A stretch of 61,164 bases of DNA from a virus (lineage: Duplodnaviria > Caudoviricetes). The notes under the pieces are model-generated. The model made no database searches. It was not told the DNA's origin and worked only from the letters and a program-made list of their open reading frames with translations. Below are positions 1 to 61,164 of this stretch, one piece after another. Where the stretch lies: positions 1 to 61,164 of IMG/VR virus record IMGVR_UViG_3300020477_000024. The stretch is one strand, 5' to 3'. The position numbers and the translations under genes are program-made. How positions within the stretch are numbered: the stretch's first letter is position 1; the number at the start of each line of letters is the position of its first letter.

Positions 1-2039
1 GTAGCATTAACAGTTGCATCTATTGCACCATCTCCCGAATCATCGTAGGCAAAAGAAATACCAGCATGTGAACCATTAGTTACTATCTGCCCACCAACGA
101 CATCCTGTACTCTTTCAGTTGTATGCCACAAATTGGTAGGTGAACCATCTTCAGCAATATCATCCGTAACTAATGTTCTAGTTCCACCTAAAGAAACTGA
201 AGAACCATTGATGGTTATTGCACTATTTGCTAAATTGGCATTCGGTAATGCCCCCATAACATCAGTTGTTAGGTCAATTTGATTTCTAGTTATTGCTTGA
301 CCACTAATTGTTAAATAGTCATAACTACCAGCAAGTGTTACATTGGTTGAGTTATCTGTACCAGCAACATCTACATTTATATCTGAACGAACCTGTGATG
401 CATCCCTACCTTCAATACCATTCGCAGTAAATTTAGCAAAATCTCCACTAGCAACCGAATCATGGTCTATTTTAACTGCATTTGTATCAGCAATACCAAA
501 AGTTAGTGCATTTTGCTTTGCGTTCCAAGTGGATGCTGAAGCAATATAACCATCTGCAATTGCTGTACCATTCCAAACACCAGTTCCAATAGTACCTACA
601 GCAGTAATTTGTGTTTGTGATGCATCCGCATTAATTGTAAGGCAATTATTAGCATCATCATTTACAATCGTAATACCAGTTCCACCACACAAAAATGATG
701 CTGTATCATCCATGTTGTTTTCACAATTATAACCAGAAATGGAAGCAGTACTAGCAGAAGTAATTCTACCTTGTGCATCAATTGTAACAACAGGAATAGC
801 AGTAGTGCTACCATAATTTCCAGCAGTTACAGCAGTATTATCGAGTGAAAAATCTATTCGATTATCGGAAACTGCACTAGTTAATCCCGTACCACCACAA
901 AAATCTAATGTTTCACCAGTATTAACTGTATCAGTTGTACCTGTATCAGCAGATATATCAAAACTCGTAGAAATGGAATTAGTTGAAAGTGATGTGATAT
1001 GACCCTGTGCATCGACTGTAATTGCTGGTATTGCAGTTGCACTGCCATAAGAACCAGCAGTTACCGCACTATTATCGTGAGCAATAGTAATCGTGTTTCC
1101 AGAACCAGTACTAGTTAAACATGTACCACCAGCAATTGTTAGTGTTTCCGAATCTAGGTCGATTGCGACTGTACCACTATCACCTTCTGCATCTACATCT
1201 TGTGCAGTTATTTGAGTATCAACATATAGTTGTGTTGCAAAATTTCTCCAATTTGATCCATTGTAACCTTCAAAACATGCATTTTCTGAATTATAACGAA
1301 TCTTACCTTGTGTAGCAGTTCCTCTTTGTGCCGTAGTTCCAACAGGAATTACTATACCACCCGTACCAGAAACATGCAATTCACTTGTGGGGGAAGAAGT
1401 TCCAATCCCCAAACGACCAGATTTTGTAATGGTAACTTTAGTTGCATTGTCTCCTGTCTTTATATTTAAAAAATCAGAATTTATATGTATTGTAGTATTA
1501 GAAGACAAATCATTGGTAGGAGTAGAATCAACAACAAAAACAGTTGAAGATGTAACTGAAGAAACGGAAAAAACTTCATTTGCACTAGAATTTCCTGTAG
1601 GCATCCTAACAGCATCACCAGCAATCAAACCATGATCGGTAGTAGTAGTAACACTTGTTCCTGAACTAGTTGCTGTTAAGGATGTATCAAAACTCCCTTT
1701 AATTGTTAAATCGGCATCAGGTGCATTGGTATTAAGTCCAAAATCATCTGTTCCCGTTGACCAAAACAAACCATTTCCACCAGTATCATCAGTAGTACTA
1801 AGAGTTTTTCCGCACGCCGCAAAAAATGGTAGAGACTTTGCCGTACCTTCATTGATAGAACCAGAAGTTATCGAAGATGTCAGATTGGCAATTTGTCCAT
1901 TCTTTGTTTTGGTATAGAGAATTGCACCATCACCTCCATCATCCATCAAATTTATTGCAATTTCACCAACCTGTAAATCTGATGATGATGGTTGTGAGGT
2001 ATCAGTAATGTTCCTCTTGGGAATAATTATTGTTGCCAT
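1..2039 (-). CDS. Tail fibre / virion structural protein (runs off the window edge, >679 aa)
   Basis: Not in the ORF track; translated by hand from ATG at 2039 (AGGA RBS): MATIIIPKRNITDTSQPSSSDLQVGEIAIN..., open to base 1. Fibre motifs LGIGTSSPTSELHV, IPVGTTAQR, and GSYGSATAIPAITVDAQG / GNYGSTTAIPVVTIDAQG. Confidence 0.85.
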   Translation of the reverse strand, partial: MATIIIPKRNITDTSQPSSSDLQVGEIAINLMDDGGDGAILYTKTKNGQIANLTSSITSGSINEGTAKSLPFFAACGKTLSTTDDTGGNGLFWSTGTDDFGLNTNAPDADLTIKGSFDTSLTATSSGTSVTTTTDHGLIAGDAVRMPTGNSSANEVFSVSSVTSSTVFVVDSTPTNDLSSNTTIHINSDFLNIKTGDNATKVTITKSGRLGIGTSSPTSELHVSGTGGIVIPVGTTAQRGTATQGKIRYNSENACFEGYNGSNWRNFATQLYVDTQITAQDVDAEGDSGTVAIDLDSETLTIAGGTCLTSTGSGNTITIAHDNSAVTAGSYGSATAIPAITVDAQGHITSLSTNSISTSFDISADTGTTDTVNTGETLDFCGGTGLTSAVSDNRIDFSLDNTAVTAGNYGSTTAIPVVTIDAQGRITSASTASISGYNCENNMDDTASFLCGGTGITIVNDDANNCLTINADASQTQITAVGTIGTGVWNGTAIADGYIASASTWNAKQNALTFGIADTNAVKIDHDSVASGDFAKFTANGIEGRDASQVRSDINVDVAGTDNSTNVTLAGSYDYLTISGQAITRNQIDLTTDVMGALPNANLANSAITINGSSVSLGGTRTLVTDDIAEDGSPTNLWHTTERVQDVVGGQIVTNGSHAGISFAYDDSGDGAIDATVNA

Positions 2040-2048
2040 TTATGAGTC

Positions 2049-2471
2049 CTATTTCTTGTTAGGTTGATCCTTCGGAAGCACTTTATCAGGAATCATATTT
2101 TTTGCCTTTTCAAGTTCTTTTTCCAATTCTCTTATTCTTGGTTTATAATATGTATCAATTTTATTAATCATGTCCACTTGATCCGAAAGTGCGTGTTCAT
2201 GCGTTGCTTGTAATTTAGTCCTTTCATCTAATGCTTGTTGTATTTCTTCAGATGTTTTTTTGGTTAAAAGTTCCATTTGATTCTTTAAAGTCTTATTTTC
2301 CTCTAAAACTGAAGGAAAATTTTGACATTCTGTTAATAAGACTTGATAATTTGCCTGTAATAGTAAATTTTGAGAGGTTAGTTCCAATGCCCTATTCTGG
2401 ACAATGGAAACTAACGCCTCTTTAACTAATTTTTCGTCTATGATATATTCATTATTTGGTACTTCATTCAT
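2049..2471 (-). CDS. Coiled-coil hypothetical protein
   Basis: 140 aa, rich in E/K/L/Q heptads; GAGGA RBS; preceded by a late promoter. Confidence 0.75.
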   Translation of the reverse strand: MNEVPNNEYIIDEKLVKEALVSIVQNRALELTSQNLLLQANYQVLLTECQNFPSVLEENKTLKNQMELLTKKTSEEIQQALDERTKLQATHEHALSDQVDMINKIDTYYKPRIRELEKELEKAKNMIPDKVLPKDQPNKK

Positions 2472-2499
2472 ATCAATTTCCTCTTAAAATAATATTTAT

Positions 2500-2507
2500 T
2501 ATTTATA
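2500..2507 (-). promoter_or_regulatory. T4-type late promoter TATAAATA
   Basis: Exact TATAAATA on the minus strand in the gap between the 817-aa and 140-aa genes. Confidence 0.6.
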
Positions 2508-4961
2508 TTACGAACTTGCTTGCTCCCATGTACCGCCATCAATAGTAAAATTGTCGAGATATGGTTTAGATGATGACAATCTACTGGCAATAGTTTCATT
2601 ATCGTCTGTTGGTAAAATATACGAACAACCACTTGCTGTAAAACCACACATACCACCATCCACAATTCCAAATTTGTGTTTGTTGTCAACCCAAAACTGG
2701 AACGCACCATCATTTTGAGTTCCATTTTCGGTTGCACCATCAACCAATTGACTGAGAGTATTAAATTTAACATGACTTAATGCATCTTTGTCAGTTGAAT
2801 CCATAACGGATGTTATTACTAAAGCATCATTTGCATTATCACCCATACTAAATGAAGGATTTGCTTCATCTGCCGTATCAAAAAATGTTATATCCGCACC
2901 AATAATTGTTGTTGCAGTACCAGATGTAATTGTTGTAGCACCTAATGCGGCTGTACCTGTAACATCGAGTGTTCCAGCCGTAGACACATTACCCGTTAAT
3001 GTTGAAGTACCTGTAACAGCAAGATTGCCACCAACATTTGCATTCTTAGCAATACCAGCACCACCATCAACAATCAATGCACCAGTAGTTGAACTGCTTG
3101 ATTGGGTTGCATTATTGAGATTTACTGCACCTGTAACATCAAATGTACCTTCGACTACAGTATTTCCACTATCTGCAACTGTAAATTTATCGGCAACATT
3201 AATACCACCATCTAATGAAGCAAGTCCACTAGGAACATCTAATGTACTGTTAAGTGTTGTAGCACCAGCAACAGTTAATGCACCACCAGCAGTTATAGCA
3301 CCTGTTAATGTTGAAGCACCTGTAACATCAAGTGTACCACCGACATGTGCATTTTTAACAACAGCAAGACCACCAGCAGTTTTCAAAGCACCTGTAGTTG
3401 AATTGGTTGCTTGGGTGTCATCCGTATTATTTACTATACCACTAACCGTTAAGGCAGTTAATGTACCAACATTTGTTAGTGAAGAATTTACAACAGCAGA
3501 ACCTAATGTAGTTGCATTTAAAACAGATGCGTTAGCAATTTTAAAATCTTTTGCATGGGTTCCGTCTAAATTTAGTCCACCATCAGCCGAACCCGTATCA
3601 AATGTCCAGTTATTATTGGTTGTATCCCAAATAATAGTTTTATCCGTAGTACCCTTTAAAGTAACACCACCACCACTTGCACTAGCATCAGTTGTTGTTT
3701 CTAGTACTATTACAATATCACCACCGTTCTCTGCTGGATCTGAAAAAGTCAAACTATCTCCATCAGCATAACCAGTACCATCTGAAACTAAGGTAAATTC
3801 AATATTTGGTGATGCACCATTATGAGTGGCAATATTAACACAAAGACCCGAAGCACCAGCAGATCCACCAGATGTTGGTGTTTCATTCGTGTAATTCTGA
3901 CTTGGTGTCCAAGCAGTTCCAGTAAAAGTCGGGGTCGAATCTGCGATAGTAAGTGTAGAACCTATTTCAAGATTTTTATCAGCAACTGAAACAGTAGTGG
4001 AATCAAGTGTTGTAGTTGTACCTTCCACATAAAAATTTCCATGAACTGTTAAATCTTTGTTAGTAGTAGCAGTACCAATATCCACATCACCTTTAAATAT
4101 AGACTTTTGTGCTGAGTTTATTTCCAATGCTTCGGTAGCATCCTGTTCTTCAGTATTACCCGCTCCAGAACCAGTAAAAAATCTCAATCTTCCTTTAGCA
4201 TCATCGTTACCACTATCGTGATCGGCAATCACTTTACCCATTTCATTATTATGATTATCTGTGAAAAGTAATTTTGTTGCACGATTTCCCGTAGCATCAC
4301 CATCAGTCTCATTAACGAGAGTGAGTACAGCACCCGTTGCTGTAGAAAATGTACCATTACCACCAGATATATCACCCGTCATCGAAAGTGCATTAGATCC
4401 AATGTTAAGTGGTTTAGAAATTACCACACATTCAGCATCGTCTCTAGTATCAAACTTCATATATTCATTAGTGCCTTCTTTAAAACTCAAAGCAGATGCC
4501 ACATTATCTTTGAAGGAAATAGTACCCGTAAGTGGAGCATCTAATGACATTGATGCATCATCAGTTGTTGAGACAAAACTCACATAATCAACTGTACCAT
4601 CAGTAATTTTTAGAGGTGTGGCTACAGCTGGTGTGATAGTAATCTTAGAGTCATTTGCTGTGTATTTTAGTTCATTAGTCGTTAATTCCACACCACTAAC
4701 TTTTAACGAATTCATTACACCATCAGCACCTGCTATTAAAGCACTATTAGCAGTTAGTGTTCCGGCGTTATGATCCAACATTTGAACAAAATGATCTCCA
4801 CCGACCACTCTTGAGGTATTACCACTATCATCACCTATCCAAAGATAACCTTTTCTGTCAGTTGATTCTGAACTTCTGGTACTATAACCCAATTCACCAA
4901 AAAGCAATGTAGGTGTAGTGGTGGCTGCGGTTGACCGTTGTATTTGTATTTGAGTTGACAT
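2508..4961 (-). CDS. Tail fibre / virion structural protein
   Basis: 817 aa, T/G/S/A-rich. N-terminal IQIQRS...GELGY fibre motif and repeated TTGAL.V.GG.GI.KN..VGG units. Confidence 0.8.
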   Translation of the reverse strand: MSTQIQIQRSTAATTTPTLLFGELGYSTRSSESTDRKGYLWIGDDSGNTSRVVGGDHFVQMLDHNAGTLTANSALIAGADGVMNSLKVSGVELTTNELKYTANDSKITITPAVATPLKITDGTVDYVSFVSTTDDASMSLDAPLTGTISFKDNVASALSFKEGTNEYMKFDTRDDAECVVISKPLNIGSNALSMTGDISGGNGTFSTATGAVLTLVNETDGDATGNRATKLLFTDNHNNEMGKVIADHDSGNDDAKGRLRFFTGSGAGNTEEQDATEALEINSAQKSIFKGDVDIGTATTNKDLTVHGNFYVEGTTTTLDSTTVSVADKNLEIGSTLTIADSTPTFTGTAWTPSQNYTNETPTSGGSAGASGLCVNIATHNGASPNIEFTLVSDGTGYADGDSLTFSDPAENGGDIVIVLETTTDASASGGGVTLKGTTDKTIIWDTTNNNWTFDTGSADGGLNLDGTHAKDFKIANASVLNATTLGSAVVNSSLTNVGTLTALTVSGIVNNTDDTQATNSTTGALKTAGGLAVVKNAHVGGTLDVTGASTLTGAITAGGALTVAGATTLNSTLDVPSGLASLDGGINVADKFTVADSGNTVVEGTFDVTGAVNLNNATQSSSSTTGALIVDGGAGIAKNANVGGNLAVTGTSTLTGNVSTAGTLDVTGTAALGATTITSGTATTIIGADITFFDTADEANPSFSMGDNANDALVITSVMDSTDKDALSHVKFNTLSQLVDGATENGTQNDGAFQFWVDNKHKFGIVDGGMCGFTASGCSYILPTDDNETIASRLSSSKPYLDNFTIDGGTWEQASS

Positions 4962-4973
4962 TTACTTTCTCTC

Positions 4974-5393
4974 CTATGATTGGTTTGCCAAAATGTAAGT
5001 CTGATCGTTTCCTGAAGAATCCCTAATTTTAACTTTCAACTTGTTATCGGTACTATCAATAAACAGCACTCCACTAGAATTTGATAATGTGGGCAAATTT
5101 CCCGTTAAAGAAGAATTGATAACATGCGTTGTCATTGTTGAGTTTAACGCATATGTAGTAGAAGTTCCACTACCATCCTTTGATTGAACTTTTAATTTTC
5201 CGTCTGCGGAATCCGTATATAAAATTGCAGTCGAATTTGTTTGAGATCCAGAACTAGGTGCAGATGCCGAATGATTAACTGTAACAGTTGATGCATCTGC
5301 CGTTATAGTATTTAGTTTACTTATCAAACTATTCACCCTAGTCATGAATGTATTAAATGTGTCTGTTAAATTCAGACTAGTTATTGTTGCCAT
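4974..5393 (-). CDS. Small virion / fibre-associated protein
   Basis: 139 aa with N-terminal DTFNTF..RVN and an internal duplication (LYTDSADGKLKVQ / LFIDSTDNKLKVK). Confidence 0.7.
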   Translation of the reverse strand: MATITSLNLTDTFNTFMTRVNSLISKLNTITADASTVTVNHSASAPSSGSQTNSTAILYTDSADGKLKVQSKDGSGTSTTYALNSTMTTHVINSSLTGNLPTLSNSSGVLFIDSTDNKLKVKIRDSSGNDQTYILANQS

Positions 5394-5408
5394 TTTTATT
5401 TTTTTCTC

Positions 5409-6152
5409 CTATACTGATCTGGAATTTTCTATTTCACTCTTATCTACTCCACCTAATTCTCCAATAACATTGGAATGCCCTACTCTCTGAACCACAACAT
5501 CATCCTTAAATCTATAAGCATTCAATTTTCTATTAGAATACAAGTGTCTAATATCTTCTCTCGGATGTTCGCAATATGTAGAAGCGATGTACTCATCAGT
5601 AGTTATCAAATTGTTTTTAATTCCCGAAGAAAATAATTCTTTAGCAGAATCTTTTGTTACTATATACGCATGTGAATTATATGTATAACCAACCTTCTCT
5701 ATAATATCATCTACTTCTTCAGTCTCATACCCCTTCACCGGCCAACATCCCAAATAAAACAAATCACAATCATTGGTTTTCATAAAATTTGATGCAATAA
5801 ACAAACTTTCTCGAAAATCTCTGCCTACAAACTTTACATCATCTTCTAGGACTAAAGCAAACTGATAATTATCATAAATATGCTTCCAAATATTATAATG
5901 ACCGAGCAAATTGCATATTGATCCCATTTTCAAATCTCTTGAATACCAAAAATTGTTACTATCTTCCATCTTCCATGAATCGTAGGTAAAAAACCCTTCC
6001 GAATTCAAATCTTCCAAAGAAACGTTTTGATGATCTATCGCATCAAATACATATATATCAAATTCCTTCTGAAAGGGGGATAATAAATTGATAATAAAAT
6101 CCCTTCTCTCTACCAACCTAGTCAACGAAACACAATATATAGCGTCTATCAT
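5409..6152 (-). CDS. Glycosyltransferase family 25, procollagen galactosyltransferase (COLGALT)-like
   Basis: YCVSL.R..ERR, DAID, HYNIWK, LVLEDDV, DLFYLG, HAY and DEYIASTYCEHP motifs. Confidence 0.85.
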   Translation of the reverse strand: MIDAIYCVSLTRLVERRDFIINLLSPFQKEFDIYVFDAIDHQNVSLEDLNSEGFFTYDSWKMEDSNNFWYSRDLKMGSICNLLGHYNIWKHIYDNYQFALVLEDDVKFVGRDFRESLFIASNFMKTNDCDLFYLGCWPVKGYETEEVDDIIEKVGYTYNSHAYIVTKDSAKELFSSGIKNNLITTDEYIASTYCEHPREDIRHLYSNRKLNAYRFKDDVVVQRVGHSNVIGELGGVDKSEIENSRSV

Positions 6153-6164
6153 GATAATAACGAA

Positions 6165-6743
6165 TCATCTAATAGCATACAAATCATATTCTTCTTCCCA
6201 TATTATATAACCATTTTTTTCTAATAAATAAAGTATTGGTTGTTTTATCTCACCATTATAATAATTCTCTGTCGATTCCCAATGAGTCGTTTCCATTTTT
6301 ATTACTTTCGGCAAAACATCCCAACTATAATTGAGTACAATCGGTAATTCACAACCTTCAACATCAATTTTTAAAAAATCTATTTGTGTAATACTATATT
6401 TTTTGATAAGTGAATCTAAAGTCATAGTTTTAACTATGGTTTTTCTTTCAAAATCCTTCCATTGTGGATTTGGCACAAAACCATTTATTTCATTATTATA
6501 AGAACCAATGCCACGAACCCACTGTTTATTTATTTTTTCAGATAGTAAAGGATCGTAATAATAAAACTCAGTTTCACCATCATAAGTACTTATCGCAGAA
6601 TTTTCAAAAATAACATTCGGATGTGTTTCTAAATTGTTCAAATATTCACTAACTGGTTCAACAATAATACCATACCAACCATTTTTTGCTAATGGAAGTA
6701 ACGTATCAAAATCGCATGAACCAATTTCAATAAAAAAATTCAC
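6165..6743 (-). CDS. FkbM-family SAM-dependent methyltransferase
   Basis: FIEIGS, IVEP, NSAIS, TLDSL and IDFLKIDVEG motifs. Confidence 0.85.
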   Translation of the reverse strand: MNFFIEIGSCDFDTLLPLAKNGWYGIIVEPVSEYLNNLETHPNVIFENSAISTYDGETEFYYYDPLLSEKINKQWVRGIGSYNNEINGFVPNPQWKDFERKTIVKTMTLDSLIKKYSITQIDFLKIDVEGCELPIVLNYSWDVLPKVIKMETTHWESTENYYNGEIKQPILYLLEKNGYIIWEEEYDLYAIR

Positions 6744-6746
6744 TAA

Positions 6747-6950
6747 TTATCCCCCTAACAATTCACTCTCTTTCAAAGAAATAGTTTTAGTTTCATCCTT
6801 TTCTGCCCACCATTCAACTGGTATAAGTATTGATGCCAAACTATCAGTTGAAATGGATGAAATCTTTTCATTGAGTTCAGTTTCATTATTTGCTTCGATA
6901 ATACCTTCATGGTTATAAGTTGTTTCTAATATTACTTTATAAAGTGCCAT
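6747..6950 (-). CDS. Small hypothetical protein (DpnD/PcfM-like pattern)
   Basis: Likely start is MALYKV at 6950 with a GAGG RBS. Pattern YKV.LETT.....IEA. Confidence 0.65.
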   Translation of the reverse strand: MALYKVILETTYNHEGIIEANNETELNEKISSISTDSLASILIPVEWWAEKDETKTISLKESELLGG

Positions 6951-6964
6951 TTTTTCCTCTCTTT

Positions 6965-8983
6965 TTATTTTTTGTTGCAAAATGTTATAAGAACATATCT
7001 TGTACCTGACATAACTGCTCTTGCACCATGTTTGTGTGTAATTGTTGGATGAACTACGACTTCTCCAACTGACTTATCAACTAAATGATTTTGTCTTGGA
7101 AACCAAGTTCCCCCACCTGTATAGTCGTTGTTTAAACCAACAACAAAGGTATAATCAGACGCATCATGATGACACGACAAATCAGTTTGATAATTTTCTG
7201 ATTCTAAATCATACTTTACTATAAAAGATTCATTTTTCATATTACCCACAAATCCTTGTAATCCCCAAATAGAAGATACTACTGGATGTGCGTATTCGTC
7301 TAATATTGTATCCCATATATCACCATAACCAAAACTGCTCAATAAAATATCATGCGTAGGATAATTTACATGCCTATCTGTTGTCCATTGACCATATTGT
7401 TCTGCCTTTTCGATTAATTCACTACAAAACTCTTCATTCAGGAGAGGCCAACTATACAATTCAAGACCAGTTCCGATAGAATCAACATATAATTCCCATT
7501 GCTTTCCTCTTATTCTTTGATCTATATATTTATCTATATCTTCATTCATCACATCATCAATATTATTACTTTCAATAGTCGAAAATCTATCAGATCCTTT
7601 TCTCAAAAATTCAAAATCGTTTACATGAAACGTTCGTTCCACGTCTTCATTTTTTCCCTTTCCCGTTTCTATTAGAACATCCTTTAGTTTTATTTCATAT
7701 TTAAATTCTAAATCTGGATTTACCCAACCACTTGACCAAGTTCTAAATATACCAACACCATCTTCGAGTTTATCGTTATCAGACCAAGTTATTTCTCCTT
7801 CTTGAAAAACTCTAAAATCATACTCTATAGCACCACTAACATCAAATGGACTACGACCATACCACATAGTAATTTTCTCTGGATCTGAAAAATCCATATC
7901 ATATAAAGCACTTGATCTATCTAGCATGTTATAGTCAATAGACCAATTTCCATTATAAACCAGATCATTATATAACTCAACACATTTTTTAGGATGATGT
8001 TTGTTAATGACATATTCTCTGCCAATTGAATCGTGTTCCATAAACCAAGCATTCATTAACGCATGTTTGATACTTTCATTTTCTAAAGTACATCGTGCAA
8101 TTTTCGGATTCTCCGATTTATAATCACCCTGTTCCGTTGCAACCACATTTGCCCCACAACTCAGTGCTTCCAAATATACCAAGCCAGGTACATCCATCTT
8201 GGTAGTCATGGCAAATACCCTACATCTTCGATAGTAATCTATAAGTTCATCAAAAGGAATTGACTTATCCAACCACGTTATTCTTCCATCACTCTGACCA
8301 ATTTGATGTTTTAATGCTTCAACTTCATCTTTCTCATCTGGATTACCAATAACTACCAATTTCAATTTCAAATCATTACATGCCTTTGCAAGATAACGAT
8401 GTCCTTTTATGTTCTGAACCGCAGCTGCACATAATACAAAATCCTCTCTTTCAATAGAATCATCAATTGTCAAATAATCCGTATTGATTGGAACAGGAAC
8501 TGTTAAAATCTTATGCGATAAATGACTCCATTGTTCTTTTGCTTGATCTGTCTGTGCAACAGTTACTAATGATTGTTCAATGCATTTAGAATAAACATCA
8601 TAAAAGGCTGATCCTTTTTCTTCTAATAAAGGATTGTTATCATGGATATTTAAAATGTACGGTATACCCATCCTAATCATTCTCAAACATTGATACCAAA
8701 AACTACAATGTATAAAATCATAATCTTTTGCATTTTCTTGAGTTAATTCCCCATCAAACAACAAATCTACCTGATAACCCAATTTTTGCAAATAATCCAT
8801 ATGGTTGTAAATAACTCTACCTACAGCATTTATACTGCCCATTCCCCTTTCTTTACTTGTCGGATCTTGCCAAGAAGGATGTTTTAAATATAATATTTTC
8901 CTCTTTTCAGTATTTTGTACCCCTAACGGTTTCAATTCACCATTTACCAATTTCATAAATCTGTTATCATCTAATATTTTCAT
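6965..8983 (-). CDS. GT4 glycosyltransferase fused to a PLOD-type 2OG-Fe(II) lysyl hydroxylase domain
   Basis: N-terminal GT-B motifs (KGH, DVPGLVYLEALSCG). C-terminus WPLLNEEFCSELI..AEQYGQW...PTHDI...FIVKY...HHDAS...YTGGG..F...HP.ITHKHGA....GTRY matches the procollagen-lysine hydroxylase pattern. Confidence 0.85.
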   Translation of the reverse strand: MKILDDNRFMKLVNGELKPLGVQNTEKRKILYLKHPSWQDPTSKERGMGSINAVGRVIYNHMDYLQKLGYQVDLLFDGELTQENAKDYDFIHCSFWYQCLRMIRMGIPYILNIHDNNPLLEEKGSAFYDVYSKCIEQSLVTVAQTDQAKEQWSHLSHKILTVPVPINTDYLTIDDSIEREDFVLCAAAVQNIKGHRYLAKACNDLKLKLVVIGNPDEKDEVEALKHQIGQSDGRITWLDKSIPFDELIDYYRRCRVFAMTTKMDVPGLVYLEALSCGANVVATEQGDYKSENPKIARCTLENESIKHALMNAWFMEHDSIGREYVINKHHPKKCVELYNDLVYNGNWSIDYNMLDRSSALYDMDFSDPEKITMWYGRSPFDVSGAIEYDFRVFQEGEITWSDNDKLEDGVGIFRTWSSGWVNPDLEFKYEIKLKDVLIETGKGKNEDVERTFHVNDFEFLRKGSDRFSTIESNNIDDVMNEDIDKYIDQRIRGKQWELYVDSIGTGLELYSWPLLNEEFCSELIEKAEQYGQWTTDRHVNYPTHDILLSSFGYGDIWDTILDEYAHPVVSSIWGLQGFVGNMKNESFIVKYDLESENYQTDLSCHHDASDYTFVVGLNNDYTGGGTWFPRQNHLVDKSVGEVVVHPTITHKHGARAVMSGTRYVLITFCNKK

Positions 8984-8997
8984 TTATAAAAATCCTT

Positions 8998-9717
8998 TTA
9001 TATTGGTTCAGTCTGACTTCCACCCTGATCCAGTTGTACAATTGCATCTTCTTTTATAGAATATGCCTTCAATTTTCTCTCAATATTATATAAATTCCTC
9101 AAATCCTTTCTTGGATGTTCGTCATAACAAGTAGTTAAAAACTCATCAATCACTATCATATTACTTGTATAATTTGAATTCAATAAAATACGAATTGCTT
9201 CTGACTTAATAATATAGGCATGAGTAGTATATTTGAAAAACACTCTATTAACATATTTTGTAAATGAATCCCAATCATAACACGATCCTCCCAAATAAAA
9301 CAAATCATAATCATATTCATTTTTGAAATCGGAAAAAACATTTATCCAGTTATTATTTTTAATTTCAATATCATCTTCTAAAACTAAAATTTCGGAAAAC
9401 CCCATTTCATATGCCTTTTTCCATATTAAGTAATGACTAATACTACAACCCATTTCCCCTTTCGTAACTGGTCTATTCCAGAACTTGAAAATAACTTTTT
9501 TATTTATAACAGGAAAATAAGTCCAGTTTTGATCGGTTTTATTATTTTTATATTCATAAAAACCCGAAGCATAAAAATCTTCCCAATCTAATACCATTCC
9601 ATCAATGGCATCAAATACATATACTGGTGCAAAATCCATTTTTGATAATATTTCAATAACATTTTTTCTACGTTCTTCCATTCTTTCTAAACTTACACAA
9701 AATATAGCATCAACCAT
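8998..9717 (-). CDS. Glycosyltransferase family 25, COLGALT-like
   Basis: RPVTKGEMGCSISHYLIWK, LEDD, DLFYLG and DEFLTTCYDEHP motifs. Paralogue of 5409..6152. Confidence 0.88.
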   Translation of the reverse strand: MVDAIFCVSLERMEERRKNVIEILSKMDFAPVYVFDAIDGMVLDWEDFYASGFYEYKNNKTDQNWTYFPVINKKVIFKFWNRPVTKGEMGCSISHYLIWKKAYEMGFSEILVLEDDIEIKNNNWINVFSDFKNEYDYDLFYLGGSCYDWDSFTKYVNRVFFKYTTHAYIIKSEAIRILLNSNYTSNMIVIDEFLTTCYDEHPRKDLRNLYNIERKLKAYSIKEDAIVQLDQGGSQTEPI

Positions 9718-9729
9718 AATAAAAAGATG

Positions 9730-9975
9730 TTACTCCAATGGATTCTCCTCTGATATTTCTATAACAGAATTGGGTTTTACCCCATACCATTGAATTTCTT
9801 TGTGTCTCATATCCCAATCAAGACCCTCTTTTGTAGTACCAGAACCGAAACCCATACCATCTTTCAGATCTTTTGTTGCTTCATCAAGAGTTATCTTAGC
9901 AGAATTCAGATCCTCTGCTTCAATAGTTACTTCCTGATAAATAATCACCCCAACATCAAAACGAAATTTTGCCAT
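9730..9975 (-). CDS. Small hypothetical protein (DpnD/PcfM-like pattern)
   Basis: 81 aa, AAGGAG RBS, FRFDV......EVTIEAEDL..A. Confidence 0.7.
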   Translation of the reverse strand: MAKFRFDVGVIIYQEVTIEAEDLNSAKITLDEATKDLKDGMGFGSGTTKEGLDWDMRHKEIQWYGVKPNSVIEISEENPLE

Positions 9976-9996
9976 TATATCTATCTCCTTTTAGAT

Positions 9997-10004
9997 TATT
10001 TATA
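9997..10004 (-). promoter_or_regulatory. T4-type late promoter TATAAATA
   Basis: Exact TATAAATA between the fibre stop codon and the RBS of the next gene. Confidence 0.65.
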
Positions 10005-10012
10005 TAGTATTT

Positions 10013-13000
10013 TTATGAATGTGATATACTTTGAGATTTAAATCCAATAACAGCTGAAGCCGTATTAGAACCATTATATGTTCCATCTCCTTTAAAAGAA
10101 GTTATAGTTGGAACAGTTGCGGTATTAAACGAAAAATTGAAAGTATGACTTGTATGATTTGACCAAGTACTTCCATCACTACCAGACGGTTTTACACCCT
10201 TCTGACCTTTTTGTCCTTTTTGACCTTTTTGACCAGAATCACCTGTTGCCCCTTTTGCTCCTTTACTTGAAGAAGGTGCAGGTTGTCCTTTTTCACCTTT
10301 ATCACCTTTGTCGCCAGGTGATCCATCACCAGCATTGGTAGCATTTTTTGTACCTTTATCACCTTTATCACCTTTATCACCTTTGTCGCCGGGATCTCCA
10401 TCACCAGCATTGGTAGCATTTTTTGTACCTTTATTTCCTTTATCACCTTTGTCGCCGGGATCACCTGTACCAGCATTGGTAGTATTTTTCGGGCCTTTAT
10501 CACCTTTATCACCTTTGTCGCCGGGATCACCTGTACCAAGATGTCCAGTATTTTTCGGGCCTTTATCACCTTTATTTCCTTTGTCGCCGGGAGCTCCTGT
10601 ACCAAGATTTCCCGAATTTTTACTTCCTTTATTTCCTTTATTACCCTTAGCACCAGCATCACCATCAAAACCTTTTACTCCAGCAAGTTCACTTCCATTA
10701 GCAGTATCATAAGCATAACTACCAGTTTTTTCACCAGCTGCATTTACTATTACAAAGTCGCCAGGAATTCCTTTGACCCCCTTCTCCGAGGTGTCGGCAT
10801 CTCTACCTTTAATTCCAGCAGTTGTTCTGCTATCCGATCCAACTACGAATTCTGTACGTCCAGTAATATTATCATTAGCATCAGTATGTACATATGGCCC
10901 ATGCTTACCTTTTAGACCCTTTTCTGAAGTGTCGGCATCTCTACCTTTAATTCCAGCAGTTGTTCTGCTATCCGATCCAACTACGAATTCTGTACGTCCA
11001 GTAATATTATCATTAGCATCAGTATGTACATATGGCCCATGCTTACCCTTCAAACCCTTTTCTGAAGTATCAGCATCACGACCCTTAATTCCAGCAGTTG
11101 TTGTGCTATCTGTGCCGACTACGAATTCTGTACGTCCAGTAATTGCATCATTAGCATCAGTATGTACATATGGCCCATGCTTACCCTTCAAACCCTTTTC
11201 TGAAGTATCAGCATCACGACCCTTAATTCCAGCAGTTGTTCTGCTATCCGATCCAACTACGAATTCTGTACGTCCAGTAATTGAATCATTAGCATCAGTA
11301 TGTACATATGGCCCATGCTTACCTTTTAGACCCTTCTCCGAGGTGTCGGCATCTCTACCTTTAATTCCAGCAGTTGTTGTGCTATCTGTGCCGACTACGA
11401 ATTCTGTACGTCCAGTAATTGCATCATTAGCATCAGTATGTACATATGGCCCATGCTTACCCTTCAAACCCTTTTCTGAAGTATCAGCATCACGACCCTT
11501 AATTCCAGCATCTTTAGTACTCCCTGCTTCATGCTCAACTCTTGCATTGAGTGTGCCATCTTGTTTAGTAGTAACAAACGGGCCATGATGACCCTTAATA
11601 CCTTTTTCTGAAGTGTCGGCATCACGACCCTTAATTCCAGCATCTTTAGTACCACCAGATTCATGCTCAACTCTTGAATTCAAAGTTCCATCTTGTTTAG
11701 TAGTAACAAACGGGCCATGATGACCCTTAATACCTTTTTCTGAAGTATCAGCATCTCTGCCTTTAATTCCAGAATCTTTAGTACCACCAGATTCATGCTC
11801 AACTCTTGAATCCAAAGTTCCATCAGATTTAGTAGTAACAAACGGGCCATGATGACCCTTGATACCCTTTTCTGAAGTATCAGCATCATGACCTTTAACA
11901 CCAGATTGCTTGGTTCCATCAGTACCAATATTTTCATGTTCAATTCTTGCATTGAGTGTGCCATCTGATTTAGTGGTAACGTATGGCCCATGATGACCCT
12001 TGATACCCTTTTCTGAAGTATCGGCATCTACACCCTTAACTCCTGCCAATCCACTTCTACCACCAAGTCCTAAAACTGCTGTAAATGTTTGTCCACCACC
12101 CTTTGCTGGAGCAGATATAGTCGGAACCGAAGAATAACCAGAACCAGAATTCAATACTTTTACATCAGTTACTTGTCCTGTATTATCTACAACCAAATGT
12201 CCTCTAAACCCAGAACCTCCACCACCAGTTGCTTCAATAATTTCATGATTTTGATAATCTGTACTATGAGAACCAGAAACAGTTACACTTCTAACTTTAT
12301 CTGGATCACCCGATTGTACATTATCTTGCCAATTTCCCTGAAAACCTTTAGTTCCTTTACTTCCTACACTTCCACCCTCGCCGGGATCTCCAGAAGCAGG
12401 TACTAATAAATTAATTTCACCCTTTCCACTAATCTCAGTACCATCAAGATTGAACATTCTTTTGCTTATGGTATTTGAACTTCCATCATATTTTATAGAT
12501 TCAAATCTTCCTTCATCAACCTTTGAGATATTATGAACAATTTGTTTTCCATCTTGTGTCCAAGTTATTCTAACTTCTGGATATGATGTAACAACATTGT
12601 TAGTAACACTATAGAAAATATTAGAATATATCCTCACTTCTTTATTTGCTGTACCAGAAACAACTGCCCAAGTTGAACCAGAAGTAGAAGAAGAATTGTA
12701 TGAACCAGAAGAATTTAAAACATCAACTGCAACTGTTACAGCACCTGTACTAGTTGTAATGAGTTTTATGACTGAAGAAGTGGATTCCCCACTTGCCAAT
12801 GTTTGTCTATCACCCTTAAAATGCCATTGAGTTTTACCAGAAGTTGTTGCACCATCAGCACCTTGCATACCTTTACTAATAGTTATAACCTTGTCAATTG
12901 TAACATTGCCAGAATAACTATGAGGAACTATACCATGAGTTTTGGCAAATGCGTTTAATATGGTTGCTCTGATCGTAAATGTTTCAGTTTCAGAAGTCCA

Positions 13001-16000
13001 ACTTCTATATGTTGAAACATCGTTTGTATTGAATGAATATGAACCATCATCCCTTGAAATCTGAAAAGTCAATCCACCTTGAGTTTTTCTGGAAATGGTA
13101 GTAGTACTATCCGTACTTGAAGGATTTTCGGTAACAGTAGCAGACTCACCGACAAGATGATATTGTACGTTTGTTTCTGATGCATCATCATACTTTACAC
13201 CAGCAAAGTAAACATCAGCATTTCCACCAGCATCAGCAGCCCAAGTATTACCAAAATCTGTACCATCTACTTTTTTTGTACCATCACCATTAGTAGGTAA
13301 TAGCACTGGATCATTGGTTAGTCTAAATTCTACTGCCTTTGACCCTGCTCTTGACCTATTAACATCTAAAACTTTTGCTAAAACGGTTGGTGTTGCAGTA
13401 TTACTAGAGTCTGCAACACCAAGACCATAACGTTCCGAAGTTGTAGAACCCAAAACTGCTTCAAGAATAAATTCGGTATGATCTTTGCTAGGATTCCAAG
13501 CAGAATCTTCTTCTAAAATAAAATATCTATGTGTTGCGTAACGGTTTGTGGTAGTTTCAGGCGTAGTTACTTTATTTTCACCAGCACTATCAGAAATCTG
13601 CACTTTCAAATTATCCGAAGTTGCACCATTAGATTTAACTCTAAAATAAATATAATCAGTAGCAGATGTATGAAAAGAATTTTTGGCAATGTAACCACCA
13701 TCATCCTGTCTTACACGAATTTCCAATTCACCCGTATATTTGCTATGACCTGAAGGATAACTTCCCAATTTAAAATCAAGTGGTACTCTGGTTCCTTGTG
13801 GATCGTCATCAGGAGCAAAATCACCTTTGGTATTTGTTGCAATTATAACTGGATCACGTTTTAAACGAAAATCTACTGCACTACCAACTCGACTTTTGCT
13901 AATAGTAAATTTTCTTGTTACAGTTACATCTTCTGTACTTGTTCCAGCAATCAATCCCCATACTTTTGCTTGGGCATTAGCAATAATTGCCTGTACCGTA
14001 ACTTCAGTGGCATCTGTATTCCAAATTGAACTGGAACTTTCGTTTTGAAATTGGTAGATCCCTTGATCGTCTATTACAAAACTGAAATTTTTAGTTGCGT
14101 TGGTAGTGGTTACATTACCCCCATCATCTGTTGTAGTTGTTCCCCAATTAGAAGCGGGATCGGGCCCATCATGGACAGTATCATTGACATTTGCTCTAAA
14201 TTGAACATGCTCGGATGTTCTTTGGTCAGCACCATTTATGATTACTTGGAACTGACCAGTAGTACCACTATAATCAATTGGATCACCAACTAAATTTTTT
14301 CGTCCTTCTGGGCCTGTAACGACAACCACAGGATCATTGGTCAAACGACCTTCAATGGCATTTTCACCACGTTTAGTTTTTGTAATATCCAGAACTTTTA
14401 TTAGTGAAATATCCTGATAAAGTTGTGAACCTTGTGTCCAAGTTGGAGCAGTACTATTAGCAGTAAATTCTTCACCATTGGCATTTGTTATCTCATTCCC
14501 ACTAGGATATAAAACACCAGAATTGGAAAAATCATCACCTGTTTCGTAATCGAGAATGACATATCTTTTTCCATTCTCTAAAGTTCCCGATCTTTTTGTT
14601 TCAATAATCCCTTGATTATATGCTTCTGAAGCAGATATAGTTGCCCTTATCGTAAACCTTTCTGTATCAGATGTCCAAGAAGAATTTTCAGATAACGTAT
14701 ATACACCCGTAGATGCAATTGAAACCTTTAAACCATTTCGAGTTGCCTGTGCATCATATGCATCTGATTGTACTGACCATTCTTCTCCAGCCGCACTATT
14801 ACTACTTGGATTTTGTCCTGTATTTGCTTGAGTTGCTTTGTAAATAGTAGCAGAATGTAATACATAATCATTTGGTTGATAGGCAGTACTATTATCCCAT
14901 GCTGGTGTATCATTTAAAATTTCATATGTAACAGCACTATCAGGAATAGATTGACCACCAACAACTGCCTGTGCTTCACCACTTTCATAATTGGGTTGTC
15001 CTGATGTACCAAATAGAGCAGTTGTTCCGTCTGCTCTTTTCAACCCTTGTGTATCAGTATCAATGTTAATTGGATCACGACTCAATCGCAAATCACCAGA
15101 ACTACGACCTTTGATATTTTTAGTAAACGGTTGATTGATAATCTTTTCTATAACCCTGCCATCAAACCGTTGAGAAGTTATAGTGAATTTTATATTAGCA
15201 GTTCTTTTATTCGTAGTCATTGCAGACGCATCTGCAACTTTTGCATTTTTAAAACTTATTGGATTGCTTCCACCAGAATTTGCATCCTCGTCAGTTATTG
15301 CACCAACAGTTATATTAGTTGCAGTTGTGGCAATTTTGAATTGACCATTGGCAAGTGTAGGATTTCCCTCAATAAAAGTTAATGGTCTATTTCCATCATA
15401 AACTTCAATAAATGTTCCACTACCATCATATGTTACAACCGCAGAAGATTCATCTGTTTGTAGTAATACAGACGGATTGGTAAGAAGAACCGTTACACCA
15501 TCAGTTCCGGCCTGTGTACCAAAAACAACTGTAGAATCTTCTGCCAAAACAACATCATTTCCAGTACCTTCATAGGTTTTAACTACATATCTTCTACGAA
15601 TAAATTTGGATGTCGGGGAAGTTGCGGTTGCGGTATGAGTGGTACTCTTTGCCTTGAATGCAGGATCTTTGGTTGTATTGCTAAAACCAGCATCTATTGC
15701 TGAAAATGTTGCACTATTTGTACCATCCGTAATAGTGTCTGAACCCGAAAAACTACCGACAATATCCGAAATCAAAAACTTAACATTACTTCCTGAAACT
15801 GTCTGGTAGACGATTGCATGATTATCATCGTCTTTGTAAATTTTAGTTCCAACTGTCCAAACAGATGGGGATGGTGCAGACGTAAGAGTTAATTCTTTGG
15901 TTTTTGCTATTTCATCTATTTGTGTATGAGCATTGACAAAACCTTGAGGTGTAGCAGTCAAAATATATTGACTTGGATCAGCAGAAGAACCACCAGCATT

Positions 16001-17014
16001 ATAACCAATTTGATAATCATCAGATTCTAATGATACATTTGTACTAACTCTATTTTTATCATACGTTATATTTCGATTGACAGTAACCGTATCACCATTT
16101 GATTTGGTTAATATAATCGGAATAGTAGCAACAATCGTATCAACACCATCACCACCGACAAAATCCCTTGCTGTTATCTTTGCTTGGTCAGGTGTTTGAG
16201 ATGTATCACTCTCTTTGTCTAAAGTAATACTTACGTTCGATTGACTTATAGTTCCTATGGTATATCTAGGTGTAATACTAGTATTGGTTGTATATTGTGC
16301 TAATTTTGCACCAACATAAACCTTAACATTGCTATCTGCATTATCAGCACCTAGAGTATCTGTAACAACACCCTGCGGAGTAGATGTAAAAGAAAAATAT
16401 TCTTTTTCTACAAAAGCATTAATTGCATCTTCACCAGCAGAAACATAAGAAAGAACCAATGGCATATTATCCGTTAGTGTCAGATTTGAGACTAACAGAT
16501 TGACTTTGAACCGATAGTAAACACTATTTCCACCAGCAGCTGCATATTTGGTAGAATCCAAAATCGAAAACAGCATAAATTGTGTAGCATCTGCTTTTTT
16601 ATAAAGTCTAAATGTACCAATAATTGAAGCAGATACTGTTCCGATTGTATCTAAAAAATTGTCTAATACAACACCATTATTATCCGTATTATCTAAATAA
16701 AGATAATGATCTCCAGATGGTGTATCAAAACCACCACTTCCACTAGCTGCAACATTAGAACCCAAACTTTGTTCAGTAGGATGTCCTGTTATCGTTGTAT
16801 TATGCCATTGATATTCAAATGTTACTCCACCAGTGGGTATTTGAACGTTCCCTAAATCTGATCTCGCAAGTTCATAACCACCTTTTGTACTACCATCATG
16901 AAACCGTATTGCTTCATCTCCACTATTTGTCTGCATAGTGAATTCACCTTGCTTACCAGTGTAAGCAAGGTTTTGATCTTTAGTACCCCGTTTAACTTTG
17001 AATGTTATGGACAT
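10013..17014 (-). CDS. Giant tail fibre with tandem repeats and C-terminal collagen-like region
   Basis: 2333 aa. N-terminal KRGT...G..GE....HDGST.GG fibre motif, a CBM5/12-like segment (WDNSTAYQPNDYVLH...YKA), repeated RL..DP domains, DADTSEKG repeats and G-X-K runs. Confidence 0.88.
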   Translation of the reverse strand: MSITFKVKRGTKDQNLAYTGKQGEFTMQTNSGDEAIRFHDGSTKGGYELARSDLGNVQIPTGGVTFEYQWHNTTITGHPTEQSLGSNVAASGSGGFDTPSGDHYLYLDNTDNNGVVLDNFLDTIGTVSASIIGTFRLYKKADATQFMLFSILDSTKYAAAGGNSVYYRFKVNLLVSNLTLTDNMPLVLSYVSAGEDAINAFVEKEYFSFTSTPQGVVTDTLGADNADSNVKVYVGAKLAQYTTNTSITPRYTIGTISQSNVSITLDKESDTSQTPDQAKITARDFVGGDGVDTIVATIPIILTKSNGDTVTVNRNITYDKNRVSTNVSLESDDYQIGYNAGGSSADPSQYILTATPQGFVNAHTQIDEIAKTKELTLTSAPSPSVWTVGTKIYKDDDNHAIVYQTVSGSNVKFLISDIVGSFSGSDTITDGTNSATFSAIDAGFSNTTKDPAFKAKSTTHTATATSPTSKFIRRRYVVKTYEGTGNDVVLAEDSTVVFGTQAGTDGVTVLLTNPSVLLQTDESSAVVTYDGSGTFIEVYDGNRPLTFIEGNPTLANGQFKIATTATNITVGAITDEDANSGGSNPISFKNAKVADASAMTTNKRTANIKFTITSQRFDGRVIEKIINQPFTKNIKGRSSGDLRLSRDPINIDTDTQGLKRADGTTALFGTSGQPNYESGEAQAVVGGQSIPDSAVTYEILNDTPAWDNSTAYQPNDYVLHSATIYKATQANTGQNPSSNSAAGEEWSVQSDAYDAQATRNGLKVSIASTGVYTLSENSSWTSDTERFTIRATISASEAYNQGIIETKRSGTLENGKRYVILDYETGDDFSNSGVLYPSGNEITNANGEEFTANSTAPTWTQGSQLYQDISLIKVLDITKTKRGENAIEGRLTNDPVVVVTGPEGRKNLVGDPIDYSGTTGQFQVIINGADQRTSEHVQFRANVNDTVHDGPDPASNWGTTTTDDGGNVTTTNATKNFSFVIDDQGIYQFQNESSSSIWNTDATEVTVQAIIANAQAKVWGLIAGTSTEDVTVTRKFTISKSRVGSAVDFRLKRDPVIIATNTKGDFAPDDDPQGTRVPLDFKLGSYPSGHSKYTGELEIRVRQDDGGYIAKNSFHTSATDYIYFRVKSNGATSDNLKVQISDSAGENKVTTPETTTNRYATHRYFILEEDSAWNPSKDHTEFILEAVLGSTTSERYGLGVADSSNTATPTVLAKVLDVNRSRAGSKAVEFRLTNDPVLLPTNGDGTKKVDGTDFGNTWAADAGGNADVYFAGVKYDDASETNVQYHLVGESATVTENPSSTDSTTTISRKTQGGLTFQISRDDGSYSFNTNDVSTYRSWTSETETFTIRATILNAFAKTHGIVPHSYSGNVTIDKVITISKGMQGADGATTSGKTQWHFKGDRQTLASGESTSSVIKLITTSTGAVTVAVDVLNSSGSYNSSSTSGSTWAVVSGTANKEVRIYSNIFYSVTNNVVTSYPEVRITWTQDGKQIVHNISKVDEGRFESIKYDGSSNTISKRMFNLDGTEISGKGEINLLVPASGDPGEGGSVGSKGTKGFQGNWQDNVQSGDPDKVRSVTVSGSHSTDYQNHEIIEATGGGGSGFRGHLVVDNTGQVTDVKVLNSGSGYSSVPTISAPAKGGGQTFTAVLGLGGRSGLAGVKGVDADTSEKGIKGHHGPYVTTKSDGTLNARIEHENIGTDGTKQSGVKGHDADTSEKGIKGHHGPFVTTKSDGTLDSRVEHESGGTKDSGIKGRDADTSEKGIKGHHGPFVTTKQDGTLNSRVEHESGGTKDAGIKGRDADTSEKGIKGHHGPFVTTKQDGTLNARVEHEAGSTKDAGIKGRDADTSEKGLKGKHGPYVHTDANDAITGRTEFVVGTDSTTTAGIKGRDADTSEKGLKGKHGPYVHTDANDSITGRTEFVVGSDSRTTAGIKGRDADTSEKGLKGKHGPYVHTDANDAITGRTEFVVGTDSTTTAGIKGRDADTSEKGLKGKHGPYVHTDANDNITGRTEFVVGSDSRTTAGIKGRDADTSEKGLKGKHGPYVHTDANDNITGRTEFVVGSDSRTTAGIKGRDADTSEKGVKGIPGDFVIVNAAGEKTGSYAYDTANGSELAGVKGFDGDAGAKGNKGNKGSKNSGNLGTGAPGDKGNKGDKGPKNTGHLGTGDPGDKGDKGDKGPKNTTNAGTGDPGDKGDKGNKGTKNATNAGDGDPGDKGDKGDKGDKGTKNATNAGDGSPGDKGDKGEKGQPAPSSSKGAKGATGDSGQKGQKGQKGQKGVKPSGSDGSTWSNHTSHTFNFSFNTATVPTITSFKGDGTYNGSNTASAVIGFKSQSISHS
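10195..10680 (-). repeat. Interrupted collagen-like Gly-X-Y repeat, Lys in the Y position
   Basis: GDKGDKGDKG, GNKGNKG and GQKGQKGQKG runs, in units of about 60 nt. Confidence 0.9.
10680..12045 (-). repeat. Coding tandem repeat, 10 units of about 132-141 nt
   Basis: DADTSEKG occurs 10 times. A 138-nt period is seen (10861 vs 10999), with two unit types. Confidence 0.92.
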
Positions 17015-17023
17015 ATTCTATCC

Positions 17024-17827
17024 TCATATGATACGTTTTTTTGCTACCCAACCCAACATTTTCTTTGCCTTTCTATTATCCAAACATATCCTCTCGACCT
17101 CATTTTTCTTTTTAGGAAAATAAATAGGATTTGTATGTAGACAACCATATTTGTTTACTAATTGATTTAATGAAACTTCTTCTCCAGTTCCTATATTAAA
17201 AATTTCATTTTTTCCTTTATGTAATGCTAAAACATTTGCCTCTACAACATCATCAATATGAACATAATCTCTTGTAGTTTCTCCTGTACCATAAATTCTT
17301 GGTTCTGGATTTTTGCGAAGAATGTAATATATTCCTTTTTTGGCATCCTCACCCCAAACATTAGCATATCTTAAAATTGTATATGATATTTCTGATAATT
17401 TAATATATTTTTCAGCAACCAATTTACTTAATCCATATGGTGAAATCGGATTAGGCAAATCAGTTTCTAAAACGGGTAAATTTTCAGGATTTCCATAACA
17501 AGCACCACCAGAAGATGCATAAATTATCTTTTTGACATCAAACATCTTACAAACCTGTAAAATTTTCAATGTCGCAAGTATATTCTGTTTAGCATCATAT
17601 TCTGGATTTAACAATGCTTTTCTAACATCAGATTGGGCGGCATGATGACTGATAACATCTATACCATTTCCCGATAACAAATTTTGCAAGTCGGGTATAT
17701 ACCTATCACTACAAATATCTATTTCCAAACCATTATTTACTTCATATACATTATGACCTAATTCTTTATATCGTTTTACAACCCGACTTCCAATAAAACC
17801 CATATGCCCCGTAACTAATATATTCAT
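17024..17827 (-). CDS. galE: NAD-dependent epimerase, UDP-glucose 4-epimerase-like (extended SDR)
   Basis: VTGHMGFIG, HHAAQ, ASSGGACYG, SPYGLSK (YxxxK), LRYANV and RDYVHIDD motifs. Confidence 0.8.
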   Translation of the reverse strand: MNILVTGHMGFIGSRVVKRYKELGHNVYEVNNGLEIDICSDRYIPDLQNLLSGNGIDVISHHAAQSDVRKALLNPEYDAKQNILATLKILQVCKMFDVKKIIYASSGGACYGNPENLPVLETDLPNPISPYGLSKLVAEKYIKLSEISYTILRYANVWGEDAKKGIYYILRKNPEPRIYGTGETTRDYVHIDDVVEANVLALHKGKNEIFNIGTGEEVSLNQLVNKYGCLHTNPIYFPKKKNEVERICLDNRKAKKMLGWVAKKRII

Positions 17828-17843
17828 AATAAATTTATACTCC

Positions 17844-20800
17844 TTAAACCCTTCTCCCTGTTAAAATAACTACTGCTACCATTCTCTTTCCATCACTATG
17901 ACCAGCAGATAGTGTTCCAGCAGTACTCTTGAATCTAACAGTACATCCAGTGTTATTAGTAGTATTTAGTGGTGTTACTTTACCATCGTTCCCTCTTAAA
18001 ATTTCTACATCACCATCCGCAAGTTGTAAAATTGTAGACTGTGTTGTAGAATTTTTAACTTCAGTTAAAAATGCTGTTGCTTCTTCAACAACAAAATTAG
18101 TTGGTATTTCTTCTATCGTATTTGCTACAGAACCAAAATCAGTATTAGTGATTCCTGTTACATTAGAAATAACAGTTTTAGTTTGCATTGGTTTTAACGA
18201 ATCGTCTTTATAATTCGGTATAACCTTCAGATTTCTGATCTTAACGGGCATAGAGTAATTACTTGCCGTCATATTAATTTTTAATTGTAAAATTGCAAAA
18301 TCAGAAATATTGTCCAGACTATATACCATTTTTTTATATTCTGGAAAATCTGCATCAAAAGTAGTACCAACTTGTGATAAAGATGACCATATAACTGCAT
18401 CTTTGGATACAATATCAGTAGCAAAATGTGCAGATGATACCGTTTGATTATAACCTCTGGTAACAGTCAATCCCGACCCCGTACCTGTTACGAGCATTTG
18501 TTCTTCACCTATACTAATAACATCACCAATAGTGAACAATTCATTTTCTACTAAATTTACAGTAGTAGCACTTGAACTAATATCAGTCTGTAATTTATCA
18601 GTAAATACCGAATCAAAGGTTGTCTGTGAAGATGATTCCATAGTTTTAGCATAAACATTTATAGCATTTCCTTTTGACAACAAAGCATCAAAGACAACAA
18701 AAACTGAATTTGCACTTTCTTCCAATTCTACTTTTCGACTGATATAATTGGACGATGATGCCAAATGTGATACAATTAAGGTATTAGCAGAACTAATATC
18801 AAAAATTGGGGATAATCTATCATTACTTGTATTTCCTGACATTGTTAATTTCAAAACAGCATCAGTAGTTAAAGTTCTTGGTTGAGTATACGGTATATTC
18901 GTATTCACATCTACACTATCAGTCGTTGATAATGCCGTACTATCAGATTCTACCCAACTTAAACTAGTACCATCAGGAACAAATTGTTTTGCGTTATATC
19001 GAATAATATCTGCTCTTCGTCTGGCATTTTTTACAGTTACATTATTTTCGTTCTGAGCATATCCAGAACTACCCAAAGTAACTAGGTTAGAACCACCCAT
19101 CGAATATCTATCTGCTGTTAAACCACTTGACATAACAGTGTGGTCGTCAACCGTAACACCCCTTGCTGTAACCTTTAACTGAGCAGTAGTAGTTCCACCA
19201 GAAACTGCTACAACATCATCAGTTTCATAACCATATCCACCAAAAATAACTTCAGGTGTACCAGTTATAGCACCACCTCCACCAACTGAAATTTTAACAC
19301 GCAATCCAGTTCCATTACCAGTTCCACCACTTGCACCACTCACATTAGTAGTTGCTTCACCAATACCTGTTGCAGAAGAAGCAGTGTAACCAGCACCATT
19401 GTTACTACCATTAACAGGTGCATCTGTAACTGCACCTAAATGCAAACCTTTCAACCTCTTAACTTCGTATACACCATCATTAGCAACTACAACATCAGTA
19501 CCAGAAGAAACACCTATAACATGATCTCCCACATTCCATCCACCAGATTCTGTTGCGATTGACATTGTTTTCTTGGTATTGTCAAAAGTTATCACTCTTC
19601 CATAAGGAACTGTATAAACATTGTCATTTTCTGGACTAAATGCAGATGCTCTATTATATACAATTTCCCCTGCTGTAAATGTCAATTCTCCCGTAACAAA
19701 TAAATCATGTTCAGTACGACCCTGAATGTTACTAAAATTGACCGTATCACCAGCACTAAATCCATGTCCTTCATGATCTACCACTAAAGTTGCATCTGAA
19801 TTGCTTGACCACAACTGTGTTTTCAGAGGATTTGGGTTTAAAACAGGATTGCTAAGTGTAGACTTAATAATTGCATCATCAGGATACGCATTGAATTTAG
19901 CACGATAGAGAGAAAATCTCAAAATCTCATCGGTAATTTTTTGACCACCGATAAAGAGATTTCCAATTCCCGTACCCTTTGAACCTTTGTTCTGTTCAGT
20001 TTTCAGAGTTTGAATTTTATACTCAACGGAAGGTGTTACTATACCTATGGCATATTTCCCCCGTTTAAGATAAATCGTTTCGTCAAATGTAAACGTAACC
20101 GCAGTACCTGTTGAAAATGCAACAAAATCAGTTGGAATCTTAGAAACTATACTATAAGGCAATACTTTATTGCTTGGTTTCCCATTTTCCATTTTTCTAA
20201 TCTGAACTGTTACAGCACGATCAAATAAATCTTCTGCGGTAAAATATAGATCCAATTTGGTAATACATGTTTCCTCAAAAATCTCAAATTCTTGGAACAT
20301 TGACTCATTGGTCTGGTCATCCCATGATAAATCATATGGTTTGGTTAAATAACCCTCATCATCGAATAACCCAACTGCATGATAGTAACCTTCTGCATAA
20401 TTATCATTTCCACTAATAACAATTTTTTTGCTACCAGTTGTAAACTTAGTAGAACCAACACCTTCGTCTGAATTTGGAATGATATAAGTTTTTGAAAATT
20501 TTCCATTATTATCAGTATATAATGAACCAGTAGGTGTCAAATAAGTACTAATTTCAATTCCATCAAATTTAACTGATGTAATTGCACAATTAGGTTTTAG
20601 ACCATATGCATTAATCGTAATCGTTTTGCTCCTAATATAAGGAACATAATTTCCCTCGACTGTTTTATCATTTATCTCTTTTCCAGTTACATTATAGTAA
20701 TTGGGTGATTTATCCAATTCATTATAATTCATATCTAATTTGGGATCAGCAATATGACTGTCTTTGACACCATACCATTCTGTTTCCCATTCATTCCAAA

Positions 20801-23800
20801 TAGTACCTTGTGCGTTAAATCCATCATCAATATAAGGAATGCTATCAAAATCACCCTTTCTATTTTTAATCATTGGTCTGGATTTTGTAGATTTGAATGT
20901 ATCCCATTCTTTGATATAGACAACACCATTATATGTAACAGCATCAGTATTTCTCAAAGTTCTTTCAGCATTATAATTTAAGTTCTGAAGTTCTGCAAGA
21001 TGTGTATAAGGTAAAGTTACTACATTTTTTGCAGTTCCATTATACTCTCCCACAGTCAATGTTGTAACATCTGCTGGTGTTGTGTGATTGACCCTAGAAT
21101 GAGTTACAAGTGGTACAGATTCGACTTTATATCTTGGTCTTAACTCACCTTTTTGCATATCAATACTTGCAGAAAAATCTTTATCTGTTACATCTGCAAA
21201 ATTATGTCCAACAAAAGGATCACTAAAGGTATTTCTACGAATTCTCCCGACATTTAGATCATAATCCTTTGCGGATTTCTCTAAACTGGAAATAGCATCA
21301 AAATCTGTATCTCTTTGACCATCATCGAATAATGGTTGAACTACAATATCGTGTAAGTCATATGTGTAAGGTAGTAATTTAACATTATATAATGGAATTC
21401 CACCACTAGGATTGTCTGGTATAACTGGTTGAGAACTGGCAACACCAGATTTGACTCTTAACGTTCCATCTGCACCCAAATAAATTTTATCAATTCTACC
21501 ATAATATTGTACTATACCTGTCATACTCAAAGTTGCTTTATCAGGTACTGCCATTCCATTTGATCCACCACTATTAAAGGTATCATTCCCTGATTGGTCG
21601 TTTTTAACTGGTCTTAAATCAATGCAATCATTCAATCTGTATTTTTTACCAGTATTCACACTAGTATAAATTGGAACATCAGATAACCTATATGTAGTTC
21701 CACCATCAGCATTACTTACAAAAGGAACATTTCCATATGTGGTATTATTGCTCGTCTGAGCATCATTAACAGGATACGATTGTGCGTTAGTATAAATCCC
21801 TGCCCCTGATCCATAATACCAAAAAACGATCAAAACCCTTCCACTAGGAAATGGTTGATTATCCTTTAATCTAATTTGACCAAAATCAATATAATCATCA
21901 CGTTGACCTGTATCAAGTGTATATCTGCTTGTAATATCTGTTGCAGTTGATACTTGTGGAACCACATTAAATGCACTAGACATATACACTTTCCAACTAT
22001 ACGGATGAACATTAGTTTTTGAAAGTGAAATTACTGTTTTCTGTACATCTTTCTTTTCATTAAGTGCATCATATTGTTGACTAAGATCCCTTGAAGCTCT
22101 TGTTGCAGTAGCAATTTTAACAGTTGCCACAACCGTATAAGATTCAGTTGCTATAAAATTACTATTTGATACAGTCAATGTATCAGTATCTGCACCAGTT
22201 ATAGTCAGATCAGAACTGGAAAATAGAACATTAGGCCCACCACTAATATTATTATCTCTACCATAAACTAAAACACTAGTTGTATCAACAAAAGATTGAT
22301 TTGTCGCAGATATAGTTACAGTTTTCGTAGCACCACTGGTAACTGCATTAGCAGAAAAAGTTCTTCTAACCCTCGAAAAACTAAGTGTTCCTGATACACT
22401 TTCTATACCAGTATATGGCATTTCATGAAGTAATGCGTTCTTTTTAGTCTCTCTTAACGTGTTTAAGGCAACATCTTCACCACTAATTTCTCTTGTATTT
22501 TTGCTTCTATCAGTTTTTAAGTCGCAAATTTTAGTAGTAGATGCATATGATTGACCTACTGATGACCAACGATGCAATGCCGAGACTTCTGAGAATATTT
22601 CACCAGTTTTTAATTGAATATCGAATAAATAGATTTTAAAATCCAGACCATCTCGTTCTATTCCTCTAATTCTTGCTGTTCCGATAAACGAACCACTACC
22701 ACTCGCAGATCCTGTAGTTTTTGCAAAATGAACCAACGGATACATAGCACCACTTGCTGGTGCAAAATTTACTATTGAAGCAAATGTATCTGCATCTGCT
22801 TGCTGAGTTAAATTCCCATCCGTAATTACATAATTTCCTAGTTCAGCACCAGCATTAATAGTCGTAGAACTTTTGGTTATTGAAGTTCTCGGTTTATCAA
22901 TTGTAAGATAAGTTTTTTCTTTCAGTCTGACTTCCTTTCCGTCTATTTTTCCTATACCAGAAGACACACCAAATGATAATTTATTTCCATTACCAGATGC
23001 ACTAATCCCTGTAAGACCATTGACATCAGTTAAAGCAGATAAATTTTCACGCATCTCATAGTCAAAACCACTAACTACAATTCGTTCTTTACTATCACTG
23101 GTAGAATTCTTGAGATTAATTGACCCCTTTACAACTTCACAGACTTCTACAAATCCTTCAGTAGAATTTACAGTCAATGATCGTTTTGCCAATGTCAATT
23201 GTATTTTATGACGATCTGCGCCAGGAGCCTGATAATTATTGGATATAACAGCATTATCATTAAGTGATGTATCATCAGAAGATGTAGCAGTTGTTTCGGA
23301 AACATCAAACCCAATTTTATAGGAAGGTGAAGTGGTATATTTGTCAAGAATTATAGTCTGATTTGGTACATAGGTCGCAAATCCATTAATATAGTAAATA
23401 CCCGATTCTACCTGTGCTATCGAACCAGAACCAACATGTGTTGCTGGTGTGGTATAGGTAGATAACAACCCAACACGATTCCATGCAGTGGAAGAAATAG
23501 TTGTACCATCTGTAACTTCGTACAAATAATCATTAGTTGAAAAGGTACTAGATGTGGTTGTATTATCCAAATATGCAACATAAACAGTCAAAGATTCTAA
23601 ATTCGTAATATTTTTTGGTGCAACTGCAACAATCTTTGCCTTGACACCAGTTCCATTTTGAACATTAGTAATTACTTTGCCAACAATGCTAGTCGCAGTT
23701 TCACTAGAAGTCAAATCAGTTTGTAAGGAAACATAAGCAATATTTGTATAAATATTAATTTGACCAGATGATATTGATTCACCATTTTCATAGGTAGAAT

Positions 23801-23951
23801 GCTTATAGATCTGATCTTGTAAAATGGTTTGTGCTTGTGTTAATTCTCTTGCTTGAACCGCAAATTTCGGTTTAAACAAAATACGATGATACCCCTTAGT
23901 TTCATCAAAATCATCGTAATATGGTTGAATATTATAATCTTTTGTTGGCAT
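17844..23951 (-). CDS. Large virion structural protein (DUF4815 / VrlC-like)
   Basis: PYYDDFD....YHRILFKP..AVQARELTQ.Q.ILQ.Q and APGADR motifs typical of this T4-like protein. Confidence 0.85.
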   Translation of the reverse strand: MPTKDYNIQPYYDDFDETKGYHRILFKPKFAVQARELTQAQTILQDQIYKHSTYENGESISSGQINIYTNIAYVSLQTDLTSSETATSIVGKVITNVQNGTGVKAKIVAVAPKNITNLESLTVYVAYLDNTTTSSTFSTNDYLYEVTDGTTISSTAWNRVGLLSTYTTPATHVGSGSIAQVESGIYYINGFATYVPNQTIILDKYTTSPSYKIGFDVSETTATSSDDTSLNDNAVISNNYQAPGADRHKIQLTLAKRSLTVNSTEGFVEVCEVVKGSINLKNSTSDSKERIVVSGFDYEMRENLSALTDVNGLTGISASGNGNKLSFGVSSGIGKIDGKEVRLKEKTYLTIDKPRTSITKSSTTINAGAELGNYVITDGNLTQQADADTFASIVNFAPASGAMYPLVHFAKTTGSASGSGSFIGTARIRGIERDGLDFKIYLFDIQLKTGEIFSEVSALHRWSSVGQSYASTTKICDLKTDRSKNTREISGEDVALNTLRETKKNALLHEMPYTGIESVSGTLSFSRVRRTFSANAVTSGATKTVTISATNQSFVDTTSVLVYGRDNNISGGPNVLFSSSDLTITGADTDTLTVSNSNFIATESYTVVATVKIATATRASRDLSQQYDALNEKKDVQKTVISLSKTNVHPYSWKVYMSSAFNVVPQVSTATDITSRYTLDTGQRDDYIDFGQIRLKDNQPFPSGRVLIVFWYYGSGAGIYTNAQSYPVNDAQTSNNTTYGNVPFVSNADGGTTYRLSDVPIYTSVNTGKKYRLNDCIDLRPVKNDQSGNDTFNSGGSNGMAVPDKATLSMTGIVQYYGRIDKIYLGADGTLRVKSGVASSQPVIPDNPSGGIPLYNVKLLPYTYDLHDIVVQPLFDDGQRDTDFDAISSLEKSAKDYDLNVGRIRRNTFSDPFVGHNFADVTDKDFSASIDMQKGELRPRYKVESVPLVTHSRVNHTTPADVTTLTVGEYNGTAKNVVTLPYTHLAELQNLNYNAERTLRNTDAVTYNGVVYIKEWDTFKSTKSRPMIKNRKGDFDSIPYIDDGFNAQGTIWNEWETEWYGVKDSHIADPKLDMNYNELDKSPNYYNVTGKEINDKTVEGNYVPYIRSKTITINAYGLKPNCAITSVKFDGIEISTYLTPTGSLYTDNNGKFSKTYIIPNSDEGVGSTKFTTGSKKIVISGNDNYAEGYYHAVGLFDDEGYLTKPYDLSWDDQTNESMFQEFEIFEETCITKLDLYFTAEDLFDRAVTVQIRKMENGKPSNKVLPYSIVSKIPTDFVAFSTGTAVTFTFDETIYLKRGKYAIGIVTPSVEYKIQTLKTEQNKGSKGTGIGNLFIGGQKITDEILRFSLYRAKFNAYPDDAIIKSTLSNPVLNPNPLKTQLWSSNSDATLVVDHEGHGFSAGDTVNFSNIQGRTEHDLFVTGELTFTAGEIVYNRASAFSPENDNVYTVPYGRVITFDNTKKTMSIATESGGWNVGDHVIGVSSGTDVVVANDGVYEVKRLKGLHLGAVTDAPVNGSNNGAGYTASSATGIGEATTNVSGASGGTGNGTGLRVKISVGGGGAITGTPEVIFGGYGYETDDVVAVSGGTTTAQLKVTARGVTVDDHTVMSSGLTADRYSMGGSNLVTLGSSGYAQNENNVTVKNARRRADIIRYNAKQFVPDGTSLSWVESDSTALSTTDSVDVNTNIPYTQPRTLTTDAVLKLTMSGNTSNDRLSPIFDISSANTLIVSHLASSSNYISRKVELEESANSVFVVFDALLSKGNAINVYAKTMESSSQTTFDSVFTDKLQTDISSSATTVNLVENELFTIGDVISIGEEQMLVTGTGSGLTVTRGYNQTVSSAHFATDIVSKDAVIWSSLSQVGTTFDADFPEYKKMVYSLDNISDFAILQLKINMTASNYSMPVKIRNLKVIPNYKDDSLKPMQTKTVISNVTGITNTDFGSVANTIEEIPTNFVVEEATAFLTEVKNSTTQSTILQLADGDVEILRGNDGKVTPLNTTNNTGCTVRFKSTAGTLSAGHSDGKRMVAVVILTGRRV

Positions 23952-23963
23952 ATCTTATTCCCT

Positions 23964-25169
23964 TTAAAACTGAAGTACTATTCTTAATGTATCAGTGTTA
24001 CTTGCATTCCTTGTAATTGTTGCTCTTTTGTCTATATATAAAATCCGACCACTATATTTTAACATATTAGAAGTTATATACGAACCACCACTTGCTCTTG
24101 TACCAGAAGATATTGTTGTACCAGATGCTAAAACATCATCCTGACTGCTACCAGAAATAATTGGATCGAGAATCAATCCAACTGTAGCATATCTAGGAAT
24201 TTCTCCAGAACCCGTTCCTACTGTGAGATCCCCATTGGTTATTTTTGCAGTTACCATTACATCTTTAGCACCCAATTCTCTTTCTGCATCAAATCCATGT
24301 CCACTTATTGGACTTATAACAGCAGACAAACTATTATCAGTTACATTATTAACCTTTACTGCTGATACCTCTCTATATCCCGATCCTTCACTCAAACCAG
24401 AAGATTGAGTATCCACATATCTTTTATTTGTACCACCAATCTGTGCAATTTTCCCTGCAAAACTACTGCCTGTTGTTGAAGTTAGTGTTACATTTTCACC
24501 GACTGTATAATTAGCAAAACTTGCTGAATGTGTAATTATATCAACCGCACCATCTACCGCATCAACTTGTACATTCCATTGTCTGAGATTTATTGTATCA
24601 CTCGGTTTTGTTTTCAAAGTCTGAACTGGCATCCACTTAAAATTAGTGTCTGTCGTATAAAAAACACTCGTATCTGAAAACGAATACATATATTTCCAGA
24701 AGTAACCATCTCCTGCGGTATTTCTAATCAATGCAGAAGTGGTTGACCAATCATCGTTTGATGATCCAGTTGTAGAAGTTGCATCTGAATTATTAAACAA
24801 GCACTTATATACATCTATATAAGACCCACTATCCCTAAATGCAACAAAAGGATTTGACGGGGATGTAAACAGATCAGTGCTATGCGAATATTGAGCATAT
24901 CCCTGTCCAGAACTCCATTCCTTAATCGCAGTTCCAGTTCCATGTGGTACAACCATTGATACATCTGATGAAGTAATTCTTTTAAAACCAGCTGCACTAT
25001 CCCAAAAACTTTTCATATCAGAAAAACCCGTAAAAGTCGGTGTTGTTGCAGTCTGTGATTCGGCAGTATTCCCTATAACCGCATAAATTCTGTGCGTATT
25101 TCCCTTGACCAATTCCATGAACTGCCTTGCCAATGAATGAGAATATTCTCTTGTTATTATTTCTCCCAT
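23964..25169 (-). CDS. gp8: Baseplate wedge subunit gp8
   Basis: VYKCL.N, GDGYFWKYMY, ISP..GHG....ELGA, YSG.ILY..R..I.R, and C-terminal IVLQF. Confidence 0.85.
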   Translation of the reverse strand: MGEIITREYSHSLARQFMELVKGNTHRIYAVIGNTAESQTATTPTFTGFSDMKSFWDSAAGFKRITSSDVSMVVPHGTGTAIKEWSSGQGYAQYSHSTDLFTSPSNPFVAFRDSGSYIDVYKCLFNNSDATSTTGSSNDDWSTTSALIRNTAGDGYFWKYMYSFSDTSVFYTTDTNFKWMPVQTLKTKPSDTINLRQWNVQVDAVDGAVDIITHSASFANYTVGENVTLTSTTGSSFAGKIAQIGGTNKRYVDTQSSGLSEGSGYREVSAVKVNNVTDNSLSAVISPISGHGFDAERELGAKDVMVTAKITNGDLTVGTGSGEIPRYATVGLILDPIISGSSQDDVLASGTTISSGTRASGGSYITSNMLKYSGRILYIDKRATITRNASNTDTLRIVLQF

Positions 25170-25180
25170 TATTCTATTCC

Positions 25181-26956
25181 TTATGGTGATGCATTTACTA
25201 CCGTAGTTGATGTATCTGTTGTAATTGTTTTTGTCGTATCAATCAAATAATCAGCAAAAACTTTCATTCCTGCTGGATGGGTGAATTTCTTCAATTGTTC
25301 TTTCCAAATCTCAGGTGGTTCTGAAGCACTAACTACATACGACCACCATGTGAAATAATCAGCATCTGTAATGGCAACTTCACCTTGACTTGGATTTGAT
25401 TTAAATCTTGTATATTCCCCACCGTATGTTATTTCTGCTCCATAAGTAACCGTACCAACTGCCCTAATATCATTAGTTCCTGATGATGTATCCCTAAATG
25501 TAACAGTTGAACTGGAACTAGCAAGTCCATATCTAATTATTTCCAATTCTTCTATTCCACCAATATCTGAACCATGTGGTTGTAAACTATCCGTAGATGA
25601 ATTTGTAATATACATCTTTGGTAATGATGTATAACCAACGCCAGGCGATATTATATTCGATTTTGTTCCTGTTGTTGATTCGGCAGTTGCTGTAACTTCA
25701 CAAACTTTCACTATTTTGTCTGCTCTCATTCTAATATTTTCGTTTTTGGTCTTAGTGTCTAAATCATAGTAATATATTTCTTCTGAAGAATATTCACCAC
25801 CCTTGACATGATCGGTTTTAAATGTTCCAGTGATGTTATCTATCCAGTATTTATTCTCCCCAAACGTATTGTCTTTGAATCTCAAGACAGCAGTTGCACC
25901 ACTTTCTGCACCAATTATTCCTTTTCCTACAACAAAAGTTCCTTCCATACCATACACAGTTAAATAATCATTGACAAAATTAATAACGGAATTATCTGCA
26001 CCAGTTGTAACCTTTATTCCATCAATTCCACCTTTGGTTAATTTTTTTATTCTTGCTTCACTATTTGTCGATGACCCAAATGTTACTACATCATCTAAAT
26101 AATAACCACTTCCACCATTGGATGCATCTGTAAAATTTACACCTTGAATAGAATTTTGTACAATTGCTTTTAATTGTATGGTTGTTCCTGTTTTATAAAC
26201 AGGTGAACCCTCTTCAGTTTCTGCTAATAAAATCTCCCCTGCACTGAAAGTGCCTGACTGCGTAGGTTTGTCAATACCCAATTCTTTATAATTGATAGTT
26301 CCGATCCCTACATCACCCACTTCCGAAACTACAGATTTTGCACCAGAAGTTTGCCCCACCATATAGTAACCTTTAAATTGTGCCATATCACTAGCACTCA
26401 AAGTACTATCTGCCAAAACTCTAATTACACTCTTTTTCTCCCAATCATTATCATTAGTCGTAAAAACATGATCCTGTTTCATTACAACCTTTGAAACTTT
26501 ATCGAAAACAATATCAAAATACATTCTAAAAGCAGGGATCGTACCTCTAGCACGATTTAAATCTTTCATTCTCTTAACTAATTTTCTTCTATCTGCTAAA
26601 ACATCCATTGGCAAATCTGGATTAAATTCTGATCTGATATATCGAAGTAATGTTTCTTTAGCATTATCCACATCTTTCATATATTCAAGATTGATTATAG
26701 CATTCCACAAATTCCCATCTTCTGGACGTAAATGTGAAATCATAAAATCTTTATATGCCTTGATGGACTCTCTATTTAAATCACTGATAGTTGCTGGATA
26801 AGATTTTTCCAACCATTCATAATAAAGTTGCATAAATCGACCAAATTTAGAAATATTTGTACCAGCAAACTTATCATAATGCAATTCCACATAAAGTGGA
26901 AGTTGCGACTCAATGAAACTTGATATGGTCTTTTTTATTTTTTCGTTATGTAACAT
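25181..26956 (-). CDS. gp7: Baseplate wedge initiator, gp7-like
   Basis: IESQLP, F...YYEWLE, RARGT, D..YF..WSYV and HPAGMKVF motifs; lies between gp6 and gp8. Confidence 0.75.
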   Translation of the reverse strand: MLHNEKIKKTISSFIESQLPLYVELHYDKFAGTNISKFGRFMQLYYEWLEKSYPATISDLNRESIKAYKDFMISHLRPEDGNLWNAIINLEYMKDVDNAKETLLRYIRSEFNPDLPMDVLADRRKLVKRMKDLNRARGTIPAFRMYFDIVFDKVSKVVMKQDHVFTTNDNDWEKKSVIRVLADSTLSASDMAQFKGYYMVGQTSGAKSVVSEVGDVGIGTINYKELGIDKPTQSGTFSAGEILLAETEEGSPVYKTGTTIQLKAIVQNSIQGVNFTDASNGGSGYYLDDVVTFGSSTNSEARIKKLTKGGIDGIKVTTGADNSVINFVNDYLTVYGMEGTFVVGKGIIGAESGATAVLRFKDNTFGENKYWIDNITGTFKTDHVKGGEYSSEEIYYYDLDTKTKNENIRMRADKIVKVCEVTATAESTTGTKSNIISPGVGYTSLPKMYITNSSTDSLQPHGSDIGGIEELEIIRYGLASSSSTVTFRDTSSGTNDIRAVGTVTYGAEITYGGEYTRFKSNPSQGEVAITDADYFTWWSYVVSASEPPEIWKEQLKKFTHPAGMKVFADYLIDTTKTITTDTSTTVVNASP

Positions 26957-28799
26957 CTTCCACCATACTTACCGATATATCGGCATCTTGAATAGTTACT
27001 ACTTGTCCTTTTACGACATGAACATCGTCCTCGTCTACATCAACTGTAATATAGACATAATCCAAACCTGATACAATAGTTCTTATACTCATAGAATTTA
27101 TAACAACTTTTCCTGTTGTATAATCTATTGTACCAACATTTGAAATTATTTTTTGTCCATCTGATGATGATCCAGAAGAATCTACCAAATCTAAATTGCC
27201 CAAAGAATCATCTTTGAGAGAAACGGTATAGTCATATCCCAAATCAGTACAAACTGTAAATTTATCAGAAGTAACCGTACCTTTCAGCAAGGATGTACTA
27301 TATTTCAATATATAACCAAACGACTTCTTTAATGGTGGTTTGATGCGTTTTTTCAACTTGATTTTTGTTACATTGCTTTTTATTGCTTCGTCTGTATCAT
27401 CAATTAGACCAACCAATACAGAATGTCTAAATGCACTATCAAAGGAATTGATATAAGTGTTATTATAGGATGAAATGGTCGATTTTATATTATCAGAAAG
27501 TGCTTCTTTAGGATTTATTGACAAGGTAGTATCATAATATGCTGTTGTGTTGACAATTACAAATGTATAATCTGGATCAACAATTTTAGGTTGGATTGAC
27601 ATTACTTTATATTTTTTCAAAATATCCAATAAATCTTTTTTAGAAACATCAGTCAAAGTTAGTCCAGTTATGGGTCGAACTGCAATATAAACTGATCCAT
27701 AATCAATTGGATCGTTATCCTCACCACCCCATGTTACGACAGAACTAGCATTTGTATATTTATTGAGAACTATGGTTTTATAATCTTCTGTTGTAACTGC
27801 TCTATCCTGTGCTTTGAACGATTTTGGTGCATTGTATTTGATAGATTCTAGTGTCTCCGCACCAGTACCACCAGTTGCTGGATTAGTAACTGAGGTTACA
27901 ACCGTAGGGTTGGAACTGGAATTGCTATATGATAATGTAGATGCCATTGTAAACGATCTAGCATCTGTAGCATCATTTCCACCAGCACCATTAGCAGATG
28001 CACCTTTAGAAGACATATATTCCATTTCTACAATATACCCTTCCTCTAATTTTGCACCTAACGCACCATCACCAAAATAAACTTCAAATTTTCCATCTTC
28101 AACTTCTTGTAGGAAGTAAACTTTAGAGGTAGATTTTAAATCTGCAACATTATCATATAAAGTATATATGTCATAAATCGTATCTGTTGCATTAGTCAAA
28201 ACTTTAACTACTAATGTACTAGTGTCTACAGTAGGATCTGGAATAACATATTTCTCCTCTAAACCTGTTTGATTAACCGTATATGACATTGTACCCAATT
28301 TTCCTTCTTTTAAAACTACATTTGGTAGGGTAAATGTCCTAGTATCATTAGATGTATTATCGACATAACTTGTTGCTGTATACGCCGTAGTTGTATAAAA
28401 ATCATAACTAACATCATCTACTTTAGTAGTAAATTTAGTGTTCTTTGGAACACTTATTGAAGAAGGCCAATTGCTATTAGTCGATTCGGTTGCAACAATA
28501 GACAATGAAACTGTGGCAGATGCAGAAGAAACAGATTTTGGTACATATCCAAGATGTTTTGCGATTGAAACCGCAGAACTTCTTCTCGAAGCACTGTCCA
28601 AAAACATTTCATTTGCTACCATATTGACATAATATGCCATATAATGGGTATTATAGGCAAGCATATCCATCAAAACATTTAACCCTGAACCTGTAAAATC
28701 GTAATCCGTAAACTCGGATTGACTTTTCATGAAAGAGACAAGATTTGATTTGATGGTATCGAAATCTAATTCCGTTACTCGTAATTTACTATTTTGCAT
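26946..28799 (-). CDS. gp6: Baseplate wedge subunit gp6
   Basis: ELDFD.IK, DYDF.GS, LAYNTHY, E.FLDSA, FGDG and QDRAVT..DY motifs. Confidence 0.93.
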   Translation of the reverse strand: MQNSKLRVTELDFDTIKSNLVSFMKSQSEFTDYDFTGSGLNVLMDMLAYNTHYMAYYVNMVANEMFLDSASRRSSAVSIAKHLGYVPKSVSSASATVSLSIVATESTNSNWPSSISVPKNTKFTTKVDDVSYDFYTTTAYTATSYVDNTSNDTRTFTLPNVVLKEGKLGTMSYTVNQTGLEEKYVIPDPTVDTSTLVVKVLTNATDTIYDIYTLYDNVADLKSTSKVYFLQEVEDGKFEVYFGDGALGAKLEEGYIVEMEYMSSKGASANGAGGNDATDARSFTMASTLSYSNSSSNPTVVTSVTNPATGGTGAETLESIKYNAPKSFKAQDRAVTTEDYKTIVLNKYTNASSVVTWGGEDNDPIDYGSVYIAVRPITGLTLTDVSKKDLLDILKKYKVMSIQPKIVDPDYTFVIVNTTAYYDTTLSINPKEALSDNIKSTISSYNNTYINSFDSAFRHSVLVGLIDDTDEAIKSNVTKIKLKKRIKPPLKKSFGYILKYSTSLLKGTVTSDKFTVCTDLGYDYTVSLKDDSLGNLDLVDSSGSSSDGQKIISNVGTIDYTTGKVVINSMSIRTIVSGLDYVYITVDVDEDDVHVVKGQVVTIQDADISVSMVEDVT

Positions 28800-28800
28800 T

Positions 28801-29226
28801 TTATCTTAACCACTCCAAGAAAAAGTCTATGGTTATTGGGTCGGGGTCATTAATAAGCACAAAAGTTATTGAAATTTCATACCCATTTTTATCATAATCA
28901 GAAAAGCAATCAACCATTTTAACAACTGCTCTGGGTTCAAATGTATTTATAATATTCTCAATAGTGGATTTGATAGTCATTGTTGTTGTGGGTTCTATAT
29001 TATCAAACAACGAATTATAAACTTTTGAACCAATTTGCGGTTGAAATGGTCTTTCCTTTATTCGACTCAATACTAAATTTTTTACACTTTGCTTTATTGC
29101 AGAATCACCTTTTTTTGTTAGAATATCTTTAGTAAAGGGATTCAATCCAAAATTTAAATCTATATCAATATATTTTCTAGTTTGATATTTTAAATTTTCC
29201 TTCTCTGATTGATAATTGACTGACAT
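28801..29226 (-). CDS. gp25: Baseplate wedge subunit gp25
   Basis: DIDL.F..NP.T.D, AIKQSVKNL, ERPF.P.IGS and FEPR motifs. Confidence 0.92.
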   Translation of the reverse strand: MSVNYQSEKENLKYQTRKYIDIDLNFGLNPFTKDILTKKGDSAIKQSVKNLVLSRIKERPFQPQIGSKVYNSLFDNIEPTTTMTIKSTIENIINTFEPRAVVKMVDCFSDYDKNGYEISITFVLINDPDPITIDFFLEWLR

Positions 29227-29230
29227 TTTT

Positions 29231-29653
29231 TTATTCTCCTATCATAACCGAAAGAGAAACACCAAATATTATTTTCGATCCACAGACTATTGGATCACCT
29301 AATCTGGCAGTTTGAACTCCATTAGTTTTTACAGTTTTGCTTCCTTCGGATGTATGTGGCAAAAAACCACCTTTATATGCAGCTGCATTGTTTACTAATT
29401 CTGGTGTAAAAGGAGCTGATAGACTAATATGAGGTAGTCTTACATCATATTGACGATGTATCCCCACACATTTTCCCATAAAACCAACTTTGACAGTACT
29501 TGTTGCTGAATATATATTCATTGGTGAACGTGTAGTTTCTCCAAATGGTGCTGGTGGCATCATTGCTGGTGTAGGTGGATAAGGCCCATGTCCAGAATCC
29601 AGATTTCCCCAAACAGCAACGGGTCTTGATATTTCTAACTTCGGAAGTCTCAT
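29231..29653 (-). CDS. PAAR-type spike tip protein (gp5.4-like)
   Basis: D.GHG.YPPT and GSKTV..NG...ARLGDPI.CG motifs. Confidence 0.75.
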   Translation of the reverse strand: MRLPKLEISRPVAVWGNLDSGHGPYPPTPAMMPPAPFGETTRSPMNIYSATSTVKVGFMGKCVGIHRQYDVRLPHISLSAPFTPELVNNAAAYKGGFLPHTSEGSKTVKTNGVQTARLGDPIVCGSKIIFGVSLSVMIGE

Positions 29654-30960
29654 ACATTATTCTCCGTATTCAATTCTATATTTGATGATAAAGAATTTCC
29701 TGATACATTTCTGATAAAAGTAATATTACCATCAACTGCAATATCTGCTTCTGTTGTATCATTTTTTATAAGATCTAATTCGGCATATGAAATAACAATA
29801 TTTTTTGCAGTTCCATTATTCTTAGTTAAAGGCAACTGAAAAAGTGTTATATACGAAGCATTTGGTGTATCACCATAATAATAAACTACCGAATTTTTGT
29901 TATATGTGCTATAATTCCCCTGATATGGCATCTCATATCTAGTTTGTTGAATCATCTCATCCCTGATAGCATCATAATTTCGTCTAACATTAAGTGAAAA
30001 TTCTTTTGTTTCGCAATAACCAGTGCCAGAAGCAGAACAAAGACCTAAAGTAAACGTACAAGTTTCCACATCATTATCAGAAATTGCTTGTGGATACCTA
30101 ACCCTAACTTCATCAAATGTCGCAACGGTACAACCATCATTAGAAATCAATTTCCCCTTCCAATCTTTATCGTGTTTTGTTTTATTAAACTCGTCAACAT
30201 CTATTCTCTTATCATGATATTTAAATATTTTTAAATCATCAGTCATTTCATCAACCACAAATCTTGTTCGGTTCTCACAATTTATAGTATATGTTTCAAT
30301 GCATTTTAATGTAGTTGAATCTTTAGTTACATCATCTATGATCCAATCACAGACGCAAAACTGATTACTTGATTCTGCATATTGGATATTACGAAATTCT
30401 ATTTCCCTTCCTTTATATAAATCTTCAAAACTCACTTCACTCTGTGATTTTTTCATTTGCTCGTAAACAACATTTTGAGATTCTACCTCAAGATGGCAAG
30501 AAATATTTCCTGTCAAATTATCAGAAGTGGCATAACCCTCGATTACAAAATTTCCATTTTCATTGGTTTTAAGTTCCAAACCTTTGGGTAAAGAACCAGC
30601 CGTTACTTCTATACATTCATCCGTCTTTCCGCTTATATTATAACACAATTCTTTGCAAAATTTCAAAGTATCCAATGCTCTTGTATCAGCAAAACTCGGT
30701 TTTACCATCACATCATCAATACGATAACCACCCTCACGAAAAACATTTATATTTTCGTTATTCAAAATACTAGTTGTAAAGGCAGTTAAAAAATCACCTA
30801 CAGTCGCAGAATCACCAGTAGAAGAAAACATAAAAGAAATCGGAACATTCACAGAAGTTCCATCTAATTTAAGAAAGGAAACATATAATATATTACTTAT
30901 ATTGGTCAAATTGAGAGATTGAGTGCTTCCATCTTGCAATGAAAAAGTTATATCAGGCAT
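29650..30960 (-). CDS. Hypothetical baseplate-region protein
   Basis: 436 aa, coupled to its neighbours; GSLPKGL.L Ig-like motif. Confidence 0.65.
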   Translation of the reverse strand: MPDITFSLQDGSTQSLNLTNISNILYVSFLKLDGTSVNVPISFMFSSTGDSATVGDFLTAFTTSILNNENINVFREGGYRIDDVMVKPSFADTRALDTLKFCKELCYNISGKTDECIEVTAGSLPKGLELKTNENGNFVIEGYATSDNLTGNISCHLEVESQNVVYEQMKKSQSEVSFEDLYKGREIEFRNIQYAESSNQFCVCDWIIDDVTKDSTTLKCIETYTINCENRTRFVVDEMTDDLKIFKYHDKRIDVDEFNKTKHDKDWKGKLISNDGCTVATFDEVRVRYPQAISDNDVETCTFTLGLCSASGTGYCETKEFSLNVRRNYDAIRDEMIQQTRYEMPYQGNYSTYNKNSVVYYYGDTPNASYITLFQLPLTKNNGTAKNIVISYAELDLIKNDTTEADIAVDGNITFIRNVSGNSLSSNIELNTENNV

Positions 30961-31246
30961 CTGTATCGAAAATCATCTCCCCATCCTCATCCTGTGCTGG
31001 ATTTAACCAAATAGAATATGGATGGTTGATCCTTTCGTCCTCTTTTAGACCACTTTTGATTATAACATGCTTATCACAATCAATTTCAACATTTCCTCTA
31101 AATTTCAATACCATATCAGTATTAAATACAATCCGATTGTTTTCTTCATCATATTCTATAATATTTTTGTCTACTAACGTAGAAATTGCATCTATGACTT
31201 CACGATCTATTTCATTAAATATTTTTAGTAACTTTTGCATTAACAA
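30953..31246 (-). CDS. Hypothetical protein
   Basis: 97 aa, overlapping the gp5 stop and the next start. Confidence 0.65.
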   Translation of the reverse strand: MLMQKLLKIFNEIDREVIDAISTLVDKNIIEYDEENNRIVFNTDMVLKFRGNVEIDCDKHVIIKSGLKEDERINHPYSIWLNPAQDEDGEMIFDTDA

Positions 31247-33159
31247 TCATCCTCACAATCTGATAGTTTGGGTGTAGCACCCTTTGTTCCTTTCATACCT
31301 ACCATACCTTTCATGCCCCGTTCAACAATCGGATCATCATTGACTTTTTGTGTTCCATCTACATTTCCAAATTCTGCTATATTCGTAACAATATCATCAT
31401 CTACAAAATCAGGAACTTTTCCATCAACAATCATCTTAACTGCTTCCTCGAAGGAAGATACAGTTGAAATATTTCCATCCTTGTCAGTGAATGATAAAGG
31501 ATTTTCTAATACATCCAACATATCAAATTCACTATCTTGCATTACTATTGATTTTGCGTTATCGTCTGTTAGCAAAGAATCTCTCATCATTTGCATCATA
31601 GCTGCACTTGCATCATCCAAATCACTTTCTTTAGATTGATTCAACATCATTTTCAACAAGTCTGCTAAAGATAATGCCTTTAATAAAAACTTCAACCAGT
31701 TTAATTGCAACAAACTCTTACACATAGTGAAATTTCCCATCATTTTAAATGATGCAAAAATTGCCTGTCTCATTGCAACTAATGGATTCGGAAATGAAAA
31801 ATCTGGTAATTGTGGTAATTCTGGTATCTCTGGCAAAGAAGGCAAAGCATCTCTCAATTCAGCATTTGCTGTATCTCTTGCTGTCTTTACTTTATCTGAT
31901 ATAGAAGTTTCTATATCTGTTATCTTCCCGATTGCCCCATCTATTGCACCTACCGATTTAGCAAGTTTGGATTTAACTTCCGATTTGATACTATCTGCTA
32001 ATTTTTCTGCGGAATCAACTACATCTCCAACCTCATTTGCCACATCTGTTATTGCATTGGTAACAGGATTTTCAGGTGTAGTTGCATCTTTTATATTTCC
32101 AACTGCATTTGAAGTTTCAGCAAAAGAATTTGTTGCCCCTGCTAAACTAGAATTGGCATTAGTAATACTACCTGAGAGATTCCCCAAAGCACCAGTTGAT
32201 GGCAAACCCGAAGTTGTCATACTTGGAAGATCAGGGCCCATCACACCTTCTGGGGGTATCCCTGCTGGTAAAACAAATGGTTGACCTGTTGAACCATGCA
32301 TTATTGCACCACCTAATTTAGGATCAGTACTCAAAAATGGAGCAGATACAAATGCACCAGTTGGTGATTCCAATAAAACACCTAAATTTCCTTTAATCCT
32401 AACTTGTGTTCCTTCTAAACGAATATATTTTCCTTTGATATTGACATCACCATCAGCAGTAACATTGACATTCCCTTCTGCGTACAAATGTTTAGATTTC
32501 CCATCAACTATCAACTCATAATCATCACCCTTGACTTTAACCAAACGATGACTACCAGTTATAACTTCCATTGTTCCATCTTTATGAATTCTAGTTATTT
32601 TTTCATTATTAGGTGTGTCATCAACCTCGAAAACATGACCTGATTGACTTTCTTCAACCTTGTTATACGGATATTCACCTTTTGATAAACTTGGTTCACT
32701 ATATGGTCGATTCATTTTACCAGCAACTGCAATACCTGTTTTGGGTGTATGGTCTGAAATATATGTATCTTCGTCTTCACCCCTTGATAAACGATTGGTA
32801 TTTACTTCCCCTGTGGGTATTTCTCTTTTTCCACCCCAACTCGGAGCATTCTCTGGTGGTGTTGGATCATCCGCAGTCTTATAACCAGCATCAATAATGT
32901 GTGTCATTATTGGTTGCTGTGCATTTTTTCCATCCGCAAAGAACCCCATAACCCATGTACCAACTGCGGGCCCAATGGGTGAATCACTTGGACGACTATT
33001 AATAGGCATTGCTGGATAGGCAAAAGGTAAATCTGAAGTAGGAATCTGTGCAGTATCATCAGAATGATACCCCAAAATTCTAACTTTAACACGACCCATC
33101 TTTAACGGGTCGGTTAGATCTTCAACTTTACCTTTCCACCATACAAATTCTGGATTCAT
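31240..33159 (-). CDS. gp5: Baseplate hub / central spike gp5 (no lysozyme domain)
   Basis: WW.G.VED..DP..MGRVKVRI.G.H, G.WV.GFF.DG..AQQP, YPYN.V.ES.SGH..E.DDTP..E and H..GT motifs. Confidence 0.9.
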   Translation of the reverse strand: MNPEFVWWKGKVEDLTDPLKMGRVKVRILGYHSDDTAQIPTSDLPFAYPAMPINSRPSDSPIGPAVGTWVMGFFADGKNAQQPIMTHIIDAGYKTADDPTPPENAPSWGGKREIPTGEVNTNRLSRGEDEDTYISDHTPKTGIAVAGKMNRPYSEPSLSKGEYPYNKVEESQSGHVFEVDDTPNNEKITRIHKDGTMEVITGSHRLVKVKGDDYELIVDGKSKHLYAEGNVNVTADGDVNIKGKYIRLEGTQVRIKGNLGVLLESPTGAFVSAPFLSTDPKLGGAIMHGSTGQPFVLPAGIPPEGVMGPDLPSMTTSGLPSTGALGNLSGSITNANSSLAGATNSFAETSNAVGNIKDATTPENPVTNAITDVANEVGDVVDSAEKLADSIKSEVKSKLAKSVGAIDGAIGKITDIETSISDKVKTARDTANAELRDALPSLPEIPELPQLPDFSFPNPLVAMRQAIFASFKMMGNFTMCKSLLQLNWLKFLLKALSLADLLKMMLNQSKESDLDDASAAMMQMMRDSLLTDDNAKSIVMQDSEFDMLDVLENPLSFTDKDGNISTVSSFEEAVKMIVDGKVPDFVDDDIVTNIAEFGNVDGTQKVNDDPIVERGMKGMVGMKGTKGATPKLSDCEDDC

Positions 33160-33163
33160 TTAC

Positions 33164-34267
33164 TTATACTTCTTGTATATCACTGTTTTCTAAATATTTT
33201 GAAATTTCTGCCCACATACCAGCAGTTTTTGGTGAATTAGGTATGCTTTCAATCATCCAACGATAAAGTTGTTGCTGAACTCTATCTTCACCAACCCAAG
33301 AACCACCTTCATGTTTCAGAGTTAATGATTTGAAACCTTTGACCAATTTTTCACCCTTAGTGTTAGTAATCACATTGCCATCTGGGTCAGTCCAGAATAC
33401 AGTATGATCCTTTCCACCTAGAATGACATAGATACCACCGTTTAGACCAGCAACACCACGACTTCTGACTATATCATACATGGTATTGGCAGCTCCAACG
33501 TGTGTTTTGAGCATAATTTCTGAAGAAACTACTCGTTCTCTATTTCTATTTTGCTCAACAGCAACTGCAAAATCAGAAAGAACCCAAACTAAATGGATAC
33601 TGTCAGTATCATAACCAGCATCAATCAGTCTTGGTACTACTTCGGCAATATCATCTAAATCTTTTAAAGTAATATCAAATACGATATTAGGTAGTTGATT
33701 TTTTCCACGACCAGCACGTTGACTGAGCAGAGCATCTAAAGTTTTATTCTTGATACCCAATTCTTTGATTGCTAAGTGTAAAATACCAACATGGTCTTGA
33801 TTTTTGAGTACTAAATCACCTAATAGATAAACTTCTGTGTTATAACTCGTATAATCCAATTTTGGTTTATTTTTTGTTACCTGTACTCTTTCAACTGCTT
33901 TTGGACTATCTTTACTATTTGAATCACGACTAACAATAACATGATAACTGTTATATCGTTCCATTTTTGATAATGCTTGGAATGCTAATTTATATTCATC
34001 AACATCTCTAATTTTATAGTTTGCAACATCCAAAAAATTCTTGGAAGCAAACCCCTTACCAGAACCAGCACCACCAGCAAGAAAAACAACCTGTCCATAT
34101 CTTGCTCGATTATTGAAGAAAATAATCTTTTCATCTAATGATTCATCACCATTCATTTTACCAACTATGGCATCTAGTAAATTAGAAAAATTATTTTCTT
34201 GAAACTCCTCTCCAGTAGATACACCTCGGATAGTTTCGTGTAAATTCAATTGTTTTATTCGTTCCAT
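33164..34267 (-). CDS. P-loop NTPase / kinase (AAA_33 or zeta-like)
   Basis: Walker A FLAGGAGSGKG, IVFD and N..RER.V lid-like motif. Confidence 0.65.
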   Translation of the reverse strand: MERIKQLNLHETIRGVSTGEEFQENNFSNLLDAIVGKMNGDESLDEKIIFFNNRARYGQVVFLAGGAGSGKGFASKNFLDVANYKIRDVDEYKLAFQALSKMERYNSYHVIVSRDSNSKDSPKAVERVQVTKNKPKLDYTSYNTEVYLLGDLVLKNQDHVGILHLAIKELGIKNKTLDALLSQRAGRGKNQLPNIVFDITLKDLDDIAEVVPRLIDAGYDTDSIHLVWVLSDFAVAVEQNRNRERVVSSEIMLKTHVGAANTMYDIVRSRGVAGLNGGIYVILGGKDHTVFWTDPDGNVITNTKGEKLVKGFKSLTLKHEGGSWVGEDRVQQQLYRWMIESIPNSPKTAGMWAEISKYLENSDIQEV

Positions 34268-34270
34268 TTC

Positions 34271-35590
34271 TTATTTCCCCTTTGGCAATGCACTAAAATA
34301 TGAATCTTTGACGACTTCCATATGCATAGAATGTCTATCATCTTTGATGGAATGTCGTAAACTCGTAACTAAATAATTCCCTGAATGTAATTTATCTTCG
34401 ACTTGTTCCCCTGCTTGTATAGAATCCATATCAATCGTAACAATATCACCGACATTTCGTTTAACATCGCCTGGTAAAGTAATAGTATATTTTATATTTT
34501 GCAATTGTTGCATTTGTGAAACTCTTTTTTGTATAACCTTCTCGGTATAATTGTTTTCTTTGTCAAAACGAACTATATGATATTGCTTTGATAATGGACT
34601 AGTGTTGTAATCATCTGCCTTTTCTCCAATCAGCATATTATTATCAAAGGGATTGACACCCTGTACTTCTTGTAAACCCCACCTATCTTTTCTTGGACTA
34701 TTTTCTATATGTGAATGATCGGAAAATGATTTACTATAATCGAAATCCAATGTTTCAGTTTTCCTCTGTATCATATCATGAACCACTACCCTACTCGCAT
34801 ACATACCAATCGGAATATTTTTCAACAGATCAAAGGTATTTGTTACCAACATAGTTTCTATTGTTTGTTGTGTATCATCTCGAACTACATTTCTTTGTGG
34901 TTCTACATCTGTTGAAGACATTTTTCTATTATATGTTTCTTGCGAAGGTTTTTCAACTAAAGATTCAATACTTTTAAAGTTAAACCCTTCTCTAGTTTCA
35001 AAAAACATAAAATTTGCACCTTCATTTGCTTCACCAATTGCTCTTTTTGATAACCAATTAATCGCATCCAACGGTTTCAGGTTTGGTATTACTATATTAT
35101 GGTTATTTTTAGTGTTATCTGATGATAATTTCTTTTCACTATCCAAATCAGAAGAAAAAATTCCTTGAACCATATTTGATATAGTCCTATTAGAAAATGA
35201 CCGACTGATACTAGTTTTCATACTAGTCAGAAGTTCTTCCGAAACAAAATTGATAATATACGTTCTAATATCTTGTCTGGGAGCATTTATATTGCTGAGA
35301 TTATAAACACGAAATGTCTTTTTAATCTCGACATCTTCTTGTTGTGGATCAAAAAGAACTATATCCAACTTTTCATGCCCAACAATGGGAAAATTTGAAA
35401 TTAAATTCGCAGATTCTTGTACTACTATATTTCCTGTCATGACATTAGTAAACATATTTTCAAATATAGAAACTTCACCCATTATATCCATCAAACTAAC
35501 CCGTTTATTGATTAGTGTAGAATACAATGACAAATCTCTCAATTTATACTCAAAGGGATATTTTATATTTTCTTGCGATCTAATCAGCAC
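34271..35590 (-). CDS. Baseplate hub / tail protein (gp27-like)
   Basis: IFE..F...MTG.I, PIVG.E, F.FFETREG.NF.SI.SL and SG.YLVT.LRH motifs; lies between gp53 and gp5. Confidence 0.7.
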   Translation of the reverse strand: MLIRSQENIKYPFEYKLRDLSLYSTLINKRVSLMDIMGEVSIFENMFTNVMTGNIVVQESANLISNFPIVGHEKLDIVLFDPQQEDVEIKKTFRVYNLSNINAPRQDIRTYIINFVSEELLTSMKTSISRSFSNRTISNMVQGIFSSDLDSEKKLSSDNTKNNHNIVIPNLKPLDAINWLSKRAIGEANEGANFMFFETREGFNFKSIESLVEKPSQETYNRKMSSTDVEPQRNVVRDDTQQTIETMLVTNTFDLLKNIPIGMYASRVVVHDMIQRKTETLDFDYSKSFSDHSHIENSPRKDRWGLQEVQGVNPFDNNMLIGEKADDYNTSPLSKQYHIVRFDKENNYTEKVIQKRVSQMQQLQNIKYTITLPGDVKRNVGDIVTIDMDSIQAGEQVEDKLHSGNYLVTSLRHSIKDDRHSMHMEVVKDSYFSALPKGK

Positions 35591-36356
35591 TTGTCAATAA
35601 CCTCTTCAATTCGTTCTCAAATTGGGGTAAATATTGCTCTCTAAGTGTAAGAACTTCTCTCTTTTTGTCATTTTCTACAACTTCAAAATCTGCATTGGTT
35701 ACAGCAGTTGCTCCTGTAGCAGTTCTACCAACTTGTATACCATCACTATTTTCGTAATGATGAACTGCTTCCCTCTCGTTAGTAATACTAGATATTTTCC
35801 CGACAGCACCTGATTCTTCACCTTTAACGAAATTGTCAACATTCCAAGACACAGGTGTTGTGGTACTAATATTTAACTGTATTAATGATGCCTGAAAACT
35901 CTTAACTGTTCCTGTAGCATCCAATTTAGTACCGTCTGCTTGATATTCATTGACAGTTTCGTTTTCAACAAAAAAACGTTTAACGTTGCTATCAACCGCA
36001 CCATATGTTGTATCTGAAAAATGGGTATTTACTAAAGATATAGATCTGTCAGGATATTTTCTATCAATATGCTGTTCTAAAACTTGATTTTGCATAACCC
36101 AATCATGGTATGGATCAACAATATTATTTAGCATCATATTAACCCAGTGATAATATGTATGTTCATACATATCAAACGCAAATAAATCAGGTCTTTGATC
36201 GTTATGAACAACTTCTTTATAATATGTAGGCAAATATTTGTTGAAATCACCTCTAATACCAACCCTACGCATAATATCTATCACATTTTTTGGTCTGTTA
36301 TTTTGCTCAATATCATAATCAATTCTCGGAAAATGTTCAAAATATTTTGTTGGCAT
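35580..36356 (-). CDS. gp53: Baseplate wedge subunit gp53
   Basis: YF..FP.I.Y, RPD..A...Y....YHW....N.I.DPY.DW, VHHYE and E...ND.KR motifs. Confidence 0.88.
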   Translation of the reverse strand: MPTKYFEHFPRIDYDIEQNNRPKNVIDIMRRVGIRGDFNKYLPTYYKEVVHNDQRPDLFAFDMYEHTYYHWVNMMLNNIVDPYHDWVMQNQVLEQHIDRKYPDRSISLVNTHFSDTTYGAVDSNVKRFFVENETVNEYQADGTKLDATGTVKSFQASLIQLNISTTTPVSWNVDNFVKGEESGAVGKISSITNEREAVHHYENSDGIQVGRTATGATAVTNADFEVVENDKKREVLTLREQYLPQFENELKRLLTSAD

Positions 36357-36361
36357 ATTAC

Positions 36362-37213
36362 TTACCCCTCTGGATATGCTCTCGAAGCATAATGATCTTT
36401 ATATACAAGTTGAACTTCTTTAAATTGCAATGATAATTCAATGTCAACTGGAGCTCCATTTGCAAAAGTTGTCCATCCATCACTTGCGGTATGGTTGACT
36501 TCAACATTCTCTAATACGGAACGGGTAATAATTGGCAACCATTTGTTCCTTTCTCCATCTTCACCAATATTAAATCGAATATTGAATTGTGATGGATATG
36601 TCATTCTATATCCCTTTTTACTTAAACTAGGTGAAGCATGATATTTAAATGCATTTATCATGCGATGGATTGTTTCAGTATCTTTTTCTTCAAATGCCAT
36701 CAATTTATGCCGAAACTGAAATGATCTAAACCCAATACCCTCAAAAAATTGCTCCAAATAAGGATTGGGTACTGATCCCATTGTCTTATTGACAGAATTT
36801 TGAACATCTTCTGCCGAAATATCAAATGCCTTACCGAGCAAACTACCTTCTACCATATCCCCCAATAAATTTGCTCCTACTGTTGTTCCTCTTTCAGCGG
36901 CATGTTGCTTTACTGATTCTATCATTCCTTTGCCATCAAACTTTCCACTAGTCAGTCCAGAAATTCCTTTCATAATATCTGACCCAATACTACCAAGTTT
37001 TGCTAAAGCAGAAGAACCATCTGCATAACTTGCTTCAACCGAAGATTCGATCTGATGTGGCATGTGTATATTCCATACAGTTCCACTATCATGGGTTACA
37101 TTCTGCGTTCCTCCACCATGTGTATATGCTTCATAAGTAATCCAACCCATTGTGGTTTCACCGTCTCTGCCCATACCATTTGACCCACTTGGATTATAAT
37201 TAAACTCTGCCAT
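36362..37213 (-). CDS. gp48: Baseplate tail-tube cap gp48
   Basis: NP..E..F.G..FR.F.F, YP..F.I.F and G.PV...LSL.F.E motifs. Confidence 0.85.
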   Translation of the reverse strand: MAEFNYNPSGSNGMGRDGETTMGWITYEAYTHGGGTQNVTHDSGTVWNIHMPHQIESSVEASYADGSSALAKLGSIGSDIMKGISGLTSGKFDGKGMIESVKQHAAERGTTVGANLLGDMVEGSLLGKAFDISAEDVQNSVNKTMGSVPNPYLEQFFEGIGFRSFQFRHKLMAFEEKDTETIHRMINAFKYHASPSLSKKGYRMTYPSQFNIRFNIGEDGERNKWLPIITRSVLENVEVNHTASDGWTTFANGAPVDIELSLQFKEVQLVYKDHYASRAYPEG

Positions 37214-37236
37214 TTGATAATTCTCCTATGTCAAGA

Positions 37237-37260
37237 TATTTATAATTATAAGTATTTATA
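37237..37260. promoter_or_regulatory. Divergent late promoter cluster
   Basis: TATAAATA on the minus strand at 37237-37244 and 37253-37260; TATAAGTA variant on the plus strand at 37247-37254. Sits at the gp48/gp4 strand switch. Confidence 0.65.
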
Positions 37261-37285
37261 TAACAATAAAACGTGGAGTATCTTT

Positions 37286-37717
37286 ATGCCTTATCGTGGA
37301 ACATACATTCCTAACAATCCAAATAAATATAAAGGAACAAAGAAAATTATTTGGAGATCGTCTTGGGAACTGAAATTTATGAAATATTGTGATCGGGAAC
37401 CCAATATCATAGAATGGATAAGTGAACCATTCCCAATAAGTTACTATTTACCAACAGACAGAAAATGGCATCGGTACTATCCCGACTTTTTGGTAAAAAC
37501 CAAAACCAAAGATAACCAATATAAAACAACATTGGTAGAAATAAAACCCGAAAAACAAACAAAACCCCCAATTAAAGGGAAGAAAAAGAGAAAAACTATT
37601 CTCAACGAACAAAAAACTTGGGTAATGAATCAGAGCAAATGGAAATTTGCAAAAGATTTTTGTAATCGTCAAGGAATAGAGTTCAAAATTCTAACCGAGA
37701 AGGAATTACTAATCTAA
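37286..37717 (+). CDS. gp4: Head completion nuclease gp4
   Basis: Start MPYRG at 37286 with GGAG RBS. P.NP.KY.G, RSSWE.KFM..CD, HRYYPDF, EIKP and N..KW..A motifs. Confidence 0.92.
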   Translation: MPYRGTYIPNNPNKYKGTKKIIWRSSWELKFMKYCDREPNIIEWISEPFPISYYLPTDRKWHRYYPDFLVKTKTKDNQYKTTLVEIKPEKQTKPPIKGKKKRKTILNEQKTWVMNQSKWKFAKDFCNRQGIEFKILTEKELLI

Positions 37718-38289
37718 TGGCAATACTAGACGGTCTAAGAACAACTAGCAAAAATTCAATTTCATGGTTTAAGGATAACGTTAGAAAACTGATGAATGAT
37801 AAACGTTTTAGTCGGATTAGTCGTAACGACCTAATGAGAGATACTGACTATATGACAACCAGATTAGAGTTGGGAAAAATGTATTTATTCCAATATGACC
37901 CCAAACATAAAAGAACATTGCCATATTATGACACATATCCGTTGACCATACCCATAGAAAGATATAACGATGGATTTCTAGGTTTAAATCTTCATTATCT
38001 ACCACCAAAATTAAGACTCACTCTCTTAGAACAGTTACTTAAATTGGTTAATACGAAAAATATGTCAGAAAGAACTAAAATAGTTGCAACTTATAATCTA
38101 CTCAGTTCAAGTGCTAAATATAAATTCATGAAACCAACGATCAAAAGATACCTAAATAATCACATAAGAAGTCCATATATACAGATAAAACCAGAAGATT
38201 GGAAAATAGCAATATTTCTACCATACGAAGGATTTAAAAAAGCATCTAAAAACAATGTATGGAAGGATTCAACGAGGATGGTTAGATGA
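37717..38289 (+). CDS. gp2: DNA end protector protein gp2
   Basis: GKMY.F.YDPK.K.TLPYYD.YPL, G.NLHYL, KRYL..H and VW.DS motifs. Confidence 0.92.
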   Translation: MAILDGLRTTSKNSISWFKDNVRKLMNDKRFSRISRNDLMRDTDYMTTRLELGKMYLFQYDPKHKRTLPYYDTYPLTIPIERYNDGFLGLNLHYLPPKLRLTLLEQLLKLVNTKNMSERTKIVATYNLLSSSAKYKFMKPTIKRYLNNHIRSPYIQIKPEDWKIAIFLPYEGFKKASKNNVWKDSTRMVR

Positions 38290-38873
38290 ACATCGAAAAA
38301 TTCATTAGTAAAATAAAGAAAGAAGGAATTGGCAGAACAAATCGTTTTAAAATGGACATTGCAATTCCAAACATCTTGTTGGGCAAACTACCAAATGGTC
38401 TGACTCAATCAACTATGAAAGAACACATAGAAATTATGGTTGCCAATGCTTCTATACCAAGCAAAACCATTTCTACCAATTCAGTTCTTGCGCCGGGAGC
38501 AGAGCAAAAATATCCTTATGCACCTGAAATGGAAGATATAACAATATCCTTCATGTGTACCAGAGAATTTGTAGAAAGAAAATTCATTGATGCTTGGATG
38601 AATGAAGTCGTACAGATGGATGGGGGAAGTTTTACTATCGGATATAGAAATGAGTACAATACCGAATTAAAACTCCGAGTTTTCGATGACAAAAACACCC
38701 AAATAGACCAAATAGATTTTTCTGCATGTTTTCCATTATCTGTAAGTGCAATAGAATTGACACATGAAGAACAATCCGAAATTCCAACATTTGAAGTTGT
38801 ATTCCAGATAGATTATTGGAATAGACCAGAACGTTCATTGTGGTTAGACAAACTTCCAAAAGACGAAAACTAA
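38286..38873 (+). CDS. gp54: Tail tube initiator / tube-like protein (gp54)
   Basis: R.NRF, A.IP, ER.FI..WM, Y..EY and FP.SV..I.L motifs. Confidence 0.75.
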   Translation: MNIEKFISKIKKEGIGRTNRFKMDIAIPNILLGKLPNGLTQSTMKEHIEIMVANASIPSKTISTNSVLAPGAEQKYPYAPEMEDITISFMCTREFVERKFIDAWMNEVVQMDGGSFTIGYRNEYNTELKLRVFDDKNTQIDQIDFSACFPLSVSAIELTHEEQSEIPTFEVVFQIDYWNRPERSLWLDKLPKDEN

Positions 38874-38913
38874 ACCACAGTTTCAGCACTTTTATAAACG
38901 AGGAATATAAATT

Positions 38914-39612
38914 ATGGCATTACCAAAAATAAATGTACCAACATATGAATTGACTATACCGTCTACGCAACAACAAGTTACTTATAGACCCTTTTTGGTC
39001 AAAGAAGAAAAAATATTGCTAATGGCAAATCAAGATGAAAATGATACAGATCAAATGATTCGTGCAATGCGTCAAATAATAAATAACTGCATTTTAATGA
39101 ATAATTTTGACTCTGAACAGTTGCCAATATTTGACATAGAATATATTTTCCTAAAATTAAGAGCAAAATCAGTAGGTGAAATATCTGAAGTTGGGTTTAG
39201 ATGTCCAAAATGCGAAACAATCAATAAAGTAGAAATTAATTTAGAACAAGTAGAAGTAAAGACCTTTGAAGATCATACAAATCAAATACAATTAACTGAC
39301 ACCATTGGTGTGATTTTAAAATATCCAGATATGGACAGCATCTCTGGTGAAACAGAAGTAGAAAATGTAATGAATATTTTATCCAAAAGCATTGAGTCCA
39401 TATATGAAAAGGATGAAATACATAGTGCATCTGATTATAAACCAGAAGAAATTTCGGAATTTATAGATGGTCTAACACAAGATCAATTTGAAAAAATGCA
39501 AAAGTTCTTTGAAACAATGCCTAAACTATCACATGAAACAGAATATGTATGTAGTAATTGCAATCATCACCAAAAACTGGTTATAGAAGGATTGCAAAAT
39601 TTTTTCGGATAG
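38914..39612 (+). CDS. gp26: Baseplate hub assembly protein gp26
   Basis: MALPK...PTYEL..PST....YRPFLVKEEK.LL.A, FDIEY.FL.LRAKSVGE, two CxxC motifs, ends EGLQNFFG. Confidence 0.9.
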   Translation: MALPKINVPTYELTIPSTQQQVTYRPFLVKEEKILLMANQDENDTDQMIRAMRQIINNCILMNNFDSEQLPIFDIEYIFLKLRAKSVGEISEVGFRCPKCETINKVEINLEQVEVKTFEDHTNQIQLTDTIGVILKYPDMDSISGETEVENVMNILSKSIESIYEKDEIHSASDYKPEEISEFIDGLTQDQFEKMQKFFETMPKLSHETEYVCSNCNHHQKLVIEGLQNFFG

Positions 39613-39788
39613 CATTAGGGCATAATTCATTAGAAAACGTTTATCTGACAAACTTTGCCCTAATGCAACATCATAAATATAGTTTGTCAGAATTAGAAGA
39701 AATGATTCCATTTGAACGAGAAATATATATTGCCCTTCTCAAAAATTGGATCAAAGAAGAAAACGAAAGAATAAAACAGGAGAAGTAA
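39606..39788 (+). CDS. gp51: gp51-like hub assembly catalyst, probably reached by -1 frameshift from gp26
   Basis: HNSL.N.Y.TNFALMQHHKYSL.E.E.MIP.ER.IY motif. No convincing start or RBS before the conserved HNSL segment; lies in the -1 frame of gp26. Confidence 0.75.
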   Translation, partial: RIALGHNSLENVYLTNFALMQHHKYSLSELEEMIPFEREIYIALLKNWIKEENERIKQEK

Positions 39789-39789
39789 T

Positions 39790-40029
39790 GTGGATCAAAT
39801 CAACGAATACGTCAAGGAACTCGATGAACTCCAGAAAATGAGTTCACCATCATATAGAGGAAAGGCATCTGTTGTTCGTGGTGGATTGGCAATGACTGAT
39901 GAAAGACTTGGAAAAATGCGTATTATGATGAGAAATATTGTTAGAAATGAAGGAGCAGATACGTTAGCAGACGAACTAAAATCCGCACTCAGTGCATCAG
40001 AGATTAAACAACTAAAAAATATGTTGTAA
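39790..40029 (+). CDS. Hypothetical protein
   Basis: 79 aa, GTG start with AGGAG upstream. Confidence 0.65.
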   Translation: MDQINEYVKELDELQKMSSPSYRGKASVVRGGLAMTDERLGKMRIMMRNIVRNEGADTLADELKSALSASEIKQLKNML

Positions 40030-40039
40030 GGAGAACATT

Positions 40040-40816
40040 ATCAAAATCGTACCCTATTTATTATGTTTATTGTTACTACTACCATTTGCTTCGGCAAAGG
40101 ATTATTACACAACTGATAAATTATTGTACATGTGGAATTTTGATAACGAAAGAAATTTTTTGATGGATATTAAGTCGAATACAATTGCACATAAAAGAGG
40201 AACTGTCAGGTGGATTCCAAGAGAATATTCATATCATAATTCACCTGTTATTCATATACATGGGAACATAGACCCAAAATCTAGTTTTACTATCCCTGCT
40301 CGTTATCTTGAACGGGAATTAACCGAATGGACACTCGATTTTGAATTTGGTGTTGGTTCTCACGATTTAGACCATACAGTTAGGGATAACGGAAAGTTGA
40401 TGCCGTTTGGACAGATACTTAGATGGGGTGAGTTGAGAATTTTATTCTATCAAGATTCTGGTCAGGCATGGAAAGGAATTGTTAGAATAGTATATCAGGG
40501 TGAAACGAGAACTATTGAGTATTTACGGGGATTTAAGTATTACTATATGGCAGTCAGGTCAGAAACAAACGGAATTTCAATTTGGTTAGATTCATATTGT
40601 ACTGATTACATCGAAATACCCAAAAGTTCTATGGTAGGTCAACCCATTTTTTTCGGTGGAAATGGTTTTGCTGGTAGATTCGATGATATTAAATTGTACA
40701 ATAAGAGATTATGGCCATGGGAAATAACAGCAAACTATTGGGGTAAAGAATTGAAAGTGAAACCCAAAGGAAAACAATCATTGCAATGGGCAGAAATAAG
40801 ATCAAAACGATTATAG
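40040..40816 (+). CDS. Secreted LamG/concanavalin-like protein with C-terminal V.P.GK....W..I[KR] motif
   Basis: Signal peptide KIVPYLLCLLLLLPFASA, then WNFD and FAGRFDDIKLYNKRL...EI; ends VKPKGKQSLQWAEIR. AAGGAG RBS is followed by in-frame ATT/ATC rather than ATG. Confidence 0.75.
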   Translation: MKIVPYLLCLLLLLPFASAKDYYTTDKLLYMWNFDNERNFLMDIKSNTIAHKRGTVRWIPREYSYHNSPVIHIHGNIDPKSSFTIPARYLERELTEWTLDFEFGVGSHDLDHTVRDNGKLMPFGQILRWGELRILFYQDSGQAWKGIVRIVYQGETRTIEYLRGFKYYYMAVRSETNGISIWLDSYCTDYIEIPKSSMVGQPIFFGGNGFAGRFDDIKLYNKRLWPWEITANYWGKELKVKPKGKQSLQWAEIRSKRL

Positions 40817-41034
40817 CATTATTGAAATACGGATGGAAAGTCCGAAGAAAAAACTGGTGGTGTAGGTTTCCATTTATACCTATACCACCTAAAAACTGGT
40901 TACTATGGAGATTTGAAACTGCATGGGGTATTAATTCAATGAATCCAAAGTGGGAAGATTTCCCACCAATTAAACACATCATAAGGGATATATGGAAATT
41001 CGGTAAATGGTTGAACCATATGAACCACAGATAA
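40786..41034 (+). CDS. Trp-rich basic hypothetical protein
   Basis: 82 aa filling the gap before the tape-measure-like gene; WW.R.PFIP.P....WR.ETAWG. Confidence 0.6.
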   Translation: MGRNKIKTIIALLKYGWKVRRKNWWCRFPFIPIPPKNWLLWRFETAWGINSMNPKWEDFPPIKHIIRDIWKFGKWLNHMNHR

Positions 41035-41049
41035 AAAAGGTTTACTAAA

Positions 41050-43329
41050 ATGGCAGACGAAAGAAGTATAGAACAAATAAAAGGTGAACTTCGGCAAGAA
41101 GAAGAAAATCTACAAGCATTGCGTAAAAAATATCTTGGTACTGCCATCAAAGATTACGAAGATAGCATTCGTGATTTAGAAAAAATAAAGGCAGAAGAAG
41201 AAGCATATACCAAAGCAGTTACAGATGCCTTGATAGAAAAAACCATTGCTCAAGACGTATTAAAAGATCAACAAGATGAACTTGCAAAGGCACAACAAGA
41301 AAATGATGAAGCAAAAATATCTCAACTTCAAACTGAAATAAGTAACTCGCAACGAGAAGTCGATCTGGCAAGTCAGGCACATACAATTGCAGTTGAATCA
41401 CAGAAGAAAGAACAAGAACAAAGAGAAAAATTAGCAGAAAATTTAGAAAAAAATGTAGCATCTATGGATGCTCAACTTCGTAAGAAGAAAGATTTCGTAG
41501 AACAAGAACAAAAAATATCTGGTCTGCAAACAGAACAACAAGAATCAGAAGATTTTTCCGATTCTATCAGTACCTTCGGTGAAACTATTGATAACTTTTA
41601 TCAAACTTTACAAGGAACTTCTCTTGCTTCCAATGAAGAGGAACCGTCATGGGTCAAAGTAATCGTTGGAGCAATTTTATCCGCATCACCACAATCCGAT
41701 CCATTTCGTTTAGAAAAGGCAAGAGAAGAACAAACAGCAAGAGCAAATACACAACAAACCATTGAAGAAATAAGAGATAATACAGAAGACATTGCTGATT
41801 CTATAGACGATATAGATACAGATGTAGGTGGAAAAGGTATTAGTGGATTCTTGGCACTTCTTGCTGGAGCTGCTTTTGGTTTTATTTCAGAAATTGTAAA
41901 GCAAGTTTGGGCAGTAGCAAAAGGTCTTGGTAAATTATTTAAACTTATTGGTGGTGGTATAAAAACTGCATTCACCAAAGTCTTTGGTGGACTGATTACT
42001 AAAATAAAGAGTTTCATACCTCAATCAGTTTTTGACAAAATTGATGAAGGGGTAGACATTTTCAGGGGATTTGTGAGTAGAATTCGCAACTTCTTTGGTA
42101 GATTTATGCCAATCGCAAATGCAGCTGATGATGTCGGGGATGCCGCTAAAGGTGGTTTGGGCATTTTTAAAAGAATAAAGGGATTTTTCAGTATTTTTGA
42201 TGACCTGATAAAACCCCTCAGATCAATGTTTAAATTGGGTGCTAGTGTAGGTACAAAAATAGGTAGGGTTTTAGGCCCAATAGGATTGATAATTACTGTA
42301 ATAGACGCAACCTTTAAAGGTGTAAAGGGTTTAATATCAGGATTCAAAGAAGATGGTATTCTTGGTGGAATCAAAGGTGCAATAATGGGAATTTTTGATT
42401 CTTTAGTCGGAAGTGTTGTCAATCTTGGTGCAGATATAATAGGATGGATGGTAAAGAAGTTAGGATTTGAAAATACGGGTCAGAAAATCATGGATTTCGA
42501 TTTCATGAATATCGTAAGTGGATTACTTGATGCTATATTGACTCCATTTAGAACAATCCAAGAGATAAGTGCATTAATAACACAAACCTTTGCTGGATTC
42601 AATCCACTAGATGCGATCAAAAATGCTATTGTTGCACTAACCCCTAATATATTCGGTTTAAAGGAGTTTGTTGCAACTCAAATGGGAACAACAGTTGAAG
42701 AAGCAACGGCAAAAAATGAAGAAAATAAAGAAAAATTTGTAGAATTTGGTAGTAAAGTCAAAGAAATCATTGCAAGACGAATTGTCAACCTTGTACCAAA
42801 AGCATTTGGCATAAGAGAAAAATTTGCAGAACTTCTTAATGTTCCCCTCGATGATACTGGTAGTGCTATTAATCAAAGTGAAATAAAACGAGAAAACGAT
42901 CTTGAAAATTTTGTTACGAATAGAATAAAAGAAGCAGAAGCAAAGGCACAAGCAGAAGGTGCAACAGAAGAAGAGATGATACTGGTAAAGTCCTTTGCAA
43001 AAGCAGATGCAAAAAAACAATTCGATGACAATTATGATAAATGGCAACAAGAAGGAAAAAACATAGTAAAAGAATCTGCCAATGCACTGAAAATAACTCA
43101 GGAAGAAATAGCAGATACACAAAAAAATATAATAGAAAAACATCAAGAAAATGTAGAAGGAAAAGAAAAGGCACAACGAAGTGGTTCTACAGCAATTAAT
43201 GCACCAACGAATGTCAATAACACCAATACTACAGTTTCGTCTGATACAATTGCTGTGCCTAGTGCTGTACAGGATGCACAATTTCTCCAAAACATGGCAG
43301 GGGATTTAGTAACTTCTCTAGGATGGTAA
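41050..43329 (+). CDS. Tape-measure / gp29-like tail length protein
   Basis: 759 aa: coiled-coil N-terminus, G/F/K amphipathic middle, INAPTNVNNTN C-terminal motif; follows gp26/gp51. Confidence 0.65.
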   Translation: MADERSIEQIKGELRQEEENLQALRKKYLGTAIKDYEDSIRDLEKIKAEEEAYTKAVTDALIEKTIAQDVLKDQQDELAKAQQENDEAKISQLQTEISNSQREVDLASQAHTIAVESQKKEQEQREKLAENLEKNVASMDAQLRKKKDFVEQEQKISGLQTEQQESEDFSDSISTFGETIDNFYQTLQGTSLASNEEEPSWVKVIVGAILSASPQSDPFRLEKAREEQTARANTQQTIEEIRDNTEDIADSIDDIDTDVGGKGISGFLALLAGAAFGFISEIVKQVWAVAKGLGKLFKLIGGGIKTAFTKVFGGLITKIKSFIPQSVFDKIDEGVDIFRGFVSRIRNFFGRFMPIANAADDVGDAAKGGLGIFKRIKGFFSIFDDLIKPLRSMFKLGASVGTKIGRVLGPIGLIITVIDATFKGVKGLISGFKEDGILGGIKGAIMGIFDSLVGSVVNLGADIIGWMVKKLGFENTGQKIMDFDFMNIVSGLLDAILTPFRTIQEISALITQTFAGFNPLDAIKNAIVALTPNIFGLKEFVATQMGTTVEEATAKNEENKEKFVEFGSKVKEIIARRIVNLVPKAFGIREKFAELLNVPLDDTGSAINQSEIKRENDLENFVTNRIKEAEAKAQAEGATEEEMILVKSFAKADAKKQFDDNYDKWQQEGKNIVKESANALKITQEEIADTQKNIIEKHQENVEGKEKAQRSGSTAINAPTNVNNTNTTVSSDTIAVPSAVQDAQFLQNMAGDLVTSLGW

Positions 43330-43357
43330 AAAAATGCCCACCATTTCTGGTGGGCAT
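43328..43357 (-). terminator. Intrinsic terminator at the convergence point
   Basis: 10-bp stem ATGCCCACCA-tttc-TGGTGGGCAT with a U-tract on the minus strand, downstream of gp32. Confidence 0.8.
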
Positions 43358-43385
43358 CCGAAAATATTTAGAAATTATATGAATG

Positions 43386-44255
43386 TTATACGTTATCTGC
43401 CAATTTCTCAAAATACGATAATGTATCTTCAGAACCTTCAGCAGTTGATGAATAATTATCCGAAACTGATTCTAATAAATCTTCTTCTGGTGTTGGTTCT
43501 GGTGCAGAGAATGAGGTAGTCTGCAAACCAAGCACACGATCAAGTTTACTTTTCAGTTCGTCATAAGGTTTAAACTTATCCTCTGAAACGAGTTCCTGTA
43601 ACTTATATTGTTTGTTCCAAACTTCCTCTAATTTGGCATCATCGTCAAACAAAGCAGTTGGTCGGTCAAATTCCGAACGGTCATAATTCGGCCAACCATC
43701 CAATTGTCGAATCTTCAACCTAAAATTTGCACCTTCCCATAAATCAAACGGATTGACAGGTGTTTCATCCGCAAATTCTGGACTCATAATATCGGTAATT
43801 TTTTCGTGGATCTTCTTTCCATATTTAAACAGTTTCACCTGACCATTATTTGCTGGATTTGCAGGATCTTCGAGAACAAGTATGTTACTATAATACTCTA
43901 ACCTACGTTTCTGCTTTCTTGCCTGATCTTTCCCTGCATCAGTACCATTATTCCACAATGAACTATTAAATTCACTAACTGGATCTTTTTCATTGAGAGT
44001 TGTTCGAGAATTCTCGATATACCAACCTCCTGGCCCTTGAAATCCATGTGTAAATAAACGAACCCAAGGCGTGTTCTCACCATCTGATGGTGGAAGGAAA
44101 CGAATAATTGCAGAACCAGTACCAGACTTATCTCTAGTTACTTTCCACATCCGTTCGTCTTCGTAATTATTTGTTTGCTGAGATTTTTCCAACTGTTGGG
44201 TAAGATTTGCTAGTTGGGATTGACGATTTTTCTTTAATGATTGAAATCCTGACAT
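43386..44255 (-). CDS. gp32: Single-stranded DNA-binding protein gp32
   Basis: D.R.WK...DKSG.G.A.IRFLP, HGFQGPGGWYIENS.TT, NPFD.WEGANF.LKIR, NYD.SEF and acidic tail LSYFEKLA. Confidence 0.96.
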   Translation of the reverse strand: MSGFQSLKKNRQSQLANLTQQLEKSQQTNNYEDERMWKVTRDKSGTGSAIIRFLPPSDGENTPWVRLFTHGFQGPGGWYIENSRTTLNEKDPVSEFNSSLWNNGTDAGKDQARKQKRRLEYYSNILVLEDPANPANNGQVKLFKYGKKIHEKITDIMSPEFADETPVNPFDLWEGANFRLKIRQLDGWPNYDRSEFDRPTALFDDDAKLEEVWNKQYKLQELVSEDKFKPYDELKSKLDRVLGLQTTSFSAPEPTPEEDLLESVSDNYSSTAEGSEDTLSYFEKLADNV

Positions 44256-44333
44256 GTTATATACCTCTTATTTGCGTTGTATGCGTTATATACGTTGTGT
44301 ACGAATTGTCCAAATCAATTTTTGAACATTACT

Positions 44334-44362
44334 ATTATATCACAAAAATCCCTGAAAGTCAA
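44334..44362 (-). promoter_or_regulatory. Sigma70-type promoter for gp32
   Basis: TTGACT-17 nt-TATAAT. Confidence 0.8.
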
Positions 44363-44369
44363 GGTTAAT

Positions 44370-44630
44370 TTAAATGGGCAAACTAGTCGTTCTTGGGAGC
44401 AGATTCAATGCCCTTGCTTCTGCTTCAAGTTTTTGTTTTAACGTTATATTTATAAGTTTCGGTACAATATCCAATTCAATTTCATGTTCATCTGAATAAC
44501 CTATAACCGCATCAATATAACTTACATCATGTGTTTGAACGTATTGTTCAACACCAACCGCAAAACTGCTTGGTTGGTGTTGAGTTGTGATTTCCACGAA
44601 TTCAGATTCGGTCAAACCTTTACTATTCAT
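44370..44630 (-). CDS. gp33: Late transcription coactivator gp33
   Basis: F...VE..V......YIDAV..Y......E...V.KLI...LK.KL..EA..LN.L motif; upstream of gp32. Confidence 0.85.
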   Translation of the reverse strand: MNSKGLTESEFVEITTQHQPSSFAVGVEQYVQTHDVSYIDAVIGYSDEHEIELDIVPKLINITLKQKLEAEARALNLLPRTTSLPI

Positions 44631-44632
44631 TA

Positions 44633-45544
44633 TTATCCTTGTAGAAGTTGAAGTACACCAGCAGATAGTTGTTGTGCTTGTGCCATCAACGCAATTGCTG
44701 TTTGTTGTTCAATTCGATAACCTGTCAATTTTGCCATTTCAGATGCTTCATCGAAGTCATTGATAGTGGAAATTGCTTCTTCGTTTATTCCAATCATTCT
44801 CTCCATATGTGAAATAGTAAAGTCAAACCGTTCGATTTTAGAAATCTGGTTAGACCGTTCTAATTCTAACGTATCTAGTGCGTCCTCTAATCGAGAAACA
44901 GCATTTTGTGCATTCTCTACACTATTAAGTGTTGCAACGGGAACATTAATTTCATCACCTTCAGCATAAACACCACCATTTCCATTGTCTTGACCTATTA
45001 ATGGATTATTTGCTTCTAATGTATGAGTATATGCACCAATACCCAAACCACTCAAAGTCAAATCACCTAATGAAACATCAATCGTTTGATCTTCATTAGC
45101 ACCATCAATAGTAATTTGCCTAGAACCAAAGGAACCGTCAATCAATTCAGTTCCGTCATATTCGGTATTCTTTGCTACATAATCAATCTCTTTTAACAGT
45201 TCATTGAATTCTGTAACAAGACTTGCACGATGCGTATCTGTTATCTGGTCATCCTGTGCTTTAGTTGCCAGTTCTTTTAATTTGGTTACAACTGATGTTA
45301 TCGAATCCGTACCAGCAAGTGCTGTCTGTAACAAATCCTGATTTGTCTTGACAACTCTATTGGCAGTCTGTAAAGTATGAATGGTATTATTAATTCTACC
45401 CAACTTTACTTTATCAGCAGAACTTAGGTCTGCTGTTCCTGATGCCAACTTTTCCATGCTCTTTTCGATCATTTTAGTTGCTTCTTGATACCGACCTAAT
45501 GTTTTTGCTGTCAAACCACTTAGCATACAATTCTCCGCTTTCAT
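44633..45544 (-). CDS. Flagellin-like protein
   Basis: SMEKLASG, KLKELATKA, R.SL..EF.EL..EID..A.NT.YDG..LIDGS, AQ.A...L..ALD, S.I.D.D.A.EMA.L, Q.A.A.MAQA and VLQLL cover the flagellin N- and C-terminal helical domains. Confidence 0.9.
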   Translation of the reverse strand: MKAENCMLSGLTAKTLGRYQEATKMIEKSMEKLASGTADLSSADKVKLGRINNTIHTLQTANRVVKTNQDLLQTALAGTDSITSVVTKLKELATKAQDDQITDTHRASLVTEFNELLKEIDYVAKNTEYDGTELIDGSFGSRQITIDGANEDQTIDVSLGDLTLSGLGIGAYTHTLEANNPLIGQDNGNGGVYAEGDEINVPVATLNSVENAQNAVSRLEDALDTLELERSNQISKIERFDFTISHMERMIGINEEAISTINDFDEASEMAKLTGYRIEQQTAIALMAQAQQLSAGVLQLLQG

Positions 45545-45558
45545 TTGTTTTTATGTTG

Positions 45559-45768
45559 TTATACCGTAACATCTAATAGACTACCCACAGACTTCACACC
45601 ACCACTAGTACTAGTTTCCTGTACTGATTCTTGGTGCTTTTCACGTTCGTGAGTTGCCAGTTCTACTTTCATGTTCAATCGTGCAGCTTGTTTTGCTGAT
45701 TGAACCTCTTGATACACTTCATAGTAATCTACCGCAGTAGTTTTTCGTAACCCGTAAGTGTTTATCAT
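45559..45768 (-). CDS. YjfB-like putative motility protein
   Basis: 69 aa helical protein ending GSLLDVTV (G..[IL]D..[VA] terminus); AAGGAG RBS. Confidence 0.5.
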   Translation of the reverse strand: MINTYGLRKTTAVDYYEVYQEVQSAKQAARLNMKVELATHEREKHQESVQETSTSGGVKSVGSLLDVTV

Positions 45769-46028
45769 ATTCTCTCCTTATAGATATACCAAGTTATGAC
45801 ACATACTACTGTCATAATAAAACCTGATGAATAATTGAACGTCAACCAAAATGCATCCAACCCTTTCATCAATACATATCCTAGACCACATAAGTAACCT
45901 AGACCATTTATCAAAAGCATAATCAGACTAACATCGTCCGATTTTTTTCTTCGGATCATTTTTACAATTTGCGGTACATATGCAATGCTAAATGATACCG
46001 ATAAAATTATACCTAATATATTTGCCAT
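45765..46028 (-). CDS. SemiSWEET / PQ-loop 3-TM transporter
   Basis: 87 aa, three hydrophobic helices, YVPQIVK..R.K...DVS and a conserved Asn in TM3. Confidence 0.85.
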   Translation of the reverse strand: MANILGIILSVSFSIAYVPQIVKMIRRKKSDDVSLIMLLINGLGYLCGLGYVLMKGLDAFWLTFNYSSGFIMTVVCVITWYIYKERI

Positions 46029-46122
46029 ATGTTTTTAAATCGTGCCACACTATTATATCCCATAGGTAGTGTGGCTTACCTTCGTTATACCGCTTGGGTT
46101 GCTATAACTCTTGGGGTACAAC

Positions 46123-46395
46123 TTAAAATGTATTCCCTTCGGAATCCATTTCATAATCAGACGATGAGATAGTAATCTCTTTGTCTGAAATCGGTGAAAC
46201 TTGAAAATTGGAAGATGGTGTAATTGTCAAATCAGGCAAAACAGAAGTGTTCGTGGTTGTCTGTGGTGTACGAATATTGACAATTGCATAATCAAGCAAT
46301 TCCTTAACCTCTTGTACATTGTTTGCTTGTATCTCTACCTCAAATTTGGGATTCATCGCATCAATTCTCATTGAGATTTTTGAATCATTTTCCAT
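46123..46395 (-). CDS. Hypothetical protein
   Basis: Likely start MENDSK at 46395 with GGGAG RBS. Confidence 0.65.
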   Translation of the reverse strand: MENDSKISMRIDAMNPKFEVEIQANNVQEVKELLDYAIVNIRTPQTTTNTSVLPDLTITPSSNFQVSPISDKEITISSSDYEMDSEGNTF

Positions 46396-46423
46396 TTTTT
46401 TATTTCTCCCCTTCAACGACTAT

Positions 46424-46452
46424 ATTATACCATATTTATATGTCGTTGTCAA
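46424..46452 (-). promoter_or_regulatory. Consensus sigma70 promoter with a nested late promoter
   Basis: TTGACA-17 nt-TATAAT; TATAAATA at 46433-46440 inside the spacer. Confidence 0.85.
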
Positions 46453-46464
46453 GAAAAATCGACT

Positions 46465-46923
46465 TTACTTGCCAACTTTTTTTGTCGGTGAATCTTCTAA
46501 ACTATATTGGTATTTCTTTTCCAGTGATTCCAAATCTTTCAACATCATATCAAATTCATAATCAGATAGTTCAACACTATCAGGATGATTATAATAAAGG
46601 TTATTGTGATAATTCAATTCTTTGGTAAGTTCTTCTATTCGTTTTTTTGCTGTAGGACTGTCCATATCAGCAATATTAGAATCAAAATTTGCTTGGGTTT
46701 CTGACCCTACAACCTTTGATTCCTGTTTCTTTAATGGTGGTGGATCAAAAACTGCTGGTTTGTTCTGTTTTAGTTCTTCAACAAACTGATCGAAGTAATC
46801 ATTACCTTTTATTTCAATCAATCTCTGAATCCAAATATTTCCTTTGACTAGATTCTGCATCCCACCATGATCGTAGACTTCTTTTATTAGTGATTTAACA
46901 TAACTAACTTCATCAATTTTCAT
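46465..46923 (-). CDS. Protein with a stand-alone NAD-ligase domain Ia at the C-terminus
   Basis: RIEEL..ELNYHN.LYY......SD.EFD.....L..LE......DSPT.KVG matches the LigA N-terminus; no KxDG adenylation domain. Confidence 0.8.
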   Translation of the reverse strand: MKIDEVSYVKSLIKEVYDHGGMQNLVKGNIWIQRLIEIKGNDYFDQFVEELKQNKPAVFDPPPLKKQESKVVGSETQANFDSNIADMDSPTAKKRIEELTKELNYHNNLYYNHPDSVELSDYEFDMMLKDLESLEKKYQYSLEDSPTKKVGK

Positions 46924-46932
46924 ATTCTATAA

Positions 46933-46985
46933 CCCTTACCCCTTACATTATATTAGACGCACAAACTGCCCAAAAGGTTTAGGTC
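46933..46985 (-). promoter_or_regulatory. Repeated ECF-sigma-like promoter, copy 1
   Basis: CCTAAACCTTT...GTGCGTCTAA followed by TGTAAGGGGTAAGGG. Confidence 0.65.
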
Positions 46986-46998
46986 TTTTTCACTTTTT

Positions 46999-47325
46999 TT
47001 AAAAATCGTGTAGATATTTTGAATTGGTTCTACGTTCTCTTTTTTCCTCAATCCGTTCTATGTCCTTTTCTTGTTCTTCGTTTAGGTGCTTTTTATGTTC
47101 ATCTCGCAAATCCCCTGCCATAGCAGTAACTCTACCAATTTTCATTAGAATTACAAACACTGAAGCGGCACTTGCTCCACCAACACCCATAAAAAATTCT
47201 TCACCTACACCCTCGAACTCAGACATTACAGGTAGGAGCAATGCAATCCAACCTGTAATCCCTGCAGCTCCATGCCAATCAGACTTATGGGTCTTATCTA
47301 TCTTTTCCTCTAAATGTTTTGGCAT
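46999..47325 (-). CDS. Membrane protein (two TM helices, charged C-terminus; holin-like topology)
   Basis: 108 aa with two hydrophobic segments. Confidence 0.6.
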   Translation of the reverse strand: MPKHLEEKIDKTHKSDWHGAAGITGWIALLLPVMSEFEGVGEEFFMGVGGASAASVFVILMKIGRVTAMAGDLRDEHKKHLNEEQEKDIERIEEKRERRTNSKYLHDF

Positions 47326-47334
47326 GATTCATCA

Positions 47335-47730
47335 CTATTCACCTCTGGTAACAGTCAAAATCTTCTGAATTTGTGCTTCAACAATCTCTTTCCTGTTAGG
47401 CCAGTGTATATAAGGATTGGTATCCGAATTTTTTGCTAGATTTAGTAGTAAAGGAATGGTTAATTTTTCGACTTGTTTCATTCGTTCTGCATAAGCAGTA
47501 TAAAGTTCTTGTTTTTTCATATCAATCTCTTCTTGATTTTTTAGTTCAAGAACAGATTTCATATATTCCAATGTATTTTCAATATCACCTAAACGTTGAG
47601 TTACACCTTCAGAACTGGCAGATACCTGTTCTAGTTTTTCCGTCTGCATCTTATTCTGTTCAACTTGATCTGAACTAACAGAAGTAATACCAAAATCGAA
47701 ATCTGTATCAAAATCTAAATTAAAGTCCAT
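47335..47730 (-). CDS. Conserved T4-like hypothetical protein
   Basis: DFDFG, coiled coil, PLL.NL.K....YI.WPNR motif; follows the exonuclease. Confidence 0.7.
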   Translation of the reverse strand: MDFNLDFDTDFDFGITSVSSDQVEQNKMQTEKLEQVSASSEGVTQRLGDIENTLEYMKSVLELKNQEEIDMKKQELYTAYAERMKQVEKLTIPLLLNLAKNSDTNPYIHWPNRKEIVEAQIQKILTVTRGE

Positions 47731-48391
47731 TTGAATATACCTCGTAATAGTACTTGATAGAACCTAATAGATGTTCCGACCAATTATCACGATGCTCTAG
47801 GAAAATCTGTGGATTATCATCCGCAACTGTGATAAGAACAACTAACTGTGTAATAGGAATACCCGTTCTTTCTTCCCACATGATAGAATACGCACATGCT
47901 TGTTGGAAATAATCGGTAATCCATTCTCGTTTTTTGGGTTTTTTCGATGTTTTAAAATCTATAATCGACAATTTTCCATTATACTCAGCAACACAGTCAA
48001 CACGACCAGCAGTTTTTAAGTAATCTGACCACAAACAAACTTCCTGTGCATGTATGTTATTAATATTTTCTTTGAGAATCGGCATCAATGGTATAAACAT
48101 ATCCATTGATATAAAATCACTTTCACTTTCAAAATCGAAATCATTATTCAAATAATCCTCTACCATTTCATGAACTCTGGAACCAATTCTAATTGAACGA
48201 GTAGAAATTTTATCTGCCTTTTCCTCTCCGATTCGTTTCTTCCACTTTTTAATACCGTCTATTTTATCAGGGTTTTTACCCAATATAGTAGTGATGGATG
48301 GGTACTTTTCAGTACCCACCACATAATGTCTATTTCCGTTTATCTCCTCAGTTAGTAATTCATCCAAAGAGTGTCCAACATGTTTAAACAT
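47720..48391 (-). CDS. PD-(D/E)XK exonuclease
   Basis: YPSITT, G..VH...E, AGRVDC.AEY.G.LS.IDFKTS and YF.Q..AY motifs. Confidence 0.88.
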   Translation of the reverse strand: MFKHVGHSLDELLTEEINGNRHYVVGTEKYPSITTILGKNPDKIDGIKKWKKRIGEEKADKISTRSIRIGSRVHEMVEDYLNNDFDFESESDFISMDMFIPLMPILKENINNIHAQEVCLWSDYLKTAGRVDCVAEYNGKLSIIDFKTSKKPKKREWITDYFQQACAYSIMWEERTGIPITQLVVLITVADDNPQIFLEHRDNWSEHLLGSIKYYYEVYSNGL

Positions 48392-48395
48392 ATTA

Positions 48396-49193
48396 TTATC
48401 CTAAATTGAAACAACGTCTAATCCAACCCCTAATAAATTTCTGCTGAGAATTTCTTTTTCCGTAAAAAGACCCAACAAATACTAAGTTCCAATAAAACCC
48501 TGACCGTTCGACTTGAACTTCCCAAAGTTTCAACTTGGATGCTTCTCTTATTGTATTCGGGCCAATAGCACCATCAACATCAATGTTCCCACCCTTCGCA
48601 TTGACAGCAGTTTGTAGAATCTTGACTGCATTCCGTTGACCATGATTGACACACATATCGAAGTAAATCTCTCTGATTTCTTCGGGTAGTTTTTCTGCCT
48701 GTGATGGAATCCAGAATTCTTCTTTGTACAATGCAATTGCTTGTTCTCTGGTAAAATTTCGTACATCTTCACTAGTGAATTCATCCTCAAGGTGGTCTTC
48801 CCATACTGCTTGAGTTACGCCCCAATTAGTAGCTCCGCCTCGGTCATCTGGATCGTCCACAAAACCGCCTTCATGTGCTAATACCACTTCAATAATTTCT
48901 TCAAATGTTGTTTTCATTGTATTATCTCCTTTACTATATTCAACGATTGGTTCTGGTTCTGGTGCAGAATAATAATTTTCTGGTTCTGGCCAATCTGGTG
49001 CAGAATAATAATTTTCTTTCAGTTTTCTCAATACTGGATTTTCTTCTAAATGTCCTAACCATTGCTTTTCTGACATCTGACCCGATAACCAACAAGTTAA
49101 TAGGTCTTGTGCATTCTGTTCAGGACTTGGTTTTAAAACACCTTCTAATTTTTCAACCAACTTCTTCGATATTCTCTCCGATAGTAATTCCAT
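48396..49193 (-). CDS. GH108 lysozyme with peptidoglycan-binding segment (N-terminally extended)
   Basis: HEGGFVDDPDDRGGATNWGVT, FDM.VN.G, DG.IGP.T and KF.RGW..R motifs. Strong internal start at 48917. Confidence 0.88.
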   Translation of the reverse strand: MELLSERISKKLVEKLEGVLKPSPEQNAQDLLTCWLSGQMSEKQWLGHLEENPVLRKLKENYYSAPDWPEPENYYSAPEPEPIVEYSKGDNTMKTTFEEIIEVVLAHEGGFVDDPDDRGGATNWGVTQAVWEDHLEDEFTSEDVRNFTREQAIALYKEEFWIPSQAEKLPEEIREIYFDMCVNHGQRNAVKILQTAVNAKGGNIDVDGAIGPNTIREASKLKLWEVQVERSGFYWNLVFVGSFYGKRNSQQKFIRGWIRRCFNLG

Positions 49194-49194
49194 A

Positions 49195-49470
49195 CTATAC
49201 CTCAGTTATATTTTGACCATGACGACCCTGTTTCATATTCGGATGTGCTTTTTGTATTTCACGCAATCGGTTTTGTACATCACTTGGTGGTTTCGTTACA
49301 CCCATTCTGATACTATCAACAATTGCTGGTTGTCCAATCACCAATATAATGTTATCGGACGTACCGCAATTTGGACAAGGATTGTATCTAGGAACATTAC
49401 GACTGTCAACACTCTGTTGTTCTTCCCAAGTGTAGTCGCATTCCTTACATTTATAATCATAAAATGGCAT
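49195..49470 (-). CDS. FmdB-family zinc-ribbon protein
   Basis: MPFYDYKC..C...E...CP.CG motif. Confidence 0.85.
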   Translation of the reverse strand: MPFYDYKCKECDYTWEEQQSVDSRNVPRYNPCPNCGTSDNIILVIGQPAIVDSIRMGVTKPPSDVQNRLREIQKAHPNMKQGRHGQNITEV

Positions 49471-49472
49471 TA

Positions 49473-50246
49473 CTATTTCTCCCTCTTTGCATAAAAAACA
49501 TATTTTTCTTCCCCACCTTGCATTTGCCTTTGTCTGCTCACAACAGTGTGTTTATCAAACCTGTCAGTAAGTAATTTAGACTTTTCTTCAAAGGTATCAG
49601 TAGGATAAAAAGAGCAATCATGTAACTCTCCTACAAAAAGACCAATATCATCTGATGTCAATGAAGTCTTTTTAAAAAAATCGTATTCTGCTTCTTGAAT
49701 ATCCAACTTCAAAATATCTATATAATCAATTTCTAAAAAATTCATAATATCTTCTATCTTATACACATCTATACCTTCGTCTTTATGTATATACGGTTCA
49801 TCCATCAGAAGACTTTCTTGATAATATTTCTCAACCTTTGTATCGTAGTAACCCATTGTTTCTCCAACAAACTTGCTAGAAGTTTTGGTATACTCATTTC
49901 TGGTAAAATATTTTGGTTTCTTATCACCATACCAGATTCCACCTTCTATAAAGATTGAATTGTTTTTAGATACTTGTTGTATATTTTCTTTTGCTATTTC
50001 CAGAGAATAAAAATTTGGTTCAATTAAAACCGTCAAGGAATCTGGCCATAAAGATTTTGCCACATAACTAAATGCACCTATATGACTCCCACAATCAAAA
50101 ATCACTTTAGGTATTGAATTTATAATATTTTTATCCCTCAGACCATATTGATCTTCTATAACATTCCTTTGGAAAACATCCATATCATCAGGTTGATTTA
50201 CTTCATGAGCATCCACAAAAAAATCATACCCATCTATTTTTTTCAA
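49473..50246 (-). CDS. FkbM-family methyltransferase
   Basis: IFDCGSHIG.F, IEPN, IDILKLDIQ.AE and GELH motifs; TTG start overlaps the upstream TGA. Confidence 0.75.
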   Translation of the reverse strand: MKKIDGYDFFVDAHEVNQPDDMDVFQRNVIEDQYGLRDKNIINSIPKVIFDCGSHIGAFSYVAKSLWPDSLTVLIEPNFYSLEIAKENIQQVSKNNSIFIEGGIWYGDKKPKYFTRNEYTKTSSKFVGETMGYYDTKVEKYYQESLLMDEPYIHKDEGIDVYKIEDIMNFLEIDYIDILKLDIQEAEYDFFKKTSLTSDDIGLFVGELHDCSFYPTDTFEEKSKLLTDRFDKHTVVSRQRQMQGGEEKYVFYAKREK

Positions 50247-50419
50247 TCATCATCTCCTAACCCATCTAGGATTTTGTCTATTAATTTATCAACAATTTGC
50301 TCAATAAATTCATCACCTTCTTCAAGCAATTTCTCAATCATCTTATCAACTAAATCATCAGTGCTTTCCAAAATCTGTTCCAGCACCCGATTTGCGATTT
50401 CTCTGACTAGACCTTTCAT
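50243..50419 (-). CDS. Small acidic helical protein (58 aa)
   Basis: Hand translation MKGLVREIANRVLEQILESTDDLVDKMIEKLLEE...; GAGGTG RBS. Confidence 0.7.
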   Translation of the reverse strand: MKGLVREIANRVLEQILESTDDLVDKMIEKLLEEGDEFIEQIVDKLIDKILDGLGDDD

Positions 50420-50476
50420 ATTTCACCTCTCTGACCTTATACCTTCTAGGTTTAGGTTTATCCTTAATTTCACGAC

Positions 50477-50501
50477 AAAAAATGGGGTATAACCACCCCA
50501 T
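50477..50501 (-). terminator. Intrinsic terminator after the HldE kinase gene
   Basis: ATGGGGT-ggttat-ACCCCAT followed by TTTTT on the minus strand. Confidence 0.65.
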
Positions 50502-50533
50502 ATATTTAGTTGACCCTATAATGTTACTTATTC

Positions 50534-51487
50534 TCATAATAGTGTATCAAACTCTACAATCTCTCCATATTTAACTCGACCACAACCAAGTTGTTCGACT
50601 GAAAGACCAGCTGCTTTATTGGCATAATGAACAGACTTCCTCAAATCATTTTCCATTATCAAACTCATTGCAATGGTAGATACCACTATATCACCAGCAC
50701 CTGTAACATCAATGATTTGTCTTTTATCTGCACCAAAATATATTTGACCATTGTTAATCAACGTCATTCCTTTATCACCATCAGTTACTACATAATTCTC
50801 ACACTTTATTCTAGTATTAACTTCGGCAATCATACTATAAGTATCAGCATCAATATCATTATATTCGACAAAACGTTTTCCTAATTTGTAATACAATGCA
50901 CCCTTTAATTCTCTCATATTTGGTTTGAAAATTGTTGCCTTTTCATATTCCCAAAAATTATCAAATTTGGGATCAACTATAGTCGTGATGTCATTCTCAT
51001 TACAATATTCAATAATCAAACGTATAGTTTGTGGATTCAATGCCCCTTTATCATAATCGGACATTATTACTATCTCCGAATCTTCTAAAATAGCACCTAC
51101 ATTATGACTAGAAACAACATTATGCTCAATAATTTCCTCACGATCAACACGCAACAACTGCTTATTTTTGTTTAGGTATCGTGTCTTTAATGTTGTTGGA
51201 TGTCCTTCTATCTTATGTATGATATATGGATTTACTCCTGATTGGAAACAGAGAAGTTCTACCTTCTCTGCTTCTGCATCGGTTCCGAGTATACCAACGA
51301 GTTGAACATCAACGGTCTTTTCACCCATATATTTTAGAGCAGATGCTACATTGGCAGCTCCACCCAAACGGTATTCAACCTGATTCTGTTCAAGAATCGG
51401 AATTGGTGCTTCTGGTGATGTTCTAGTTACATCACCATGAACATACTGATCTAATATAATATCACCTATAACAACGACTTTTTTCAT
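50534..51487 (-). CDS. rfaE1: D-glycero-beta-D-manno-heptose-7-phosphate kinase (HldE/RfaE kinase domain, PfkB family)
   Basis: GDIILD.Y..G...R.SPEAPIP, GGAANVA, SDY.KG, VDPK, KPN..E and DVTGAGD motifs. Confidence 0.88.
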   Translation of the reverse strand: MKKVVVIGDIILDQYVHGDVTRTSPEAPIPILEQNQVEYRLGGAANVASALKYMGEKTVDVQLVGILGTDAEAEKVELLCFQSGVNPYIIHKIEGHPTTLKTRYLNKNKQLLRVDREEIIEHNVVSSHNVGAILEDSEIVIMSDYDKGALNPQTIRLIIEYCNENDITTIVDPKFDNFWEYEKATIFKPNMRELKGALYYKLGKRFVEYNDIDADTYSMIAEVNTRIKCENYVVTDGDKGMTLINNGQIYFGADKRQIIDVTGAGDIVVSTIAMSLIMENDLRKSVHYANKAAGLSVEQLGCGRVKYGEIVEFDTLL

Positions 51488-51683
51488 TTTTCTTTAACCA
51501 CCTTGTAACCTCAGTATTTTTCTCAATCCAAGAGATGGCCTCTTGTTTGTTTCCCATTACAGTTACTAATCTATGATCTCCTGTGTTGGCACGAACTGTC
51601 CAAAATTTCTTTTTCCCGTACCCTACACTTTCGTGCCTTAAACAATATAGGGGAACTTCGTCATCTCCAAAAAAGTTCTTCAT
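51462..51683 (-). CDS. Hypothetical protein
   Basis: Likely start MKNFFG at 51683 with AAGGAG RBS. Confidence 0.65.
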   Translation of the reverse strand: MKNFFGDDEVPLYCLRHESVGYGKKKFWTVRANTGDHRLVTVMGNKQEAISWIEKNTEVTRWLKKNEKSRCYR

Positions 51684-51703
51684 TTCTGTTTTGTCTCCTT
51701 TTA

Positions 51704-52342
51704 CTACTCCCGTAGTGCCTTCCAAGAAACTGGAAATTCTTTCGATGCTATAGCATCTATCTGATTGCCAATTTCTTGTGTTTCTAATTGGGCATCTGGT
51801 TTGCACCTGAGATTACAAACCCTAGCAAATGCCATTAACGTTCCCGACCAATACCATTCTGTCATCATACTCTGTGGTAGAAGCATTCGTGCCTGTTCTG
51901 GACAAATGTCTTCGTCAATCATTCTATTGTAGAGATGGGTGATTCTCTCCAATAGATGTGGATATTCTGATGTAAAGATATTTTCAACGTTACTATCAGG
52001 ATCAGAACCTTGCTTCTTATCCTTAACTCGTTGTCTCCATGCATCAGGAATATGATATTCTGGTTCAGAATCTACATATCTTCGTGATACCTCATTCCAA
52101 ACCAAACCTACTTGGTGTTTAACTAACTGCCTTGCAACAAATACTGGAGCAACAATGTGGAACTGTAAAGAACAGTGGCCAAAAGGAGTCCAATGATTGT
52201 GCCTAGCAAGATAGTCAATAAGTCTAGTATCCGCATCCGTAAACTTCTTTTTCTTTTTACCAAAACTAACCCTCGCCGCATTCACAACTGTCAAATCCGT
52301 ACCCATCTTATCAATTAATGTTACTTCCATATGACCTACCAT
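51704..52342 (-). CDS. thyX: Flavin-dependent thymidylate synthase
   Basis: VNAARVSF, H..PF.H, RQL.KH, NEVSRRY, EQAR..LP and AQ.E motifs. Confidence 0.95.
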   Translation of the reverse strand: MVGHMEVTLIDKMGTDLTVVNAARVSFGKKKKKFTDADTRLIDYLARHNHWTPFGHCSLQFHIVAPVFVARQLVKHQVGLVWNEVSRRYVDSEPEYHIPDAWRQRVKDKKQGSDPDSNVENIFTSEYPHLLERITHLYNRMIDEDICPEQARMLLPQSMMTEWYWSGTLMAFARVCNLRCKPDAQLETQEIGNQIDAIASKEFPVSWKALRE

Positions 52343-53094
52343 TTCTGAAAATTATGTTTAAATATGTCCATGTTAAAATCGGGTTTTTCAATCTCCTCAA
52401 ACTTACCTCTGGATATTCGTTTTTGAAAAACTAAATCTGCATCTTTAGGGTTTTTGTTATTCATATACTCAGGATACGATTTTAATATTTTCTTTGCTGT
52501 TTTATTCAACGGATAGATATAACGAAACATCAACCCATTAATCTTATCAATTCCTTTATGCTCACAGAAATCATGAGTCAACCAAAATACCTTTTTCTTA
52601 CCTTCCCACTGTGCATTCTCAATACATAACTGTTTAGCACTACGTGGATGTATTTTTTCTCCACTTTTTCTATCATAGTAAACACTAGTTGAAAAATTAC
52701 CGATATAGTGAAAGTTAGATGCCTGATATACATATCCACATTTACCCATGATACCATCTGCCAGTGTATATAAAAACATAATATCAGTTTCTTTCTTCAA
52801 CCATTTCACCAACAACGAAATTATACGACTACCATAATTAGATTGATTGATTTCTGGTGTAAAACACATCTTACCAATCTCAAAATAATCATCACTAGTC
52901 AATTCATGATTACTAAAAATCTTTCTAATAGTCTGTAATGGTTGTGTTCCCCAACCCAACGTTATAACACCAATCAGTTCACCGTTATCCACTACACCGA
53001 GATATTTCTTAGTCAGTCTAGGAAGTATTTTGCTATAATGATAATTGTGGATAAATGGAACAGCATCACCTTTTTTCAATTCAGTTATAACCAC
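52336..53094 (-). CDS. Mom-like GNAT DNA-modification protein
   Basis: FI...HYS, L.GV.T.G, EI.KM and AD...G..G.VYQA.NF.Y.G motifs. Confidence 0.65.
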   Translation of the reverse strand: MVITELKKGDAVPFIHNYHYSKILPRLTKKYLGVVDNGELIGVITLGWGTQPLQTIRKIFSNHELTSDDYFEIGKMCFTPEINQSNYGSRIISLLVKWLKKETDIMFLYTLADGIMGKCGYVYQASNFHYIGNFSTSVYYDRKSGEKIHPRSAKQLCIENAQWEGKKKVFWLTHDFCEHKGIDKINGLMFRYIYPLNKTAKKILKSYPEYMNNKNPKDADLVFQKRISRGKFEEIEKPDFNMDIFKHNFQKW

Positions 53095-53119
53095 TCAAAG
53101 ACTCCTCATTTTCAAACAT

Positions 53120-53148
53120 ATTATACCACATTTTTAGAAGAAAGTCAA
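53120..53148 (-). promoter_or_regulatory. Sigma70-type promoter (extended -10)
   Basis: TTGACT-17 nt-TATAAT with TGTGG immediately before the -10. Confidence 0.8.
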
Positions 53149-53160
53149 GAAAAAACATTA

Positions 53161-53477
53161 CTATCTCCGTCTATTTCCTGTTTTATTATTCCACCTATCA
53201 ACAACTGCTTCGTATTTCCGTCTTATAGCATCATTTTTTTGCTGTATCAATTTCTGCTTATCTTCTATTTCTAACCTTTTTTCCTCTCTTATTAAAAGAG
53301 TATTTCGTTCAGATTCCGCCCTACGGACGGATTCAACTTTTTTACATATCTATCCCGTTGCCTTTCCAGAAAACGATATTCATCGTACCATCCTTTATCT
53401 GGCATATCTTCTTTGGTACGAATCATGATATTCATTTTTTTAAATATTTTCCGTAGCACTCTAATTTCTTCTCTCAT
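53161..53477 (-). CDS. Hypothetical protein: 61 aa, or about 105 aa via -1 frameshift
   Basis: 0-frame ORF 53292..53477. The -1 frame stays open from A AAA AAG (53337-53343) to TAG at 53161. Confidence 0.6.
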
Positions 53478-53482
53478 ATTAC

Positions 53483-53839
53483 TTACTCCTGTGGATGCTT
53501 ATCTGTCTTAGACCAATAATTTCTTTTATGAATTCTAACACCGTTATGCTTCCTACGAATGATGTGTCTACGAATTCCCCTTCGATTGGGATTATAGGTA
53601 TTTCTACCTATTCTCATTTGTGGATGTCTGTGTCTCATCATCTCCATTTGAAATCTAATACGTTGTCTATTCTTCCAGTTCCAAAGATGTCTTTCCAATC
53701 TTTGCTGTTCCAATAACTGGGATTCTGTAATCACCGTTGACCTAATAACAGTACGTCCTTCTACTAGAAACTCAGGTTTTACCGCACATGAAGACAAAAG
53801 CATCAATAGCATTCCCATTACTAATAGTCTGATTTTCAT
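53483..53839 (-). CDS. Arg-rich predicted lipoprotein
   Basis: Signal peptide with lipobox LSSC. Confidence 0.65.
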   Translation of the reverse strand: MKIRLLVMGMLLMLLSSCAVKPEFLVEGRTVIRSTVITESQLLEQQRLERHLWNWKNRQRIRFQMEMMRHRHPQMRIGRNTYNPNRRGIRRHIIRRKHNGVRIHKRNYWSKTDKHPQE

Positions 53840-54213
53840 TGGTTGACAACTCCTTCTCTTTCCTTTTGTGTTTTGTTAGATTTCTCAGGTGTTTTATTTA
53901 TAGAAATTAGTATTGGATTTTCTTTGAGAGAATCTTTCTTTGCTTGATCGACCTTTTCATCTATTTGATCTTCCCGACACAACAGCATCAATTCCAATCT
54001 CTTATTTTGTTCTTGAGCAATTTTCAACTGATTGGCAAGTAACTGCATATCCTTATTCTTCTCTCGAATTTCATCAGTGAAAATATCGGTCTGTTCCCTG
54101 ATAACAGCATTTTCTCTAAAATCACAACCTGTCAAAAAACTACTGATTACAAACAAACATGCAGTCAGAATAAAAACTAGAAAACACAACCCAACTATTT
54201 TTGATTCAAACAT
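53836..54213 (-). CDS. Membrane-anchored coiled-coil protein / possible lipoprotein
   Basis: N-terminal TM ending LTGC, then coiled coil. Confidence 0.65.
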   Translation of the reverse strand: MFESKIVGLCFLVFILTACLFVISSFLTGCDFRENAVIREQTDIFTDEIREKNKDMQLLANQLKIAQEQNKRLELMLLCREDQIDEKVDQAKKDSLKENPILISINKTPEKSNKTQKEREGVVNQ

Positions 54214-54214
54214 A

Positions 54215-54478
54215 TTACTTTACCCTATATGCGTTTAGATTGCGAACATTGTTAAAACCTTCTGGTAGGCAATATTTGAATTTGGTGTACGGATCAACAT
54301 AAAGTGTTGAACCATCCCTACACTTAATGGGTTCTAAAATTTCTCGTTCTTCCCAAGCATCACCATACGGATCATCGAGATTTTGGATACTAGTTGACCA
54401 AACAACTCTCATATCACTATTGTACTCTGAACAACCACCAATTAACACAACAACCATCATAACAAAAATCAATCTCAT
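54215..54478 (-). CDS. Predicted lipoprotein
   Basis: MRLIFVMMVVVLIGGC lipobox-like signal. Confidence 0.65.
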   Translation of the reverse strand: MRLIFVMMVVVLIGGCSEYNSDMRVVWSTSIQNLDDPYGDAWEEREILEPIKCRDGSTLYVDPYTKFKYCLPEGFNNVRNLNAYRVK

Positions 54479-54482
54479 ATTA

Positions 54483-54716
54483 CTATACCTCTACCAATTC
54501 GACTGTATCGTCTTGAACGTGAACCTCATATTCCATTGACAAATTTGCCAAGTGTAATCTATCATAAGTTTTTTTGAACATGATACCACCACGAATCTGG
54601 TCAACCATTTCCGTAGGTGTAATACTATGATCGGTAATGGCATCTAGTTCAATCAACAAGACCACCTTGTAATTTCTGGTATCTAATCTCACCTTACCAT
54701 CATCATCAAATTTCAT
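54483..54716 (-). CDS. Hypothetical protein
   Basis: 77 aa, tightly packed in the operon. Confidence 0.6.
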   Translation of the reverse strand: MKFDDDGKVRLDTRNYKVVLLIELDAITDHSITPTEMVDQIRGGIMFKKTYDRLHLANLSMEYEVHVQDDTVELVEV

Positions 54717-54718
54717 AT

Positions 54719-54970
54719 TTATTCACTTAATAATTTTGGACTATTATCACCCATCAAGTTATCAATTACTTCTAAATTATCTTCTGCATCTGCAATCTGT
54801 TCAACAAATGCCAAAACTTCAGCAACTAAGTCAGTATGCTCACCGATACCCACAGGTTTATTCAACAAAACTCGTAAATTTGCCCTTGCTTTTAATGCCT
54901 TTGCAGTCTGTTCTGCCCTGACTGCTTCCATCAAATCCATACCATGTTCAGATGCAATTGTCAATTTCAT
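54719..54970 (-). CDS. Conserved phage hypothetical protein
   Basis: Likely start MKLTIA at 54970; N.PVGIGEH.D motif. Confidence 0.7.
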   Translation of the reverse strand: MKLTIASEHGMDLMEAVRAEQTAKALKARANLRVLLNKPVGIGEHTDLVAEVLAFVEQIADAEDNLEVIDNLMGDNSPKLLSE

Positions 54971-54983
54971 ATTTTCATTTCCT

Positions 54984-55439
54984 TTATCCAGTATCTTCTG
55001 GTCGTTTGCCATTGCCATTCCCATTACCGTTTCCATTAGAACCCCCATTTTTGCTTGTATTCAAAGTAAAGTTACGGACATCAAAGAAACTAGACACAGC
55101 ACCACCAACAATGCCAATTAGAACCAAAATGATCCTTTCAAAAAATGCCATTTCTCTTTCAATTGATGTTTGATTGGTGAACCAACCAACAAAAACCAAA
55201 GACCACATAGCAATAATAATAGAAAGAACACCGTAAAAAACGTGTTTTAATAATGCTTGTTGTGCTGAAAGTTTTTCATGAAATGCGAGTTGCTCACTGG
55301 TTTCATTATAACTTGCCTGTGTTTCTATCAGTTGTTTTTCGAGTTGGTCTTCCCTACTACCCAATTCCTCGATTTCTTTCTTGAGTAGTAATATCATCTC
55401 ATGGTCATTTTCCACCTCATTTTCTAATTCATCTGTCAT
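54984..55439 (-). CDS. Coiled-coil plus two-TM membrane protein
   Basis: AAGGAG RBS; two hydrophobic helices; (NG)n tail. Confidence 0.7.
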   Translation of the reverse strand: MTDELENEVENDHEMILLLKKEIEELGSREDQLEKQLIETQASYNETSEQLAFHEKLSAQQALLKHVFYGVLSIIIAMWSLVFVGWFTNQTSIEREMAFFERIILVLIGIVGGAVSSFFDVRNFTLNTSKNGGSNGNGNGNGNGKRPEDTG

Positions 55440-55466
55440 TATTTAATCTCTCCTTTGTTCAACAAT

Positions 55467-56036
55467 TTATTTTCTTCCCCTTCCTTGTCTAAATTCTTTA
55501 ATCATGCGTTCCCTTTCTTCGGGTGTTGCGGATTGAAACGACTCCCATCTCTTCCTAAGATTTTCCCGACTTCTGCCAGTGCGGTTTGAAGTTTGCCTTC
55601 TAGTTCTTCCTTCTCTTTTGCTAACTTGTGATTCTGATCGCACAGTCGTTGAACTTCGGATCGAAGAACGTTTATCTCTTTTATCAGTTCGTGTGAGGAA
55701 TTCAGTTGCTGGTAACTCATAAATATCTCCATTTTCCATAACCACCTTACGAGTAGTAATTTCCTTGACGGTTGTACCATCTATATTATTACCGACTCGT
55801 AATGCATTAATAACATAACGATTTCCGTCTAAACTCATGTATGCCCATGCACTTCCATCGTCATTGACTCTCGTACCTATCAATTTATATTTAGGTTTTT
55901 TATTTGGTTCAGTCCACCCTAATGGACGAAAAAGACTACCCTTTACAATAATTTCATAAAAACTTATATCATCTGTAACCTGTGATGATGCTGTCAGACT
56001 GATTGCCACCATTAGTATCATAATAATATTTTTCAT
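55467..56036 (-). CDS. Secreted or membrane protein, GspC/PilP-like beta domain
   Basis: Signal peptide, FY.IIV...LFRPLGW, Y.LIGT......A, VG..I.G..V.EI....V, and a helical tail SATPEERERM. Confidence 0.55.
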   Translation of the reverse strand: MKNIIMILMVAISLTASSQVTDDISFYEIIVKGSLFRPLGWTEPNKKPKYKLIGTRVNDDGSAWAYMSLDGNRYVINALRVGNNIDGTTVKEITTRKVVMENGDIYELPATEFLTRTDKRDKRSSIRSSTTVRSESQVSKREGRTRRQTSNRTGRSRENLRKRWESFQSATPEERERMIKEFRQGRGRK

Positions 56037-56037
56037 T

Positions 56038-56196
56038 TTAAAATCTCCACAATTCGGTGTTTAACCATGTTTTGAAACGATCCCATTTGGTCTGTTTCTT
56101 GATTACTATATTCTTCTTTTTCTTCTGACGTACCTTTGTTCTGACAGGTGCTTCGGCTGCTCGTTGCTTTAATGATTTTTTTCTCTCGAATTTCAT
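56038..56196 (-). CDS. Small basic protein (52 aa)
   Basis: Hand translation MKFERKKSLKQRAAEAP...WLNTELWRF; fills the gap exactly. Confidence 0.6.
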   Translation of the reverse strand: MKFERKKSLKQRAAEAPVRTKVRQKKKKNIVIKKQTKWDRFKTWLNTELWRF

Positions 56197-56197
56197 T

Positions 56198-56413
56198 CTA
56201 CCACTCCGTATCTGAAAATTCCTTAATGTCTAAATCCTTTGAATTTTGCTCTACCCATTGACCGTAGAAAACCATTGCGATTTTCCACCAATCATCTTTT
56301 AAATCATCTGCGACATTATACCCTGTAAATTTCTGACCCTTTTCAGCAAGTTGATTACAGTAAGTAAATATCTTGTCTTTGAGATATTCGTCTACACTAA
56401 TTTTCGATTTCAC
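56198..56413 (-). CDS. Hypothetical protein
   Basis: Probable GTG start at 56413, overlapping the upstream gene end. Confidence 0.55.
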   Translation of the reverse strand: MKSKISVDEYLKDKIFTYCNQLAEKGQKFTGYNVADDLKDDWWKIAMVFYGQWVEQNSKDLDIKEFSDTEW

Positions 56414-56600
56414 CGTTTGCCCATGCCTTTCTAAGTTTTTCACCATATTCGTAACACTCAACATCTCTACGCAATTTTGTCAGTTCCCGTTCAGCATCTT
56501 CTAACTTTTTTGACTGTTTAATAAGTTTCTTTTCCAACATTTCGATGTAATTCTCTATGCTTTGCAATTCTTTTTTAACCCCATGTGTGCAATTTTTCAT
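56397..56600 (-). CDS. Coiled-coil hypothetical protein
   Basis: 67 aa; ATGA overlap with the upstream gene. Confidence 0.6.
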   Translation of the reverse strand: MKNCTHGVKKELQSIENYIEMLEKKLIKQSKKLEDAERELTKLRRDVECYEYGEKLRKAWANGEIEN

Positions 56601-56920
56601 AATTTTTTCACCTTTATGGTGAAAACTTCACCATCGTAGTCGATGATCGACCCTTTGAGTTTACTATAATCGTCTTCTGAAACAGCAATTGCTAACCCGT
56701 CTACCTTCTTAATTATCTGTAAAACATGATTAATAGGGTTGCTACGGTACTGAATACCCATACCAAAACCAGAATCGTTGACAAAAACCAGCAAATAAAC
56801 CTGAATTAGAATCATATTTTCTTCTAATATTCGGTCTTTTATGACTCTAATTGCCTGTTCTGTAATGGTTAAATCGTATTCTTGGGTAATAAACAGGTCA
56901 TAAACAGGTGCTTTTAACAC
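56597..56920 (-). CDS. IscA/HesB-like fold protein lacking cysteines
   Basis: LTITEQA...IK and DG..I.V..D....LKGS.IDY motifs; no Cys. Confidence 0.5.
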   Translation of the reverse strand: MLKAPVYDLFITQEYDLTITEQAIRVIKDRILEENMILIQVYLLVFVNDSGFGMGIQYRSNPINHVLQIIKKVDGLAIAVSEDDYSKLKGSIIDYDGEVFTIKVKKL

Positions 56921-56922
56921 TA

Positions 56923-57090
56923 TTAGTTATATCGAATTTCATATTCAAGGTTTTCAAAATAAGCATCTTCAGATAAACTTTCCATAATGGTTTCTATCTG
57001 ATCGACATTCTGGTCAAGTAACATCATCATTTCTTCAATGTCTGCTTCTTGAATATCTAAGACATCTTCAAAGTTTATCGTAGAATTCAT
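56923..57090 (-). CDS. Small acidic hypothetical protein
   Basis: Likely start MNSTINF at 57090. Confidence 0.5.
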   Translation of the reverse strand: MNSTINFEDVLDIQEADIEEMMMLLDQNVDQIETIMESLSEDAYFENLEYEIRYN

Positions 57091-57331
57091 CTCTAAATCG
57101 GTCAAGTTTTTGGGCAATTTCTTCGAGTTTGTCAAATTCTTCTTCATTTTTATCATCAATTTCCTTTATAACCTTGTCTAAAACCACTGATAATTCTACA
57201 CAATCATTGACATGTTCAACAAATTCCATGAACCAACGCAACGGTACACCCATCACTTCGGTAACGTACCGATAATTGACCCTTGCATTGGAATCTTTTT
57301 TTGGTTCTACCTCATACGGTTCATCATTCAT
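57068..57331 (-). CDS. Hypothetical protein
   Basis: 87 aa, overlapping the upstream stop. Confidence 0.6.
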   Translation of the reverse strand: MNDEPYEVEPKKDSNARVNYRYVTEVMGVPLRWFMEFVEHVNDCVELSVVLDKVIKEIDDKNEEEFDKLEEIAQKLDRFRDEFYDKL

Positions 57332-57575
57332 CTTTACTATCCGACCACCTAATTGCCTGTTCTAATTTTTTTTCTGCCCATTCTTGATTGACTAATGAAG
57401 CAAATCCCAAGAATGAGACATAGACTGAACCACACACCATACCAACTAAATCCACGACCAGAGATAATATCTGCCACAAGACCAAAAATGCTAACTGTAA
57501 ACCCAACGCAAAAAATAGACAACCCGTAAAGACCCAGAATAACATATCGGCAAGAAACTCTTTTATTTTTTTCAT
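57324..57575 (-). CDS. Membrane protein
   Basis: 83 aa with a long hydrophobic stretch; ATGA overlap. Confidence 0.6.
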   Translation of the reverse strand: MKKIKEFLADMLFWVFTGCLFFALGLQLAFLVLWQILSLVVDLVGMVCGSVYVSFLGFASLVNQEWAEKKLEQAIRWSDSKDE

Positions 57576-57763
57576 TCAGATTGCCCATTTACTTCCTTTT
57601 CAAATTCCTGTTGGAGAATTTTCTCGATTGCATTTGACTTAACTTTTCGATCTACCATTTTACGAGATGACTTTGACCGAAGATATTTTTCGGAACGTTT
57701 CTTATTGCGATACCGAATTGACTTCGGTGTTCTATTATTTAGCATTCTAATGATATTTCCCAT
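57572..57763 (-). CDS. Small basic protein
   Basis: 63 aa; AGGAG RBS. Confidence 0.6.
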   Translation of the reverse strand: MGNIIRMLNNRTPKSIRYRNKKRSEKYLRSKSSRKMVDRKVKSNAIEKILQQEFEKEVNGQSE

Positions 57764-57886
57764 AATATAATTCTCCTAATAATCAGATTGATATGTTATA
57801 GGTGAAGCAGGAATTGGGTTTCCTGCTTCATCAAACCCTGCATCATAAATGTCATGATATTCACCACGTTGCATTTTCTTTTTCTT

Positions 57887-59095
57887 TCAGAATGGGATGT
57901 CTTCTTTATCGACTGACGATGTTACTTCAGCATCAACCTTCTCATACAAGTCTTTGAATGCTTCTTTGGTTTCATCATCAAACCGAGCAATACACAATTC
58001 GATTGCTTTGATACGAACCTTACCCACGTCTTTGCTAGTGTTCTGAAAAATGGAATAGGCATTTGCTATATGAACCAATCGTCTGGTGGAAATTATTTCG
58101 TCAATTCCACCATCATAAAAAGTCTTACGAATCATATCTGCCCAATCGACTAGGTTTTTAGCAAAACCATCATCAGCAATACCTTTAGAAGCAAATTCAC
58201 CTTGCAAGATTTTAGTCTCAACTGCAACAGACGGATATTCCTGTTCCATAGTAATTGAGAATCTCTCAAGGAATGCTTCATTAAGAATGTTAGTTCCAAC
58301 AAAAGCACCAGAGTCTGAACCTTTGCCTTTAGTATTGGCAGTAGCAATCACTGTAAAACCATCTGCTGGTCGAACCCACTGATTAATCTTTTTGAGATAG
58401 ACACCCTTACCTTCAAGCACTGGTTGTAGACACAAAATTTTATTGGATGCTAGGTCAACTTCGTCCAACAAAAGAACAGCACCACTTTCCATTGCTTCGA
58501 CCACAGGGCCCTTGTGGAACTTGGTTTCACCATTTTCCAATCTGAATCCACCAAGCAAATCATCTTCATCAGTCTCAATAGTAATGTTGACACGAACCAT
58601 CTCACGTTTGAGATTGGCACAAACATTTTCGACCATCAAGGTTTTTCCATTGCCACTCAGACCAGTGATAAAGATTGGGAAAAACATACCCGACTTGACC
58701 ACGTTCTCTACGTCCTTGTAATGACCATGCTTGACAAAGTTTGGTGTTGCTTCAGGTATCATCGACAGACGATGTACCACAGGGGAAGTACTCTCAACAT
58801 TGTTCTCAATTTTTTTCTGAGAAATTTTTTGAGATTTTTTCGTAGGAACTTTACTTACCTTGACTGTCTTTTTGGTTTCTTTCTTTGGTACAGAATTTTC
58901 TAACAGACTTGCATCAGGAATTGTAAATAATCCACCACCTAATTTGAAATCATCATTTTGCATAATCCACCATGCTGGTGCAAGACCATGCTTGGCACAT
59001 GCTTTTGTAATCTCAGATTGTCTCAGAGTTTTTGCATTGGGATGTTCGGTAAGAATAGCAGTGAGAGATTCAATTCGTTTGGCAGTCATTTTCAT
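57887..59095 (-). CDS. cobS: CobS/MoxR-type AAA+ ATPase of T4-like phages
   Basis: TGLSGNGKT, RVNIT.ETDEDDL.GGFRL, LLDEVD, ATANTKG.G, NEAFLERF and STRRL motifs. Confidence 0.88.
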   Translation of the reverse strand: MKMTAKRIESLTAILTEHPNAKTLRQSEITKACAKHGLAPAWWIMQNDDFKLGGGLFTIPDASLLENSVPKKETKKTVKVSKVPTKKSQKISQKKIENNVESTSPVVHRLSMIPEATPNFVKHGHYKDVENVVKSGMFFPIFITGLSGNGKTLMVENVCANLKREMVRVNITIETDEDDLLGGFRLENGETKFHKGPVVEAMESGAVLLLDEVDLASNKILCLQPVLEGKGVYLKKINQWVRPADGFTVIATANTKGKGSDSGAFVGTNILNEAFLERFSITMEQEYPSVAVETKILQGEFASKGIADDGFAKNLVDWADMIRKTFYDGGIDEIISTRRLVHIANAYSIFQNTSKDVGKVRIKAIELCIARFDDETKEAFKDLYEKVDAEVTSSVDKEDIPF

Positions 59096-59207
59096 AATCT
59101 AATTGTATTCCTTTTGGAAAAGGTTAATCGTTGGTTTGCCTATTTAGCAAACTAGTAGGTTACTGAAAAGGGATTCCTTGTTGGGTTGACTGTCTTTTTG
59201 CCAACCC

Positions 59208-59262
59208 AACCCTTACCCCTTACACTATATTAGACGCACGAACCACTTGAAAGGTTTAGGTT
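59208..59262 (-). promoter_or_regulatory. Repeated ECF-sigma-like promoter, copy 2
   Basis: CCTAAACCTTT...GTGCGTCTAA followed by TGTAAGGGGTAAGGG, upstream of cobS. Confidence 0.65.
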
Positions 59263-59574
59263 ATTTTCATTTTTATTTAAACTTTTTTTTGGATTGGGGT
59301 CAACAATCACACAACCCAACGTGATGGTAGTGCCATGCTCTAATGCCAATCGAACAGCACTCAGTACTACATGGTCGAACTTGGTTAGGTCAGTGCTTGA
59401 GGTGATTGTCTCAACAGTCCAATCAGATAAGTCATGCACCTCAATCGGTGTAGTTACTTCTATGCGATTCAGTGAAACTTTCTTAGACCTTGCGTTTTGG
59501 TGTGCTTCCCACCTGCGTGCCTGTGCTTGACTTTTAAATCTCATATGTGCTTTTTCTCCGTTTGTGAATTTCAT
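59230..59574 (-). CDS. Hypothetical protein
   Basis: Likely start MKFTNG at 59574 with AGGAG RBS. Confidence 0.65.
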   Translation of the reverse strand: MKFTNGEKAHMRFKSQAQARRWEAHQNARSKKVSLNRIEVTTPIEVHDLSDWTVETITSSTDLTKFDHVVLSAVRLALEHGTTITLGCVIVDPNPKKSLNKNENNLNLSSGSCV

Positions 59575-59629
59575 GTTCTCTCCTAATGATTTAAAATTAT
59601 CTAACCGATTTCTCAACCTTACAATACAT

Positions 59630-59658
59630 ATTATACCACATGGTCAAGTCAAAGTCAA
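59630..59658 (-). promoter_or_regulatory. Sigma70-type promoter (extended -10)
   Basis: TTGACT-17 nt-TATAAT with TGTGG before the -10 and A-tracts upstream. Confidence 0.8.
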
Positions 59659-59707
59659 GGTTGTTTTCACTTTTTTTTAAACTTTTTTTGTGTGTGCCAT
59701 AATTCTA

Positions 59708-59854
59708 TTGCCCCTTCGCAATGCCAACACCTATTTAGACGCACTGGGTTTAGAAAGGTTTAGGTCAAAATGCATTTTTTTTAAAGTTTTTTTGTGGGTG
59801 TGGTGTGCAGAAAATCATACAGGTGTTGGCAGACATGCGAAGGGGAATGGGCAA
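59708..59854. repeat. Imperfect long inverted repeat
   Basis: CCCCTTCGCA / TGCGAAGGGG and TGCCAACACCT / AGGTGTTGGCA arms around about 88 nt. Confidence 0.75.
59735..59766 (-). promoter_or_regulatory. Repeated ECF-sigma-like promoter, copy 3
   Basis: CCTAAACCTTT...GTGCGTCTAA, spacer 1 nt shorter than in copies 1 and 2. Confidence 0.6.
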
Positions 59855-59985
59855 GTCATGATTTGCAACTTCGGGTGTGCTAAGAACCGCAGAGAATTAT
59901 ATTTATTTTACGTTTTTCCAAATATGCACCAAATGGGGCAGATCTCTCCAAATGTTGGAAAGTTGCCCCATACGGTACGAAAGGT

Positions 59986-60498
59986 TTATTTCCAGAGAGG
60001 AATATCAACCTTGTGCCACATATCAGTTTTATAGACATGTTCGACAAATTCTTTATACCTTTTGTAATCTGGATTCCTTCTATTTTTTATGATATTGATT
60101 TCTGTCCGAATATTATATTTTCTCTGTTCTTTTTCAGACAAATTTCTTACAACCCAATCATTAGACTTAATATCAGGATAAATATCATCGTCCATCATTA
60201 CAAATCCATGAACTATATCAGTGAACCCATGATAATCACAATAATTATCAGGATTGGTAAAATTCTTACAATATAGTTCAGGAAACATATCACCTTCTTT
60301 ATGAGTCCAATGCGTTTCATCAGGACAAACAAATATCTCATTACAACCCAAGCATCTAACTCGAAAAGACCTAACCGTTATTCCTTCTTTATAATAGGTC
60401 GGATACAGATCAATTTTTTCTGGTAGATTATAATTTAGATCATTAGCAGATATAGTTGAATCCACTTCTTTCATGATTGTCTCATTAATTTCAAACAT
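59986..60498 (-). CDS. Hypothetical protein with Cys motifs
   Basis: 170 aa; CLGC and further Cys; AAGGA RBS. Confidence 0.65.
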   Translation of the reverse strand: MFEINETIMKEVDSTISANDLNYNLPEKIDLYPTYYKEGITVRSFRVRCLGCNEIFVCPDETHWTHKEGDMFPELYCKNFTNPDNYCDYHGFTDIVHGFVMMDDDIYPDIKSNDWVVRNLSEKEQRKYNIRTEINIIKNRRNPDYKRYKEFVEHVYKTDMWHKVDIPLWK

Positions 60499-60512
60499 TA
60501 TATTATATCCTT

Positions 60513-60926
60513 TTATCTAGGAAGCATCATACCATCTCTAAAATTCTGTGGAAGTTTAGGTTTCCGCAACCACCGTTTCTTGACACTTTCACTAAAGTCA
60601 ATCAATTCTCGATTTTCACTTATATACCACCAATTTCCTACTTTGCATCTAAGTTTCCATTGAGATTCAATTGCTTTTAATGCTTTATTGATTGCCACTT
60701 GCTTATGACAAGTGTTATTAGGAGGAATATGTTCACCTAAAGTATCAATCATAACCATATCATGCTCTAGTTCCCATTTCACTATTGGTTTTTTTTCATC
60801 AGTCCGAGAATGAAAAATTTTCCAACAATTTAAATCTGAAGAAACTTCATAATCTATCCAAGCATTCTCTTTTTCTATATTGATTGTAAAATTTCTCTGT
60901 TTCAACAACCAATCAATTCTATCCAT
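60513..60926 (-). CDS. Hypothetical protein
   Basis: 137 aa; AAGGA RBS. Confidence 0.65.
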   Translation of the reverse strand: MDRIDWLLKQRNFTINIEKENAWIDYEVSSDLNCWKIFHSRTDEKKPIVKWELEHDMVMIDTLGEHIPPNNTCHKQVAINKALKAIESQWKLRCKVGNWWYISENRELIDFSESVKKRWLRKPKLPQNFRDGMMLPR

Positions 60927-60945
60927 ATTAAATTCCTTTTTTTGT

Positions 60946-61164
60946 CTAACCTAATATCTGCCATAGGTATTGCTTGCCATCTCTCATAAGTTTCATGAAG
61001 TCATATCTTAGTATGTCATTGAAACCTTTATTGCGTTCTACGTTGATAGCATATGCAGTTGGTTTAGTTTTTTTCAGGGTTGGGTCATCCTGTGCAAATG
61101 GTGGTTTGATGTCATTGATTAGGATTCTTTCCTCACTACCTAGATCAAAAATGATATGATGATA
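60946..61164 (-). CDS. C-terminal part of a gene, possibly a HAD-like phosphatase
   Basis: Hand translation YHIIFDLGSEERILINDIKP...TAYAINVERNKG..., open from the window edge to TAG at 60946. Confidence 0.5.
   Translation of the reverse strand, partial: YHHIIFDLGSEERILINDIKPPFAQDDPTLKKTKPTAYAINVERNKGFNDILRYDFMKLMRDGKQYLWQILG

Follow-up and report, generated by a model that had tools for sequence, protein, structure and literature searches.

We conclude, from homology and gene order, that a marine T4-like myophage probably encodes a pathway leading from lysine through hydroxylysine (Hyl) to glycosyl-Hyl, by which it would decorate its own tail fibre much as animals modify collagen. The window, a 61,164-nucleotide virus record (IMGVR_UViG_3300020477_000024), directly establishes homology, conserved catalytic residues and gene linkage, and the arrangement recurs in other phages; we infer what is modified, which sugars are used, in what order the steps occur, and what GT25-B and an FkbM-family methyltransferase do. 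The module is a tightly packed array of same-strand genes in the tail-fibre region, all on the minus strand, in the order fibre, 81-aa ORF, GT25-A, a fusion of a GT4 glycosyltransferase to a lysyl hydroxylase (LH), FkbM methyltransferase and GT25-B, with 37 nt between the fibre end and the next gene of the array. The initial annotation was concerned with the two GT25 paralogues; the larger finding is their context, the LH fusion and a fibre rich in G-x-K-G, which is decisive and which that annotation missed.

The fusion (672 aa; 6965..8983, minus strand) has full-length homologues at 49–72% identity. Its GT4 domain (residues ~86–290; 8114..8728) is recognized by the Pfam families Glycos_transf_1, Glyco_trans_1_4 and Glyco_transf_4 at residues 86–287 and by GT4-type NCBIfam models, and the middle region (residues ~340–500) has no family match. 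The LH domain (residues 508–670; 6974..7462) matches human LH3/PLOD3 chains in the PDB with E values of 2.4e-19 to 2e-20 and the LH domain of mimivirus L230 with 1.4e-16 to 1e-17; all six PDB chain matches are LH3 or L230, and no other 2OG oxygenase was found in the PDB at E ≤ 0.01. Residues Y591, H605, D607, H652 and R662 align with L230 Y814, H825, D827, H877 and R887 (6ax6; catalytic residues as named in the available part of PMC5802723), and these five (Y, H-x-D, H, R) are invariant across 8 homologues. As in LH3/PLOD3, a homologous C-terminal LH with conserved Fe and 2OG ligands shares one polypeptide with a glycosyltransferase, but the N-terminal part is GT4 instead of the PLOD GT and accessory domains.

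The proposed substrate is the 2333-aa fibre protein (10013..17014, minus strand); the tail-fibre PHROGs 366 and 6320 match it towards the C-terminus. It holds 47 G-x-K-G sites, along with 20 runs of 3–8 G-X-Y triplets, against 0–3 G-x-K-G sites in each of eight other large ORFs of the window. The Lys-rich repeat region (residues 1548–2275; 10190..12373) is made of tandem repeats of 22, 44 and 46 aa (66, 132 and 138 nt). The fibre appears collagen-like by sequence, with a Pfam Collagen match of 20.6 bits that lies below the 27.2 cut-off, and a triple helix is only putative, the runs being short. Lysine occupies Y in 44 and X in 5 of 83 triplets; this preference is not specific evidence, because the same bias is general in viral collagen-like ORFs (2299 K at Y versus 151 at X over 208 loci).

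Three separate phage lineages show this linkage of the enzymes to G-x-K-G fibres. The C-terminus of a G-x-K-G-rich fibre (8, 17 and 24 sites) lies directly upstream of the fusion in three of four metagenomic contigs, and a GT25 adjoins the fusion in three of four. Among cultured phages, a GT25 – PLOD-GT – LH protein is encoded by S-CAM9, S-PRM1 and S-8S53, which form one lineage, and by Roseobacter phage CRP-6. Its gene lies within ~1.5 kb downstream of the fibre in the S-CAM9 group and one short gene after it in CRP-6, and the fibres beside it carry 22–26 G-x-K-G sites. In our sample of 208 viral-contig loci with collagen-like ORFs, strong LH/GT25 matches (at least 75 bits) occurred at 5 of 68 loci with at least 10 K at Y and at 0 of 140 others (Fisher one-sided p 0.003, with cut-offs picked after seeing the data); LH or GT25 was absent from 63 of the 68 K-rich loci within the DNA stretch examined at each.

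In the pathway we propose, the LH domain, a predicted Fe2+/2-oxoglutarate dioxygenase, would act on the C-terminal third of the neighbouring fibre, converting Y-position lysines in its G-x-K-G repeats to 5-hydroxylysine. GT25-A, a presumed inverting, Mn2+-dependent enzyme, would add the first beta-linked hexose to the Hyl hydroxyl by means of a COLGALT1-type Asp base and a Glu anchoring the hydroxylysine amine. This hexose would probably be Gal, with a nearby GalE-like NAD-dependent sugar epimerase (17024..17827, minus strand; Pfam Epimerase 1.7e-42) as a possible supplier of UDP-Gal; its top NCBIfam match is TIGR01179 galE (1.7e-37; 129 bits, below the 262 cut-off). The GT4 domain, of a retaining family, could stand in for the PLOD-type glucosyltransferase domain and, together with GT25-B and its altered nucleotide pocket, extend or diversify the glycan, which the FkbM enzyme (6165..6743, minus strand; Pfam PF05050 1.4e-18, NCBIfam TIGR01444 1.1e-13) may methylate. 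According to the accessible text of PMC9546862, mimivirus L230 hydroxylates collagen co-expressed in E. coli, so lysine hydroxylation chemistry works in a bacterial cytoplasm. Several observations count against a fibre-directed pathway, among them that polysaccharide clusters, too, typically contain GT4, FkbM and epimerase genes and that COLGALT1 acceptor-cleft residues are missing in both GT25s.

GT25-A (239 aa; 8998..9717, minus strand) contains NRPVTKGEMGCSISHYLIWK and IDEFLTTCYDEHP and ends in GGSQTEPI, and its paralogue GT25-B (247 aa; 5409..6152, minus strand) contains MGSICNLLGHYNIWK, TDEYIASTYCEHP and KSEIENSRSV; the motifs quoted in the initial annotation are all present in the two translations, and its family assignment holds, with PF01755 (Glyco_transf_25; cut-off 24 bits) matching GT25-A at 7e-22 (78.7 bits) and GT25-B at 5e-12 (46.5 bits). 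The paralogues share 34.9% identity across 235 aa (E 6e-37). The top solved relative of both is the catalytic lobe of human COLGALT1: in phmmer searches of PDB chains, GT25-A matched its residues ~302–512 at 3.4e-22, with weaker matches to mimivirus R655 (5.6e-6) and a bacterial GT25 (1.8e-5), and GT25-B matched COLGALT1 at 9.7e-14 and the bacterial GT25 at 0.065. By Foldseek, a low-confidence GT25-A model (pLDDT 65.6) had 9evk as top match (E 5.9e-14, TMq 0.62), and the GT25-B model (pLDDT 92.6) matched 9evj with TMq 0.79–0.84 and an rmsd of 2.5–2.6 Å, compared with TMq 0.60 for R655 and 0.51–0.54 for bacterial b4GalT. The COLGALT1 strings given in the initial annotation were accurate: the human chain shows rpltkgelgcflshyniwk and deflpvmfdkhp, and SDTE is present in frog COLGALT1 (P0087) and corresponds to S569/D570/T571 as named in the available part of PMC12987934.

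With animal COLGALT1/GLT25D1 (PDB 9evj, 9u7h, 8zgc) the phage enzymes share the GT25 catalytic-lobe fold, the E-D-D metal motif, the catalytic Asp with a Glu after it, the YW-motif Tyr, the HP element and a Ser/Thr lid motif; GT25-A has canonical GExGC, E-D-D, D-E, HP and SQTE. The same available part of PMC12987934 describes COLGALT1 D522 as the base, E523 as the residue that anchors the Hyl epsilon-amine, and recognition of 'Hyl-Gly'. Both phage enzymes carry D522, E523, Y494 and HP. Glu fills the E523 column in 13/13 rows of the window clade and 8/8 rows from animals, compared with a single one of 66 named bacterial GT25; Tyr fills the Y494 column in 3 of those 66, and HP is a gap in 65, which supports the earlier view that the two proteins have collagen-galactosyltransferase features not shared by ordinary bacterial GT25. 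Against eight animal COLGALT C-lobes GT25-A scores 72–89 bits and GT25-B 52–75, versus at most 46 and 40 against the bacterial set. Bacterial GT25 (PDB 8xlz/8xkd beta-1,4-galactosyltransferase; LgtB/Lex1 type) share the CAZy/Pfam family, GExGC, E-D-D and the catalytic Asp, but their C-terminal half is left unaligned by phmmer, and they superpose on the models with TM ~0.5 and rmsd 9–10 Å (GT25-A model pLDDT 65.6). Unlike animal COLGALT, both phage enzymes are single-domain proteins lacking the N-terminal UDP-Gal-binding lobe, and in the residue alignment the acceptor residues peculiar to animals, K470, W495 and H560–T562, are missing; W495A abolishes human COLGALT1, as stated in the accessible portion of PMC12987934.

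GT25-B forms a distinct, conserved subtype. As first noticed, GSICN lacks the Glu of GExGC: aligned to COLGALT1, GT25-B has S, C and N at E409, G411 and C412, so that MGS[ILM]CN replaces GExGC, and SEIE replaces SDTE with Ile at T571. We think it likelier that GT25-B uses another donor or acts at another step than that it is inactive, as E-D-D and D-E are kept and the model folds onto COLGALT1. The initial annotation's alternative, in which GT25-B would serve GT25-A as a non-catalytic partner or scaffold comparable to the inactive COLGALT1 N-lobe, seems to us unlikely, if the strongest of the competing readings. It would fit the loss of three residues of the uridine-binding helix and the Ile at T571, given that C412 of COLGALT1 stacks on uracil and that the T571A mutant is almost inactive (PMC12987934, available part), and COLGALT1 itself pairs catalytic and non-catalytic lobes (PMC12003778 and PMC12987934, as far as accessible). 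However, E435, D436, D437, D522, E523 and Y494 are all retained; the variant motif is conserved in four orthologue-like rows (GT25-B, P0016, P0015 and P0051), which indicates selection; 15 of 88 other family members likewise have Ile at the T571 column; and GT25-B resembles the catalytic C-lobe, not the N-lobe.

The same chemistry might instead serve another target, such as Lys-Gly sites on the gp5-like hub or another virion protein, a host protein or a small peptide, a reading to which we give rather little weight. The acceptor cleft differs from that of COLGALT1, the gp5-like ORF, which has GMKGMVGMKGTKG, holds three G-x-K-G sites, one relative (L015) has the enzymes beside an upstream ORF that is not collagen-like, and a bacterial homologue from Aureibacter (P0039) carries GT25 and LH together with a C39 peptidase domain, which hints at peptide substrates. 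Against this stand the 47 sites in the adjacent fibre, the conserved neighbourhood, and the K-rich fibres beside the fused enzymes of S-CAM9 and CRP-6.

Slightly less probable still is host-surface remodelling, in which the GT25s, GT4, FkbM and epimerase would act on host LPS, O-chain or capsule, for example to block superinfection, and fibre adjacency would merely reflect a hypervariable region. O-antigen clusters commonly contain GalE-like, GT4 and FkbM genes, and the Pfam family is named for LPS biosynthesis. The closest viral-contig relative (L005, 41–46% identity) sits in a polysaccharide-type cluster amid GT2, TOD1, GT4 and deacetylase genes, with neither an LH match nor a collagen-like ORF in 20.7 kb (~10 kb each side). 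Glycosyltransferases of pelagimyophage tail-fibre regions have been read as O-chain modification (PMC7029224, in the part available), and GT25 is listed among cell-wall genes (PMC12801897). Yet a protein-lysine hydroxylase with intact catalytic residues is fused to GT4 here and to GT25 in many relatives, E523, Y494 and HP set both enzymes apart from the named bacterial GT25, and the fibre linkage recurs across phage lineages.

Derivation of the two GT25s from a eukaryote is not supported, as they group outside the animal clade. In the earlier description of 'eukaryotic COLGALT-type' signatures, the COLGALT type is supported (E523, HP and bit scores) and the word 'eukaryotic' is not: in trees whose rows are mostly unnamed metagenomic proteins taken from the best 150 of 2066 matches, both sit in a clade of 13–16 single-domain metagenomic proteins adjoining a group of 24 rows, 16 of them GT25-LH fusions (support 91). 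Nesting inside bacterial enzymes was not found either, as a branch (99*) sets 18 named bacterial GT25 apart from the other sequences in a comparison set of named sequences without LgtB and Lex1 themselves; deep branches are weak (84–92, unstarred). LH accompanies GT25 in 32 of 163 sequences examined, and P0021 and P0126 combine GT4, GT25 and LH in a single chain.

Mimivirus, with L230 (LH + glycosyltransferase), R699 (a Gal-Hyl glucosyltransferase) and R655 (a putative GT25), offers a precedent for a virus with its own collagen-like proteins, LH and Hyl-directed glycosyltransferases. In contrast to mimivirus, the virus of the window is a tailed phage with a bacterial host, its LH is fused to GT4 (GT-B) and not to a PLOD-type GT-A, and it has a methyltransferase and two stand-alone GT25s, which match COLGALT1 far better than they match R655 (3e-22 versus 6e-6 for GT25-A). 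The phrog_61 proteins (S-CAM9 gp218, S-PRM1 gp162, CRP-6 gp58), annotated 'hypothetical' or '2OG-Fe(II) oxygenase', likewise place phage GT25 and LH near a K-rich collagen-like tail fibre, but in one chain with PLOD-GT, where the window has GT4 and separate GT25 genes of another lineage; phrog_61 GT25 groups with the animal/PLOD-GT lineage (96*).

Two small ORFs complete the locus. A doubtful 77-aa ORF with a TTG start (6747..6980, minus strand), located in the 221 nt that separate the fusion from FkbM, has no family match in the Pfam search and no counterpart in L014, where FkbM directly follows the fusion. The 81-aa ORF (9730..9975, minus strand), with no Pfam or PHROG match, has tblastn counterparts in L017 (65% identity) and L014 (44%), in both cases at the same position, flanked by the fibre C-terminus and the fusion.

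The closest solved relative of both GT25 proteins encoded in the window, GT25-A (8998..9717, minus strand, 239 aa) and GT25-B (5409..6152, minus strand, 247 aa), is the catalytic lobe of COLGALT1, and the COLGALT-type label of the initial annotation was right. Both match Glyco_transf_25 (PF01755; CAZy GT25), with 78.7 bits for GT25-A and 46.5 bits for GT25-B against a curated cut-off of 24, and they share 34.9% identity. When all PDB chains were searched with phmmer, GT25-A matched human COLGALT1 over its C-terminal catalytic lobe at 3.4e-22, mimivirus R655 at 5.6e-6 and a bacterial GT25 at 1.8e-5, and GT25-B matched COLGALT1 at 9.7e-14 versus 0.065 for the bacterial GT25. COLGALT1 chains also took Foldseek ranks 1 to 8 for models of both proteins. 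The GT25-B model (pLDDT 92.6) superposed on COLGALT1 with a TM of 0.79–0.84 and an rmsd of 2.5–2.6 Å, and gave a TM of 0.60 with R655 and of 0.51–0.54 (rmsd 9–10 Å) with a bacterial β-1,4-galactosyltransferase; the GT25-A model is poor (pLDDT 65.6) and returned its targets in the same order. Each protein is a single domain, and the two-lobe architecture of COLGALT1, with its N-terminal UDP-Gal-binding lobe, is absent. A predicted complex of the two scored 0.01 in a run without controls, which says nothing either way on binding.

Structural studies of COLGALT1 reported that uridine is held by G408, G411 and C412, that E435-D436-D437 bind Mn2+ and ribose, that D522 acts as catalytic base while E523 anchors the ε-amine of hydroxylysine, that K470, Y494-W495 and Y561-T562 line the 'Hyl-Gly' cleft, and that S569 and T571 of the lid loop contact the pyrophosphate (PMC12003778, PMC12987934). 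The three motifs quoted in the initial annotation, each present in the ORF translation for which it was quoted, coincide with functional elements assigned in those papers. By alignment, the LEDD motif containing E435-D436-D437 is found in both window proteins, and the D522-E523 pair is DE in GT25-A, GT25-B and 13/13 rows of the clade to which they belong. GT25-A keeps GExGC (as GEMGC), EDD, Y494, D-E, HP and S-x-T-E (SQTE), and GT25-B keeps EDD, Y494, D-E and HP. Translation and alignment confirmed that GT25-B has lost the Glu of GExGC: its uridine-binding helix reads GSICN, with E409 replaced by S, G411 by C and C412 by N, a type of change also seen in the homologous proteins P0016, P0015 and P0051. 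Its lid, read by eye, is SEIE (Thr to Ile); MAFFT misplaced the GT25-B tail. Y494 is the sole element of the COLGALT1 acceptor cleft retained in the two proteins, the K470 column holding S in GT25-A and W in GT25-B, the W495 column T and N, respectively, and H560-Y561-T562 having no alignable counterpart in either.

A scan of reference genomes provided 79 named bacterial GT25 loci (from Enterobacter, Biostraticola, Kingella, Vibrio, Pseudoalteromonas, Hymenobacter, Massilia and others), of which the 66 near full length were used and 13 shorter ones dropped; the set is known here from sequence alone and does not include LgtB or Lex1 by name. The catalytic Asp is kept in 66/66 of these proteins, the Glu that follows it in 1/66 and a Tyr at Y494 in 3/66, and 65/66 have a gap at HP. 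GT25-A scored 72–89 bits against eight animal COLGALT C-lobes versus at most 46 bits against the 66 bacterial proteins, and GT25-B 52–75 versus at most 40 bits. Nesting within bacterial GT25, the alternative raised by the initial annotation, is absent from a tree with 18 of the 66 (LgtB and Lex1 by name not among them), in which these sequences form one side of a branch with starred support of 99, apart from GT25-A and GT25-B.

An exhaustive phmmer search returned 2066 relatives at E<=1e-3, and trees were built by FastTree (157 domains) and by an IQ-TREE quick search (76 domains). Among the best 150 of the 2066, which are a biased sample, both trees placed GT25-A and GT25-B in one clade of 13–16 single-domain metagenomic proteins (starred support 99–100), GT25-A as sister to P0002 (99, starred) and GT25-B with P0016 and P0015 (96, starred). 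A recent in-genome duplication, which would make the two proteins sisters, was rejected by the AU test (p 1.7e-5, delta lnL 154) for a pair named after seeing the tree; the two proteins are old subtypes. The animal COLGALT clade (95–99, starred), which includes named Rana and Holothuria proteins, excludes both; it groups (96, starred) with proteins of the GT25–PLOD-GT(–LH) type, where LH is lysyl hydroxylase, including gp218 of cyanophage S-CAM9. The window clade adjoins a 24-row group containing 16 GT25-LH fusions, with a weaker, unstarred support of 91. This tree position shows that the word 'eukaryotic' in the initial annotation was wrong. No relatives were found when viral contigs were scanned with GT25-A and the neighboring GT4-LH fusion as single proteins and with a GT25-B-type alignment.

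The genes from 17014 down to 2508 all lie on the minus strand, separated by gaps of 12–37 nt and one of 221 nt, in the order 2333-aa fibre (10013..17014), 81-aa ORF (9730..9975), GT25-A, 672-aa fusion (6965..8983), FkbM methyltransferase (6165..6743), GT25-B, 139-aa ORF and 817-aa structural protein. Just beyond the fibre is a GalE-like epimerase gene (17024..17827, minus strand), with 129 bits to NCBIfam galE, under the cut-off. The fusion has GT4 domains at residues 86–287 and a C-terminal LH domain at residues 508–670, whose sole matches among PDB chains are LH3/PLOD3 (E 1.7e-20) and mimivirus L230 (1e-17). Its Y591, H605, D607, H652 and R662 align with Y814, H825, D827, H877 and R887 of L230, which were reported as the 2OG and Fe ligands (PMC5802723), and all five residues are invariant in 8 homologues; at the position of the dimer-lock leucine (L873 of L230) the alignment places an Ile. 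PLOD-type LH proteins carry a GT-A domain and accessory domains before LH, whereas the window fusion has GT4 (GT-B) instead and no match to PF25342, a family present in S-CAM9 gp218 and CRP-6 gp58. The middle region of the fusion (7484..7963, minus strand; residues ~340–500) is conserved in full-length homologues and has no family match in Pfam, PHROG or PDB.

This gene association recurs in other phages and metagenomic contigs. Four metagenomic contigs, L014 to L017, carry relatives of the fusion. In L014, a fibre C-terminus (8 G-x-K-G sites in 97 aa) is followed by an 81-aa ORF, the fusion, FkbM, GT25 and a sulfotransferase gene; L016 has a fibre C-terminus (17 G-x-K-G sites), an ORF, GT25 and the fusion; L017 has a fibre C-terminus (24 G-x-K-G sites), an 81-aa ORF and the fusion; and L015 has a non-collagen ORF, GT25 and the fusion. 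The Sulfotransfer_2 gene behind the L014 cassette (L014:3998-4669, 3.4e-12) suggests that the chemistry of decoration varies among relatives. An LH domain was present in 32/163 GT25 sequences examined, and GT4, GT25 and LH share a single chain in P0021 (a 42-member cluster) and in P0126. Among cultured viruses, S-CAM9, S-PRM1 and S-8S53, which are one lineage, and Roseobacter phage CRP-6 encode GT25, a PLOD GT (PF25342, 7.5e-47) and LH in one chain (S-CAM9 gp218, L003:11992-13833; CRP-6 gp58, L004:7881-9650). The database labels of these proteins read 'hypothetical' or '2OG-Fe(II) oxygenase', and in PHROGs they fall in phrog_61, '2OG-Fe(II) oxygenase'. Their genes lie downstream of a tail fibre, at ~1.5 kb or less in the S-CAM9 group and with one short gene between in CRP-6, and these fibres have 22–26 G-x-K-G sites with no Lys at X. 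S-CAM9 also has two more 2OG-Fe(II) oxygenase genes directly upstream of gp218, which, given their position and the GPTGPT-rich collagen of this phage, may encode prolyl hydroxylases. Two further architectures were seen among the homologues. P0039 of Aureibacter tunicatorum (598 aa) joins Peptidase_C39, GT25 and an LH-like domain in one bacterial protein, which hints at modification of exported peptides, and P0030 (metagenomic, 947 aa) joins GT4, GT25 and a heptosyltransferase-like GT9 in one chain under the source name 'autotransporter strand-loop-strand O-heptosyltransferase', another protein-glycosylation context for the GT25 lineage.

The reported consensus sites are X-Lys-Gly for lysyl hydroxylase (PMC9546862) and Xaa-Hyl-Gly for COLGALT1 (PMC12987934). 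The window fibre has 47 G-x-K-G sites, distributed over 20 short runs of G-X-Y triplets that lie inside tandem repeats, versus 0–3 in each of eight other large ORFs of the window. The gp5-like baseplate hub (31240..33159, minus strand) ends in a short collagen-like run, GMKGMVGMKGTKGAT, with 3 G-x-K-G sites, and the hydroxylase might act on this protein as well. As a control, viral contigs were scanned for runs of four G-x-K or G-x-T triplets in a row; of the 235 loci obtained, 208 contain a collagen-like ORF. In these 208 loci, Lys occupies Y 2299 times versus 151 times for X among 14263 triplets (~15-fold), and Thr is the commonest residue at Y (5694). We therefore rejected the restriction of Lys to Y as a specific sign of a hydroxylase substrate: it is general in viral collagen-like ORFs and by itself no evidence. 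Matches to LH or GT25 of at least 75 bits occurred in 5/68 loci with 10 or more Lys at Y versus 0/140 others (one-sided Fisher p 0.003), and matches of at least 40 bits in 6/68 versus 3/140 (p 0.035), with cut-offs picked once the data had been seen, on flanks of short and unequal length and on loci that are not independent. LH or GT25 was absent from the short flanks fetched for 63/68 of the Lys-rich loci.

Comparable glycosyltransferases of pelagimyophages and cyanomyoviruses have been interpreted as genes for the LPS or cell wall of the host (PMC7029224, PMC12801897). One locus of our comparison stands as a counter-example to the association with fibres: L005 (IMGVR_UViG_3300009706_000033), the closest viral-contig relative of GT25-A and GT25-B (41–46% identity), is surrounded by genes for GT2, TOD1-like, GT4 and polysaccharide deacetylase proteins with a tubulin/FtsZ-like gene adjoining, and the 20.7 kb fetched (~10 kb on each side) contained neither an LH match nor a collagen-like ORF.

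What we observed is homology, conserved catalytic residues and a gene order that recurs, from which we infer the substrate and the steps of a pathway. The Lys-Gly sites of the fibre would be the substrate, GT25-A would add the first β-hexose and the GT4 domain a further sugar. GT4 is a retaining family in CAZy, and in the fusion this domain occupies the place of the PLOD GT domain in the cyanophage proteins. GT25-B and FkbM may then vary the glycan or cap it. Where a relative has just one GT25 (L014, whose protein is P0011), this is of the canonical GExGC type, which makes GT25-B look like an added step. On comparative evidence, the observation stands as real. We tentatively propose that marine tailed phages form hydroxylysine-O-linked glycans on their own collagen-like fibres in the bacterial cytoplasm; that the glycan of the window phage may be longer and methyl-capped, through a B-type GT25 with a new donor specificity and a GT4 domain replacing the PLOD glucosyltransferase; and that the LH and GT25 toolkit, of which at least three architectures were seen here, could have been invented among microbes and viruses and be widespread there, with animal COLGALT/PLOD as its relatives, and be no peculiarity of animals and giant viruses.

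The modification of collagen Lys to Hyl and Gal/Glc-Hyl is viewed as a pathway of animals, giant viruses being the outlier. It is established in animals and partly in mimivirus, with L230, R699 and the candidate R655 (PMC9546862, PMC5802723, PMC12279948). Our search of the openly accessible literature found no description of a tailed phage with a lysyl hydroxylase or an enzyme of COLGALT type. Iyer et al. 2010 predicted that bacterial collagen-like and tail-collar proteins are hydroxylated by other dioxygenase families and then sulfated, with no description of an LH/GT25 system of the present kind (PMC2938197). If our reading is true, bacterial viruses would join the kinds of virus that encode these enzymes, with S-CAM9, S-PRM1 and CRP-6 as cultured, tractable carriers, and the 'LPS' glycosyltransferases and '2OG-Fe(II) oxygenases' crowding the tail-fibre regions of marine myophages could be read anew. 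The phage enzymes would be active in bacterial cytoplasm, a property described as missing in human glycosyltransferases by recombinant collagen papers (PMC9546862). The finding also bears on the origin of the animal COLGALT/PLOD enzymes.

The window, an IMG/VR entry of 61,164 bases rated ~34% complete by CheckV, encodes gp6-, gp5-, gp25-, gp53- and gp48/54-like proteins of T4-type baseplates and tails, and the nearest cultured relatives of its gp6-like protein are Methylophilales phage Melnitz (41.7%) and Pelagibacter phages Mosig and HTVC008M (37%), which together identify it as a marine T4-like myophage. A search of the phage collection for near-identical DNA returned none. Elsewhere in the window, on the minus strand, a second FkbM-family methyltransferase (49473..50246), a PfkB sugar kinase (50534..51487), ThyX (51704..52342) and a Mom-family protein (52336..53094) form a gene set (49473..53094) that suggests extra capacity for sugar or DNA modification. 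Beside gp32, a 303-aa ORF (44633..45544, minus strand) matches Flagellin_N (1.8e-15) and Flagellin_C (4.2e-11); it is unusual for a phage to encode a flagellin-like protein.

Follow-up and report, generated by a model that had tools for sequence, protein, structure and literature searches.

Here we describe a phage protein (P0001) in which a family GT4 glycosyltransferase is joined to a PLOD-type lysyl hydroxylase (LH), and we propose that it belongs to a cassette that hydroxylates, and then O-glycosylates, fibre lysines of its collagen-like neighbour, a reading that we consider probable. The protein is encoded in a viral sequence of 61,164 nucleotides (IMG/VR record IMGVR_UViG_3300020477_000024), the whole of which is referred to below as the window. 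The identities of the domains, their catalytic residues and folds, and the order and recurrence of the genes are observed directly. The cassette is tight and lies on a single strand, comprising the collagen-like fibre gene, the fusion gene, two GT25 genes, and genes for an FkbM methyltransferase and a GalE-like epimerase:

17024..17827, minus strand: NAD-dependent sugar epimerase, GalE-like, 267 aa (PF01370, E 1.7e-42)
10013..17014, minus strand: collagen-like fibre protein, 2333 aa, the proposed substrate (tail-fibre PHROGs, weak Collagen Pfam match)
10190..12391, minus strand: G-X-K-rich repeat region of the fibre protein, residues 1542-2275, with GIKGHHGP and GLKGKHGP units and (GDK)n blocks (from the list of runs)
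9730..9975, minus strand: conserved 81-aa protein between the fibre gene and the enzymes
8998..9717, minus strand: GT25a, COLGALT1-like glycosyltransferase, 239 aa (PF01755, 78.7 bits, cut-off 24; PDB match)
6965..8983, minus strand: GT4/beta-sandwich/PLOD-type lysyl hydroxylase fusion gene, 672 aa (ORF, Pfam, PDB match, AlphaFold, Foldseek)
6165..6743, minus strand: FkbM-family methyltransferase, 192 aa (PF05050, 68 bits; TIGR01444 above cut-off)
5409..6152, minus strand: GT25b, COLGALT1-like glycosyltransferase, 247 aa (PF01755, 46.5 bits, cut-off 24; synteny)

An earlier note on this DNA had read the protein as a GT4 fused to a PLOD-type LH. The fusion is real, the minus-strand frame being open across all 672 residues, and its description as two domains has to be corrected to three: an N-terminal GT4 of GT-B fold, an Ig/FN3-like beta-sandwich that separates the two enzymes, and the C-terminal LH. 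This architecture is confirmed, and the AlphaFold model of the protein has a pLDDT of 86. The sandwich, a conserved N-terminal tail (residues 1-17) and the two COLGALT1-like GT25 genes around the reading frame had not been described before. The parts of the protein are encoded as follows:

8933..8983, minus strand: conserved N-terminal tail, residues 1-17, a predicted GT25 docking peptide (conservation, complex prediction)
7955..8932, minus strand: GT4 (GT-B) domain, residues ~18-343, with K193-G194 and D264-x7-E272 (PF13692, PF00534, PF13439, Foldseek, motif conservation)
7628..7906, minus strand: Ig/FN3-like beta-sandwich, residues ~360-452 (AlphaFold, structural search)
6968..7537, minus strand: PLOD-type lysyl hydroxylase (DSBH) domain, residues ~483-672 (LH3/L230 matches, Foldseek, residue map, conservation)

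The assignment of the C-terminal domain to the PLOD type is borne out by sequence, fold and catalytic residues. With the full protein as HMMER query against PDB sequences, residues 508-670 match human LH3 (E 2.4e-19) and the LH domain of mimivirus L230 is matched at E 1.4e-16, while the LH domain alone gives E values of 1.7e-20 and 1e-17, respectively. As judged from sequence, these matches are far above chance and specific to PLOD-type enzymes; Pfam returns only an OGFOD2-like match on this domain, below threshold. The matched region equals the span in which PLOD-like stretches had been claimed (about 6965-7460, residues ~508-672), and all of those motifs are found: WPLLNEEFCSELIEKAEQYGQW from residue 512, PTHDI inside 541-546, FIVKY at 587-591, HHDAS at 605-609 and GTRYVLITF from 660. 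Most of the domain is modelled at pLDDT above 90 and shows a DSBH fold with the LH-specific N-terminal helices (AlphaFold, Foldseek). Foldseek finds LH3 with the model at E 1e-18, and superposition on the L230 LH domain (6ax7_B), its best structural match, agrees with the sequence comparison (TMt 0.83, rmsd 1.7 A, 195 columns, 28% identity).

H605, D607 and H652 align with the Fe ligands H825, D827 and H877 of L230, and Y591 and R662 with its 2-oxoglutarate (2OG) ligands Y814 and R887, the roles of the L230 residues being those given in the available part of PMC5802723. Among 47 aligned relatives the three Fe ligands are kept in 44, 44 and 43 rows and the two 2OG ligands in 45 and 43, the remaining rows being gapped. 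In the L230-type tail-to-tail dimer a leucine locks into an aromatic pocket (PMC5802723, available part). The corresponding dimer leucine, L873, aligns with I648 (I, L or V in 35/47 rows), and the aromatic dimer-contact positions Y798, Y801 and Y831 align with W573, F578 and Y611. In an LH-domain tree (FastTree only, no rooting) the LH domains of this family cluster with a support of 97, and animal-type forms are more distant from them than are the GT25/GT4 forms of viruses and bacteria.

The N-terminal domain is a GT4, as had been claimed. Two Pfam GT4 models exceed their curated cut-offs (PF13692, 50.8 bits against 27; PF00534, 48.4 against 26.4), a third falls slightly under (PF13439, 24.9 against 28.5), and a GT-B fold is indicated by Foldseek matches to GlgM (6tvp), MshA (3c48), BshA (3mbo) and the alpha-1,2-glucosyltransferase tll1591 (7fga) at TMt 0.56-0.68. 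The D-x7-E motif that the earlier note pointed to is present as D264-x7-E272. The usual GT4 motif is E-x7-E in the C-terminal lobe, and here its first residue is Asp rather than Glu; of 13 aligned rows, 11 have K193, 12 have D264 and 11 have E272. GT4 is a retaining family, giving alpha linkages, and this domain would add an alpha-linked second sugar, as the earlier note had suggested. Indirect support for such a role comes from the flanking COLGALT1-like GT25 genes, which are candidates for the first sugar, and from the many viral relatives whose GT4, GT25 and LH share a single chain.

LH3 and L230 pair their hydroxylase with GT-A domains. The corresponding family, PF25342, has no Pfam match in the fusion protein at E 0.01 or better, and strongly matches the relatives P0047, P0048 and P0112 in the same comparison. 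With a GT-B domain at the N-terminus and no LH3/L230-type GT-A, glycosyltransferase and hydroxylase have therefore been paired here independently of animals and mimivirus, as the suggestion of convergence had anticipated. Pfam likewise finds no GT25 domain (PF01755) within the protein.

The GT-A-like accessory middle domain of LH3 and L230 is also absent, and its place is taken by the sandwich, which is built of eight strands and modelled at pLDDT above 90. Structural searches return generic Ig/FN3-like sandwiches; the best Z of 6.9 is within the common-fold range and points to no specific function. A decayed GT25 was considered for this domain and ruled out, the hhalign probability against the GT25 of GT4-GT25-LH triple fusions (see below) being 0.1 and the fold all-beta. 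The N-terminal tail is far better conserved than the linker behind it: mean identity to P0001 is 0.62 for the tail, 0.22 for the linker (residues 18-30) and 0.71 for the GT4 core. In a complex prediction with GT25b the fusion protein scores 0.81, the best of three controls reaching 0.00; as a rough calibration, since other alignments were used here, 58 of 80 solved complexes attain that mark, as do 2 of 110 mismatched pairs. The runs agree in 72% or more of their contacts, partner pLDDT is at least 83, and the tail is the only segment of the fusion protein in the predicted interface. The prediction thus supports binding of GT25b through residues 1-17, which probably serve as a docking site for a GT25.

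The fibre gene ends 1030 bp upstream of the fusion gene. Its product contains 89 G-X-Y triplets in runs of at least three, with lysine at Y in 44 of the 89 and outside the eight commonest residues at X, and its K-G dipeptides number 66 where 19 are expected. The peptides that the earlier note had proposed as substrates for assay, (GDK)n and GIKG, both occur in this 2333-aa neighbour. Since the runs are short, at 3-8 triplets, a triple helix is not certain. Lysine at Y beside Asp or Glu stabilises collagen helices even without hydroxylation, so the enrichment has another possible cause.

The same enzymes recur together. The exact architecture of the fusion protein is rare, being shared by eight full-length relatives. 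At locus L002 a collagen-like C-terminus with GQKGQKG is followed by an 80-aa gene, the fusion gene, FkbM and GT25; a sulfotransferase is also present there. At locus L003 the fusion gene is followed by FkbM and then GT25. The GT25 after FkbM is 59% identical to GT25b at L003 and resembles GT25a at L002. The earlier note had called the fusion unusual, which stands for the exact architecture and not for the theme, because GT4-LH fusions are common among viral metagenomes: GT4-GT25-LH triple-fusion relatives are encoded in 341 IMG/VR stretches. Among the aligned long relatives a GT25 match is found in 24/24 and GT4 models match 20/24, and L004 has a GT25-LH gene with a separate GT4 gene. The triple fusions form 38 clusters at 90% identity, of which the 30 with at least 3 kb upstream were counted; in 26 of these a G-X-K-rich collagen-like ORF on the same strand ends 26-1938 bp before the enzyme. 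Across the 57 loci having such an ORF, 50 show 0-1 lysines at X against up to 279 at Y. In cyanophage S-CAM9 the tail-fibre gene has lysine at Y in 22 of 65 triplets and precedes two 2OG oxygenase genes and a GT25-x-LH gene.

Close relatives were also sought among isolated phages. Megablast with 23 kb of the window gave no match, tblastn with P0001 no record spanning at least 80% of the protein, and tblastn with the triple fusion P0044 only GT25-LH or GT4 parts. An IMG/VR scan using an alignment with a GT4-specific pattern confirmed no relative, and a metagenome scan found two loci.

The hydroxylase could instead act on a target other than collagen-like lysine, for example a different protein of the virion or host, its adjacency to the fibre gene reflecting no more than a position in the late structural module. 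In keeping with such a target, the remaining 4 of the 30 viral clusters (15 loci belonging to another phage lineage) lack any collagen-like ORF within 10 kb, and K-rich collagen-like ORFs are absent from the flanks of all 36 bacterial loci (L005-L040), which include a chromosomal 556-aa GT4-LH gene of Aliishimia. This implies that in some genomes LH-type domains act on different or distant substrates; the short G-X-Y runs of the fibre protein point the same way. However, the closest characterised relatives, LH3 and L230, hydroxylate lysines at X-K-G sites, as set out in the available part of PMC5802723, and it is in X-K-G that the neighbouring protein is strongly enriched, with lysine almost absent from X. 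We therefore regard a target other than the collagen-like fibre as very improbable.

Both flanking GT25 proteins have as their best solved relative, across the GT25 domain, COLGALT1 (GLT25D1), the human collagen hydroxylysine (Hyl) beta-galactosyltransferase; they are single-domain proteins, without the N-terminal GT-A of that enzyme. GT25a matches it at E 3.4e-22, compared with 1.8e-5 for a bacterial GT25 and 5.6e-6 for mimivirus R655, and GT25b at E 1e-13. The EDD and DYD motifs of GT25a align with EDD and DWD of COLGALT1, and GT25b has DCD at the DWD position. The second DXD motif (D461-D463) is essential in GLT25D1, and the RMQV stretch is required for its ColGalT activity, according to the available part of PMC3244457, the residue numbers of the motif being inferred by offset; in GT25a the RMQV stretch is not kept and aligns with unrelated residues.

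The FkbM gene lies directly downstream of the fusion gene, in the same place as at L002 and L003. The 81-aa protein has no family match in Pfam, PHROGs or NCBIfam, and the 80-aa gene of L002 is its homologue at the equivalent position. The epimerase has GalE as its best NCBIfam match (TIGR01179, E 1.7e-37, 129 bits, under the cut-off of 262 bits) and is a possible source of UDP-Gal. In the cassette neither promoter-like sites (60 against 59.8 in shuffled sequence) nor terminator-like sites (11 against 5.7±2.7) are in clear excess. Contigs of 150-230 nt from three marine metatranscriptome studies match GT25b/FkbM, GT25a, the 3' end of the fusion gene and the fibre gene with 0-1 mismatch; the shares are 0.03-0.08, DNA carry-over is possible and gaps in coverage carry no meaning, so that they give a weak hint of transcription.

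The window is a contig of a T4-like marine tailed phage and covers roughly 34% of a genome. Searches of the contig for a P4H-type oxygenase (PF13640) and for PF25342 were both negative, which says little given that fraction of a genome and given that the control genomes yielded no PF25342 either.

From these observations we infer the activities of the enzymes, their substrate, and the sugars and their order. According to our model, the PLOD-type domain would use Fe(II), 2-oxoglutarate and O2 to form 5-hydroxylysine at the Y-position lysines of G-X-K-G triplets, acting in the host cytoplasm on the still unfolded fibre chain. GT25a or GT25b would then place the first sugar on Hyl, probably beta-Gal; its donor, UDP-Gal, could come from the GalE-like epimerase. 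The GT4 domain would add the alpha-linked second sugar, a role held elsewhere by the GT-A domain of LH3 and by mimivirus R699, and the FkbM methyltransferase may cap the glycan. A GT25 docked on the tail would make the assembly a non-covalent equivalent of the single-chain GT4-GT25-LH enzymes of other viral contigs.

The same pathway and substrate would be compatible with another order, in which the GT4 puts the first sugar on Hyl and the GT25 proteins extend it or serve other sites. It is the GT4 that is physically joined to the hydroxylase, and the fused glycosyltransferase of L230 acts directly on Hyl, making Glc-Hyl (PMC9546862, available part); two GT25 paralogues would suit extension steps, and GT25a lacks the RMQV stretch. 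We nevertheless hold this order to be unlikely: GT25a matches the Hyl-galactosyltransferase COLGALT1 some 17 orders of magnitude better than it does the bacterial GT25, the triple fusions place GT25 beside the LH with GT4 at the far end, and LH3 has an equivalent order, with its last-acting glycosyltransferase at the N-terminus.

A further possibility is that only the LH modifies protein and that the GT4, GT25, epimerase and methyltransferase remodel a polysaccharide or LPS of the host surface in the course of infection, the fusion coupling unrelated activities. GT25 is also an LPS-core family, PF01755 is named by Pfam as a family of LPS biosynthesis, the nearest named models for the GT4 are those for glycogen, mycothiol, EPS and protein-glycan lipid carriers, and FkbM methyltransferases and sulfotransferases (as in L002) are common in polysaccharide clusters. 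Yet GT4, GT25 and LH repeatedly occur in one polypeptide, the enzymes directly follow G-X-K-rich fibre genes in the 26 clusters counted above, the phage GT25 proteins are far closer to COLGALT1 than to the bacterial LPS enzymes, and Pfam and PHROGs show neither a membrane segment nor a lipid-carrier enzyme in the cassette. We thus give this explanation little weight and prefer modification of the fibre, with GT25 acting before GT4.

Human LH3 (PLOD3; 6fxk, 6teu, 8zgc) has, like the phage protein, an N-terminal glycosyltransferase, a non-catalytic middle domain and a C-terminal LH with identical Fe and 2OG ligands, and it works with a GT25 enzyme, COLGALT1, in a complex that has been solved (8zgc). 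The two differ in that the glycosyltransferase of LH3 is a GT-A (PF25342) and its middle domain GT-A-like, whereas the phage protein has a GT4 of GT-B fold and an Ig/FN3-like sandwich, and LH3 acts in the ER, whereas the phage-encoded protein would act in the bacterial cytoplasm. Mimivirus, like this phage, encodes collagen-like proteins as well as enzymes for their modification; the set described in the available part of PMC9546862 comprises L230 (LH and Hyl glucosyltransferase), the Gal-Hyl glucosyltransferase R699 and the GT25-like R655. L230 and R699 carry the PLOD-type GT-A (PMC9546862, same part), unlike the GT4 protein described here, the phage GT25 proteins are far closer to COLGALT1 than to R655, and mimivirus infects amoeba, whereas the present source is a tailed phage.

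The triple fusions (P0015, P0029, P0044, P0073 and others; L042-L121) have an LH related to that of P0001 (hhalign E 4.3e-72). Together with the GT25-LH fusions (PHROG phrog_61; S-CAM9 gene S820908_031) they resemble the present cassette in that the same enzyme types follow a collagen-like structural gene rich in G-X-K. In the triple fusions GT25 lies between GT4 and LH, whereas here it is a separate gene in two copies with the sandwich in its place, and FkbM is an added conserved partner. The relation between the two GT4 domains appears distant (hhalign probability 72.7%, E 3.2e-5, 171 columns), so the function of the triple fusions is not simply transferable to P0001. As far as our searches show, which covered mostly literature other than subscription journals, there is no earlier study of triple or GT25-LH fusions, and these searches returned no publication dealing with a PLOD-type hydroxylase of phages or with a GT4-LH fusion.

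To our knowledge, glycosylation of collagen through Hyl is seen as a trait of animals, and mimivirus is the sole viral case to have been characterised. We advance as a tentative proposition, one that falls somewhat short of an even bet, that tailed phages have a complete and self-contained collagen-type pathway acting on their own fibres within bacteria, in which lysine is hydroxylated, a COLGALT-like GT25 galactosylates Hyl, a GT4 adds an alpha-sugar as the non-homologous substitute for the glucosyltransferase of LH3 and R699, the glycan is methylated, and the enzymes are fused or docked through a tail, and that this radiation of viral and bacterial forms was the source of, or a gene-exchange partner for, the PLOD and COLGALT enzymes of giant viruses and animals. 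If the pathway is as we propose, it would be widespread in marine tailed phages, given the sister architecture in the IMG/VR stretches, and would employ a different glycosyltransferase fold, providing a natural case of non-homologous replacement inside a conserved pathway. Mimivirus-type enzymes have been named as useful for making recombinant collagens (PMC9546862, available part), and the phage proteins would offer compact, bacterially expressed enzymes for hydroxylated and glycosylated forms of such collagens. For the phages themselves it would represent a new type of post-translational modification on fibres, with a bearing on host recognition and virion stability.

The open reading frame at 6965..8983 on the minus strand is uninterrupted over 672 aa in the 61,164 bases of the window, an IMG/VR virus contig that is a fragment, estimated to be 34% complete. 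The earlier note described this protein (P0001) as an N-terminal GT4 glycosyltransferase joined to a PLOD-type lysyl hydroxylase (LH), and at the sequence level the fusion in one ORF is confirmed. Every PLOD-like C-terminal motif that had been listed was found in its place, and residues 508-670 match human LH3 (E 2.4e-19) and mimivirus L230 (E 1.4e-16), or E 1.7e-20 and 1e-17, respectively, when the LH domain is searched alone. A generic signal of 2OG oxygenases does not account for the likeness, since the sole Pfam match in the C-terminal part is OGFOD2-like and sub-threshold. At the N-terminus, PF13692 (50.8 bits) and PF00534 (48.4 bits) both exceed their curated cut-offs, the D-x7-E motif is present as D264-x7-E272, and K193-G194 is also found in the GT4 domain. 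An AlphaFold2 model (mean pLDDT 86, alignment of 47 sequences) divides the protein as follows:

Residues up to ~343: GT-B domain
Residues ~360-452: eight-stranded all-beta domain
Residues 465-480: low-confidence linker
Residues ~483-672: DSBH domain

In the predicted structure, the C-terminal domain overlays the LH domain of L230 (6ax7_B) with TMt 0.83 and rmsd 1.7 A over 195 columns at 28% identity, and Foldseek also retrieves LH3 (E 1e-18). The N-terminal domain resembles the retaining GT4 enzymes GlgM, MshA, BshA and the alpha-1,2-glucosyltransferase tll1591 (TMt up to 0.68). Folded separately, the middle domain (pLDDT 85) has generic Ig/FN3-like matches (best Z 6.9). A conserved tail (residues 1-17, identity 0.62) precedes a variable linker (identity 0.22). 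Alignment of the LH domain to L230, with residue roles taken from PMC5802723, places the predicted Fe(II) triad at H605, D607 and H652 and the 2OG ligands at Y591 and R662; the L230 dimer-lock Leu aligns with I648, and its aromatic pocket with W573, F578 and Y611. Of 47 aligned relatives, 43-45 share the residues at each catalytic position, and the remaining rows have gaps there.

Although P0001 is predicted to work like LH3 and L230, it lies outside their architecture, because the PLOD-type GT-A domain (GT_PLOD, PF25342) and the LH3/L230-type accessory domain were both tested for in P0001 and are absent. A HMMER scan with residues 340-672 returned 1881 representatives at E <=1e-3, and 511 at <=1e-10. 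Local domain mapping of the best 150 of the 1881, with 10 proteins checked by Pfam, gave these recurring architectures:

GT25-LH, ~440 aa
GT4-GT25-LH (the triple fusion), about 740-860 aa
GT_PLOD-LH, the animal type
GT25-GT_PLOD-LH

Among aligned triple fusions, all 24 match GT25 and 20 of the 24 match GT4 models. P0001 is not a member of this family because it has no GT25 domain. Its beta-sandwich was considered as a GT25 relative and ruled out (hhalign probability 0.1). By hhalign, the LH domain of P0001 is clearly related to that of the triple fusions (E 4e-72), and its GT4 domain bears only a distant likeness to theirs (probability 72.7%, E 3e-5); the window enzyme is thus a separate solution within a shared theme. 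As judged from these alignments, another GT4 lineage has been fused, GT25 is encoded by separate genes and a sandwich domain has been added. In a FastTree phylogeny of 151 LH domains, used unrooted, the P0001 family forms one group (support 97), closer to the GT4/GT25 forms of viruses and bacteria than to the animal-type ones. A search of 5.8 billion proteins found eight full-length relatives (identity 49-72%), all from marine metagenomes, then two proteins with GT4 and sandwich that lack LH, one with a different N-terminus, and animal PLODs.

The fusion gene lies in a cassette, 17827 down to 4974, in which all genes are on the minus strand and the intergenic gaps are 9-37 bp, with a single exception of 221 bp:

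17024..17827 (-): GalE-like NAD epimerase
10013..17014 (-): 2333-aa collagen-like fibre protein
9730-9975 (-): conserved 81-aa protein, no family match, 80-aa homologue in metagenome contig L002
8998..9717 (-): GT25a
6965..8983 (-): fusion gene, P0001
6165..6743 (-): FkbM methyltransferase
5409..6152 (-): GT25b, followed by further structural genes (-)

The cassette is conserved, since two metagenome contigs show matching gene order: L002 carries a collagen-like C-terminus with GQKGQKG, an 80-aa gene, the fusion gene, FkbM, GT25 and a sulfotransferase, and L003 carries the fusion gene, FkbM and GT25. For the 81-aa protein encoded between fibre gene and enzymes, a role as fibre chaperone or adaptor is possible. 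The sulfotransferase after GT25 in L002 (PF03567, 3998-4669) hints at possible sulfation of the glycan or Hyl in some phages. The sole long gap of the cassette (6744-6964, between the fusion gene and FkbM) contains no convincing promoter or terminator; one metatranscriptome contig overlaps it (6728-6878), a weak hint of RNA from the cassette. In one contig from an RNA library (run X4, depth 17), 5499-5538 is joined straight to 4986-5170, 553 nt back; this contig could represent a rearranged relative or an assembly chimera.

The remaining contig comprises a T4-like baseplate and replication module. Its baseplate wedge protein shares 42% identity with the counterpart in Methylophilales phage Melnitz, 37% with those of Pelagibacter myophages and 35% with those of cyanophages, and the host is therefore taken to be a marine bacterium. 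A Mom-like DNA modification protein (phrog_1384, 52336-53094, minus strand) and a match to phrog_249 ('porphyrin biosynthesis', ATPase-like; 57887-59095, minus strand) are auxiliary genes of the sort that marine T4-like phages typically carry.

Collagen lysyl hydroxylases use X-K-G sites. Runs of at least three G-X-Y triplets in the fibre protein add up to 89 triplets, 44 of them with Lys at Y, and its K-G dipeptides number 66 against 19 expected, an excess absent from four other large proteins of the contig. That the hydroxylase has a target other than a collagen-like protein is accordingly very improbable. The 2035-aa structural protein adjoining the epimerase (phrog_358, DUF4815; 17844-23951, minus strand) has 8 K-G against 8.9 expected. 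Long tandem repeats occupy 10190-12391 (-) of the fibre gene, in units of ~44-46 aa (GIKGRDADTSEKGIKGHHGP...) and 22 aa (GDPGDKGDKGDKGPKNT...); identical terminator-like hairpins every 132 nt at 11580-11858 are a by-product of these repeats.

The best solved match of both GT25 proteins is human procollagen galactosyltransferase 1 (GT25a, E 3.4e-22; GT25b, E 1e-13); in the same structure-database comparison a bacterial GT25 scored E 1.8e-5 and mimivirus R655 E 5.6e-6. The EDD and second DXD motifs align with the human enzyme, and an RMQV stretch looked for in that alignment is not kept. The second DXD is described as essential in GLT25D1 in PMC3244457. With GT25 matches led by a collagen-modifying enzyme, action of the glycosyltransferases on host polysaccharide seems improbable.

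We consider it probable that the predicted activities combine in a four-step mechanism of fibre Lys hydroxylation and then glycosylation. The LH domain would hydroxylate Y-position Lys of the unfolded fibre chain; a COLGALT1-like GT25 would add the first sugar, the GalE-like epimerase being a possible source of UDP-Gal; the retaining GT4 would add an alpha-linked second sugar, as the earlier note had suggested; and the glycan may be methylated by FkbM. In CAZy, GT4 is a retaining family and GT25 an inverting one. A reversed order, with GT4 preceding GT25, is unlikely; the GT4-GT25-LH order of the triple fusions mirrors LH3, whose last-acting glycosyltransferase is N-terminal and hydroxylase C-terminal.

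Because relatives fuse GT25 to GT4 and LH, binding of GT25b to P0001 was modelled. The complex scored 0.81, 0.82 and 0.81 in three runs (best of three controls, 0.00), with at least 72% of contacts in agreement and partner pLDDT of at least 83; 58 of 80 solved complexes attain this score mark, as do 2 of 110 mismatched pairs, counts that apply here only approximately because custom alignments were used. The predicted interface sets P0001 residues 1-17 against GT25b 21-54 and 83-91, with strand 32-39 central, and the model supports binding of GT25b by the tail. It seems unlikely that the score reflects memory of the solved LH3/COLGALT1 complex, because the tail has no LH3 counterpart.

Relatives of the triple fusion occur in 341 IMG/VR stretches. 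The best 80 of these 341 loci are all full length, and 57 of the 80 have a collagen-like ORF (at least 5 triplets), with K at Y at least three times in 56 of the 57; K at X occurs 0-1 times in 50 of the 57, versus up to 279 at Y; for two further loci, L071 and L044, the X count reaches 25 in the best ORFs. At 90% identity the enzymes of 79 loci fall into 38 clusters, 30 with at least 3 kb of upstream sequence. In 26 of these 30, 26-1938 bp separate the enzyme from the end of a preceding G-X-K-rich ORF on the same strand; the other four (15 loci) have no collagen-like ORF within 10 kb and come from another lineage, whose layout runs from terminase-portal to sheath. In locus L061 (2923-12313), a collagen-like gene and enzyme pair lies between portal and minor-coat genes. 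The module in these viral loci is widespread and appears uncharacterised; it pairs a collagen-like gene of very large size (up to 687 G-X-Y triplets, K the commonest Y) with a triple fusion of 740-820 aa no more than 2 kb on.

LH-type genes are also found in the bacteria Thiothrix, Leucothrix, Granulosicoccaceae and Aliishimia, and of 36 bacterial loci (L005-L040), none is flanked by a K-rich collagen-like ORF. Bacterial chromosomes (L007:9992-11662, from Aliishimia sp.; also L009, L010 and L013) encode a 556-aa direct GT4-LH that lacks GT25 and sandwich; its neighbours are housekeeping genes, and no collagen-like gene was found nearby. Contig L004 (6188-9287) carries a fission form, with GT25-LH (459 aa), a 2OG-oxygenase-like gene (205 aa) and a separate GT4 (369 aa). 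This GT4 is of the triple-fusion type, and other oxygenase-like genes lie on the same 9.7-kb contig. The contig has a phage-like look, and its binning to a Flavobacteriaceae MAG may be wrong.

In the literature searched, which included few subscription journals and no supplements, neither a phage PLOD-type hydroxylase nor a GT4-LH or GT25-LH fusion was found described. The nearest papers are work on mimivirus L230 and R699 (PMC9546862; PMC5802723) and a 2010 paper (PMC2938197) predicting that collagen-like proteins are modified by bacterial dioxygenases of other families. In the isolated cyanophage S-CAM9 (L041:1911-10770, KU686205.1), a tail-fibre gene encodes a collagen run of 59 triplets (177 aa) in which GQK and GEK abound, and K stands at Y in 22 of the gene's 65 triplets. 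Next come two 2OG-Fe(II) oxygenase genes and a 614-aa GT25-x-LH annotated 'hypothetical protein'. S-CAM9 offers a culturable system in which the idea of collagen modification can be tested.
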